Below, one piece after another: positions 1 to 64,000 of a DNA stretch of 64,000 bases. Position 1 is the first letter of the stretch. Every line of letters starts with the position of its first letter. The notes beneath the pieces are model-generated. The model had not been told where the DNA came from, did not search any database, and saw only the letters and a list, made by a program, of their open reading frames with translations. This DNA comes from Lytechinus pictus (Eukaryota), in assembly GCF_037042905.1 (NCBI RefSeq), contig NC_087245.1, positions 25,546,001-25,610,000 of the forward strand. The letters run 5' to 3'. The position numbers and the translations under genes were made by a program.

Positions 1-202
1 AGTCCACTCAGAAGCCAAAATAATTTGCAATAAAAACAATAGAACAAGAAAAGCAAACCAGTGAAAGCACCAATAGATGAAGATGTGGTGACTGAAAATT
101 TGAGGTGGTAGATTTGCCTTGACTAATAAATGATAACTACTACAAACAACTATGGTTGGCAGGTGATTATAAGGTTTAGTTCCACTAGATTCTAGACTCT
201 AT

Positions 203-443
203 GGCCCGTATTCTGAAGTCAGGTTTAATCTAAACTCTGGTCTAAAGTTGTGGTTCAACCAACCAAAGCCAATTGTGACTCACTTGACTCTCAAATCAAT
301 CTTAACTGTCTGGGAACGACATAAATACGATAACTGTCTTCACCATTAAGGAATCAGGAAATAGCACAGTAAACATAAGAAACATACCATGTGAACAAAT
401 TTTGGCATGTTTAGAGCAGTGGTCTAAGTTCAGAATGCGGGCC
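203..443. mobile_element. MITE, Harbinger-like termini; diverged relative at about 5830-6130
   Basis: TIR ggcccgtattctgaa ... ttcagaatgcgggcc. Internal cacagtaaacataagaa and ggtctaagtt are shared with 5830-6130. Confidence 0.6.
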
Positions 444-499
444 CATGACAATTGATGAGGATCATGTATTTTATAGATAGATCCACTGGTGGGTCTTAC

Positions 500-3400
500 C
501 TTTGTATTGATGATGGCTATAAATGCCGCATATACATGTGTGAAGGTGGGAGAGGCAGCCTGGGCATCAATTACTGCTTTAGCTAACCAACCACTGAAAA
601 GAACAATTAATATGAGAACATCAATTACTGCTTTAGCTAACCAACCACTGAAAAGAACAATTAATATGAGAACACCAATTACTGCTTTAGCTAACCAAGC
701 ACTGAAAAGAACAATTAATATGAGAACACCAATTATTGCTTTAGCTAACCAACCACTGAAAAGAACAATTAATATGAGAACACCAATTATTGCTTTAGCT
801 AACCAACCACTGAAAAGAACAATTAATATGAGAACACCAATTACTGCTTTAGCTAACCAACCACTGAAAAGAACAATTAATATGAGAACACCAATTACTG
901 CTTTAGCTAACCAACCACTGAAAAGAACAATTAATATGAGAACACCAATTACTGCTTTAGCTAACCAACCACTGAAAAGAACAATTAATATGAGAACACC
1001 AATTACTGCTTAAGCTAACCAACCACTGAAAAGAACAATTAATATGAGAACACCAATTACTGCTTTAGCTAACCAACCACTGAAAAGAACAATTAATATG
1101 AGAACACCAATTACTGCTTTAGCTAACCAACCACTGAAAAGAACAATTAAGATGAGAACACCAATTAGCTAACCAACCACTGAAAAGAACAATTAATGTG
1201 AGAACACCAATTACTGCTTTAGCTAACCAACCACTGAAAAGAACAATTACTATGAGAACACCAATTACTGCTTTAGCTAACCAACCACTGAAGAGAACAA
1301 TTAATATGAGAACACCAATTATTGCTTTAGCTAACCAACCACTGAAAAGAACTATTAATATGAGAACACCAATTACTGCTTTAGCTAACCAACCACGGAA
1401 AAGAACAATTAATATGAGAACACCAATTACTGCTTTAGCTAACCAACCACTGAAAAGAACAATTAATATGAGAACACCAATTACTGCTTTAGCTAACCAA
1501 CCACTGAAAAGAACAATTAATATGAGAACACCAATTACTGCTTTAGCTAACCAACGAATGAAAAGAACAATTAATATGAGAACACCAATTACTGCTTTAG
1601 CTAACCAACAAATGAAAAGAACAATTAATATGAGAACACCAATTACTGCTTTAGCTAATCAACCAATGAAAAGAACAATTAATATGAGAACACCAATTAC
1701 TGCTTTAGCTAATCAACCAATGAAAAGAACAATTAATATGAGAACACCAATTACTGCTTTAGCTCACAAAACAATTCAGTTACCACCAGTTATAAATCCA
1801 CTATGTGGCGATATAACAGCAACCACCCACCCCCCCCCCCCCCATAAATGTTTCAATGTTCAAATATACCCTTTTCCAACTAAAACTAATCAAATGTGGA
1901 TAAAAGGGAATACCATTGGTTAGGGATGGCATCTTTCCTACTATTTCCCTCGAACTCTGGTGAGTGGGATTTGAATTAGAGGGTGATTTCTTGTTTAATA
2001 ATCTTTCAAGGCAAATTTCCTCTCTGAAACACAGCAAAAACTTAATCATTCATAATATAATATTCATGAGGCAATAAATCATGGTCCCAATATGAGGTTT
2101 TCACTGAAGTTTAATGTAAAGTACATTACATTGTACATGCACTATGGTAATATTCTATATATTTGTCATTTCCAACAAGCTGGCATAAAACAAGCTTTGC
2201 AGGTTTTATAGATTTTATAGATTTACATACCGTCCTCGTACGATGTTGAGCTGTAGCATCTCTTGCACAATCAAGCCAAGATTGGAAATATTAGCCTTGT
2301 TTACCAGACCATTGATGCTCTTCTTCAAAGCTTCCCATGATATCCTCTGGTATGCTACACTGTAATGACAAATGAACAAGGGTTACAATGAATTATGAAT
2401 TATTACAAGTTTGTACGACTGCATTTAATACAGGTGTGTCTATTTTTTTATTTTTTTTTGCAACAACGTTTAGTTACTCTGCTGCAACAGTGGAAGAATC
2501 AAGAGTCGCATAAAGCAATGATACCATAACATTACAGGCCAATACATTCAAGAAAGAAATGATCAAAATCACCTTGCTCAAGCGCTATCTAGATGAGTGT
2601 GCAGTATACCAACATGCTTGCAGTGAAACAAGCCTAAATCTTGAGACACAATATTTTTGTGGAACATTCTTTCTTGTAGATAAGTATAAATATTGTTTGC
2701 TCCATACATATATCTAAATTGTGTTAAACCTGGAATATATAAAACATATAATCACTAATTGATTTGAGGTGATAAGAAAAATTATCACTTCCTATCTATC
2801 CATCTATCTATCCTCACTTTTAAATCAGAACGACAGGCGACAGCTACATCCAACTCACTTGAGAGTGACAGTTTGCCCATCACCTACATCAATGGTCACC
2901 ATCAACAGGACTTTTTTTAAGAAGAAAGAACGTTTAAGTCATCATCAAGCATAAGAGCATTACAGTCTAGACATCTAATTTGATACTGAATTATATACCT
3001 TGTTTTATCTGTAATCTGTTCTTGCATCAATCTAAGTTTAGCTGGAGGGATATAAGCTCCACCTGTCTTTGTTAGAATAGGATCCACCTCTGGTTTCTTC
3101 TTCTTGGGAGGAGGTTCAGCATTCTCCTTGTTCTCCTCTTCACCATCTCGTCTCCTCCTAACAAGATAAAATCAACCAAAGCAATAACCTTTACCAGTTG
3201 ATAGATCACATGGAGACAGGTTATGCAATCATTGTTGGTACCTATTACTATTAGATAGAATGTGTGCATGCTTATAACGTAAGGAACCAAAGGATTGGAG
3301 ACTTTTTAGCCCTCTCAGATGCAACAAAAATAAGATATGACATCTTAAAATTCAGAGTACATGTAACTTCCATTAGTCAGACATAATTTTTTTAAACATA

Positions 3401-6400
3401 CTTGGAGCAGGAGTAAGTCACAACAACTAATATCAATATTGTCTTTAGAAAAATAAATTACATATATCTTACTGGTCTACAAATTGATTTTGACAATCAT
3501 TTAATCACTACCTCTTCACCTGAATAAAACACCTGACATTGAAATCAGTCACCTTTCATTACACAACAACATAGTTATTCATGATGCAATTCTCAAGACT
3601 GGTAACATAGCAAACCTGGCAATAAAGATTAAGAATTAAAGACAATCAATTAAAAAGATATGATACACACTTACCGTCGACTGGTATCTTGGTCTTTACT
3701 TCCATCCCACTTCCTTCTCTCTTCCTCCTCATCTCTAAATCTTCTATTCCTGAATCTTCTCCTAGCGTCTTCGTATCCACCCGTCTCCTCCACCTCCCCC
3801 TCCTCCAACCTGTCCTGCCTGGAACGTTGGTATCTTTCTTCATACTTGTCTTTCATCTTGCTGTAGTGGTTTGGTGAACGAGATCGACCCCTTCCATCAC
3901 GGTCTTCTCTCCTAAAAGTCATAATAATTCATCAAATTAAGCCGAGTGCAACGTTCAAGTCAGTTCATTACATGTACATATGAACTATCAAAATCAGAGG
4001 GAAAGATGATGCAGGCTAGGTACAGTGATACCTGTCTTAAAAGACCACAGGTGGTAGACAAGAAAAGCGGTCTTCATGAGCAGATGGTCTAATTACTCTT
4101 CATCTACTAATTATTTTGAATTTCATATAAAAAATGTATTCATATAAACAGTTCATCTAGACAAAGTGGTGTAAGACTTAATTTGATTAACGGATTGAGT
4201 GGCATCGCCATCTGGTGGCCACAACAGCATAACAGCATATGATAAATAGACTTGTTCAATCTGCAACAATAAAATGAAAATCTATTTCCCTCAATATTGC
4301 CCAACTTTAAAACTGGTTTTCATGACTAAAATACTAATATTGAACACTGTGTTACTTTTCTTAACTAAGTTAGAATTAAGTATGAAATTCAGGCTTTGAG
4401 ATGCTCTTTTTCAAGAAATACAAAAAAGGAAAGAATTATACATGTAACATTTGGATAGATGTTAGACAAGTAACTCATTAAATTCTTTCTTCATTTTTTC
4501 CCCATCTGAATAATAAATATCAAAATCGATATGGAGAACAAGAAAAAATTTGGAAATTAGATTTTTTTTTGAAATACCATTAAGGGGTCTTCACAAGAAG
4601 CTTTGACACAAAATTTTTTTTGCTCATGTAACAAGATGGAATGCTGAGCCCGTGAGAATTGGGGAAAAAATCCAATCATGTAATGTACACAATGAAGGTC
4701 CTTGAAAACATACTGAGATTTTTTCCCCACTTAACTCCCTCTATGTGTTATATTAAACCATGGTAGCTAACATGGCAGGAAAAATATGACCATGAAAACA
4801 TGTTCAAACAGACCACGTATTTCAGCTCAAAATGAAGTTTAATTGATCGATATGAAGCAAGTCCTTTCTTTCCCTTTCCTTTCTTTGTATTATCACAATA
4901 CATATGGAGTGCAATTAAAGCTCTCAAATGATAACTACTACAAACCTAGAACTGGATCTATCACCATCTCTTCCCCTTCTGTCTTCTCTGTCCCTTCCTT
5001 CTCTCCTATCACGGTCTCGATCACGATCCCTGTCTCTATCTCTCCTCCGTTCTCTATCTCTGCTGTCCTCTTCCTTTTCTTCCTTCTTCCTCTTCCTCCG
5101 ATCTCCTCTCTCTGTATCCTGGTCCGAGTGTCTGTTCAATTCACCGTCTTCCACCTCTCTAACGTTCCCGTGGATGATGTTGCTTCCAACAGCACTCTGC
5201 ATCTTCTTCTGTTGTCCGTCTTCATCATCAGAAGCAATGTCCCTGAATACAATAAATATGACACTTTACTTGTGGTAATGGGGAAAACACTGCTGACATG
5301 GATTTGGTAACTGCAAACTCTGAGCAGAATGGTCTGTTATTTAAAATAGCATAAGAACGCTTTCTGTCTGGAGTTGGGATCATTGCACAGTCAAAGTCAT
5401 GCCTTTGCCATTTCCGGTTCAGAAATGCATACCACACATACCTTCTTAAATTTTCAAATAATGTCCACACTGTAACCATTGAACTCATGAACTTCAAGTC
5501 CAATCAGATCATTGTCATACCCATAGGCAGACATTGCATGTGTAAAGACCTGTGTGACTTTGACAATGATACCCACACAATAATCAGACAATTGTGACTC
5601 CTACATGTGTACTTGGAGACTTTTAAAAGCTGATCCAACAAACAATTCTTTCTTTATCCTGAGAAGGAAATGGGAAAGAAGACATGACAACCTGAAAACA
5701 TAATGCCTCTGACCATGACCCACAACAACCATATCGTATAAACAACTATCACTGTAATCTACAGAACCAATTAGCATTCTTCAAATCTTTCGTACACTTT
5801 CGAAACCCATAATTTTTTTTTTCTTTGCTCCCTGGATTTTGAACTTGTGTTTAATTTAAACTCAATTGTGGTTTAACTATGGATAGCCAATGGTCACATA
5901 ATTCTTGTACAGTAGAGGTTGAATGCATCAGCTCATGTGATTCTCAAATCACTGTCGTTGCTGGAAGGATACATGAGATAGATGTCTTCACCACTAAAGG
6001 ATTGGGAAAGATCACAGTAAACATAAGAAGTATACCATGTAAATAAAGTTGTGACACTTTTAGCTTCCCATACTTTTAGCACAGAATTAGACCATGGTCT
6101 AAGTTAAACCCGAGTTCAAAATAAGGGCCTTAGAGTGTAAAAGAGAGACAAAGAATGCTAGCTGATATGTCTCTGATCAGATATTTTAATAGCTTACATG
6201 TGGCTTATATAAATCAGTTTCTTATCCTGTCCAATATTGATTTCTGAGACAAAGGCCGCTGCTGTGAAATCATGTATGGGGTGAAGCCTAAATTGGTTCC
6301 ATTTTTTTTCCTAATATCACAAGAATATCATCTCTTACCATTTTTTTCTCTCCTCTACTTGCTGCACATGGCTCTGTAGAACACTTTTCACCCTTTGTTT

Positions 6401-9400
6401 TCTCCAGTCTTGACTATTGTCACTGTCATCACTGTCACTGTCAAACCTAGCAGGTTTCCTTCGTTGTTGCTGCTGTTGAGTGGCTTCGGCGATGCTAAAA
6501 TATTAAAACCAAATGTTTATTAACAGAAACATAATGATGGGAAGATAAATCATTTTGGATACACAAAGAATGAGCCGGATTACATATGATTTTTGTTTTC
6601 ACTAATTGTATATCAGGAAATGACATTAATCTTGTGGTTTCCTTACCCTTCTTGCAGATTATCAAAGTCTGAATCAGCACCAACAGAGAGCTCATCATCA
6701 GATTTGTGTTTTCTATGATTTGTTTCATCATCTTCTTCCCTCTGTCTTCCCATAACCTTTCCATCATCAGCATCATCTCTCTTGAGAAATTTCCTTGGAT
6801 GTTGCTTCTTCCTCTCATCCTGATATTCCTCATCTTCTCCATCTGAAGATCTGTCTCTCATCTCATCCTTACTCCTCCTCCTCTCCTTATCCCTTGAGCT
6901 CCTCATCGATCCATGTCTTGGGGATGGAGATCTTCTTCCAATCCTCCGACGTTCACTTCCATCATCCTTCTCCCGCCTACTATATTTCTTATCTCTTACA
7001 TGACTTGGTGATGCATCGCTTGAAGATGCCGAATCACTGGAATCTCTCTCACTACAACAAAAAAGGAAAAGAATCTCACTATTACGGGAACCTGTCTATC
7101 AAGATTACCTCCTAATAAAAGACAGCTTACTTATTTCACCGTCATTGAAGAAAACTTCAGCAAAGCTAATCTACCTTCTCGGTGTGATGAATACTGGTAG
7201 ATCACTGATAAGTACATTAAGTAGATGAAGGTTTCCACTTTCCAGTATGCGGAAAAAAAAATTCAAGTGCAAATTTATCAAGCAAGTGGCTGTTGAGGAT
7301 TAAAAAATGAAAAGCTTTTGAAGAAGTTGAATCTAAGATAGAGTTGAATGTACGGTAGATCAATCTACTCCTTTGAATATTCAATGAAAATGAAACATTT
7401 CAGAAATAAACTCAAATGATAACATGGATGTGAACACCTGAGAAGATACAAGTTACACAGGCAAAATTTAATTTAGCTGTAGAGGGGAATCCAACAATCA
7501 GAAATATCTATTAAACAATGTCAAAGTTATGAATTGCTAAGAGTTGTAATCATATACAAAAGCCATGGCAGAAGCCAAAATGGCAGCACAAACACCAGCA
7601 TATTTTTCACGGTTCCTCAACTACTTTGGTGAAGCATCCTACTCCCGCAAAAGTCAGTTTTTTATAATAATCATTTTGTCAAACCTTGCGGAATGATAAT
7701 TATTGTATTTTCACAAGTTTGATTTTACCATCTTGGTTTTTCTAGGACTTGTTAACTTAAAGTTACAATGTATACTTCTCTGTGCGATTGATACAAAGTG
7801 CCAGAAGCATTTATTGGAGACTAACCTCCTGTTAGGGTTAGCGGAGGATTTTTTACTCTCCACCTGGGAAAGAGTTATGCATCCCCCACCCAAAATAACA
7901 AAAGAATGTCGAGACTTCCAGTTTGTTCACTTCATATTTCTCTATTGAATTTTTTTAGTGTTTCTTACCTTGCTATGCTAGCGAGGAGCGCTGATACCAG
8001 TTACTGACTAAATAAACTGATGTCTATGGACAATTACACGTACTCGATCCTACTCGAAAATTTGACATAATAAAGCCATATTTTGGTATGTATTTCCACT
8101 CCACCATCATATTAGGGCTATATTATATGAACCTTCTCCATGTTTTTATTTTTAACTTTAGTAAGGGTGCATATGGAACTATTGCCTCCACCCGCTTCAC
8201 CACTAAGTTTTACCCAAACACAAACACCAACACATTACACAACTTAAAGGGGAATTCACCCTGACAAAAAATTGTAAAGATAGCAGAAAAAATAATACAA
8301 AATATTTTCTAGACTAGATGTCTACATGTATTATTGGTGAAGGTCTGCGGAAAATCAGAGGAAAGAGTTCCATATGCACACCACACCAAAAATAACAAAA
8401 GATTGTTGAGACTTCCGGTTCGTTCACCTCAGATTTTTCTATCATTTTTTACTATTGCTTACCTTAGTTGGGAGTTGGGACTCGAACTCACCTCGTTTTA
8501 TCTGCAGTCAAGACCTCTTCCCGCTATGAAGCGCTGATACTGGAAGGGGTATTTTAACGATTGCCAGCCGATAGTTCGACTAGTCTAGACTCACAGACCC
8601 TTTACTGACTAAATAAACCGATGTCTATGAACAATTACACGGACTAGATCCTGCTCGAAATTTGACGGAATAAAGCCATATTTTGGTATGTATTTCCACT
8701 TCCCCGTCATATATGTTCTATATTAGGGCAAGATATATTATTCTGAACCTTCTCCATGTTTTTGTTTTCAATTTTAGTGGGGGGTGCATATGGAACTCTT
8801 GCCAAATCTGGTGTTAATGCAGTTTCGCACCAGCCAACTTTGAGCAAATTTCTCAGCAGTAATCATTCTTGAATGTCATAGCAAGTCCCTCAATCACATT
8901 TCAAGGTCAATATGCCCACCGCTTTTACAATTATATCGCGATCGGGAATGACTGTATTTCGGCTTCGTCATCGTGTTAATTTTCAGTCAGATATCGCTTC
9001 GCTTTGGCTTGGCTTCTCCGTAATTTTGATATAAGGTGAAGTTAGCGAACATGTGGCAAGCAAACGGATGAGCTGCCACGCTGCAAGCAAATCTTTTGGT
9101 AGCCACTATTAATCGATATCAAAATATTACGGCAAAACCAAGCCTAAGTAAAAATGGTAAATCGAACGATCATTGTAACGCCGAGATCAGAGCCAAAATA
9201 CAGCCGTTCCAAATCGCGATATTTGGAAAAGTGGTGGGCATATTGTTTATTGACCTCGAAATGTGACTGAGAGACTTGCCATGCCATTTGCAATCAATTT
9301 CTGGTGGGGAAATTTGCTAGAATTCGGCTGGTGCAAAACTGCATTCGCGCCAAAAATCCATTAAAAATAAAATTTTAAATAAAAATATTAAAAAGTTAGA

Positions 9401-9836
9401 ATTTCAATTTTTTATTTGTGATGTCATAATCATATGCTAGCAGCTTCCCCAACGAAAAGGAAACCAAGAAAAAATTATTTCTAACAAACACAGTCAGGAC
9501 AAATCCAAAGCTTTTCTTTGACCGAAAATACCACACAATCTCAAACCCATATGTCACAAACACATTATGGTCATGATGGAATACCGACTCGGATCCTACC
9601 GATTCTAACGGGGACTGCATTGCCACTGCATGCACTGGCGTTAACGTAAACGGTAAACGTCGTAAGATACGACTCTTAGTCTTACGAGTTACGCTTTGTT
9701 CTGTGATTTTGAAAACAGTAAATTCGGGATCCGGACCCAAGATCTATGACTTATTTTCATACATGAGATTAAGGAAAATATAATAAACCCCAAAAACCTT
9801 ATAATAAAATAATATTTACCTGTCTGAATCCGGCAT
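500..9836 (-). CDS. CWC22: Pre-mRNA splicing factor CWC22 (5' part; gene continues beyond window start)
   Basis: GT-AG exons read by hand on the minus strand: 9820-9836 (ATG, MPDSD), 6647-7051, 6339-6494, 4946-5242, 3675-3911, 2999-3157, 2231-2359, 500-593. Phases are consistent and about 498 codons lie in the window. The translation includes [21 protein letters not shown] and [25 protein letters not shown]...[37 protein letters not shown], recognisable as the start of the CWC22 MIF4G region, preceded by a long RS/RD/RE low-complexity tail. Confidence 0.93.
567..1764. repeat. 54-bp minisatellite, about 22 copies, spanning the CWC22 intron/exon boundary
   Basis: Unit caattactgctttagctaaccaaccactgaaaagaacaattaatatgagaacac. 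One copy at about 1161 has an 8-bp deletion. Confidence 0.97.
7867..8186. mobile_element. MITE copy 1 (TIR ggmaagagttccatatgcac, degenerate)
   Basis: Aligns with 8360-8803 over most of its length (ttactgactaaataaac...gatgtctatg...gccatattttggtatgtatttccact). Confidence 0.6.
8360..8803. mobile_element. MITE copy 2 of the same family
   Basis: TIR ggaaagagttccatatgcac ... gtgcatatggaactcttgcc. Confidence 0.65.
8809..9351. mobile_element. Foldback-type MITE with long imperfect TIRs
   Basis: tggtgttaatgcagtttcgcaccagcc ... ggctggtgcaaaactgcattcgcgcca. Inverted similarity continues inward (cacatttcaaggtcaa / ttgacctcgaaatgtg). Confidence 0.7.
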
Positions 9837-10272
9837 TACAGGAATTTTTGTGTCTTCGTTCAGTCAAAAACTCATTCTTTCTGCGTGTGCGCGTTGAACT
9901 CTATTAGGGTATCGTCAAAAAGGCAAATACAAAATGAAAAAGCAATTGTTCTCCCAAAAGAATGCCCCCTCCCCCGGCCCCATGAATGAATGAAAGCATG
10001 AGTCAATGAAAGAATAAGTCAAGGGATGAATGAATGAATGAATTTTTAATTTATATATTAATTTTGTTTTCATTTTATTTCTTTTCGGTTACCTTGATTC
10101 GCCAAATGTTAGCCTAAACATGGATTGTTTAAGAATCAGTATACCGGCTGTCCCATTTGACAAAGTGTTTTTGTTTTTCCTCATTTTTTTATTGTGATGC
10201 ATAAGGCTAGTGGTGTAATGAGAAAAAACAAACAACAATTTGAGAGGCCAAACACGCGAGCCAACAAAATTT

Positions 10273-10640
10273 CCCGGGGGGGGGGGGCACTTCCATTTAT
10301 GAGTGGATACCATGCGCGACCATGGGGTCTCAAAAAGCACCCTAAACACGTATTTTCCATTTTCTGAAAATGCACCCCTTAACAAGTATTGGCGTGTGAA
10401 ACCATACCATTAACAAGTATTGGTAACAAAACGATACTCTTGGCAAGTTCCCTGAATTGACCTTTGACCCCCTAAACAAGTAATGCGATATATTTTTATT
10501 GTTATGTCACGGACGTCGGTCGTCGGCCTACCTTCACCCACATCATTGGGTTTTAGTACAGCCCCACATCTTGCCCAAATCGTACTCTAAACATGTAGTG
10601 TTGACTCTTGGGGCAAAAGTACATCCTTTATAAAACATTT
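10273..10640. mobile_element. Left part of a CCCGGGG-ended non-autonomous DNA transposon
   Basis: Begins cccgggggggggggcacttcc and carries repeated aacaagta motifs. The right end was not found. Confidence 0.35.
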
Positions 10641-11286
10641 TTTTTTTCTTGGTGGAACTGTTGGCATTTTCCTTTTTTAGGGGGGGCTCCTCTTGAAATG
10701 GAGTAATAACTAGTGAAAGTTAAAAATACCTCCTTTGCATGGGAAATATGTCAATATACCCTTTTTGAGAGCACAATATTTGCATTACAATCTTGGGTGG
10801 TGTCTGGATATTTTGATAGGGGGGAGGGGGAAGATTTTTTATTTTTTTTTTTACAAGTGTAATATAGGGTAACACCTTTACATATTTTTTTCTCTCTTCC
10901 TTTTCTTTTCTATTTCTTCTTTTTCTCTTTGTTTTTCTCTACTTGAAAAATCTATGCTACCCCCAGATTACAATTGCAAAATTCAATCATATTTCATTTT
11001 GTATTTCACTTTCACACTTTCCATAAGTTAATACAGACAAAATAAGTAGTAAACTATTCCATAGAATTGCCCAACAGTTTTATTTCGCACAAAAGGCAAC
11101 AATTCAGTCAAAAATGTGTCGCATAACTTACCAAAATATGTTGACATACAAAGTCATAATAAAACTTCAACATATCTTTCAAAGGAATTTGTAATAATCA
11201 CACTGAATTAATCATATTTAAAATTGTAATGTTTCTTGGTAAATATATAATCTTTTATAAAAAAATATTGTAACAGCATAAACATT

Positions 11287-12181
11287 AACAAGTGGAATGC
11301 CTCTGGCCGTCTCACCTGCATCACGCGATTCAATATAGCAGCAGTGCAGATTTTGAAAACTACTATAACTCGCACAAGATGTTCAGTGATACTTGGTTAC
11401 TCTTATTTCCAAATTTTATGAACTAGACCAATACACTTATAGAGATATGATGGCAATTCAACAAATACCCCCAACGTGGCCAAAGTTCTTTGACCTTACA
11501 TGACCTTTGACCTTGATCATGTGACCTGAAACTCGCACAGGATGTTCAGTGATACTTGATTACTATTATGTCCAAGTTTTATGAACTAGACCAACACACT
11601 TTCAAATTTATGGCTGTAATTCAACAAATACCCCAATTTGGCCAAAGTTCATTGACCCTAAATGACCTTTGACCTTGATCATGTGACCTGAAACTTGCAC
11701 AGGATGTTCAGTAATACTTGATTACTATTATGTCCAAGTTTCATGAATCAGATCCATAAACTTTCAAAGTTATGATGGTAATTCAACAGATACCCCCAAT
11801 TCGGCCAAAGTTCATTGACCCTAAATGACCTTTGACCTTGGTCATGTGACGTGAAACTCATGCAGGATGTTCAGTGATACTTGATTAACCTTATGTATAA
11901 GTTTCATGAACTAGGTCTATATATTTTCTAAGTTATGATGACATTTCAAAAACTTAACCTTAGGTTAAGATTTTGATGTTGATTCCCCCAACATGGTCTA
12001 AGTTCATTGACCCTAAATGACCTTTGACCTTGGTCATGTGACATGAAACTCAGGCAGGATGTTCAGTAATACTTGATTAACCTTATGGCCAAGTTTCATG
12101 AACTAGGTCCATATACTTTCTAAGTTATGCTGTCATTTCAAAAACTTAACCTCAGGTTAAGATTTGGTGTTGACGCCGCCG

Positions 12182-12218
<37 letters not shown>

Positions 12219-12272
12219 CGCCGTCGGAAAAGCGGCGCCTATAGTCTCACTCTGCTATGCAGGTGAGACAAA
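11287..12272 (+). mobile_element. Helentron-associated non-autonomous element (HINE/DINE-1/pearl-like)
   Basis: Starts aacaag. Subterminal inverted repeats gtctcacctgcat (about 11309) and atgcaggtgagac (about 12257). About 5 core repeats of 162-192 bp (gatgttcagt at about 11378, 11541, 11703, 11866, 12058). (GCC)n tract at 12174-12226, 3' stem-loop, A-run flank. Confidence 0.75.
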
Positions 12273-12689
12273 AATGAAAGGTGTAAAGAAAAAAGCATAA
12301 CGTGTAAAATATTCATAGGAAAATTAAATCAATGTAATCGTAAAAAAACTTAATTACATCGAATGTTTGGAAATTAGAAAAGATTTAAAGGCAGCTGAAA
12401 ATACCTTCCAAAATTTATATGCAGTATGAAAGATGTTTAAGCCAACATCATCCCATCCAAACCCTAATCCTCCATGGCTGCTATTGGGCTGATATGAAAT
12501 TAGGTCAGAAATTAAAAACTTCCTAAAATATCTTATTCCTGAAAATATTCATAGAACTGTTTGAGACTTCCAAAATGTAATCATGGTAGAATTCATATAC
12601 ATATATATTTGACTGGAGGTAATCTGAAGACTTCAATATCACTTCATAATCTATCCAGGCTGGAGATATTGATATCTCAATAAATAGAG

Positions 12690-13150
12690 TAAAATTCACA
12701 AAGCAAAATGCTAAAAATTCGATCAAAATCGGATAACAAATAACAAGTTATTTAATTTTAAAGATATGCATTATTCCGGTGAAACAGTTCTAGGCATGTC
12801 TTTATGAATATTCATTAGGTGGGCTGATGATGTCATATCCCCACTTGTTCTTTTGTATTTCATTATATGAAATTAGGTTTATTAAAACATTTTCTACCAA
12901 GAACTAAAACAATTGGATTGACAACTGATTAGGTGCATTAGTTATTTATTGCCCCATCTTATTTCATCATAATGGAGACACATCATTTACACATGTATGA
13001 AAAAATGAAACATTTATGATTTCATGTAATAACGTAAGAAAAAGGAAAGTGGGGATGGGACATCATCAGCCCACCTAATGAATATTCATGACGATGTGCA
13101 TATAACTGTTTTCACAAAATATTGATAAACTTTAAAATTCAATAACTTTG
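12690..13150. mobile_element. Internal fragment of a Kolobok-like MITE
   Basis: aaaatcggataacaaataacaagtta resembles the 35092 element. Internal inverted repeat atgaatattcattaggtgggctgatgatgtc / gacatcatcagcccacctaatgaatattcat. Confidence 0.5.
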
Positions 13151-14081
13151 TTTGCACCTGTATAACATGGCATAAACTAGAAACTGTCATTACCTAAAAT
13201 ACCACATCAACTTATAGTAAAATGTGATCAGAAATGAAGCTATTAGAACAATTCACGATACATGTCATACTGTTAAAAAGGTTCTACCACTGAAAGAAAA
13301 CATAATATATAAGCTCACATAAATCTCCATATTAAACAGAGGGAATGAATTCTAACAAAATAGAGCGAATGAAGTGTGACATGTCATCCTATCAAAGTCA
13401 GAAAAATGCGGGCACTTCCAACGAAAATTTCCTAGCATAAAGCCCTTGACATGCACACCGTGGTTTAATCACATCATATGAGAAATGAGTTACATGAAAT
13501 GAGAATAACACACTGGTATTCTAATATAATAAATTGTACTTAGCTTCCCAAACTTAGAGTACATGGTGTAATTTTACTTTCATTTTAAATATTTGAATAT
13601 TAGATTAATACAACCTTCATTTCTACATGCTTCAATCACACAATAAGAATTTACTAATTATTTGTCCAATCTTAAAAAACAAATGGTAAAAAATTATTTA
13701 TTATTCTGCTCCGGTTTAACGGGACAAGCTCCCAAATTCACACCTAAAAGGTAATTGATACGTTAGACTTTTTTTTTCTAAAAGCTGTAAAAACTTAAAA
13801 ATTCAAAATTTCCTTAATTCAACAAAATAACTTTTGCAACAGGCATTTTTCTTTCTTTTTCTTCTGAAGGGCATACAGAAATGTGAAATTATATGAAATG
13901 CACTATATAAAAACTATTCATTATTATTATCATTACAAGTCATGTACAACTATATTACAAAATAAAATTAAGAGGCAATTATAAAATCCAATTTATGGCA
14001 ATGAACTTCTATTACAAAAATAAAATTGCAGACAGCGCCGAGTCTTATCTATAATACTAATTACATGGTTGAAAGCAATCA

Positions 14082-17000
14082 TCATAATTGTTTGCCTTTC
14101 TTGTCTTTGTTGCTAGGCAAGCCAGCTTCCAAGATGACCGACATTAGGACCTTATCTTGAAGAGCAAATTCTACCTCCTTCTCATTCATCTTCAGGCACA
14201 TCTGAAAGTTTGAAGGGAAAGAATAGAAAAGATTAGGCATGCATAGTGTAAGACAGGATTGTACCATTAACAGTGGTTATCATTATGTTCAAATGCCACT
14301 TTGAGTCACTGTTGACAGTGTCAACCCTATTCAATTATTCAGTTCAATGATATTACACTAGCTTTATTATAATACCCCAACAAAAACTTTATTTGAATAA
14401 GTGAAGAACAATCAGCAAGCATGACAATGGAAATTTCATCAAAATTCCATTAAAAAAAAAAGAGGAAAGACATTTTAAACTTTATATATCACAAAGCAGT
14501 TCTATGCAAAATGTGTGTGATAACTGATAAATGTCACATCCTCACTGGCCCGTACATTTTCATTTGTTCATTGTTATGAACAAGAACAAATGCAAGGGCT
14601 CACCCAATCTACACAAGTTCAAAGTGTAGGAATAATAGTTAAGACTTTGGGAAGGACATATTGCAACATACTGGTAATCTAAACAAGGTGGTTCACGAAC
14701 CACAATTGTCCCCTGATTTCGCTATCAAGATTGCCTTTGATGTATGCTTTGAAGGTATATGTGACAATATCTAATGATCATTTGTTCAAAGTTTAAACAA
14801 AATTTATATAAAAATAAGGAGATGAGGACTCTTGTAAGTAGAAGAATTATTGGAGACCATGCATTATTTTTTTCCACAGGTCAAATGATGGCCTTCCATC
14901 TTTTGACCCTAGATGACCTTTGATGTTATCATCACCATAAATGTGGTATTACCCAGATATCATTATTACCAAGTTATAAAAACTTTAACATTTTTGTAAC
15001 AGATGAACAGACTAACAGGAAAAGTGATTACTAGTTCTCTGCCGAACTTTGTTCAAGAGTGACAATAAGGACAAAATATGGGTCTTATTAAAACAAAAAA
15101 AATTGCACCTGGGGTTGTGGTGCCTTGAAATAAGGAACGTTTTTTTACCTTTGTTTGTCTAGCATCTTTTGATTTCTTGAGAGCAAGAACACCTCTAGTC
15201 TCGATCAGCTGACAAAGAGACAGGAACTCTGATTGGTCAACAGGTGCCACATGACAACTTGCACAGATCTTTGAGTATGTATCATGGACCTGCAGAGTAT
15301 AAAGTATATTCATTTTGTAAGATTGCCTTCTTTTGTGTGCATAAAAAATGTTAACAAATGTTGCATTTTTATTTTATATCTTGCAAACTAGATGCAATAC
15401 AAAACTCAAGCATGGTATTTAAAAAGAGTGTTGATCGTAATAAATGCTCAAAACTAACATACAATTCTCTAACATAAAATACTTGAAAGCAATCTCCTCA
15501 TTTTGGAAATATAAAGTACATATCATTTTCATAATTATTCCCTTAATGAGACTTCTATTTAAAACCGTTCTCTAAGAAAATACACCGTCAGTAGCATGAG
15601 TAAAAAATGTTGAGGGGGCAGTTATGGCATACAGGGACAAATTTCAAGACTGTGAGCTTTTTAATTCAAAATCTGATTTTGTGATAGATTTTAACATACT
15701 ATTCAGAAAATTATATATCTCACCCCTTTTCCTTTCCTTTTCTCCCCTTTTCTTGGACTTGAAAATTAATGGGGGGGGGGGGGTTCTGTGTCCCCCATCT
15801 GTACGCCAGTGTACATCACATTTTCATAAGATTAAGCCATATACTTGCTGATCTGATGTTGAATGACCATTGAATACTACTATTGTTCCTCAACCTTCAT
15901 TGTTTGAGAAACTTTTTAATACCACTATTGTTCTGGGCATGCATTTGCATTATGGATTCCTTAACACTAAATACATTCATTGATTAGGGAGCTTAATGGC
16001 ACCATGAATACAAATTAATCCCTGCACCACCTAATAAGTCCCCATTCTTTAATAGATAATTCCACTTCATAAGATGAGACACAATCAACATCAGGGACTA
16101 GATTACCACCCCCATCATTTGACCATTTTGCATAAAATATTAGTTTTGAAGAGCATTCACACAAAGCATTAGTGACAAGGAGCAAATCTTTGTTGGGGTC
16201 CAGGAAGCAATGGTGGTAGAGTCACTGACCAGTGGATGGCAGGTTTAAGATTTTATTTCTGACTTCCTTTTCACACTTCTCAAACCAAACATGCGATCTT
16301 ATTTACTGGTCGCCATCCAAAACTCCAGATAATTGTTTAAAAAGTTTCAGGGGCTAAAAGTCACAAAGAATATATATTGTGATAGAGAGGAAAATTGATA
16401 TAATCTTATTTCAAAAGTATGCATTTCAACCTACCTTTCCCAGTGTGACCTCTCGAGCCTTGCCTTCCTTGACCATGAGAAGAACTGTACAGATAACCAG
16501 CTTCTGTTGCAGAGGGAAGCTTTGACCTTTACTTCCGGATGAGGTCATGACCCCTGACCCATACACCTCATTGATGACATTGGAGACTTGGAGCAGAGAG
16601 ACTTTCTTTGGGAGCTTTGATGGAGAACCTTTCTTGGGCGAATTCCTGGCAGATGATTTGACGGGTGACAGTAGGGTTTTTCTTGGGGAGCCTGAAATGG
16701 AAGAAAACCAACCTTGCCATTTTAGCACTCTTGAATGCAACAAGATTCCCATTTTGAATAGACTCAAGCAACAATAAGTGCTCTGGGAAAAAGGGTATAC
16801 AATGAAACAACTGCCATTTTTTTCTTATGCGGTGTTGCCACCAAGCATTTCTTTACACCATTTACAACCTTTTTTTAAAAGCTATGACATTGTTGTTTTG
16901 TATTTACCTTCTAAAGCAGTTTTAACAAAATGTGACAGTGCATGTATATCACAATCTGTAATACACCGACTGGAAAACTTACATTTACATCATATTTACT

Positions 17001-20000
17001 GAAACCGTAAGGTGAACACACACAAAAAATTGCCAGAATTCATGAATCAAAATGAAATTCACATGGTCTTAAAATCACCATTTCCTAGAACATTATTAAT
17101 CATATCTAATTTTTTTTTACTACTTGGTACCCAATTAAAGGGTTTAACTACTCTGTGAGGCATATATGTCGGGTAGAATCTCGCACATGGTTTCAATGCC
17201 AGCACTGCAATTGTGCGATGTCTCACATAGGTTGATTGCAAAACTGAGATATTTCGCACTGTCTAAAAGCTGATTGCACGGGTGGGATTTTTCACAAGAT
17301 CTAAAGATTGATGGCAAATATATAATATTTCACATTGTGCAAAGGATGTCATACCTCCTGATGGTTTTAATATCGACTGCCTCCTAATGTCTGCTTCAAC
17401 AATCTCCACTGCTCTCCTGAAGTGAAAAGAAGACATACAAAATTGTGGTTATTTATCCATATGAAGCTAACATAGAGCAATTTACGATACAAAAAGCTCT
17501 ATATTTTAATATGCTATACATTGCCTATATGTCAAAGAAAACAGTACCAGGCAACCAATGTCAAATCTATAATGGTACTTTAGTACATCACATTATAGCT
17601 GTATTCAGATCACCTTGAAGTCTAAGAATACCAGGTTTTCTCTGATTCAGAGATTCACCTTGATCTATGCAGATCCGTAAATACCAGATATTTTTGCCAA
17701 TGTGAAAGAAAAAAACTTTAAAATATTCCTGAAAGAACATACCCGCTAAACAGTACGTACTTGCACAAATATGAATGCATTCACAGAGATTTTTTTTTTC
17801 AAGGCTGTGGGTTTCCAGTATGAAAGCAAATTACGGGAACATTCTCAACCCAGCAACCATACTGCTCATAACTTACCGTGAAAGGGTCGGTGTGAATGTG
17901 GAAAATAATCATGGGGTATTTTGAGGCCTGGCAAGTAGGTCTGAATAAAAACCTACTGACTGTGTTATCTTCTTCTTACCTCCCAGGAATGTTACGTGAT
18001 TTGTTTGAAATGAAAACCTTCTTCCTAAAACCTACCTACAGACGTCTAGTGCTTTCCTCACGTCTCCAGCCACTGCTGCTACTTTCCTTGCACAAAGCTG
18101 GACGGCCATAGGATCTACTACAGCTGTACCATCAACAGTACTCTACACAACCAAAGAGAATCAATGTATGATTATAGTTATGTACATGTGTTAACGCTTT
18201 GGATTCTTACAGACATGCATTGATCGGACAGGATTATTTAAACCCGTGAATATCCTTCAATAATGTCATCAAACACCAATGTATTGGGTGATTTCAAGTC
18301 CAGTGTTGGTGTTGGAAGCACAATTTCCTACACAAATAATCCAGATCACAATATTGACGGCTCAACACATAGTGACTAACTTTTCGGGACCATCTCCATT
18401 GTGTGTTTCGTGTTATACTCCAGTAAAATTTACCAAACTCCAACAGCAATAGGTGAACACTGAACTAGAAATCACCCATTGTGTACTCGGCTGTCACAAC
18501 TTTTGTACCATAAAATGCGTGAGTTTCAAAAGAAAAGGATCATGAAACTTATTGAGAACTACTTATGTAGAAAATTCAGCATAGGAAATGTTAATGGAAG
18601 CTGAATTAGCCCCCTCCCCCAAGTATTTTCTGGAATACATGACACTAATTGTCCAGTGGGCAACAGCACTAGTCTCTAAAAGTGATGAGATATAAATGTC
18701 ATCTTTTACCATTATCAACAAAACAACTTAAGAACAATAAGATGACGCATTTCACAAGCTCAATTTAATGTCAATGCGTAATGATAATGACTGTTACCTC
18801 TTTGAGTCTATCCTGCAAGATGGTTGAGATCTGGGTCCTTGTGTATGGAGCAAAATGAAGAAGCTCTGGTCGACATTTGGGTCTGGATTGAAGCCTAGGC
18901 AGTATCCTATCTGTGAGATCCAGTGAATTGGCCACACCTGACAGACACAAAGTCAATACATACTTAATATAACTATCTATACAGAATCAATATGAACACA
19001 CTACATGGGATCGAAAGTGACCACTGTCATTGCAAGCTTTAACTTTCAATGTTTATTTAGGGAATTTTTGAAAATAATATACCGTAAGTAACGGTGTATT
19101 AACCGCACCCGTGTATTAACCGCACCCCCCATTTTCGGATGGAAAAAAAAAAAAAAAAAAAATCAAAAAAAAAAAAAAAAAAATCATTAAAAAAAAAATT
19201 TAATCAAACCTTACTTTCTATCTCTAATATGCGTATTTAAGAAAGAGTCAAGAACCAAAAAATATCGAAGAATTACTGGTAAAAAATGATGGGAAATCAG
19301 CGCTTCGTCACTTATCTGCAAGTTGCCGATATTATTGGCCACTTCCACACTCCGAGTCACCTCACACACACACATATGGTACCGGTGTTCATTGCAAGTA
19401 CCGATACCAGCATCAACATGGGGGCTCACCCATACGAGAAGATCGTTCATATCATATTTCCTGCATCACAGCCCCACTTTTGCTTTCAGAATTCTGTCTA
19501 GCATTCAATGTCTTGACATGAATTTTAGACAAGGGAATACGGGAAGGTTCAAGATACGAGAAATTTGCGATTTTGTTCAGGTGATTTTCTTGTCTGCTTT
19601 GAACCACTACCGGTAGTTCTCAGTACGTGTGTGGCGGTATCTTACAGACAGCAAAATAGGAAAAAAAATGCTAGTACCGGTATACCGTATTTTCAATGGG
19701 AGCTCTGGGCGGGAATAAAGTGAATAATAATTAAAAATAAAAAGTCGGAAGGAGTGAAGATGGGGATTGAAGATTAATTTTGAGATGATGGATGATAGAG
19801 AGAAATGAAGGAAAGGCAAATGAAAGAAATTAATTGTCAAATAATACCAATAATTTGTCAAACAAAATAACTTCCACGGAAAGGTAAAGCGCCAGCTTAC
19901 GTTGACGTTGCGATAAACATTACACATGCATGTCTTATTCGGCTAGCTGCACCGCGCTGTGCGATCGATTGGCGTCTGAACTTTGCCGCGATGACTAAAA

Positions 20001-23000
20001 AATGACAACAAAGACAGAGTCACACCATTAAAAAAAGTCAGTTTCATGAAGGTAGGTGCGTTTGTTACCGTGATATAACTTTGAGGGACATTTACGGCAG
20101 ATACCGGTAGTCATAGTTGCTTCCCTTTTATACCCGCGGCTCATACCCCTCTAAACGGGATTGCCCCAAGCGGCTACGCTCGGCCACCCGACGCGAGTTG
20201 AAAACTGGTAGTGGTATCGGGCTGAGATTGGCTTGGCTCAGACCTGTCACCGTGTATAAACCGCACCCCCGACTTTTGATTCTGTCCCGCCGAGAAAAAG
20301 GTGCGGTTAATACACCGTTACTTACGGTACAAGAACATGTGGTTGGGGAATAGGGTTACAATAAAATGACAATAAAAGCATATAGTATAAAATAATATGG
20401 CTTGCAAAATTGTGACCCCCCTTGACAAGACATACAAAATAATGAATCAAGAAATTAAAGCAAAAATCAAATCTACAATAAATCAAGTAAAAACTAACAA
20501 AGTAAAAATGAAGACAAAAAGACAAAAAAGAAACATAAAACTTGAGCTGTAAAAAAAACATGCAAGTGAAAAAAATATTTAAAAACTGTTATCTTACCAA
20601 CGAGAACCAATCTTGATTTTGGTAGACTAGGCCATTCAAACATGGTGTAAAGAACCTCCTGTCCCTTGGAGTCTAAGTGATCAATTTCATCCAACACTAA
20701 CAATCTAAAATTAAATAGAAGAAAAAGAGTTATATTTCCTCCTTTAGTGGCAATAATGGCATCCAACTTACATGTTGTGTGTATAATGGGTTTGACACTT
20801 AAAAAGTCACATTGATAAAAACGTCTGAAGCAGATGAGATGGCTTCTGTGAGAAATTTGATATTCACAGCATAAAAACCCCCAAACTTTGAAGTGAATTA
20901 TAGAGAAAACTGTATCGACATGATATTGTGAAGGATGCTTATAATGCACCTCAGAACTGACGTTTGCAGAAAAGCAATGGGATTTCCAACATGCTAATCA
21001 ATTCTTTCATAGGTCACCTGCATTTCAAAAAGCATTAGACAAATCCCAAGTAGTCAGACCGACAATTTCGACCATTATTAATTAGACTTTAAATGCGAGG
21101 GCATGGGAAAAGCAATTCTTTGCGGTGGATCATTTTTGGTGTCCCTTGAATAGTTTTCCTGATCGGAACGTGTACAATATGTACCAGACCATATAGACCA
21201 ACTGCTAATAATGACCGCATGCCTCTTTTTGGGGGCCTTTATTACACGTTTCAATATCAAATCTAGAGAATAAAGCACTCTTCATCTCTTTTCTCTAAGA
21301 TAATACAGAATGGAAAAAAAATGAAAAGAACTTTGCATTTTGGTTCACAGAATGCAAGACTAAACATTGGCATTACTGTACTACAGCACATTACTTCACA
21401 GGGCACTGACAAGAGCAAATCCCAAAAGAAATAAAGGCGATAGTGTCTGCAGAAGATTTACTTACACAGTGGGTCCAGGGGATGTGAATGACTTCTGTAG
21501 AGCTCTGGCAGCCATCTTGGCTGACATTTTATCCGTTGATACATCATGATTGACCTCTTTCAAGACTGTGTGATATATACCTTGGCTCTGTCTAACTAAC
21601 ATACAGTTTACAAATATATGCTGACTGCTCTTTCTGCTACCCTGCAGTGAAAAAAGAAAAGAAATGTGTGGCAGTGTAAGAATATTGTCAAATAATATAA
21701 TCCAGGGATCGTATTCATAAATCCCAAATCAGTAGAATAAGCAGATAAAATGACTGTGGGTAACAAAGTGAAGTCAAAGTTATTGATGGTTGTTATTGAA
21801 GTTCATTAATTAGTCTGATGGAATTTGTCTTAACATCCTTGGCAGGGGCTTATTCACCTACCTGCAAAGCTACTACACTCATAAAAGAAGCTCCACCCCC
21901 TCAAGAATGGTGATGTTCCATGATATTTTTCAAGTCAAGAGCGTATTGCTGCCTGACACATTCCTACATGTATACAAAGCTATCAAAATAGCAACATGTA
22001 TAGTTGATTTGCTTGTCTTTATACTTTTCAAAAATAATTTCCTTTAAAAAGTTATAGATGTATTTGTAGATGAGCACTTAACTTTTTGTGGTTTATCTGA
22101 TATGAACATTACCTTCAAATTAGAGATTGCAGGATGATATCATTGGAGTTTTCAATTTAAAGGTCAGTCGACCATCATTTCAAAGAAATAGTATAAAAAA
22201 AGTCTTTCAATATGGTCATCATCAAATTATACAAAATTTGTCATATTTCCCAACATAAATAATTTGTTGTAGGTTTAATTTGATAAAGTACCTTATGTTG
22301 CTGCTGTAAGATCTGTTTAAGACAAGCCGTCTTGCCAGTTCCCGGTGCGCCAGAGATGTAGAGACTCCCCGGCTTCCTTGCGGTTAGGTGATTCTTGAGG
22401 AAAGACTGGATGGTTTGAGTCTCTTTCTCTCTGCAAAGGAGACGCTCCGGAAGAGATGTGTGAAGGGCTTTCTTGGCCGAGCTGTAACACTCACCTGAAA
22501 TACATTAACAAACAAATTTGATTTCAAAAACCTATCCAGGGTATACAAATCTTGGGGTTCTCCCACGTATAAAAGATTGTTTGGTAGTGAATTCTATGAA
22601 TCAAGGAATAGAGGCGAAACATAAATCAAAAGCTTTTCAAATGACACCCACACAATATCACAAAGTAGTGCTGGTCGGTATTTAATTTCATTGTTAGACG
22701 ATTATTGCCAACAAAATGTCACTGATAACCACTGGCACCATGGTTTGCCAGATCAATGTTTCCTTCTATGTGAAACAGGGCATGGCCCTGGGAAAGTAGG
22801 AAGCACCCCCAAGATTTGTCTAGGGGGTGCTGCATCAGGTAGGTATGATAAAATGTAGAAATTTAACATAGAAAGTACAAATTTGAAAGCACATTCATTT
22901 TGAAGTGTAACCCTTATTGTTTTTGGCTTGTCAAATTGTTCCTGACCCAAATCTGCTACATTTTAGGGTGAAATTTTTTTTTCCCTCTCTTGCCAAATTT

Positions 23001-25061
23001 TTCTTCCAAATAAGCAGCCCCTAGTAAATAATTGTTCCCAGTGCCCTGGAACAGGGCAGTAACGGGGCAGAAATCATTGACTCAATCTTACAAACATTGG
23101 ATTCTGATATCTTACCATCTTGCCTTGCGACGCCGAGTTTCCTGATAGGAGTGGACTCGCATCGCTTTGAAGGTGACATTGATTCCAGGATACTTCTCTT
23201 TACTTTAGTTGGACTGCAAGCTTCTGGCTCTTGGTTTTCATCATTGTAATGATCTGAAACAAAATAAAAAGAAACCCTTTTCATGTAAATTATAATGAAG
23301 TATCAAACAAGCCTTCAATTTTGAAATTTTAAGAATAGGCCACTTTTTCACAGGGCATGTTTTTTAATATTACTGCACAAATGGGAAAAATGAAAAAGGA
23401 ATTAAATCTCCAAGACCAATAGATGGGCATGAAGTCAGTTAAAGAGCACCCACAACCATGACCCTCGATGGCCTTAGATTTATTCAAGCCCAGGGGTAGG
23501 TACTATAAGGACCTGCATCCTAAAGGTTTAGTCCAGCAACCAGCGCAAGAAATAAACCATGGCACCTATTACTGCCCAAGTTGCTCCTCAATACCTTCAA
23601 ATTATTATTTGTAGTGACCATTTTCTTCAAAACGCCCCAAATATGCAAATAATTGTTTTCTACAGTCATTGCTATACCTAATGGTTTATATAGCTATAGT
23701 ATGCAGCTCTAAATGCTATTAACTTTATAACTGATGTGCAACAAAATATGGCTCCCAAATAAACAAGAATAGCCCTACATTTGCAAGACCAAAAATCAAA
23801 GATTTATTTTCTCCTTGTTCTGCATACATACAAGTTGATACATTCATGACGCCAAAATGAATATTTTGCTTCAAAAATTTGTCCCATAGGTTTAAGAAGG
23901 AGCAATTGTATATTCAGCGGACTTAAATTGATTTGCAGAATAATAGTAAAGATTGTGAACATACCTGAAATCGATCTCTTCCTTGGAGATTTAGATGGTG
24001 TCTTTAAAGGAGAGTCCTTAGCAGCAACAACTGAAAATTAAGGATAGATAAATTAGTCCACATTGAGGAACACGATATTACCATAAATGTTGAGATCGAA
24101 TATTAATACGCAACATTTATTTAGTGCTCACTTAATACAAATGTTTCTAAGCACTGCATATAATTACCGTACCCAGCATTAGTTAAGAACAATTATATTA
24201 AAGTTAATTATTTGAGATTACCATGAATATGAAGTCCAAATCAGGGGTGTGAGTGGTCACAAATAAAAATATCTGAAAAAAGCTGAAGTGTTGAAAAAGT
24301 CTGAAATAGAAAGAGCTCCCATACTTTTTGTACAGAGGAAGGCCAAAAATAAGCTGAAAATCAAAACAAAAAAATCTGAAATCAGATAAAAATCTGTACT
24401 CTCACACCCCTGGTCCAAATAATTCATTGACAAAATAACAAAGAATAATCACATGACGGGATGTGTGACTTCATTTCATGAATCTTAATGAAGAGTCATC
24501 TTATCTTGTGATTGGAGGATTTTAATACATTTCTCCAATTTTTTATGATATACATGTACTCTCTAAGGTAAAAGGAAAAGAAAATTCTGAGCAGAAAGGT
24601 TTATCTACACTGCAAGTACTAGAAGTAAAGTTCATAATGTACATGTTTATAAAATACATGAATGAGATCATGTATGTGGGTCTTGCTTCATTTTGAGTAA
24701 GCCCCACAGGCCCACAACCATGAAGATTAATATGTTCAACATACAAACTTCATGAAATCATACATCACAATATTTCACACTACATGTATATACTTTGATA
24801 CTTACCAGTACTCCTCTTCCTAGGTGATATAACCCCATCCAGTCTATCAGCTAATGATATAAAGCTTTGTTCACTATCTACATGTACAGGTGTTGATTTT
24901 GAAAGTGAAGAGAGACTTTTACTTCTGCAGTGATCTCTCTTTAGTCTATCAAGTTTCTTCTCTCCACCCTTGAGTGTGTGTTCAATCCTACTCGGTGTGT
25001 TAGTTTTTCTTGTTGGGAATGACAGAGTAGACTGATTACCCCTTCGAGTTTGGACTGGCAT
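14082..25061 (-). CDS. CDC6: Cell division control protein 6 (replication licensing AAA+ ATPase), 12 coding exons, about 590 aa
   Basis: Exons: 24806-25061 (MPVQTRRGNQSTLSFPTRK), 23965-24030, 23116-23253, 22292-22494 (Walker A SLYISGAPGTGKT), 21466-21641 (FVNCM), 20598-20704 (Walker B LLVLDEIDHL), 18798-18937 (GVANSLDLTDRILPRL...FAPY), 18036-18142 (CARKVAAVAGDVRKALDVCR), 17355-17416, 16435-16691, 15149-15289, 14082-14201 (TGA). All junctions are GT-AG and in phase; total 1773 nt. Confidence 0.95.
14682..15067 (+). mobile_element. Degraded HINE-like element in the last CDC6 intron
   Basis: Starts aacaag, has a subterminal ttgtcccctg matched by gagtgacaa near the 3' end, tgacctttga and ccaagtt core motifs, and a 3' hairpin-like sequence. 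Confidence 0.4.
15589..15811. mobile_element. Degraded hAT-like MITE, same family as 38925-39185
   Basis: cagtagc ... gccagtg ends. Internal ttttgtgatagatttt and tttcctttc blocks are shared with the 38925 copy. Confidence 0.5.
18286..18477. mobile_element. Small PIF/Harbinger-like MITE
   Basis: TIR gggtgatttcaagtccagtgtt / aacactgaactagaaatcaccc, 3-bp TSD ATT. Confidence 0.65.
19082..20327. mobile_element. Non-autonomous Tc1/mariner-superfamily (Tc2/pogo-like) element in a CDC6 intron
   Basis: Perfect 28-bp TIR ccgtaagtaacggtgtattaaccgcacc, TA TSD, subterminal gtgtatwaaccgcaccc repeats, no transposase ORF. Confidence 0.85.
24242..24412. mobile_element. hAT-like MITE
   Basis: TIR caggggtgtgag / ctcacacccctg, perfect 8-bp TSD gtccaaat. 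Confidence 0.85.
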
Positions 25062-25550
25062 GATGTTATGGTTAGAAACAAACTGCAAAGAAAAAAAGAT
25101 TAAAAATTGTGTTCAGACGTGAAATGCTGTCAGGGGCTATGCAGTCGATGAGATAAAAAAATACTTGGAGTGGCCGATAAATATGAATCTCAACTCGATG
25201 CTAAAATATTCCGCACGCTAGACCAGTTGAAGCAGGATTTAGCATGAGGTAAGATTCACGATATTTATCGGCCGATGCAAGTATTTTTTTATCTCATGAT
25301 ATTGTTGGCCTCCATACGCGGCTTGTAGCTAGGCTACGATAACAAAGATGGCAAGATGGCGACTATAACAGACTGAGTAATGCTTCTCTACTTTTAATAT
25401 TTTCATTCATTGCATGTTTTATAATATTATCTATAAAAAAGGGTCCAAATGATATTGTAGCCCATTAACATAAGTTTGGGCTCAAAACCCTAAAGAAAAT
25501 GTGTGTTTCTGAGCAACTTTATTGTTGGCAAAATACTTGGTGCGTGTAGA

Positions 25551-26007
25551 CAGGGCTCCACACTAACCCTCTTTTTCTACTGGTCCAACCTGTTCTTTTC
25601 GGACCAGTAGATACCCAGTTTTTCCATTTTTTACTGGTCCAAACCTAAAATTCACTGGTCCCCAAAATAAAGAAAAACATGAATAAATTCAAATAAAGAC
25701 TTGTTTATTTTGCTGTCTTTTATTGCCTCCCCCCCCCAATTTTTTTTTTTACTAACAAACAGTGCACACATACACACACAGAATATAATTCATGCGAACC
25801 ATTTCACAGTTTTAGAAAGACACTTTAAAGATGCCAAAGCCATTTATATTATTTACTAAAGAGGAGAAAATATCATTTATATTAGTTTGATATATATTTT
25901 ACTGGTCATGTCAGACCAGTAAATCTGGCTATTTCTGAAAAGTTACTGGCCCGACAGCAATTTTTACTGGTCTGGGACCGTCGGACCAGTGCCAGTGTTG
26001 AGCGCTG
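25551..26007. mobile_element. hAT-like MITE
   Basis: cagggctccacact ... agtgttgagcgctg ends, repeated actggtc/gaccagt subterminal motifs, imperfect gtgtag flanks. Confidence 0.65.
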
Positions 26008-26724
26008 GTGTAGTGCAATGGCATCCCGTCCCTGGCTCCGTGAAGATTAAGCATGTCAGTGATTAGACCAAAAGCTTCAGTCTCTGTATTTTGGTTGTTC
26101 CGCTGAACTACGTTGGCTTCACTCACCAATACATAGACTGAAGAGTTGTTGGCCCGTACGTATAGACAGTGGTATACTCATGATACTGAACTAACATTTT
26201 ATAGGTCGCGATTTGAAACTGTTTTTAAGCGAAATTTACAGTTTCATGGTTTCCCTTGGACCGGAGTTATTGAAAAAAAAATCCTTTGGATGATTGAGAA
26301 ATCTTTCATCTTAGACATTTTCACCTACGCTGATGATTTTTCTTGCAAGTTGCCATCTTGAATGACGTCACTATCCTTATAACTTTTTAATGTCTTGATA
26401 TATCTAATGTCGTCTGCTACCTGTGATTGTAGCGGTTTGGCTCGCATATGGAGCAGATCGTATAATATCGAAAGCAATATCGATATCACATTCGTAAATT
26501 GTTGACGCCCTCTCCGTTCGTTAATTAATATTTCATATTTTGGCTGCCATTTTGGGGGTGATTCTCGAGACCAAGACAAGTAAACATCGGTAACGTACTA
26601 TTTCCACACCTTTTAATCTTTTTTTTTTCATATGTCTTGATTCTTTAGATATTCAAGACATTATTTAGGTAGTTTCTAAATCCTTAGACTGTAAATTAGA
26701 TTTTAGTCTAGACAGTACTAATCC

Positions 26725-27305
26725 TAGTCTTGAGGACTCCATGATGATTTTTTTAAAAATATTTTGACTTATACTCCTTCATCATAGAGTCTTGACACTC
26801 TTCCCATAGACGCATAAGAGACTGACCAAAACAAATAATTATTAATTATTTATAATCACGTATTAAATTTTAATATTTGTTAAATAATAAATTTTATCTA
26901 GGCCTATAAATTGTTCTTCAAAACGGAATTTTGTAACATCGCTAATCGTAGCTACGTCATAACGAAGCGGTTCAAGGGTGAGACCTACATGTATTGTATT
27001 TGCTTTGTTGACAAATGGATCGAGGGATCTACACGAGATTGGTCGGGTAAGAAACCTTCAATTTTTAACATTTTTATTAACCAATTTTTTAAACCTTCAT
27101 ACGCATTAGGCATAGGAAGGTGTAAAAATAAATAAAATCACCACCATTTACGTGATTTTTATCTTAAAAGATGGATTTCCTAGGGAAATCCATCTTTGTT
27201 TTGGTCAGTCTCTTATGCGTCTATGGGAAGAGTGTCAAGACTCCATGATGAAGAAGTATATGTCAAAATATATAAAAAAACATCATCATGGAGTCCTCAA
27301 GACTA
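26725..27305. mobile_element. hAT-like MITE with TIRs of about 110 bp
   Basis: tagtcttgaggactccatgatga...ctgaccaaaacaaa is mirrored at the right end. Perfect 8-bp TSD actaatcc. Confidence 0.88.
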
Positions 27306-27668
27306 ACTAATCCCCCGAAGTGGGCGACGTGATAACACATGTGAGCTCACACTAACGAACTACCTTCGGTGAATGGGGATTATACATGTATGTAGTAAAA
27401 TGACAGAAATTGTTGAATAAATCCCCATAAACGACGGTCATTCCTGTCTAGTCAGTGATATGACATTAATCTCCAGGAGCCTCCTGACTAAGCCTAAGTC
27501 GGATGGGAGTCTTCCTTCTGTTAAGGAGGAAGACCGAGAAAAATCATAACATGTTTATAAAACTCCTCCGACAATAGATTTTCCAGGCAGTTATTTTATG
27601 TTATGTTAGGCCTATATGGTTAGTTGGTGAAATTGCAGTTTGAAATGCAAGAATAAGGTATAGGCTCT

Positions 27669-27806
27669 ATCGCTAATCAGATTCGCAATGCATCATGGGA
27701 TCGCAAAGGGGGCCGTTGCGCACGCGCACTAGCGGACAGTCCGCAGAACTAGCTTACGGCCCCATTTGCAAACCCCGCAATCCGCATTGCGAATCTAATT
27801 AGCGAT
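27669..27806. mobile_element. Small MITE-like inverted repeat
   Basis: atcgctaatcagattcgcaatgc / gcattgcgaatctaattagcgat. Confidence 0.5.
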
Positions 27807-28228
27807 GCCGATACTTAGGATCTATTTAATCATCTAGGCCTAGCCTAGATCTATTATATTTTCATAAAATGGAAATCCACTTGTAAGCAAAAAAATTTAA
27901 AAAATGTTAAATGACTCAATAAGGTTTATCAAACAAGATTAAAAACCTGAAAAACATAATAACTGTGAGAATAGAACTTTCTCTTGCCATATCACGATAT
28001 CACACACACACCGGCCGGCCTCTGGTCGACGTGAAGTCTCGACGGGCGCAGACCCACTCCATCCGAGGGAAGCATCGCTTCGTCAAGTTACATGTAGCTA
28101 ACATAACAACAGTCGACAACAGTTGTTAGACAGGGCAAACTTGGGTACCGTACTCATTTGAGATTTTCACATTTCAGCTAATTTACTTGATAAAAGTGGC
28201 ATGCAATAATACTACTACCAGTACTCAC

Positions 28229-28340
28229 TTTTGAAAGAAAAAAAAAGAGTCCTCAGTTTGCGTAAAACACAATTCCAGAATAATTTTGCTTGACAGCAGC
28301 AACAACAAGCTTTCCACCCTCGGCTTCCGCTAAGTACGTG
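28229..28340 (-). other. CDC6: Probable non-coding first (5' UTR) exon of CDC6
   Basis: Strong donor AAG|GTGAGT read on the minus strand at 28229/28228, just downstream of the E2F/CCAAT cluster. The ATG exon is preceded by an acceptor (ttttctttgcag, AG at 25083-25084). The transcription start is approximate. Confidence 0.55.
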
Positions 28341-28348
28341 TAACTTGC

Positions 28349-28436
28349 ATTGGCTTCCAATTCCCGCGAAATCGAGTTCCGCGCGAAATAGTCAGCTGAT
28401 TGATCTAGCGTCCCCAAACGAGTCATCTGATTGGTC
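28349..28436 (-). promoter_or_regulatory. CDC6 promoter: E2F sites and CCAAT boxes
   Basis: TTCCCGCGAAA at 28361-28371 gives overlapping E2F sites on both strands. GCGCGAAA at 28381-28388 reads TTTCGCGC on minus. ATTGG/CCAAT motifs at about 28349, 28357 and 28430. Locally CpG-rich. E2F control of CDC6 is established in mammals. Confidence 0.7.
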
Positions 28437-28490
28437 GGTCCAACAACCCATAGCATGCACCTCTTGTATTGCATATTGCAGTACCTTTAA

Positions 28491-29424
28491 GGACGTTCCA
28501 CAGTTATGTTTGTGTGCATTATGATCTGCGCATACTTTACACTCTGCGCGCTGACGTCACAATGGATGAACAGGTGATTAATTAGCTCTGGGTATGAGCT
28601 GATTTTTCTCATCATCTGCACTCTAACTGCAGATCCGATGCATTATCTTATGAAGCTAAAAAATTGAATTATTCCATGGACCATTTTAAAAATCATCTCT
28701 ACAATTTCAAAATACTTTACTCTGCAGTGCTGCCAAGAATCACGAATTAGTCCCCGAGTTTGAATAAATGGTAGAGTGGTTTTGATTTTTTCTTCACATA
28801 GATACAAAGCATTCGGCACATTTTTTGTGTTTAATAAAGCACATTTCCAAAAAAAAAATGCTGATAGTTTAAAAACAAGCACATGAACCCCCATTTTTTA
28901 ATGTTTATACCTCTTAGGTATACCTTCCTCTACAACTTTGCAAATATTGGTGAAAATGACATGGATTTTGAATAAAGTGCAGCATTTATTGTACTTTTGT
29001 AGTATGTTATTGAAATTTCACATTTCTTTAGATTGGGTTTTTGTTATCTTTTACGCCATTTTAAGAACTGACAGTGCTGTTAGACTTAAAACTGCAAACA
29101 AATAGCACTATAAATAGATTCTCCATTCTAACGATACAATTATTAACTCTCTTGCGAAATTTGATGACTTTTTCATGTATTTTGACTGAGTAATACAGGT
29201 TTAAACTCATTGTAGTAATCTTGCGAGGTCTAAAAATGCCAAATTCTTTTGAATGCGCAATTCTTAACAACATCAATTTGGGTGAACTTTGAAGCTCTAT
29301 AGCAAAAAATCAAGCACATGGACCTATGTTAATTTTTGCATATTTCGAATATTAAGGTTCTAAAGTATCTATGTGCAAAGTTTGATGAAAATGACATGGA
29401 TTTCACTTTAACTGTGGAACGTCC
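28491..29424. mobile_element. Kolobok-like non-autonomous transposon abutting the CDC6 promoter
   Basis: 16-bp TIR ggacgttccacagtta / taactgtggaacgtcc with TTAA on both sides. Purine (GG) termini favour Kolobok over piggyBac. Confidence 0.85.
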
Positions 29425-30048
29425 TTAAACAAACTGAGTGTGCGTAGTAGACGGGGTAATAGATACATGATATTTTAAAATGTCTGCATATCAGGGTATA
29501 TCATAAAACAGAGACCTTCTGTGCATTACAAAAATATTATTTCAAATATGCGATATGGCAAGTTATATGGGCACTGTTTGAGGCTAACGTTACTTCTCAG
29601 AATAATTGATATATTTTAGGGAAAACTATATTACAGTCTCATTTTTTTTTTTTTTTTTTTTTTTTTGGGGGGGGGGGTATTTTTTCAATTACAAGACCAC
29701 ACATCTCTACCATCAATCAGTAGACACAGTTACTGTTACCAATCAGAACTTCCTCTTTGAATATTGCTACTTGGCCTTCATAGTGTGCCTGTGCGTATAA
29801 AATCAGTAGATATATGTCAGGCCCCCTCCCCCTACATGTTATGTATGTACATGTATATTCATATATTGTCCTTATCAGGAAATTTAATACCAAAATGCTC
29901 GTTCATTGAACGAAATGACACTGATTTTTTTCTCTTATTATAACAATGTTATTCTTATTATTTTCTTTGTTGTTCAAGGGCAAACTTACAGTCTCATTTT
30001 GTGGTATTTCTTGGTAAAATATAGTTTCATAGCTCAAGTCTTATCTCA

Positions 30049-31576
30049 CAGGGGCGGCGATTCGCCTGCATGGGGGCTCAGTGCCCCCACTCTTCGAAGC
30101 ACTGAAAAGGTGCCGTTTTTTTACGCAAGAAAAATGCCCCCCCCCCCCATGAACGTGTAGTAATGAAATAAAATGAAAATCCATAACGTAACTGTGCCCC
30201 TTTCAGAAGAGGAGCCGTTTTATGCGTTTCCAAGTGCCATATCTCGTATCGGTGCCCCCTTTTACCCAAGTAGAGTGCCCCTCACGAACGTGCTCTGTAT
30301 GCCCCTTTCACCTAAGGATCCGTTTTATGTCTGAGCAAGCAGTGTGTATTTGAGTTTTGTCAGACGTGTATCAATCAGATATGATTATTTACGTCTGGGA
30401 CCGACCTTTAACGTCACCATCCGAAAGACGTGACCAGGGCTCGAACCTCGAACCTCTGCATCAATTTGTAACTTCCCCCACATAGCTTGGATACAGGCGC
30501 ACGCCACAACGCCCAGTTGTGCTCTCAGTGCCTTCTTTTAAGTGCCCTTTCTCGAATCAGTGCCCCTTTTTAAAGAAAAGTGCCCCTCATGAACATGTGC
30601 CCCTTTCGCCTCAGTGGCGTAGCTACGGGGGGGGGGGGCCTGGGGGGGGGGCACGTGCCCCCCCCCCCTGAGATTTGGTGTGCCCCCCCAGAAAAAATTG
30701 GCAGAGCAAAAAAAAAAAAGGAAAGAAAAAAGGGAGAAGAAACGAAAAAAAGAAAAAGGAAAAGAAGAAGAAAGACAGAAGAAAAAAAGAAGAAGAAAAT
30801 AAGAGGAGGAAGACGAGTGAATGAAATAATGTAATTAAAAAAACAAATCTTTTATGTTACTAAATAAAAATTTTGCTGGCGCTTCGCGCCAAAATTGCCT
30901 GTTCAATGAGATTCATATCTTGCTCAATAGGCTGATATGGAGCAAGTTTTGAAGTCAATATGCAAAACATATTTTAGTTCGATATCGAGCTTTCATAATT
31001 TTTTTTTCATTTACAAATTTAAGTGCTCTGTAAAATGTCCGTTTTATGGTCTACATATATCAGCATTTTAAGCTCACGCTGCGTGGTCACATTGTTTGAT
31101 TTGCAAAGTTCATATTGTCTACGTGTATTCCATAACGTTCCATTAAACAAATGTATTCAGAATGCCCAGATTCTAGGTCTACATCTACAACACGCGCGAT
31201 AGCCTGCATGTTCTTTATTTAAAATGTACATGTACTTGAATTATCCAGTTTCACATCAGAATATCAATAATTGTCTTTGTTTTAAGATAATGGCCGTGCG
31301 TAGCGGGGGGGGGGGTGGGGGTTAGGGGCAGTTGCCCCCCTTCCGAAATTTAGAAAACTCAATTTTTTTACTGCAGATTTTCACAAAACCAAAAGTATGC
31401 ACAAACTCCATCAATTTCACTTAACAAAATGCAAAAGCGCCTTATTAAGCTCCCTCGCTTTCGATTAAAAAAAATTGTGCACACAGCCATGTTCAAGATA
31501 GTGCCCTTTTGAAAGAAAAGATGCCTTTGTTCTATGTGCCCCCCTCCCCAATTTCAACTTCGCTCCGCCGCCCCTG
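30049..31576. mobile_element. hAT-like element hosting nested insertions
   Basis: caggggcggcg ... cgccgcccctg ends, 8-bp TSD ttatctca/ttatctta, many gtgccc subterminal motifs. Contains the SINE at 30331-30517 and another CAGTGGCGTAGC-type left end at about 30612. Confidence 0.75.
30331..30517 (-). mobile_element. SINE-like insertion with a 7SL/Alu-like 5' head, B-box and Deu-like core
   Basis: Minus strand reads ACTGGGCGTTGTGGCGTGCGCCTGTATCCAAGCTATGTGGGGG...GGTTCGAGCCC...GTCTTTCGGATGGTGACGTTAAAGGTCGGTCCC. It interrupts a host repeat motif and has tgt on both sides. Confidence 0.7.
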
Positions 31577-32360
31577 TTATCTTACATTACTGCTATTATG
31601 TTTTACCGTAATATCTTAAATTTATATTGTAATTGTTAATGTAATTTCTTGATTATTTTTGTTGATTTCGTTATTGTTTTAATGCAACATCTATAAATTC
31701 AGCTTTTCAAGCTGCGATTACACGTCATGTTCAACATGTTCGTTCAACAAATCTTAAATCTTGAATTAGTTTTATTTTTTTCAACAGGTATTATGTGATC
31801 TGTAATTATTGGTGAAAATCAATAAAATACAAATAAAAAAGAAAGAAAAATCCGAATTGATTATTGAAATGTGATTGTTTAAAAACTGACATTCCTAAAG
31901 GCTGGATGATATTTGTAACAGAATGGGGAGCAATGATTCTGCCCAAAATGTCCTTTCCTAATTCGGTATTATTACGCTTAGTTATAGACATGATTATTAG
32001 ATTCTCTTTTTGTCTATAAGAACAAAGGGCCCTGGGAAAGATTTTTAAATAGAGGGTGTTGAAATTTGTTCAGGGGATTGTCGTTAGAAAAATAATTGTA
32101 TAGCACAAAAAAAAAGAGAAAATGAATAGAAAAAACTCTCCGTGTCATTCGGGAGCAATATAAAATTTTTTCATTTTTTTGTGTTTTTTTGTTGCTTGTA
32201 AACCTCATTTTCCAGGAGAGGATGCGGCCTGGTAAATAACATACACGACACACCGAACCCCCGCTTCCCAGGGCCTTGTCGGAACACTAAGCAACACTGA
32301 GACTTAATTAGATTGTTTACTTTGCTCACACTGTTTTTCAGAAAGTGTAAAATTCATTAA

Positions 32361-33478
32361 AGGAGAATGAAACCCTTGAAACCAACTGAATCCATATCAA
32401 AGAGAAAAATCAAAGAAACATATTGTTGAAAGTTTGAGGAAGATTGAATGAATAATAAGAAAGTTATGAGCATTCGAATATTGAGATCACTAGTGCCATG
32501 TAGATCCTCCCAACGGCAATGCGACCAAGATCTGTGATATCACACACGTACAACTCCCTCATTACTTTAGTACTTATTTCACTTATATTCTCACTTTTAT
32601 AGAGTCTACCACAAGGTGAGGTGTTCCCTTTATGAGATGACAAGTACAGAGGTTTCACAACATTATATCATTGATGAATCGTTTGTCATATGATTAGAAT
32701 GAGCAAAAAGAGATGTTTTGGGGTATATTTTCAGTGTCCAAATGGGAGAGTTGTACGTGTGTGACATCACAGATCTTGGTCGCATTGCCAATGGGAGGAT
32801 CTCCATAGCATTAGTGATCTCGACATTCAAATGCTCATAACTCTTTTATTGCTAGTCCTATTTTACTCAAAGTTTTGTTGATCTAAATTCATTAAAGGAG
32901 AATGAAACCCTTGAAACCAACTGAATCCATATCAAAGAGAAAAATCAAAGAAACATATTGTTGAAAGTTTGAGGAAGATTGAATGAATAATAAGAAAGTT
33001 ATGAGCATTCGAATATTGAGATCACTAGTGCCATGTAGATCCTCCCATCGGCAATGCGACCAAGATCTGTGATATCACACACGTACAACTCCCTCATTAC
33101 TTTAGTACTTATTTCACTTATATTCTCACTTTTATAGAGTCTACCACAAGGTGAGGTGTTCCCTTTATGAGATGACAAGTACAGAGGTTTCACAACATTA
33201 TATCATTGATGAATCGTTTGTCATATGATTAGAATGAGCAAAAAGAGATGTTTTGGGGTATATTTTCAGTGTCCAAATGGGAGAGTTGTACGTGTGTGAC
33301 ATCACAGATCTTGGTCGCATTGCCAATGGGAGGATCTCCATAGCATTAGTGATCTCGACATTCAAATGCTCATAACTCTTTTATTGCTAGTCCTATTTTA
33401 CTCAAAGTTTTGTTGATCTTATTCTTTGATTTTTCTGCTTTCACAAAAGCTAACTTGCTCCAAGAGTTTCATTCTCCT
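32361..33478. mobile_element. Kolobok-like MITE with a 535-bp tandem duplication
   Basis: ttaa|aggagaatgaaac ... gtttcattctcct ends. 32350-32884 is repeated at 32885-33419 almost identically. Confidence 0.85.
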
Positions 33479-33915
33479 AAGTGTCTCGGAAATGACATGA
33501 AATTAATACAGGGAGTTGGGAGGTATATAGACCCGACATGCCCTATGGCATATTCCTTTGGATCGTTTTACCGTTGTTTATCTGCTTCATAATGTATTTT
33601 AAGCGAGGATGTTTCATGGGCATCACTCCGAATTTGAACTGGGGGGAGGGGGGGGGGGGGAGGCACAATACCTTGTCGCCTTTCCTATTAACTACTTTAA
33701 AAAGTTATACCTCATTATATTCCTATACCCCCTTCTCTCTCTCCCTCACCCTCTTCATCTCATCCCCTCCCTCTCCCTCCCCCAGCTTACTCCCAGAGTC
33801 CCAGTCTCTCATTCTCTCTTTCTATATCTTTCCTCCTCATCGCCTCTCTTTCTTTTCACCAATCCCATTGTATCATGTGATGTTCTCACTGCTTGACTAC
33901 ACTCCCCACAAGTTG

Positions 33916-33929
33916 GTTTCCATGGTAAC
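33916..33929. promoter_or_regulatory. RFX X-box motif
   Basis: GTTTCCATGGTAAC matches the X-box consensus; it follows a CT-rich tract. Confidence 0.45.
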
Positions 33930-34460
33930 CTGATTGAAATGAAGTCATGCAGATGAAAACCGGAATGAAGACATTGAGGCATCTTAGAATGATGTCCCTT
34001 TTTTCAGTTTTGGTTCGTGATAATGATTTTCGAAAAAGAGAGGTTCGCCTGAATGAATAATATTCAAGTTTACCCGTCCCTGGGAGGTAATATCTTATGA
34101 AATGACGCCAATGATTTCCCATTGATCAATCTATCATGAAGACTTTCAATAAGAAAATGTTTCCTTTCAAGTAAAATTATAGAAAACAAAATCAAGACAC
34201 TTTCCTGTCTGTCCCAGGTAATCCAACTGTAAAAGGCTTGATTCGATACATTGGCAAAACACTAAAAGAGAAATCAAATAGTCTTGAATGCTTGAAAAGA
34301 AATTAAAAATCACAATTAGATTTAATGGTCACCTTTACGTTTTTGTTCACGTTTGCTGAAAGGAGAGGGGGCTATAATGTCCCCTCGCCAACGAAATACG
34401 TGAGTTTTGTGACGGGGAAGAGGGGGGGGGGGGGGAGCTGTGAGTAGTGGTGAGTTGAAG

Positions 34461-34488
34461 CATGGACCTATTACGTAATAGGTCCATG
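34461..34488. mobile_element. 28-bp palindromic insertion with 7-bp TSD (P-like footprint)
   Basis: gttgaag|catggacctattacgtaataggtccatg|gttgaag. Confidence 0.75.
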
Positions 34489-35091
34489 GTTGAAGTGAGC
34501 TTGTGTGAGTGCCTGGGGAGAGAGATGAGGGGGGAGGGGGTATGGGGGTAAGGTGATTGTGTAGGGACGTTTTAGGATAACCTTCCTCTAATTAACCTTT
34601 AAAATAATATTTTATCCTTTTTTTTATTTCTTGTACAATTAATATGTGCAAAAGAGATTATTTCTATTCTATTCAGGGAAAAAGTCATTTTTTACAAAGT
34701 AGGTTTTTTTTAATTTTGTCGATTGATACGGGTTTTTCCCCTCTGCTTTCACATTGTTATAGAAGAGAAATTTGGCAGTTTAATTTCATTTGTAATCATT
34801 TAAAAAATATTCGTAATCTCATTGATATTGATATATTTATTTGTTTGATTGTTTATTGATTGTATACATACAAAGAATCTTTATTTATATGAATTGTGAT
34901 TGTAAACTTATTGATTTGAAAGAGGAAGAAAATAAAATATTATTCAAAAAAAAAAAAAAAAACGTCAATCCGATCCACTTTTTGGGAGGCAACGTAACGT
35001 TTTCATCTGAAACATTTTTCCTTGTAATTACTAATCTGATTTCTTACAACATGACTTACGTGATCTACGGACTAACATGAGCCACTTTTAA

Positions 35092-35698
35092 AGGACAAGT
35101 CTACATAAAAAAAATGTTGATTTGAATAAATAGAGAAAAATCAAACAAGCATTATGCTGAAAATTTCATCAAAATCGGATGTAAAATAAGAAAGTTATGA
35201 CATTTTAAAGTTTCGTTTATTTTTCACAAAACAGTGATATGCACAACTCAGTGACATGCAAAATGAGACAGTCGATGATGTCACTCACTCACTATTTCTT
35301 TTGTTTTTTTATTGTTTGAATTATACAATATTTCATTTTTTACAGATTTGACAATAAGGACCAAATAATTGATTGAACCATATAAGTATTAAACAATGCT
35401 AATTGCACATGTTCAGGGAGGAATTAATCGTTGTTTCACACGACAACGGAGATAATTGGAATATTTCATATTTCACATAATAAAATACAAAAGAAATAGT
35501 GAGTGAGTTATGCCATCAGTCTCCTCATTTGCATACCGACAAGGATGATAATATAAATGTTTAGTGAAATTAAGCGAAACTTTAAAATGTCATAACTTTC
35601 TTATTTTACATCCGATTTTGATGAAATTTTCAGTGTTATGCTTGTTGGATTTTTCTCTTTTTATTCGAATAATTTTTTTGTTGGGGTGGACTTGTCCT
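35092..35698. mobile_element. Kolobok-like MITE, full length
   Basis: ttaa|aggacaagtc ... gacttgtcct|ttaa with long imperfect TIRs (aaaatttcatcaaaatcggatgtaaaataagaaagttatgaca mirrored). Confidence 0.88.
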
Positions 35699-36000
35699 TT
35701 AAAGAGAGTAATAACAGTATATAATGGAAAGCTGCATGGTCGTGTTATTGATATCACCTCCAGTATAACCTCGCAATTAAAACCTCAAGAATATCTTAAA
35801 ACATGTCTGAATGATACTTAATTACATGTCATGAAGTACAGACAATGATATAGATCTTCTCAATTGTGTATTTGAGAAAGAGAAGAGGAGGAGGGGGAGG
35901 GGAAATACAGGAAGATAGAGGGGAGAGAGAGAGTGGGGGGGGGGAGAAAGATGAAGAGAGTCCACATTGTGTGTCTGATCACACAACTTTTTCTCATGCA

Positions 36001-36014
36001 GTTGCCATGGAAAC
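36001..36014. promoter_or_regulatory. RFX X-box motif
   Basis: GTTGCCATGGAAAC is a near-perfect X-box; it follows a GA-rich tract. Confidence 0.45.
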
Positions 36015-36643
36015 AAAGACCTGTCGAAGAACATGCCATGCCGATGGTTGCATTTTATTAAAAGGCGTTGTTTGCCCATATCAAAGAGAGAGAATAATTA
36101 TGAGGAAAATTGGAATGAGTGTAAGCCAACTAATTTATATTTTTGCATAATGAAAATAATACTGTGCCGTTAAAATTTGCACCATATTATTATTATTCTA
36201 GTATGATTTTTTCGTAAGCGTGGCTTTGAATCTGTTTGAGAATTAATATATCTGAATATTGTATGATAATTGAAAGCAAGATGGGGGATAGTTTGAAATT
36301 TAATAAACAATTTAAAAACTACGATGATGACACCATAAGCAATAACAATGATTGGTCGAACACTGGCATTTTATCTTCATAAGTGGCACAAACTGCTTTG
36401 GGTAAAAAATGAAGAAAATGGGTACAAGGAAAGAACTAGTCTCAGTGAATTAAATACTCCTTTGAAATAATTTCATCTTTGCATTGATAATTATCGTGTC
36501 AAATTTTGGGCCAATTTATTATCATGATAATTCTCTATTTATTTTGCTTGGCTTAGGATCATTTTTATCAATGAGATCCTGCCTGACGTATACGTGAAAA
36601 GGAATACGAGCAGCGAGGAATTCGTCTGGATTTTTCCTATAAG

Positions 36644-36675
36644 CATGGATCCTACTAGTTCTAGTAGGATCCATG
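36644..36675. mobile_element. 32-bp hairpin insertion with 7-bp TSD (P-like footprint)
   Basis: ctataag|catggatcctactagttctagtaggatccatg|ctataag. Confidence 0.75.
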
Positions 36676-37061
36676 CTATAAGCAAGCGTTTTTTCACAAG
36701 TTTTCCATCGAGTATAAATCCGAAAGAGGGCAAAGACGAATGCAGAAATACAGCTTGATAAAAGATATTGCTTATATGTAATATAAGTAATTTGATACCT
36801 TTTGTTCAGGGCGCATGGGCTTCCTACTTTTTTCTTGTAATTTGTTTGAATAAAATATCTAGTCAAGCTTTCACTGTTAAATTATGTTGACTTATTAGAC
36901 ATTGCTAGTCTTCAATCATGAATGAAACATATAGAAATTGAATTTATTTAGCGCAGTCGATTGATCACGGGTATATTCACACTGCTGCTTCAAAATGTGC
37001 AATTTTTTCATTGTGGAATGTGAAACAAACTTTATTTTACATCCTGGACAAAGAAGATCAG

Positions 37062-37229
37062 GGGAGCCGCTTCGTCAACATCCGACAAGTTATCAGATCT
37101 ATACCGTCCGACAAGTCCCATTTCATCAGACAATTACCATAGTAATAGTGCTTCTCTGCCAATCAAATTCAAGGAAAGTTGTCAGACCTGACAATTGTCG
37201 GACAAAAATGTTGATGAAACGCTGGCCCC
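37062..37229. mobile_element. Small Harbinger-like MITE
   Basis: gggagccgcttcgtcaaca ... tgttgatgaaacgctggcccc, with CAG on both flanks. Confidence 0.5.
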
Positions 37230-38123
37230 CAGCGTTCACTTAAGAATGAACAGATATTAAAGGTCCTCTTGTAGATGAAAATCGGAAATCAATCGATGTT
37301 AACAAATCTCCTTCATACGTAAAGACATAATTTTCACAGCATTTCAACCAAATAGAAGGTTTTTTTTCCACAGCTGTTGTTGGATCATTATATTCTACAA
37401 CAAACATTTTCGTATATGATTTTTTATATTATAGGAATTATCATTGAGACGCATATCTGCTCAAAGTAATGATAAATGTCAAGCAAAACATCACAATTGA
37501 AATAATCCCGGAATCACCGTATCTGTGACATCAAAAAACGAAATAAGCATGACAAAAGGAAACAAGCATAACTGTTTTGGATTTTGTATTTCTTCATAAT
37601 TATTATCACAATAAATTATCAGTGAATACATTACCGAATATGTTACTTTGATAGCTAACGACTAAAAAGTTACAACATCCATAAATCGTAGTTACGTACA
37701 TCGTTTATATACAGTAAACCGACAATAAATATGACATGGATGAAGAATGGAATTTTACTGGGAGCATCAGACAACAATTTGCTGGCATCACTGATCAGTT
37801 TGATGTAACTGTAATCCCAGTGCTTTCAGAATCCAACGGAGGTCAGCGAATTAATGATTCTCTAGTGTCTTCGCATGACAGCTGAAGGCAATGCGTCTTC
37901 AATTGACAGTGTTGTCATGACAGTGACATCGTCGTTTTGACCGCAAAATTAATGATGATGATAACTGTCCTCTTTTATTCTCGTTTGCTATGTTGACAGA
38001 TTTTCAATCTGATGGTCCTTCAAAGTGGTACAATTACTGTATAGCCATATTACATTGATTTCTACTATTAATATTTTATTCACCTTCACTTCAGTATTCT
38101 GCAGCTGTCTGAATGATTGCGAC

Positions 38124-38163
38124 CATGGACCTATACTACCCGCACTGACCACATAGGTCCATG
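38124..38163. mobile_element. 40-bp TIR-only insertion with 7-bp TSD (P-like footprint)
   Basis: ttgcgac|catggacctatactacccgcactgaccacataggtccatg|ttgcgac. Confidence 0.72.
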
Positions 38164-38924
38164 TTGCGACAAAGCTCTCAGAAATTTGGTGTACAAAGCC
38201 AGTGGGAAACAAGGTGCTAACGTTTGCAGATAAGAGGCGAACTTCAGTCGATGCCATAATAGGTCGATGCACGTCATGCCGGATTATAATATCATACGCC
38301 GACAATTTATCTTTCAACATAATTATAAAGCAACAATAACTGATAAATGAAAACATTTACCAAGATATAAGATTGCATCAGACCGGAAGGCAAGAGAAGC
38401 AGAACAACGGTGGCAAATGGAAACTAAAAAACATAGTTCACGTGATTGTCTTTTTAAAAGCAAATTTGTTATTGCACATTCCCAGTTTAAAACAAAAAAC
38501 ATCGCAATTTGAGCAATATTCAGAGTAACGCTTTATAAATCACCAGGGAGTATTTCAACAATACATCATTATCCACCGCTGATAATGACACTAGATTAGT
38601 TTTTACTACATGATTCATTATATAACTGCTCATCAACATTCACGTTATTAAGCATACTATATTGTATAGATAAAATATACTACACTGACCATTACGATGA
38701 CATAATTATATTTACAACGTGATTTGGGGTGACAAGATGTATAAGAAGTTTACTTAATTATAGCTATTTTTTATCTAAACATGGAATACATCTTGTGTTT
38801 TTACGATCATCACCTGACTTGGAAATGTAAACAAAATAGAGAACAATATTGAATGAAAGCCAGTGATTTTCTTAATCTAACTTAAAGCAAAAATACATGA
38901 ACGTTATTTAAATAGTCTCGCAAT

Positions 38925-39185
38925 CAGTGGCACAAGAAACCAACAAATTTGAGGGGTGAGATATAACGTATCAGGCAAAAGTATATAAAAAAAAAAGTTG
39001 CGAGCGAGCGAAGAGAGCGAGCAAAAACTGTGACATTCTTATTTCAAAAATCCAATTTTGTGATTGATTTTGACAAAACTTTATGAAAATAATATCCTAT
39101 TTCACCCTTCTCTCTTTCCTTTTCTATTTTTTTCTTGGTCGTGATTTTTTGAGGCGCCCCCAAGCCCCCCCACTGCACACCACTG
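38925..39185. mobile_element. hAT-like MITE
   Basis: cagtgg ... ccactg ends, 8-bp TSD ctcgcaat/ctcgcagt, internal gcgagcgagcgaag motif. Confidence 0.7.
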
Positions 39186-40253
39186 CTCGCAGTATTATAT
39201 GAAATAAAAAGGGTTTTAGAACATTTCGGGATTCCATATAAACAGTTAATAAGAACGTTTTAAAAGGATTATCTGTATTGAATTCACCATAAACATGATA
39301 AAAACAAAATCAAATAAGATGTATAAACCTTATATAACCTGATTTGTATACGAACCTATATGTATTTGTTCTTTTTTAAGAGTTTGAACAAATACATTTT
39401 AAAAATTTTTGAACAGTATAATATTAAATTTCTAAGCAACAAATATTATAAATTGCACATTGCATGATCTGTTAGACAGGGTCATAATTTGTATCCCTGA
39501 GGGAAAGAATACCCTGCCACCACACTTTGGAACATAGTGTGACATCACTGTGTTTCACAGAAAGCTCATAGCCATTCTATTGAGACGAATCGGAATACGG
39601 TTTTACACTGTGGAACACGGTGTGTCAACTCTGTGAATTCATCCACACATATTGACTCAAATCACATGTGCAGAGTGAGAAAACATCCCATTTTATCGCA
39701 GTGGTATGTTTATGTGAACACAGTGTGAAAATGTGTATATTCAGAAACACCGTGAATTCATTGTGAAACACAAATCATATATTAAAAAAAACCTATGGAA
39801 AAAGGACAATCATAATACAAATTATTGTCAATCGCAATTAACATTATACTGTCTAATTAGCCGACTACAGGGTTGATTTAAATTTGATTTTGTAATTTTC
39901 ACGTAATCATAACATGACATAATCAAACATCAAACAATACTAGTAGTCCATGGCTGCACCTTGACACAAGTTTTCGTGTGTACAAATCTAACACATAATA
40001 CCTACATGTACCTATATTGATTGTTACTTTAGTAATGGTTCGTAAATTATTAATGAATATTACCAAATATGCTTGATATAATAATACAGTTTCTTTCCGA
40101 TTTGTCGTTCCAAAATACATGTTTGATTAAATATCTACGAAAAAGTACACTGCCCATCTGGAGTTTTCCTAAAATATATGTAACTTTATTACGATTATAT
40201 CATTAAAAATCCGAAATGGTACATTACACTGTGCTCAACAAAATAGTGCCATT

Positions 40254-41070
40254 CTTCTTCACAGCGTGTACACTGTTTAAATATATGAAAACACTGCGCC
40301 GAACAAATGACACACAGTGGCGATCTTCTTCACAGCGTGTATTTTGTGGAAATGTATGAACACACTGTGCTGAACAAATGACACACAGTGGCAATCTTCT
40401 TTACAGCATGTACACTATGGAAATGTATGAACACAATGCGCCGACCAAATGACACACATTGCCAATCTTCTTCACAGCGTGTACACTGTTTAAATATATG
40501 AACACATTGTGCCGAACAAATGACACACAGTGGCAATCTTCCTTACAGCGTGTCCACTATGGAAATGCATGAGCACACTGTGCCGACCAAATGACACACA
40601 GTGACAATATTCTTCACAGCGTGTACACTGTTTAGATATATGAACACACTGTGCAGAACAAATGACACACAGCGACAATATTCTTCACAGCGTGTACACT
40701 GTTTAGATATATGAACACACTGTGCCGACCAAATGGCACACATTGCCAATCTTCTTCACAGCGTGTACACTGTTTAAATATATGAATACACTGTGCCGAA
40801 CAAATGACACACAGTGGCAATCTTTTTTACAGCGTGTACACTATGGAAATGCATGAGCACACTGTTCCGACCAAATGACACACAGTGACAATCTTCTTCA
40901 CAGCGTGTACACTGTTTAAATATATGAACACACTGTGCAGAACAAATGACACACAGTGGCAATCTTCTTCACAGCGTGTATTTTGTGGAAATGTATGAAC
41001 ACACTGCGACGAACAAATGACATTCAGTGGCAATCTTCTTCACAGCGTGTACACTGTGGAAATTTATGAA
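40254..41070. repeat. 71-bp minisatellite, about 11 copies, two interleaved variants
   Basis: Unit cttcttcacagcgtgtacactgtttaaatatatgaacacactgtgccgaacaaatgacacacagtggcaat. Variants carry tttaaatatatg or ggaaatgyatg. Confidence 0.93.
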
Positions 41071-42674
41071 CTATGCTGAACGAATGAATTGTTTGGGGTG
41101 TTTTAACGATAAAAATACCTTGAAATTACCTGCATTTTTAAAACAAATATCTTGTGAAATTCATGGTAATATAAATAAAATTTTCAACATATACATGTAT
41201 TTTTTTACAATGATTATAAAAAAAATCAAATGTAAAACGATAACAACACAGTTATTTTCAAATCTGAATTTAATTTGGGGGTAAATCCAAGAATTATATA
41301 TTTGGAAAGCTTTAATTCATAATAATAATAATAAAAGACATATTGTGCGGTACGATCTAAGCTATATTATTTGTGGGTAAAATTTAAACTAAGAATGTCA
41401 AAAAGAATCAGTTGGATAACTTATTTCATTTTTTTCTGTGTGGTATAAAAACACATCCCCGATGAAATGAGGGGAACATATCTGTATACAATCTTTGCGT
41501 AGGTCATTGTCGCCTTTTGGTTTATAATTAGATTGTTTGTTATGAAAAAAAAATGATATCAGGGCGCCAAAAAATATGGTAAGAATAAGATGTAAATTTT
41601 CAGTAAGAATCAATCAATGAAACATCATGGTGAATACACGTTTGATAGATCGGAATAAAAAAAAGGGGAAGATCCAATGAAATTGAATATTAAACAATGC
41701 TTTACACAGACTTTAGGTTTGGCAAGGTCTTGACGCAAGAAATATGGGCCTACTTGATTGTATATCTACAGTTATGAGCATAGTAATAATTATTTGACAT
41801 GATTGCAATCCATGTCATACAGATAAATATATATAGAGAGAGGGGGGATAAAGATGAGAAGTGGACGGGGGTGGGGGTAACGAAGAAAACGCACTTGTCT
41901 CGTTATTTTGAAGAAAATAAACCCCAAATACATATATTGATAGATATGCACCAAGTTGCGACATGATTTTAAGATGAGAACCACAATCACTATGTTAAAT
42001 CATTTTACACAAAAACGAATAACTAAAGACTGAGAAATCTTCTTTAAACGCTGAATGATTAAATGTACTAAATCATTTTCCATCTTTATAACAAGACATA
42101 TTCACACTGAAAAAAGGAGAAAGGTTTCCTACGAAGCTGCCTTCTTTCACATCACTATTCTATTCCAGTTCTTAACTCCGAATCTCACATTATTCATGCA
42201 TGGGATACCATTTCTACAATGACATCGGTCAATATAATGTTCTATTTCCTCACACATTCCAACCTGAATCTTCGTATTACATTGCAATCTCGAAGTATAG
42301 TCACTACTAGACCACAGAGCATATCGTGACAATGCTTTCCAATTGAACTTATCTTCATGTCACGTATTCTCTAGTCACGTGGATGGGAATGGTTCACACT
42401 GCATCTGGGGGCCGAGTGTGAAATATTGGAAACATCATCTTCTTTGAATACACAGAGTTGTAAACACAGGTAATTGGTAGGTGCTATATCAAGTCAGAAA
42501 ATGATGAAAATCGAATGGATCGGTGGATATCAACGCAAAAGTACACAAAAGACGATATCTTCGACCTAATGACAGAATCATGACCGGCATGACATCTCGA
42601 CGGAAATGTATAAGTGTATCACGAATTTCTTGGTCGCGTTGATACAGAAAACGGGTTTTAACTTGATTCAAAAC

Positions 42675-44162
42675 TCAGCCGCTAATTGGCTTGACCTTTC
42701 GATAAAGATTCTTATTGGCCGAATTGAATTCTTCAATATCTTCTACAAGTTTTCGCATCTCTTTCCGTCGTAACTCGGCCTGTGAAGCAGCTGTGACAAG
42801 AACACGACCGACTTCATGGTCATACGTCTTCTCTTCTCTCTCTGGCATACGGGGTGTGGCAGGACGAAACATAATGAAAGGTGCGTTGATCGTCACCAGA
42901 CTATCCATCTGCCTCTCGTTCTCACTTTCCGACTTGGAGTTGATCTGTACGACGGGTATCGTATCATCGCTACCTTGTGACGACCCAGTCGTCGAAGAGA
43001 TCGAACGATTCTGTTGATATTCGACATCGGCATCGATGCCACTCGCCACCGCCATGATGTTGGCCATGTCCTTGATAGACGGCTCTGACTGTGAATGACT
43101 CAGACGTATCTGGGACAGTGTCACACCAATCTCGGACCAATCGTTAGAGTCGACCGTATCTTGGTATTGAGAACTGGATGCAGAAGAGGCGCTGCCCCTG
43201 TTGATAGACACACCACTGTCACTGCTTTGGGAGTAGTGACATCCCAAATCTGATTTTTCGGACACGACCGTGTGGGGAGTACAGACAGGAGCTTTGTACC
43301 CAGAGGCGTCCGGGTTGTAGTAGTCTCCATGTGGTACATCGACGTTGATTGATCGTTTGACAGGAACTAGTTCTTGACTTACCCTGCGACTTCTATCTTG
43401 AGAACTTGAACGGGTCGGTTTGTATTTGACTGATGACTTTGCTTTGGTCGCAGCACCCCGATAATCTGATTTGTCGGAGCTATGTCGACCAAAAGCCTGT
43501 TTGATAGTTCTCGTTTGTGCACAAGATTCGTTCTCACTACACGTTGATCTTGATCGCAGTCGACCCAGAGGTTGCGAGTGTGAGCATGACACATTATACG
43601 ACCTTAGATGCATGCAATGTTCATCTGACGAGGCTTTTGTAACGCGGTTAGATAACGGTGTCGGCTTTTTAGAGCGAGCAAAGCGTTTAAGCGTGGGTGG
43701 TTGAGGGCCTTTGTCTATATCTGGCGAAATTTTATCAATTGACGTAAGTGAGTTGTGCCTCTTGGAGTAATATTCAGTACGCTTTGTCCCTTTCCTCGTA
43801 TTAGCATCATCCAATAGACCTACTCCTTGGACTGGATGTATGGCGGGTACTGGTCTGTTGGCCTTAGAGTACATAGATAGTCTACCAGCTCGAGGCACGG
43901 TTGACAGGTCAGCATTGGTGACGAATACTGGTAGATTAAGAGAGAGATGACGGGTAAGACTGGGACGAGTCACTGGATGTGTCCTATGACGACCATGATC
44001 ACCACCCCTACCAACAGAGGGCGTACTAGACTGCCCGTCTTTGTGAAGTTGTTCTTTCATATCTTTGATCTTACTTAGATACTTGACGTTATGATCGCCC
44101 TGTGTTCGTACATCATCGTACCATTTCTGTTTCTTGTCTGGGTTGTTGCTTGACGATTTCAT
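42675..44162 (-). CDS. Uncharacterised 495-aa Ser/Arg/Thr-rich, probably disordered protein with a short C-terminal helical/coiled segment; single coding exon
   Basis: 1488-nt ORF in a GC-elevated island within AT-rich DNA. ATG in good context (accATG). A splice acceptor with a pyrimidine tract lies just upstream (AG at 44219-44220). No domain recognised and no transposase or RT motifs seen. Confidence 0.7.
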   Translation of the reverse strand: MKSSSNNPDKKQKWYDDVRTQGDHNVKYLSKIKDMKEQLHKDGQSSTPSVGRGGDHGRHRTHPVTRPSLTRHLSLNLPVFVTNADLSTVPRAGRLSMYSKANRPVPAIHPVQGVGLLDDANTRKGTKRTEYYSKRHNSLTSIDKISPDIDKGPQPPTLKRFARSKKPTPLSNRVTKASSDEHCMHLRSYNVSCSHSQPLGRLRSRSTCSENESCAQTRTIKQAFGRHSSDKSDYRGAATKAKSSVKYKPTRSSSQDRSRRVSQELVPVKRSINVDVPHGDYYNPDASGYKAPVCTPHTVVSEKSDLGCHYSQSSDSGVSINRGSASSASSSQYQDTVDSNDWSEIGVTLSQIRLSHSQSEPSIKDMANIMAVASGIDADVEYQQNRSISSTTGSSQGSDDTIPVVQINSKSESENERQMDSLVTINAPFIMFRPATPRMPEREEKTYDHEVGRVLVTAASQAELRRKEMRKLVEDIEEFNSANKNLYRKVKPISG

Positions 44163-45489
44163 GGTTGGTGGCGCCTTGACTTCAGTTATCAGCCATGAAA
44201 CTCAGTAAAAAAGCATGTCTGTAAAAACAAAATAGAACAAAAGTAGAAACAATAGTTATAAAAGAAAGCAGGCCTATCATTATAACACGTTATGTTATGA
44301 TAATTATGTTCGTAAGATGATGACGGCTTTACGCACGACCGGTTTAATGGCTTTAAGAAGATTTTCCGGTCTTCACATAATCGAAGTATCTATATTTCCT
44401 AATGACAAATATGAATATTAACTTTGCATTGAGAATCTTATTACAATAAAAAAGAAAGGGATACCAACATCTGATTTGGCACTTAAGAACAGGTCACAAA
44501 GCGCGTGCAAATTTGTGCATATGTTACAAACGATTTTATGATAAACGCCTATTGACTTAATGAAGTTCCGGGTGAAAATATTATTGATACTGGTCATGCA
44601 TGGATGAGCATACACTAAAGTCAAAATTGTCTTTTTTTCTTCTAAAATCACATCATTGGCAAATTGTTTTCCCATAACAGTAAATAATATTCTACTTTAT
44701 TTCTCAGCTATGATATGGCTGCATCCTCTTTATTTTCTTAAAACATAATGAAAAGATAGATATACATTTGGCCGAAAAATCTTATTGCGAAATTTAATTC
44801 TTATTTTAAGTAAAGCAAACAATAAACATTGATGTAATATTAATCTATGCCTTGTCTGGTATGTTGATTGTGCATGTTGCGTAAACTTTGATTTGATATT
44901 GATTGTATTTACTTTTGTTGAATTTTATTTGTCATTCTTCGTATTCTTGCCGATATTCATATTCATCCTGTTAATATAAACCATTCGGCTTACATTAAAA
45001 ATAATATTTTTCTGTTTCAGTCGTTTTTTTTTTTTCCAAAATGCTTTGTTTAATATTTTGTTGCTTCATTATTTCTTACACTTTGCATGTACTCTTGAAG
45101 ATGGGCAAGCGTCGAAATCTTCGTCAAGACTGTGACTTGTGCACTCTACGTATTCCACATTTTTCACACGTTCGTGTATTAAATTATCACGGTCTAAATG
45201 GCGATCGGTTAAAGCCTCCACACGTCTCTCTACAAACTATAATATATCATAGTGATATATCCATATATCACACAGATTTATTTTGACATGTTATTGCTAT
45301 AACCTGTCAGTATTATCAAAAAATGAATGAATGAATAAAAATCTTCAATCTGCCGAAGAAACTCTAAACTCGAGCTGACAACCTGCACAACACCCAGTTC
45401 TCTACTTGTAAATGAAATGGATAAATATTTATGAATGCGAGTGTGAGAGAACGGATAGGAAGGATTAGGAATGGAAAGGTAAAACAGAG

Positions 45490-45600
45490 TGAGATGAGAA
45501 AGAGATGAGGGAGAGGGAGAGAGAGAGAGAGAGAGAGGAGGGAGGGGGGGAGAGAGATGGTGGAGGGAGAGGGAGGGGGGAGAAGGGGATGGAAGAAAAG
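45490..45600. repeat. GA-rich simple repeat
   Basis: (GA)n and GGA-rich polypurine tract upstream of the 495-aa ORF. Confidence 0.7.
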
Positions 45601-45688
45601 CTAGAGAATGATCTGGGCCCCGTCTTACAGAGAGTTGCGATTGATCCGATCCGATCAACCACAACTATGGAAAGCCAGCAACGTCAAT

Positions 45689-45908
45689 TGGGATGTTGCA
45701 AGAAACTTGCAATCAATTGCAAGTCTATTTTGGGGCCCGGAATCAATAATACGTCTTGCAAATAATTGCAAATTAGTGATTGATTGCTAATCTGCTACTT
45801 GAAACAAGAAGTTTAATCTGATTTGCTACAGCTAACATTGATCTATCAATAATAAAATTGCAAGAGAATATTTGCAATTGATCGCAAATATTTTCTTGCA
45901 ACACCCCC
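45689..45908. mobile_element. Harbinger-like MITE
   Basis: gggatgttgcaagaaa / tttcttgcaacacccc ends, with internal ttgcaat repeats. Confidence 0.6.
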
Positions 45909-46620
45909 AATATCTAATATGCTTCTTTGTTCACATTTTTTTCTAGATATGCTGTATATTAATACTTTCATTGCTTTCCTGAAAATTTAGGACGCTTCTC
46001 TTTGTTCGACATTGCGCAAATTTCCTGTGAAACAACAACGAAAAAACATGACACTGATGGATTTCCATACATTTGAGATTAATCGGATCAATCGTGACTC
46101 TTCGTATGACGGGGCCCTGAAAGGGGAGACAAAAGAAAATAAATGGTTGGGGCGCAGTATAGGATCCAGACATGATTTATATACGAAATTTTCTTAAAAA
46201 CAGTGAAATTTAATGTACGCAAAAGAAGTGGCCGTGGACGTATGAAATCTAGGTAGGGAAATGTCCTTGTCAAAACACTTCTGTCATTATTTTGGTTTCT
46301 GGTTTGTGTAATTATCCACCTTTATTATTCAGCGCGGCAGTTTTCCATTCTTCTATATCGCGATCCGTGTTGTCGACTAATAACTTCATGTCAAATTGGC
46401 CAAGGACAGGCATGGCCTGCATTCATTTAATTCGAGGAAAAAAGGAAAAACAATTAAGATAATCATCCGGATGGCTTCCCCTGCCATGGTTGCCACGGTT
46501 ACTTGATATGTGGGGATTGTGAGTTGGTAGTAATGATGTTATATTGGTAATGAAAGACGTATTATCCTGAAGGTGACCTCATCTTTAAGATGAGCTGTAC
46601 GGATGCCGAAAGGTATTCTG

Positions 46621-49600
46621 TTTGCATTGACGCCCACTGGCGACAATGCATTGTTCTTGTTCCGTATTCCTATTCCGTCGTCTTCTTCTTTGCATTGACG
46701 CCCACTGGCGACAATGCATTGTTCTTGTTCCGTATTCCTATTCCGTCGTCTTCTTCTTCTTCTTCCACAAAATCCCATTTGTTTAACACATGGTTTTTGT
46801 TAGCTCTGCCCTGGCTCCGTCCCTCATCCAAACTCATCCAAACTTGGTAGACATGTTTTCCAGCATCCCTAGTTGTGCACCTCGTCTTCTATTTTCCAAA
46901 ATCGCTCATGCATGACCATCCAGGCGCCATTTTGTAAATTTCAAGTCCATTTGCATACCATTACTAATCTCGTCCTAACTCCCGCATCCTGCATTCTACA
47001 GACTTCTAACAAATTGCTATAGATAGTCAAAGAGTTGCCCCATCATTTGCGACGTATAACTTGACCTTCAAAATGCCATCTTCATGCCCTAAATTCAAAT
47101 CCGAAATAGCCTTCCTTCAAAAACGTCATATTTATTGAAATGTAAAGTAAAAAAAATCGTAAAATGGCCATAACTTTCTTGTTTTTATTTATTTCGAGCT
47201 CATATGTTCAGGAATTGATACTGGTACCATATCATACATAGGAATGAGTTTTCACGCATCACTGAATATCCGTTACTGAAATAGCGCCCTCTAAAGTTTC
47301 AAAAACGCTTATCTTTGAATGCTCCTCATTGCATCATGCATGGCCAAACCCGTACCCTTTTTTAGATTTAGGGTGTTCAAGATATGCCCTTTCATGCCAT
47401 TTAGAAAAAAATATACCTTACCACTGACGAAATATCTGAAAAATGCTCCCGTAAATCAGCAAAATACGCAAAAATGCACTATAATGCCAGCACAACTTGA
47501 ACTTGCTCTTATTTCCTTAATATTGAAGTTTATCCTTTCTAACTTGGCAGATATGAGTATTGATATATACTACAACCGTTCGCCAACCTTTTGTGACAGA
47601 AACTGACATAGAGCTGACGTCAGCTCAAAATTATTGTGCAAAACTGTCATTTTTAATGTCTTTCTTTATATGGCATTTACTTCCGGTCTATTGCTTGCGC
47701 AAAAATAAAAGTGGTATCAATGTCACCGCATTGGAATGCCCTATCCAGTGATACCAAATACGACATAGGTTACAACAGAAAATTTCAAGATAAGCCAATC
47801 TGAACACATGGTATACTACTCACAATGCACACATTATCAACAACAGAATTGTACACAATGTCTATGGCATAACGTATTATGCATGCACATCGTTCTGCTA
47901 TGTACTTTACACTGAGTTACGTGAATGAACTGTCAGGGAAATGTGTATGCTTATTCATATCACTCTCTCTGTGTCTTTTTCTCCCTTCTCTTTCTTTGTT
48001 GAGTGGCCATGTGGTCTAAAAATGGACGAAATCTGTTTGACTCGAGAAATGTAACTTCGTATGGAGGGCAAAATGTACCAAAATCCACTTTGATTAACAT
48101 GTAATTTTTGTTAGTCCTCCCCTGCCTCCGCTCCTCATCCAAATTCATTCCGATTTGGTAGACATGTTGTCCATGATGCATTATTGTGTACCTCTTATTT
48201 CATTTTGTAAAATCATTCATGCATGACAGTGCATGCGCCATTTTGAGTGAGTGACATCATCATCTCTCTCATTTGGATGTAACTGGCTCGTTCATATAAC
48301 TATTTTGTTAAAAATAAGCGAAACTTTGAAATGTCATAACTTTCGTATTTTACATCCGATTTTGATGAAATTTTCAGCATTGTGTTTGTCTGATTTTTCC
48401 CTATTGATTCAAATCACTATTTTTCTGAGGTGGACTTGACCTTTCAATCAGACGCGTCAATGCATGCACATCGTTCTGAAACGATTGCAGTTCTAGTCTT
48501 CTTTGCATTGACGCCCAACGGCGACAATGCATTGTTCTTTCCGTATTCCTATTCCGTCGTCTTCTTCTTCTTCTTCTTCTTCTTCTTCCACAAAATCCCA
48601 TTTGTTTAACACATGGTGTTTGTTAGCTCTGCCCTGGCTCCGTCCCTCATCCAAATTCATCCAAACTTGGTAGACATGTTGTCCAGCATCCCTAGTTGTG
48701 CCCCTCGTCTTCCTTTTTTCAAAATCACTCATGCATGACCATCTAGGCGCCATTTTGTAAATTTCAAGTCCATTTGCATACCATTACTAATCTCGTCCTA
48801 ACTCCCGCATCCTGCATTCTACAGACTTCTAACAAATTGCTATAGATAGTCAAAGAGTTGCCCCATCATTTGCGACGTATAACCTGACCTTCAAAATGCC
48901 ATCTTCATGCCCTCAATTCAAATCCGAAATAGCCTTCCTTCAAAAACGTCATATTTATTGAAATGTAAAGTCAAAAAATCGTAAAATGGCCATAACTTTC
49001 TTGTTTTTATTCATTTCGAGCTCATTTTTTTTAGGAATTGATACTGGTACCATATCATACATAGGAATTAGTTTTCACGCATCACTAAATTTCCGTTACT
49101 GAAATAGCGCCCTCTAAAGTTTCAAAAACGCTTATCTTTGAATGCTCCTCATTGCGTCATGCATGGCCAAACCCGTACCCTTTTTTAGATTTAGGGTGTT
49201 CAAGATATGCCCTTTCATGCCATTTAGAAAAAAATATACCTTACCACTGACGAAATATCTGAAAAATGCTCCCGAAAATCAGCAAAATACGCAAAAATGC
49301 ACTATAATGCCAGCACAACTTCAACTTGCTCTTATTTCCTTAATATTGAAGTTTATCCTTTCTAACTTGGCAGATATGAGTATTGATATATACTACAACC
49401 GTTCGCCAACCTTTTGTGACAGAAACTGACATAGAGCTGACGTCAGCTCAAAATTATTGTGCAAAACTGTCATTTTTAATGTCTTTCTTTATATGGCATT
49501 TACTTCCGGTCTATTGCTTGCGCAAAAATAAAAGTGGTATCAATGTCACCGCATTGGAATGCCCTATCCAGTGATACCAAATACGACATAGGTTACAACA

Positions 49601-52600
49601 GAAAATTTCAAGATAAGCCAATCTGAACACATGGTATACTACTCACAATGCACACATTATCAACAACAGAATTGTACACAATGTCTATGGCATAACGTAT
49701 TATGCATGCACATCGTTCTGCTATGTACTTTACACTGAGTTACGTGAATGAACTGTCAGGGAAATGTGTATGCTTATTCATATCACTCTCTCTGTGTCTT
49801 TTTCTCCCTTCTCTTTCTTTGTTGAGTGGCCATGTGGTCTAAAAATGGACGAAATCTGTTTGACTCGAGAAATGTAACTTCGTATGGAGGGCAAAATGTA
49901 CCAAAATCCACTTTGATTAACATGTAATTTTTGTTAGTCCTCCCCTGCCTCCGCTCCTCATCCAAATTCATTCCGATTTGGTAGACATGTTGTCCATGAT
50001 GCATTATTGTGTACCTCTTATTTCATTTTGTAAAATCATTCATGCATGACAGTGCATGCGCCATTTTGAGTGAGTGACATCATCATCTCTCTCATTTGGA
50101 TGTAACTGGCTCGTTCATATAACTATTTTGTTAAAAATAAGCGAAACTTTGAAATGTCATAACTTTCGTATTTTACATCCGATTTTGATGAAATTTTCAG
50201 CATTGTGTTTGTCTGATTTTTCCCTATTGATTCAAATCACTATTTTTCTGAGGTGGACTTGACCTTTCAATCAGACGCGTCAATGCATGCACATCGTTCT
50301 GAAACGATTGCAGTTCTAGTCTTCTTTGCATTGACGCCCAACGGCGACAATGCATTGTTCTTGTTCCGTATTCCTATTCCGTCGTCTTTGCATTGACGCC
50401 CACTGGCGACAATGCATTGTTCTTGTTCCGTATTCCTATTCCGTCGTCTTCTTCTTCTTCTTCTTCTTCTTCTTCTTCTTCTTCTTCTTCCACAAAATCC
50501 CATTTGTTTAACACATGGTGTTTGTTAGCTCTGCCCTGGCTCCGTCCCTCATCCAAATTCATCCAAACTTGGTAGACATGTTGTCCAGCATCCCTAGTTG
50601 TGCCCCTCGTCTTCCTTTTTTCAAAATCACTCATGCATGACCATCTAGGCGCCATTTTGTAAATTTCAAGTCCATTTGCATACCATTACTAATCTCGTCC
50701 TAACTCCCGCATCCTGCATTCTACAGACTTCTAACAAATTGCTATAGATAGTCAAAGAGTTGCCCCATCATTTGCGACGTATAACTTGACCTTCAAAATG
50801 CCATCTTAATGCCCTAAATTCAAATCCGAAATAGCCTATCTTCAAAAACGTCATATTTATTGAAATGTAAGGTCAAAAAATCGTAAAATGGCCATAACTT
50901 TCTTGTTTTTATTCATTTCGAGCTCATATTTTCAGGAATTGATACTGGTACAATATCATACATAGGAATTAGTTTTCACGCATCACTGAATTTCCGTTAC
51001 TGAAATAGCGCCCTCTAAAGTTTCAAAAATGCTTATCTTTCAATGCTCCTCATTGCGTCATGCATGGCCAAACCCGTACCCTTTTTTAGATTTAGGGTGT
51101 TCAAGATATGCTCTTTCATGCCATTTAGAAAAAAATATACCTTACCACTGACGAAATATCTGAAAAATGCTCCCGAAAATCAGCAAAATACGCAAAAATG
51201 CACTATAATGCCAGCACAACTTGAACTTGCTCTTATTTCCTTATTATTGAAGTTTATCCTTTCTAACTTGGCAGATATGAGTATTGATATATACTTCAAC
51301 CGTTCGTTAACCTTTTGTGACAGAAACTGACATAGAGCTGACGTCAGCTCAAAATTATTGTGCAAAACTGTCATTTTTAATGTCTTTCTTTATATGGCAT
51401 TTACTTCCGGTCTATTGCTTGCGCATAAAAAAAAGTGGTATCAATGTCACCGCATTGGAATGCCCTATCCAGTGATACCAAATACGACATAGGTTACAAC
51501 AGAAAATTTCAAGATAAGCCAATCTGAACACATTGTATACTACTCAAAATGCACACATTATCAACAACAGAATTGTACACAATGTCTATGGCATAACGTA
51601 TTATGCATGCACATCGTTCTGCTATGTACTTTACACTGAGTTACGTTAATGAACTGTCAGGGAAATGTGTATGCTTATTCATATAAATCTCTCTGTGTCT
51701 TTCTCTCCCTTCTCTCTCTTTTTTTTGAGCGGCCATATGGTCTAAAAATGGCCCAATGGACGAAATCCTTTTGACTTGAGAATGTAACTTTCTATGGAGG
51801 GCAAAATGTACCAAAATCCACTTTGATTAACATGTTATTTTTGTTAGTCCTCCCCTGCCTCCGCTCCTCATCCAAATTCATTCCGATTCGGTAGACATGT
51901 TGTCCATGATGCATTATTGTGTATCTCTTATTTCATTTTCTAAAATCATTCATGCATGACAGTGCATGCACCATTTTGAGTGAGTGACATCATCATCTCT
52001 CTCATTTGGATGTAACTGGCTCGTTCATATAACTATTTTGTTAAAAATAAGCGAAACTTTGAAATGTCATAACTTTCTTATTTTACATCCGATTTTGATG
52101 AAATTTTCAGCATTGTGCTTGTCTGATTTCTCCCTATTGATTCCAATCAATATTTTTCTGAGGTGGACTTGACCTTTCAATCAGACGCGTCAATGCATGC
52201 ACATCGTTCGGAAACGATTGCAGTTCTAGTCTTCTTCTTCTTCTTCTTCTTCTTCTTCTTCCACAAAATCCCATTTGTTTAACACATGGTGTTTGTTAGC
52301 TCTGCCCTGGCTCCGTCCCTCATCCAAATTCATCCAAACTTAGTAGACATGTTGTCCAGCATCCCTAGTTGTGCCCCTCGTCTTCCTTTTTTCAAAATCA
52401 CTCATGCATGACCATCTAGGCGCCATTTTGTAAATTTCAAGTCCATTTGCATACCATTACTAATCTCGTCCTAACTCCCGCATCCTGCATTCTACAGACT
52501 TCTAACAAATTGCTATAGATAGTCAAAGAGTTGCCCCATCATTTGCGACGTATAACCTGACCTTCAAAATGCCATCTTCATGCCCTCAATTCAAATCCGA

Positions 52601-55600
52601 AATAGCCTTCCTTCAAAAACGTCATATTTATTGAAATGTAAAGTCAAAAAATCGTAAAATGGCCATAACTTTCTTGTTTTTATTCATTTCGAGCTCATTT
52701 TTTTTAGGAATTGATACTGGTACCATATCATACATAGGAATTAGTTTTCACGCATCACTAAATTTCCGTTACTGAAATAGCGCCCTCTAAAGTTTCAAAA
52801 ACGCTTATCTTTGAATGCTCCTCATTGCGTCATGCATGGCCAAACCCGTACCCTTTTTTAGATTTAGGGTGTTCAAGATATGCCCTTTCATGCCATTTAG
52901 AAAAAAATATACCTTACCACTGACGAAATATCTGAAAAATGCTCCCGAAAATCAGCAAAATACGCAAAAATGCACTATAATGCCAGCACAACTTCAACTT
53001 GCTCTTATTTCCTTATTATTGAAGTTTATCCTTTCTAACTTGGCAGATATGAGTATTGATATATACTTCAACCGTTCGTTAACCTTTTGTGACAGAAACT
53101 GACATAGAGCTGACGTCAGCTCAAAATTATTGTGCAAAACTGTCATTTTTAATGTCTTTCTTTATATGGCATTTACTTCCGGTCTATTGCTTACGCAAAT
53201 ATAAAAGTGGTATCAATGTCACCGCATTGGAATGCCCTATCCAGTGATACCAAATACGACATAGGTTACAACAGAAAATTTCAAGATAAGCCAATCTGAA
53301 CACCTGGTATACTTCTCACAATGCACACATTATCAACAACAGAATTGTACACAATGTCTATGGCATAACGTATTATGCATGCATATCGTTCTGCTATGTA
53401 CTTTACACTGAGTTCGTTAATGAACTGTCAGGGATATGTGTATGCTCATTCATATTACTCTCTGTGTCTTTCTCTCCCTTCTCTCTCTTTTTTTGAGCGG
53501 CCATATGGTCTAAAAATGGCCCAATGGACGAAATCCTTTTGACTTGAGAATGTAACTTCCTATGGAGGGCAAAATGTACCAAAATCCACTTTGATTAACA
53601 TGTAATTTTTGTTAGTCCTCCCCTGCCTCCGCTCCTCATCCAAATTCATTCCGATTTTGTAGACATGTTGTCCATGATGCATTATTGTGTACCTCTTATT
53701 TCATTTTCTAAAATCATTCATGCATGACAGTGCATGCACCATTTTGAGTGAGTGACATCATCATCTCTCTCATTTGGATGTAACTGGCTCGTTCATATAA
53801 CTCTTTTGTTAAAAATAAGCGAAACTTTGAAATGTCATAACTTTCTTTTTTTACATCCGATTTTGATGAAATTTTCAGCATTGTGCTTGTCTGATTTTTC
53901 CCTATTGATTCAAATCAACATTTTTATGAGGTGGACTTGACCTCTAAATCAGACACGTCAATGCATGCACATCGTAATGAAACGATTGCAGTTCTAGTCT
54001 TCTTCTTCTTCTTCTTCCACAAAATCCCATTTGTTTAACACATGGTTTTTGTTAGCTCTGCCCTGGCTCTGTCCCTCATCCAAATTCATCCAAACTTTGT
54101 AGACATGTTGTCCAGCATCCCTAGTTGTGCCCCTTGTCTTCCTTTTTCCAAAATCACTCATGCATGACCATCCAGGCGCCATTTTGTAAATTTCAAGTCC
54201 ATTTGCATACCATTACTAATCTCGTCCTAACTCCCGCATCCTGCATGCTACAAACTTCTAACAAATTGCTATAGATAGTCAAAGAGTTGCTCCATCATCT
54301 GCGACGTATAAACTGACCTTCAAAATGCCATCTTCATGCCCTAAATTCAAATCCGAAATAGCCTTCCTTCAAAAACGTCACATTTATTGAAATGTAAAGT
54401 AAAAAAAATCGTAAAATGGCCATAACTTTATTGTTTTTATTCATTTCGAGCTCATATTTTTAGGAATTGATACTGGTACCATATCATACTTACGACTTAG
54501 TTTTCACGCATCACTGAATTTCCGTTACTGAAATAGCGCCCTCTAAAGTTTCAAAAACGCTTATCTTTGAATGCTCCTCATTTCGTCATGCATGGCCAAA
54601 CCCGTACCCTTTTTTAGATTTAGGGTGTTCAAGATATGCTCTTTCATGCCATTTAGAAAAATATATACCTTACCGCTGACAAAATATCTGAAAAATGCTC
54701 CCGAAAATCAGCAAAATACGCAAAAATGCACTATAATGCCAGCACAACTTCAACTTGCTCTTATTTCCTTATTATTGAAGCTTATCCTTTCTAACTTGGC
54801 AGATATGAGTATTGATATATACTTCAACCGTTCGTCAACCTTTTGTAACAGAAACTGACAAAAATCTGACGTCAGCTTAAAATTATTGTGCAAAACCTTC
54901 ATTTTTAATGTTTTTCTTTATATGGCATTTACTTCCGGTCTATTGCTTGAGCACAAATAAAAGGGGTATCAATGTCACCGCATTTGAATGCTCTTTCCAG
55001 TGATACCAAATATGACATAGGTTACAACAGAAAATTTCAAGATAAGCCAATCTGAACACATGGTATACTACTCAGAATGCACACATTATCAACAACAGAA
55101 TTGTACACAATGTCTATGGCATAACGTATTATGCATGCACATCGTTCTGCTATGTACTTTACACTGAGTTACGTTAATGAACTGTCAGGGAAATGTGTAT
55201 GCTTATCCATATCATTCCGATTTGGTAGACATGTTGTCCATGATGCATTATTGTGTACCTCTTTTTTCATTTTCTAAAATCATTCATGCATGACAGTGCA
55301 TGCACCATTTTGAGTGAGTGACATCATCATCTCTCTCATTTGCATGTAACTGGCTCGTTCATAATTAAAACTATTTTGTTAGAAATAAGCGAAACTTTGA
55401 AATGTCATAACTTTCTTATTTTAAATCCGATTTTGATGAAATTTTCAGCATTGCGCTTGTCTGATTTTTCCCTATTGATTCAAATCAACATTTTTCTGAG
55501 GTAGACTTGACCTTCCAATCAGACGCGTCATGCATGACAGTGCATGCACCATTTTGAGTGAGTGACATCATCATCTCTCTCATTTGGATGTAACTGGCTC

Positions 55601-58600
55601 GTTCATATAACTCTTTTGTTAAAAATAAGCGAAACTTTGAAATGTCATAACTTTCTTTTTTTACATCCGATTTTGATGAAATTTTCAGCATTGTGCTTCT
55701 CTGATTTTTCCCTATTGATTCAAATCAACATTTTTATGAGGTGGACTTGACCTCTAAATCAGACACGTCAATGCATGCACATCGTAATGAAACGATTGCA
55801 GTTCTAGTTGCATTGACGCCCACTGGCGACAATGCATTGTTCTTGTTCCGTATTCCTATTCCGTCGTCTTTGCATTGACGCCCAATGGCGACAATGCATT
55901 GTTCTTGTTCCGTATTCCTATTCCGTCGTCTTCTTCTTCTTCTTCCACAAAATCCCATTTGTTTAACACATGGTTTTTGTTAGCTCTACCCTGGCTCCGT
56001 CCCTCATCCAAATTCATCCAAACTTTGTAGACATGTTGTCCAGCATCCCTAGTTGTGCACCTCGTCTTCCATTTTCCAAAATCACTCATGCATGACCATC
56101 CAGGCGCCATTTTGTAAATTTCAAGTCCATTTGCATACCATTACTAATCTCGTCCTAACTCCCGCATCCTGCATGCTACAGACTTCTAACCAATTGCTAT
56201 AGATAGTCAAAGAGTTGCTCCATCATCTGCAATGTAGAACCTGACCTTCAAAATTCAATCTTCATGCCTAAATTCAAATTCGAAATAGCCTTCCTTCAAA
56301 AACTTCATATTTATTGAAATGTAAAGTAAAAAAATCGTAAAATGGCCATAACTTTCATTTTTTTTATTCAATTCGAGCTTATATTTTTAGGATTTGATAC
56401 TGGTAACATATCATACATACGAGTGAGTTTTCACGCATCATTGCTCTTCCGGTATTGAAAAAGCGCCCTCTAAAGTTTCAAAAACGCTTACCTTTGAGTG
56501 CTCCTCATTTCGTCATGCATGGCCAAACCCGTACCCTTTTTTAGATTTAGGATGTTTAAGATATGCCCTTTCATGCCATTTAGAAAAATATATACCTTAC
56601 CACTGACGAAATATCTGAAAAATGCTCCCGAAAATCAGCAAAATACGCAAAAATGCACTATAATGCCAGCACAACTTCAACTTGCTCTTATTTCCTTATT
56701 ATTGAAGCTTATCCTTTCTAACTTGGCAGATATGAGTATTGATATATACTTCAACCGTTCGTCAACCTTTTGTAACAGAAACTGACAAAAATCTGACGTC
56801 AGCTTAAAATTATTGTGCAAAACCTTCATTTGTCATGTCTTTCTTTATATGGCATTTACTTCCGGTCTATTGCTTGCGCACAAATAAAAGTGGTATCAAT
56901 GTCACCGCATTGGAATGTTCTTTCCAGTGATACCAAATACGACATAGGTTACAACAGAAAATTTCAAGATAAGTCAATCTGAACACATGGTATACTGCTC
57001 ACAATGCACACATTATCAACAACAGAATTGTACACAATGTCTATGGCATGGGTCTCATGGGTATGAGCGGCCATATGGTCTAAAATGGTATGGAGGGCAA
57101 AATGTACCAAAATCCAATTTGATTAACATGTAATTTTTGTTAGTCCTCCCCTGCCTCCGCTCCTCATCCAAATTCATTATATGGTAGACATGTTGTCCAT
57201 GATGCATTATTGTGTACCTACTATTTCATTTTCTAAAATCATTCATGCATGACAGTGCAGGCGCCATTTTGTCAATTTCAAGTCCATTTGCATACCATTA
57301 CTAATCTCGTCCTAACTCCCGCATCCTGCGTGCTACCGACTTCTAACCAATTGCTATAGATAGTCAAAGAGTTGCTCCATCATCTGCAATGTAGAACCTG
57401 ACCTTCAAAATTCAATCTTCATGCCTAAATTCAAATTCGAAATAGCCTTCCTTCAAAAACTTCATATTTATTGAAATGTAAAGTAAAAAAATCGTAAAAT
57501 GGCCATAACTTTCATTTTTTTTATTCAATTCGAGCTTATATTTTTAGGATTTGATACTGGTAACATATCATACATACGAGTGAGTTTTCACGCATCATTG
57601 CTCTTCCGGTATTGAAAAAGCGCCCTCTAAAGTTTCAAAAACGCTTACCTTTGAGTGCTCCTCATTTCGTCATGCATGGCCAAACCCGTACCCTTTTTTA
57701 GATTTAGGATGTTTAAGATATGCCCTTTCATGCCATTTAGAAAAATATATACCTTACCACTGACGAAATATCTGAAAAATGCTCCCGAAAATCAGCAAAA
57801 TACGCAAAAATGCACTATAATGCCAGCACAACTTCAACTTGCTCTTATTTCCTTATTATTGAAGCTTATCCTTTCTAACTTGGCAGATATGAGTATTGAT
57901 ATATACTTCAACCGTTCGTCAACCTTTTGTAACAGAAACTGACAAAAATCTGACGTCAGCTTAAAATTATTGTGCAAAACCTTCATTTGTCATGTCTTTC
58001 TTTATATGGCATTTACTTCCGGTCTATTGCTTGCGCACAAATAAAAGTGGTATCAATGTCACCGCATTGGAATGTTCTTTCCAGTGATACCAAATACGAC
58101 ATAGGTTACAACAGAAAATTTCAAGATAAGTCAATCTGAACACATGGTATACTGCTCACAATGCACACATTATCAACAACAGAATTGTACACAATGTCTA
58201 TGGCATGGGTCTCATGGGTATGAGCGGCCATATGGTCTAAAATGGTATGGAGGGCAAAATGTACCAAAATCCAATTTGATTAACATGTAATTTTTGTTAG
58301 TCCTCCCCTGCCTCCGCTCCTCATCCAAATTCATTATATGGTAGACATGTTGTCCATGATGCATTATTGTGTACCTACTATTTCATTTTCTAAAATCATT
58401 CATGCATGACAGTGCAGGCGCCATTTTGTCAATTTCAAGTCCATTTGCATACCATTACTAATCTCGTCCTAACTCCCGCATCCTGCGTGCTACCGACTTC
58501 TAACAAATTGCAGTAAATTGTTTAAGAGTTGCTCTTTCATATAAAAAACACGATTGGCCCTTCAAAGTGCCGTCTTCTTGCCCTAAAATCAAATCCAAGA

Positions 58601-61600
58601 TAGTCTACGTTCAAAATGTTCATATTTATTGAAATGCAAATTAGGAAAATCGTAAAATGGCCATAACTTTCTTGTTTTTATTCACTTCCGTCTTATATAT
58701 TTATGGTTTACTAATGGTATCACCCTTCACAATTCAACAAATTTCTACGCATCAGTGACAGTTCAATTTACAAATAGCGCCCTCTATTTCAAAGTCAACA
58801 AATAATAAAATGACAATAACTTTGTTATCATTCATTTTGGTCTTTTATTTTCAGGGCTGGCTTATGATATCATCCTTCATAATCCATATTCTTTTTACGC
58901 ATCAGTGACAATTACATTTAGAAATAGCGCCCTCTATTGCAAACTAAAGAAATGTTAAAATGGTCATAAGTTCCTTGTTCTCATTCATTTCGGTCTCATA
59001 TTTTCAGGGTATGCTTATTGTATCATTCCACATAATCCACATGTGTTGTACGCATCATTGACCATTCCCTTTACAAAATAGTGAGTGAGTGACATCATCA
59101 ACTCTCTCATTTGGATGTAACTGGCTCGTTCATATAACTATTTTGTTAAAAATAAGTGAAACTTTGAAATGTCATAAATTTCTTATTTTACATCCGATTT
59201 TGATGTAGTTTTCAGCATTGTGCTTGTCTGATTTTTCCCTATTGATTCAAATCAACATTTTTCTGAGGTGGACTTGACCTTTAAATCAGACACGTCAATG
59301 CATGCACATCGTAATGAAACGATTGCAGTTCTAGTCTTCTTCTTCTTCTTCTTCTTCTTCTTCTTCTTCTTCCACAAAATCCCATTTGTTTAACACATGG
59401 TGTTTGTTAGCTCTGCCCTGGCTCCGTCCCTCATCCAAATTCATCCAAACTTGGTAGACATGTTATCCAGCATCCCTAGTTGTGCCCCTCGTCTTCCTTT
59501 TTTCAAAATCACTCATGCATGACCATCTAGGCGCCATTTTGTAAATTTCAAGTCCATTTGCATACCATTACTAATCTCGTCCTAACTCCCGCATCCTGCA
59601 TTCTACAGACTTCTAACAAATTGCTATAGATAGTCAAAGAGTTGCCCCATCATTTGCGACGTATAACCTGACCTTCAAAATGCCATCTTCATGCCCTAAA
59701 TTCAAATCCGAAATAGCCTTCCTTCAAAAACGTCATATTTATTGAAATGTAAAGTAAAAAAATCGTAAAATGGCCATAAGTTTCTTGTTTTTATTCGTTT
59801 CGAGCTCATATTTTCAGGAATTGATACTGGTACCATATCATACATAGGAATTAGTTTTCACGCATCACTAAATTTCCGTTACTGAAATAGCGCCCTCTAA
59901 AGTTTCAAAAACGCTTATCTTTGAATGCTCCTCATTGCGTCATGCATGGCCAAACCCGTACCCTTTTTTAGATTTAGGGTGTTCAAGATATGCCCATTCA
60001 TGCCATTTAGAAAAATATATACCTTACAGCTGACGAAATATCTGAAAAATGCTCCCGAAAATCAGCAAAATACGCAAAAATGCACTATAATGCCAGCACA
60101 ACTTCAACTTGCTCTTATTTCCTTATTATTGAAGCTTATCCTTTCTAACTTGGCAGATATGAGTATTGATATATACTTCAACCGTTCGTTAACCTTTTGT
60201 GACAGAAACTGACATAGAGCTCACGTCAGCTTAAAATTATTGTGCAAAACTGTCATTTTTAATGTCTTTCTTTATATGGCATTAACTTCCGGTCTATTGC
60301 TTGCGCAAAAATAAAAGTGGTATCAATGTCACCGCATTGGAATGCTCTATCCAGTGATACCAAATACGACATAGGTTACAACAGAAAATTTCAAGATAAG
60401 CCAATCTGAACACATGGTTTACTACTCACAGTGCACACATTATCAACAACAGAATTGTACACAATGTCTATGGCATAACGTATTATGCATGCACATCGTT
60501 CTGCTATGTACTTTACACTGAGTTACGTTAATGAACTGTCAGGGAAATGTGTATGCGTATTCATATTACTCTCTGTGTCTTTCTCTCCCTTCTCTCTCTT
60601 TTTTTGAGCGGCCATATGGTCTAAAAATGGCCCAATGGACGAAATCCTTTTGACTTGAGAATGTAACTTCCTATGGAGGGCAAAATGTACCAAAATCCAC
60701 TTTGATTAACATGTAATTTTTGTTAGTCTTCCCCTGCCTCCGCTCCTCATCCAAATTCATTCCGATTTGGTAGACATGTTGTCCATGATGCATTATTGTG
60801 TACCTCTTATTTCATTTTCTAAAATCATTCATGCATGACAGTGCATGCACCATTTTGAGTGAGTGACATCATCATCTCTCTCATTTGGATGTAACTGGCT
60901 CGTTCATATAACTCTTTTGTTGAAAATAAGCGAAACTTTGAAATGTCATAACTTTCTTTTTTTACATCCGATTTTGATGAAATTTTCAGCATTGTGCTTG
61001 TCTGATTTTTCCCTATTGATTCAAATCAAAATTTCTATGAGGTGGACTTGACCTCTAAATCAGACACGTCAATGCATGCACATCGTAATGAAACGATTGC
61101 AGTTCTAGTTGCATTGACGCCCACTGGCGACAATGCATTGTTCTTGTTCCGTATTCCTATTCCGTCGTCTTCTTCTTCTTCTGCTTCTTCCACAAAATCC
61201 CATTTGTTTAACACATGGTTTTTGTTAGCTCTACCCTGGCTCCGTCCCTCATCGAAATTCATCCAAACTTTGTAGACATGTTGTCCAGCATCCCTAGTTG
61301 TGCACCTCGTCTTCCATTTTCCAAAATCACTCATGCATGACCATCAAGGCGCCATTTTGTAAATTTCAAGTCCATTTGCATACCATTACTAATCTCGTCC
61401 TAACTCCCGCATCCTGCATGCTACAAACTTCTAACAAATGGCTATAGATAGTCAAAGAGTTGCTCCATCATTTGCGACGTATAACCTAACCTTCAAAATG
61501 CCATCTTCATGCCCTAAATTCAAATCCGAAATAGCCTTCCTTCAAAAACTTCATATTTATTGAAATGTAAAGTCAAAAAATCCTAAAATGGCCATAACTT

Positions 61601-64000
61601 TCTTGTTTTTATTCAATTCGAGCTTATATTTTCAGGAATTATTACAGGCAACATATTATACTTACAAGTAAGTTTTCACGCATCATTGACCTTCCGGTAT
61701 TGAAATAGCGCCCTCTAAAGTTTCAAAAACGCTTACGTTTGAATGCTCCTCAATGCGTCATGCATGGCCAAACCCGTACCCTTTTTTAGATTTAGGGTGT
61801 TCAAGATATGCCCTTTCATGCCATTTAGAAAAATATATACCTTACCACTGACGAAATATCTGAAAAATGCTCCCGAAAATCAGCAAAATACGCAAAAATG
61901 CACTATAATGCCAGCACAACTTCAACTTGCTCTTATTTCCTTATTATTGATGCTTATCCTTTCTAACTTGGCAGATATGAGTATTGATATATACTTTAAC
62001 CGTTCGTCAACCTTTTGTGACAGAAACTGACATAGAGCTCACGTCAGCTTAAAATTATTGTGAAAAACTGTCATTTTTAATGTCTTTCTTTATATGGCAT
62101 TTACTTCCGGTCTATTGCCAGTGCACAAATAAAAGTGGTATCAATGTCACCGCATTGGAATGCTCTTTCCACCGATACCAAATACGACATAGGTTACAAC
62201 AGAAAATTTCAAGATAAGCCAATCTGAACACATGGTATACTGCTCACAATGCACATATTATCAACAATAAAATTGTACTTAATGTCTATGGCATAACGTA
62301 TTATGCATGCACATCGTTCTGCTATGTACTTTACACTGAGTTACGTTTATGAACTGTCAGGGATATTTGTATGCTTATTCATATCACTCTCTCTGTGTCT
62401 TTCTCTCCCTTCTCTCTCTTTGTTGAGCGGCCATGGTCAAAAAATGGACGAAATCTGTTTGACTCGAGAATGCAACTTCCTATGGAGGGCATAATGTCCT
62501 AAATCCACTTTGATTAACATGTAATTTTTTTTAATTCCTCCCCTGCCTCCGCTCCTCATCCAAATTCATTTGGCAGACATGTTGTCCATGATGCATTATT
62601 GTGTACCTCTTATTTCATTTTCTAAAATCATTCATACATGACAGTGCATGCGCCATTTTGAGTGAGTGACATCATCATCTCTCTCATTTGGATGCAACTG
62701 GCTCGTTCATATAACTATTTTGTTAAAAATAAGCGAAACTTTGAAATGTCATAACTTTCTTATTTTACATCCGATTTTGATGAAATTTTCAGCTTTGTGC
62801 TTGTCTCATTTTTCCCTATTGATTCAAATCAACATTTTTCTGAGGTGGACTTGACCTTTCAATCAGACGCGTCAATGCATGCACATCGTTCTGAAACGAT
62901 TGCAGTTCTAGTCTTCTTCTTCTGCTTCTTCCACAAAATCCCATTTGTTTAACACATGGTGTTTGTTAGCTCTGCCCTGGCTCCGTCCCTCATCCAAATT
63001 CATCCAAACTTGGTAGACATGTTGTCCAGCATTTATAGTTGTGCACCTCGTCTTCTTTTTTCCAAAATCACTCATGCATGACCATCCAGGCGCCATTTTG
63101 TAAATTTCAAGTCCATTTTTATACCATTACTAATCTCGTCCTAACTCCCCCATCCTGCATGCTACAGACTTCTAACAAATTGCTATAGATAGTCAAAGAA
63201 TTGCTTCATCATCTGCGACGTATAACCTGACCTTCAAAATGCCATCTTCATGCTCTAAATTCAAATCCGAAATAGCCTTCCTTCAAAAACGTCATATTTA
63301 TTGAAATGTAAAGTCAAAAAATCGTAAAATAGCCATAACTTTCTTGTTTTTATTCATTTTGAGCCTATATTCTCAGGAATTGAAACTGGTACCATATCAT
63401 ACACACGGTATAGTTTATACGCATCATTGATTTTCTGTTATTGAAATAGCGCCCTCTAAAGTTTCAAAAACACTTACCTTTGAATGCTCCTCATTGCGTC
63501 ATGCATGGCCAAACCCGTACCCTTTTTTAGATTTAGGGTGTTCAAGATATGCCCTTTCATGCCATTTAGAAAAATATATACCTTACAACTGACGAAATAT
63601 CTGAAAAATGCTCCCGAATATCAGCAAAATACGCAAAAATGCACTATAATGCCAGCACAACTTCAACTAGCTCTTATTTCCTTATTATTGAAGCTTATCC
63701 TTTCTAACTTGGCAGATATGAGTATTGATATATACTTTAACCGTTCGTTAACCTTTTGTGACAGAAACTGACAAAAATCTGACGTCAGTTTAAAATTATT
63801 GTGCAAAACTGTCATTTTTAATGTCTTTCTTTATATGGCATTTACTTCCGATCTATTGCTTGCGCACAATTAAAAGGGGTATCAATGTCACCGCATGGGA
63901 ATGCTCTTTCCAGTGATACCAAATACGACATAGGTTACAACAGAAAATTTCAAGATAAGCCAATCTGAACACATGGTATACTACTCACAACGCACACATT
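46621..64000 (-). repeat. Macrosatellite of about 1.8 kb: head-to-tail array of a Helentron-like non-autonomous element, running off the window end
   Basis: The same core recurs at 47319, 49142, 51043, 52815, 54571, 56498, 57655, 59925, 61743 and 63484 (spacings 1823, 1901, 1772, 1756, 1927, 1157, 2270, 1818, 1741). Units carry a terminal hairpin, (TCT)n, a subterminal inverted repeat and a gttctagt end. Confidence 0.93.

Follow-up and report, generated by a model that had tools for sequence, protein, structure and literature searches.

SINEs derived from 7SL RNA are extremely rare, and the known ones retain both strands of the Alu domain (PMC7245038, PMC13023118, PMC11760393). A 2018 paper gives 7SL-derived SINEs for Euarchontoglires only (PMC5786205) and a 2024 paper for primates, rodents and hagfishes (PMC10886601). 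The Euarchontoglires SINE1 families Alu, B1 and Tu, as well as Urop of the shrew mole, begin with the 5' end of the 7SL Alu domain, carry a box A and lack the S-domain; they keep 7SL nt 1-83 and 267-299 around a deletion of about 183 nt, carry a poly(A) tail and rely on L1 (PMC13023118). In SINE1-1_EBu of the hagfish Eptatretus burgeri, a 7SL head of independent origin, also devoid of the S-domain, is joined to older tRNA-type SINE parts and combined with a non-L1 partner and a microsatellite tail (Kojima 2020, PMC7245038). In the hagfish element, 96 nt from the 5' region of 7SL are retained together with its 3' strand; the B box in use is that of 7SL, the RTE parts are bipartite, and the target duplications measure about 17 bp (PMC7245038).

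Two further systems are relevant. SA46 is an engineered minimal Alu domain of 46 nt, reported to bind SRP9/14, to suffice for one round of retrotransposition and to retain, in HeLa cells, about 86% of the activity of a full Alu, but it has no complete Pol III promoter and cannot spread alone (Moldovan, Yin and Moran, PMC11760393). DeuSINEs, which include the sea urchin SINE2-3_SP (tRNA head, CR1 partner; PMC3747384, PMC4824008), carry Deu domains of 70-330 nt in the described members, and in their 5S-headed subgroup a new small-RNA head was fused ahead of the tRNA head (PMC4758252).

In this work, we describe an element of a sea urchin genome that shares features with all of these systems. Like Alu, B1, Tu and Urop, it starts with the 5' end of the 7SL Alu domain including box A and has no S-domain, but the 3' strand is missing and its tail is not poly(A). 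Like SINE1-1_EBu, it combines an independent 7SL head with a microsatellite tail, and probably with older tRNA-type SINE parts and a non-L1 partner; it differs in its B box, which matches the tRNA-type consensus, in its Deu start, in its 3' hairpin followed by (AC)n and in the lack of the 7SL 3' strand. The 7SL stretch retained is the same as in SA46 (nt 1-46/47), although the sea urchin element, which has spread, possesses a downstream B box. The Deu start is shared with DeuSINEs, from which the element is distinguished by a head of 7SL rather than tRNA or 5S origin, SINE2-3_SP being compared by its description. Because the 7SL 3' strand common to the Alu, B1, Urop and hagfish lineages is missing, the element is set apart from all of them.

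The element lies in a stretch of 64,000 nucleotides of Lytechinus pictus (hereafter the window), and its position, parts and flanks are as follows, with nt counted from the 5' end of the element.

30190..30341, no strand assigned: host GGGGCAC-rich repeat, 3' flank (self-alignment; contig joint with the uninterrupted form).
30342..30517, minus strand: whole SINE copy, 176 nt (loose contig ends, full cover in some contig pieces and head-to-tail joints).
30342..30360, minus strand: 3' end, in which the (AC)n tail of this copy is short (loose-end consensus at 30342).
30361..30397, minus strand: 3' stem-loop, nt 121-157, candidate recognition site of a LINE reverse transcriptase (fold).
30397..30430, minus strand: truncated Deu/Nin domain start, nt 88-121 (by-eye likeness to published SINE modules).
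30427..30456, minus strand: B-box segment, nt 62-91, including GTTCGAGCC (nt 72-80), with closest resemblance to the 3' half of a tRNA-type SINE head.
30471..30517, minus strand: head (nt 1-47), corresponding to the 5' Alu domain of 7SL/SRP RNA, with a possible three-way junction (identity to the SRP RNA gene L001, Rfam RF00017 with E=0.001-0.002, hand-assigned pairs).
30504..30513, minus strand: A-box position, nt 5-14, putative 7SL-type internal Pol III promoter (position and identity to L001).
30518..30620, no strand assigned: host GGGGCAC-rich repeat, 5' flank (75% identical to 30232-30316; itself repeated in runs).

The contigs of four public sequencing runs, out of 24 listed, were aligned on positions 29960-30620 (661 nt). 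Three of the runs (X1, X3 and X6) are samples of one organism label and the fourth (X7) carries a second label. In all four runs, loose contig ends stack at 30342 (169, 170, 153 and 34 contigs), beyond which the consensus reads (AC)n and then unrelated DNA. Since the contigs leave the alignment at this position into (AC)n and unrelated DNA, we place the 3' end of the element at 30342; the first-pass annotation had extended it to 30331, thus including 11 nt of flank. The 5' end is constant at 30517-30518 in several contigs, in agreement with the start originally proposed, and head-to-tail joints (30517 to 30342 and 30515 to 30342) reveal pairs of elements in which both ends are used. Fifteen of the 32 listed contig pieces extend to 30513 or further, although none of the eight from X7 does, and two of the 32 span 30342-30518 entirely; the latter have 21 other letters and represent another locus, perhaps one locus in two samples. 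LTR ends (TG...CA) and terminal inverted repeats were looked for at the corrected ends and none was seen. The folding of the whole element was not better than that of shuffled sequences (43 of 200 as good). A Pol III template must be free of runs of four T, and the element contains none. At 176 nt, and with unrelated flanks at other loci, it is short and interspersed in the sense of the SINEBase definition (less than 1 kb, interspersed; PMC3531059).

That the element interrupts a host repeat was also borne out, as two GGGGCAC-rich units align at 75% identity across the insert. Contigs of X1 and X3 contain a joint from 30337 to 30529, with the letters of 30518-30527, that corresponds to the uninterrupted form of the host repeat. 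Compared with this form, the window adds the 176 nt of the element and a 4-nt tandem repeat found on the 3' side only, where 30338-30341 duplicate the four nucleotides at 30334-30337. The uninterrupted form, whose short side measures 21 nt, may stem from a paralogous repeat unit; it is not callable as the orthologous empty allele because the unique flank at 29960-30028 has zero cover in all four runs. Differently from SINE1-1_EBu, no clean target-site duplication is present at this one copy, in which no more than 3-4 nt, overlapping with the (AC)n tail, are common to the two flanks.

The element is not single-copy. Contigs aligned per run numbered 5106, 6002, 4289 and 525 (X1, X3, X6 and X7), with a 3' end shared across runs. 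In X1, X3 and X6, the summed depth over 30351-30465 amounts to 0.86-1.5 million, single contigs have depths of 25-96, and the flank bins reach 0-41 thousand; summed contig depth is inflated by overlapping short contigs and cannot be read as copy number, although such values do indicate a major repeat. In each of these three runs, loose ends occur at the 3' end of the element in 153-170 contigs, from which over 100 body insertions can be deduced, bearing in mind that contigs are not loci. A young family is suggested by X1, where 3204 of the 5106 contigs show a likeness of 95% or more. The second organism label showed 525 aligned contigs, 34 loose ends at 30342 and 10 contigs with a 7SL-like continuation, which hints at a family shared between species. 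The share of the words present was 0.26-0.28 in three runs guessed to be RNA and 0.06-0.09 in six RNA runs, sea urchin and echinoderm metagenome labels included, and provides no evidence of expression or of the host. In our assessment, the sea urchin element is very probably a real, repeated, 7SL-headed chimeric SINE, young and abundant.

Within the 64-kb window, a single copy of the element was found. A possible relative of its body and tail, decayed and without head, occurs at 18198-18271 on the minus strand (48 of 74 columns identical; 3 of 600 shuffles as good), apparently within an intron of a CDC6-like gene whose exons extend over 16426-25112 (minus strand) and include a Cdc6_C domain. 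Facing this gene, the exons at 477-7115 (plus strand) presumably belong to a CWC22-like gene, and a 54-nt minisatellite occupies 568-1764 in this exon region. A low-complexity protein of 495 aa without Pfam family is encoded at 42678-44162 (minus strand); it has four homologue hits, the sole named one being from the sea urchin Diadema antillarum (60% identity), which speaks for an echinoid host. A protein-atlas comparison yielded no informative taxon (best score 0.84). Other repeats are also found in the window. Positions 35087-35703 and 12679-13148 hold MITE-like pairs of related arms that face in opposite directions, and relatives of these lie at 14373-14511 and 32361-33478. An array of units of about 1.8 kb (46616-64000, 90-98% identity) contains a piece related to the inverted-repeat element at 35087-35703. 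A 535-nt tandem duplication at 32350-33419, with 99.8% identity, is either very recent or an assembly artefact.

The assignment of the head to SRP RNA was examined with a profile search and with a complete SRP RNA gene. Metazoa_SRP (RF00017) was the best of nine Rfam matches with E of at most 10 in 29500-31500, although its 24 bits (E=0.001) are weak and far under the gathering score of 70; with the element alone, it was again the best, of six matches (19.2 bits, E=0.0021, model positions 2-43). tRNA and 5S families were absent from both match lists, ARAGORN reported no genes in the window, and no Rfam family attained its gathering score there, hence the window contains no SRP gene. The 7SL reference, L001, is a complete SRP RNA gene (259.5 bits) of some other animal rather than of the host, and was the one locus retrieved when metagenome contigs were scanned with 23 nt of the head. 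It lies at 244-541 (minus strand) of its contig in what seems to be a tandem array with a unit of about 730 nt, and the contig start holds the 3' end of a second copy of the gene. Pattern scans of prokaryote genome contigs gave one locus, a bacterial match of 22 nt that does not extend and was taken for chance, and those of viral contigs, with both patterns, gave none.

Nucleotides 2-26 of the element are identical to L001, and nt 1-40 align to it with a score of 54, against a maximum of 35 among 2000 shuffles, none of which was as good; for these reasons the resemblance between the head and SRP RNA is taken as real, and the head matches SRP RNA, neither tRNA nor 5S, with L001 standing in for the host's own 7SL. 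The A-box stretch (nt 5-14) is identical to L001 and coincides in position with box A in the 7SL of human and hagfish (PMC7245038). Downstream, nt 86-176 compare with the SRP gene at chance level (1408 of 2000 shuffles as good), in line with the lack of an S-domain noted at first, and the search for the 7SL 3' strand (about 267-299) in the same segment gave a score of 14 against 7SL 251-298 (1137 of 2000 shuffles as good). Judged by these sequence comparisons, the head is derived from 7SL RNA, without the S-domain and without the 7SL 3' strand.

Such a head could in principle belong to an SRP RNA gene, a processed 7SL pseudogene, contaminating primate Alu or a transferred hagfish element, all of which it resembles; by eye, 24 of its first 26 nt equal those of SINE1-1_EBu. 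We regard this set of explanations as highly improbable. An SRP gene or a pseudogene is contradicted by the missing S-domain, 3' strand and poly(A) and by a match under the Rfam gathering score, the 24 bits contrasting, for a gene, with the 259.5 of the full gene L001. Contamination by Alu and transfer from hagfish are opposed by a body unrelated to Alu and to the RTE-derived body of the hagfish element, by the location inside a host repeat, and by the occurrence in DNA contigs under two organism labels, the first with three samples and the second with one.

The 5' three-way junction of the SRP Alu domain can be drawn on nt 1-47 with 13 of 13 standard pairs, hand-assigned from the Rfam structure in a comparison of two sequences, and its closing helix at nt 47 has A1-U47 where L001 has G-C. 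The junction fold has -8.6 kcal/mol and is not the minimum-energy fold, and the folding of the head was no better than that of shuffled sequences (815 of 1000 as good).

The head (30489-30511) has only 11-16% of the summed contig depth of the body. This low depth would be expected if the abundant family were an ordinary tRNA-headed SINE of Deu type, with the 7SL-headed copies forming a small side branch or consisting of retrocopies made by template switch that do not propagate; sea urchins are known to have a Deu-SINE with a tRNA head, SINE2-3_SP, and the possible headless relative at 18198-18271 would fit as well. Nevertheless, the depth falls stepwise at 30440, 30475, 30479 and 30491, where indels separate copies, and among the best 24 of 1311 loose-end rows, six of the seven listed behind 30478-30493 continue as the same 7SL-like head, the exception being one X7 row of two contigs. 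Because the best-supported loose ends at the steps continue as the same sequence, clipping of short contigs at indels, together with a human-DNA filter, can account for much of the drop, while 5'-truncated copies or a parent with another head are also possible. In addition, none of the four runs has another head among its best-supported loose ends, and the constant 5' end, the joints and the contig pieces extending to 30513 or further indicate that head and body travel together. A tRNA-headed family is therefore improbable, and a 7SL-headed SINE is the reading that we retain.

The origin of the segment that follows the head is less straightforward. The first-pass annotation recognized a tRNA-type B box, and its place (nt 71-81) stands; a tRNA origin is likely, yet the segment is also collinear with 7SL. 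On the one hand, nt 62-91 share 22 of 30 positions, ungapped and by eye, with the head of SINE2-1_SP, a sea urchin SINE whose sequence is given in a published supplement. On the other hand, in a comparison of nt 41-90 with 7SL nt 41-100, nt 53-83 are collinear with L001 in 24 of 32 columns with two gaps, a result equaled by 4 of 2000 shuffles, or by 17 of 2000 when the whole gene is the target. The head might accordingly be one unbroken 5' piece of 7SL of about 84 nt in the same SINE, with a B box that arose by mutation and no tRNA part. Nucleotides 1-84 are in fact collinear with 7SL nt 1-80 (60 identities, 19 mismatches and six gaps), that is, 60 of 85 columns or 71% identity, a figure that applies only if the whole stretch is 7SL-derived. 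In SINEBase, the required likeness to tRNA, 5S or 7SL is 60% identity or more across 60 nt or longer (PMC3531059); the 84-nt alignment would formally reach this, whereas nt 1-47 alone fall short of that length. However, the B-box segment carries a 7-nt tandem repeat, seven nucleotides of which are absent in 9-18% of the summed contig depth, and without this repeat the match to 7SL is weaker (19 and 113 of 2000 shuffles as good). Moreover, the fit to the sea urchin tRNA-type head requires no gap, and the Rfam match on the element alone ends at model position 43. We consider a continuous 7SL head unlikely, and the B box probably comes from a tRNA-type SINE rather than from 7SL, as far as alignments can tell. 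The double likeness of this segment, to a tRNA head and to 7SL, could have aided a template switch.

The body was originally described as containing a Deu core. Its location holds (nt 88-121), but the whole core does not, given that the likeness spans only about 35 nt. This start agrees with AmnSINE1_HS in 21 of 24 columns, aligned by eye without a computed score (Fig. S4, PMC7245038), and nt 88-121 are also similar to the BivaMD-SINE1 rows, while nothing in the element clearly corresponds to the remainder of the Deu alignment (131-142 nt). The Deu part is thus a short fragment of about 35 nt compared with the domains of described members.

Beyond it, nt 119-176 fold with -13.0 kcal/mol (z=-4.6), a value that none of 1000 shuffles equaled, and the only listed substitution sites of at least 5% inside the hairpin, 30379 and 30380, are both in the loop. 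LINEs of the stringent type recognize a 3' hairpin (PMC3747384). No LINE ORF was recognized among the 27 ORFs of at least 100 aa in the window. The chimeric 7SL/tRNA/Deu SINE of independent origin that had been proposed at the outset is supported on the whole, with a likely tRNA origin of the B box.

Another explanation is that the family is real but already stands in Repbase or Dfam, for example as SINE1 or as a misfiled SINE2/srpRNA repeat. Its abundance and the existing repeat annotation of echinoid genomes speak for such an entry. Still, 7SL-derived SINEs are given only for supraprimates, hagfish and shrew mole in a 2026 paper (PMC13023118), and SINE2-3_SP is entered as tRNA-derived in a table of PMC3747384. 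No paper describing the family, and no 7SL-derived SINE of an invertebrate, was found in the literature searched, a search that lay outside Repbase, Dfam and most subscription papers. Previous cataloguing seems to us distinctly unlikely.

Our best reading is that of an independently born 7SL-headed SINE that has kept only the minimal module for SRP9/14 binding. The 5' Alu domain of 7SL RNA (47 nt, with box A) would have replaced the front of a tRNA-type SINE, and the remainder would have retained the B box of the latter, a short Deu start, a LINE-type 3' hairpin and the (AC)n tail. For its transcription by Pol III, the element would rely on box A together with the borrowed box B. The head may fold as the SRP Alu 5' domain, bind SRP9/14 and bring the RNA to ribosomes, where the reverse transcriptase of a CR1/L2-type LINE would recognize the 3' hairpin, new copies being generated by target-primed reverse transcription; alternatively, the head could serve as a promoter only. 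The CR1/L2 clade is our guess because other sea urchin SINEs pair with CR1 and L2 (PMC3747384). In its complete form, with the 46-47-nt module, the tRNA-type B box, the use of SRP9/14 and a CR1/L2-type LINE, the proposal of a natural minimal Alu that is also the first 7SL-derived SINE of an invertebrate is tentative, and we see it as a possibility of nearly even standing.

The sea urchin family would represent a further independent origin of 7SL SINEs, the first outside vertebrates in the literature searched, and a design different from that of the known ones, since the 5' module alone is retained. It offers a natural setting in which to ask whether a SINE profits from a 7SL head because of SRP9/14 binding. 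Comparison of the 7SL-headed family with relatives that carry a tRNA head is possible within a single genome, and the embryos and cell lines of the host are suitable for assays. If the proposal is true, ribosome targeting by the Alu domain would be a portable module, one that needs no 7SL 3' strand, L1 or poly(A) tail.
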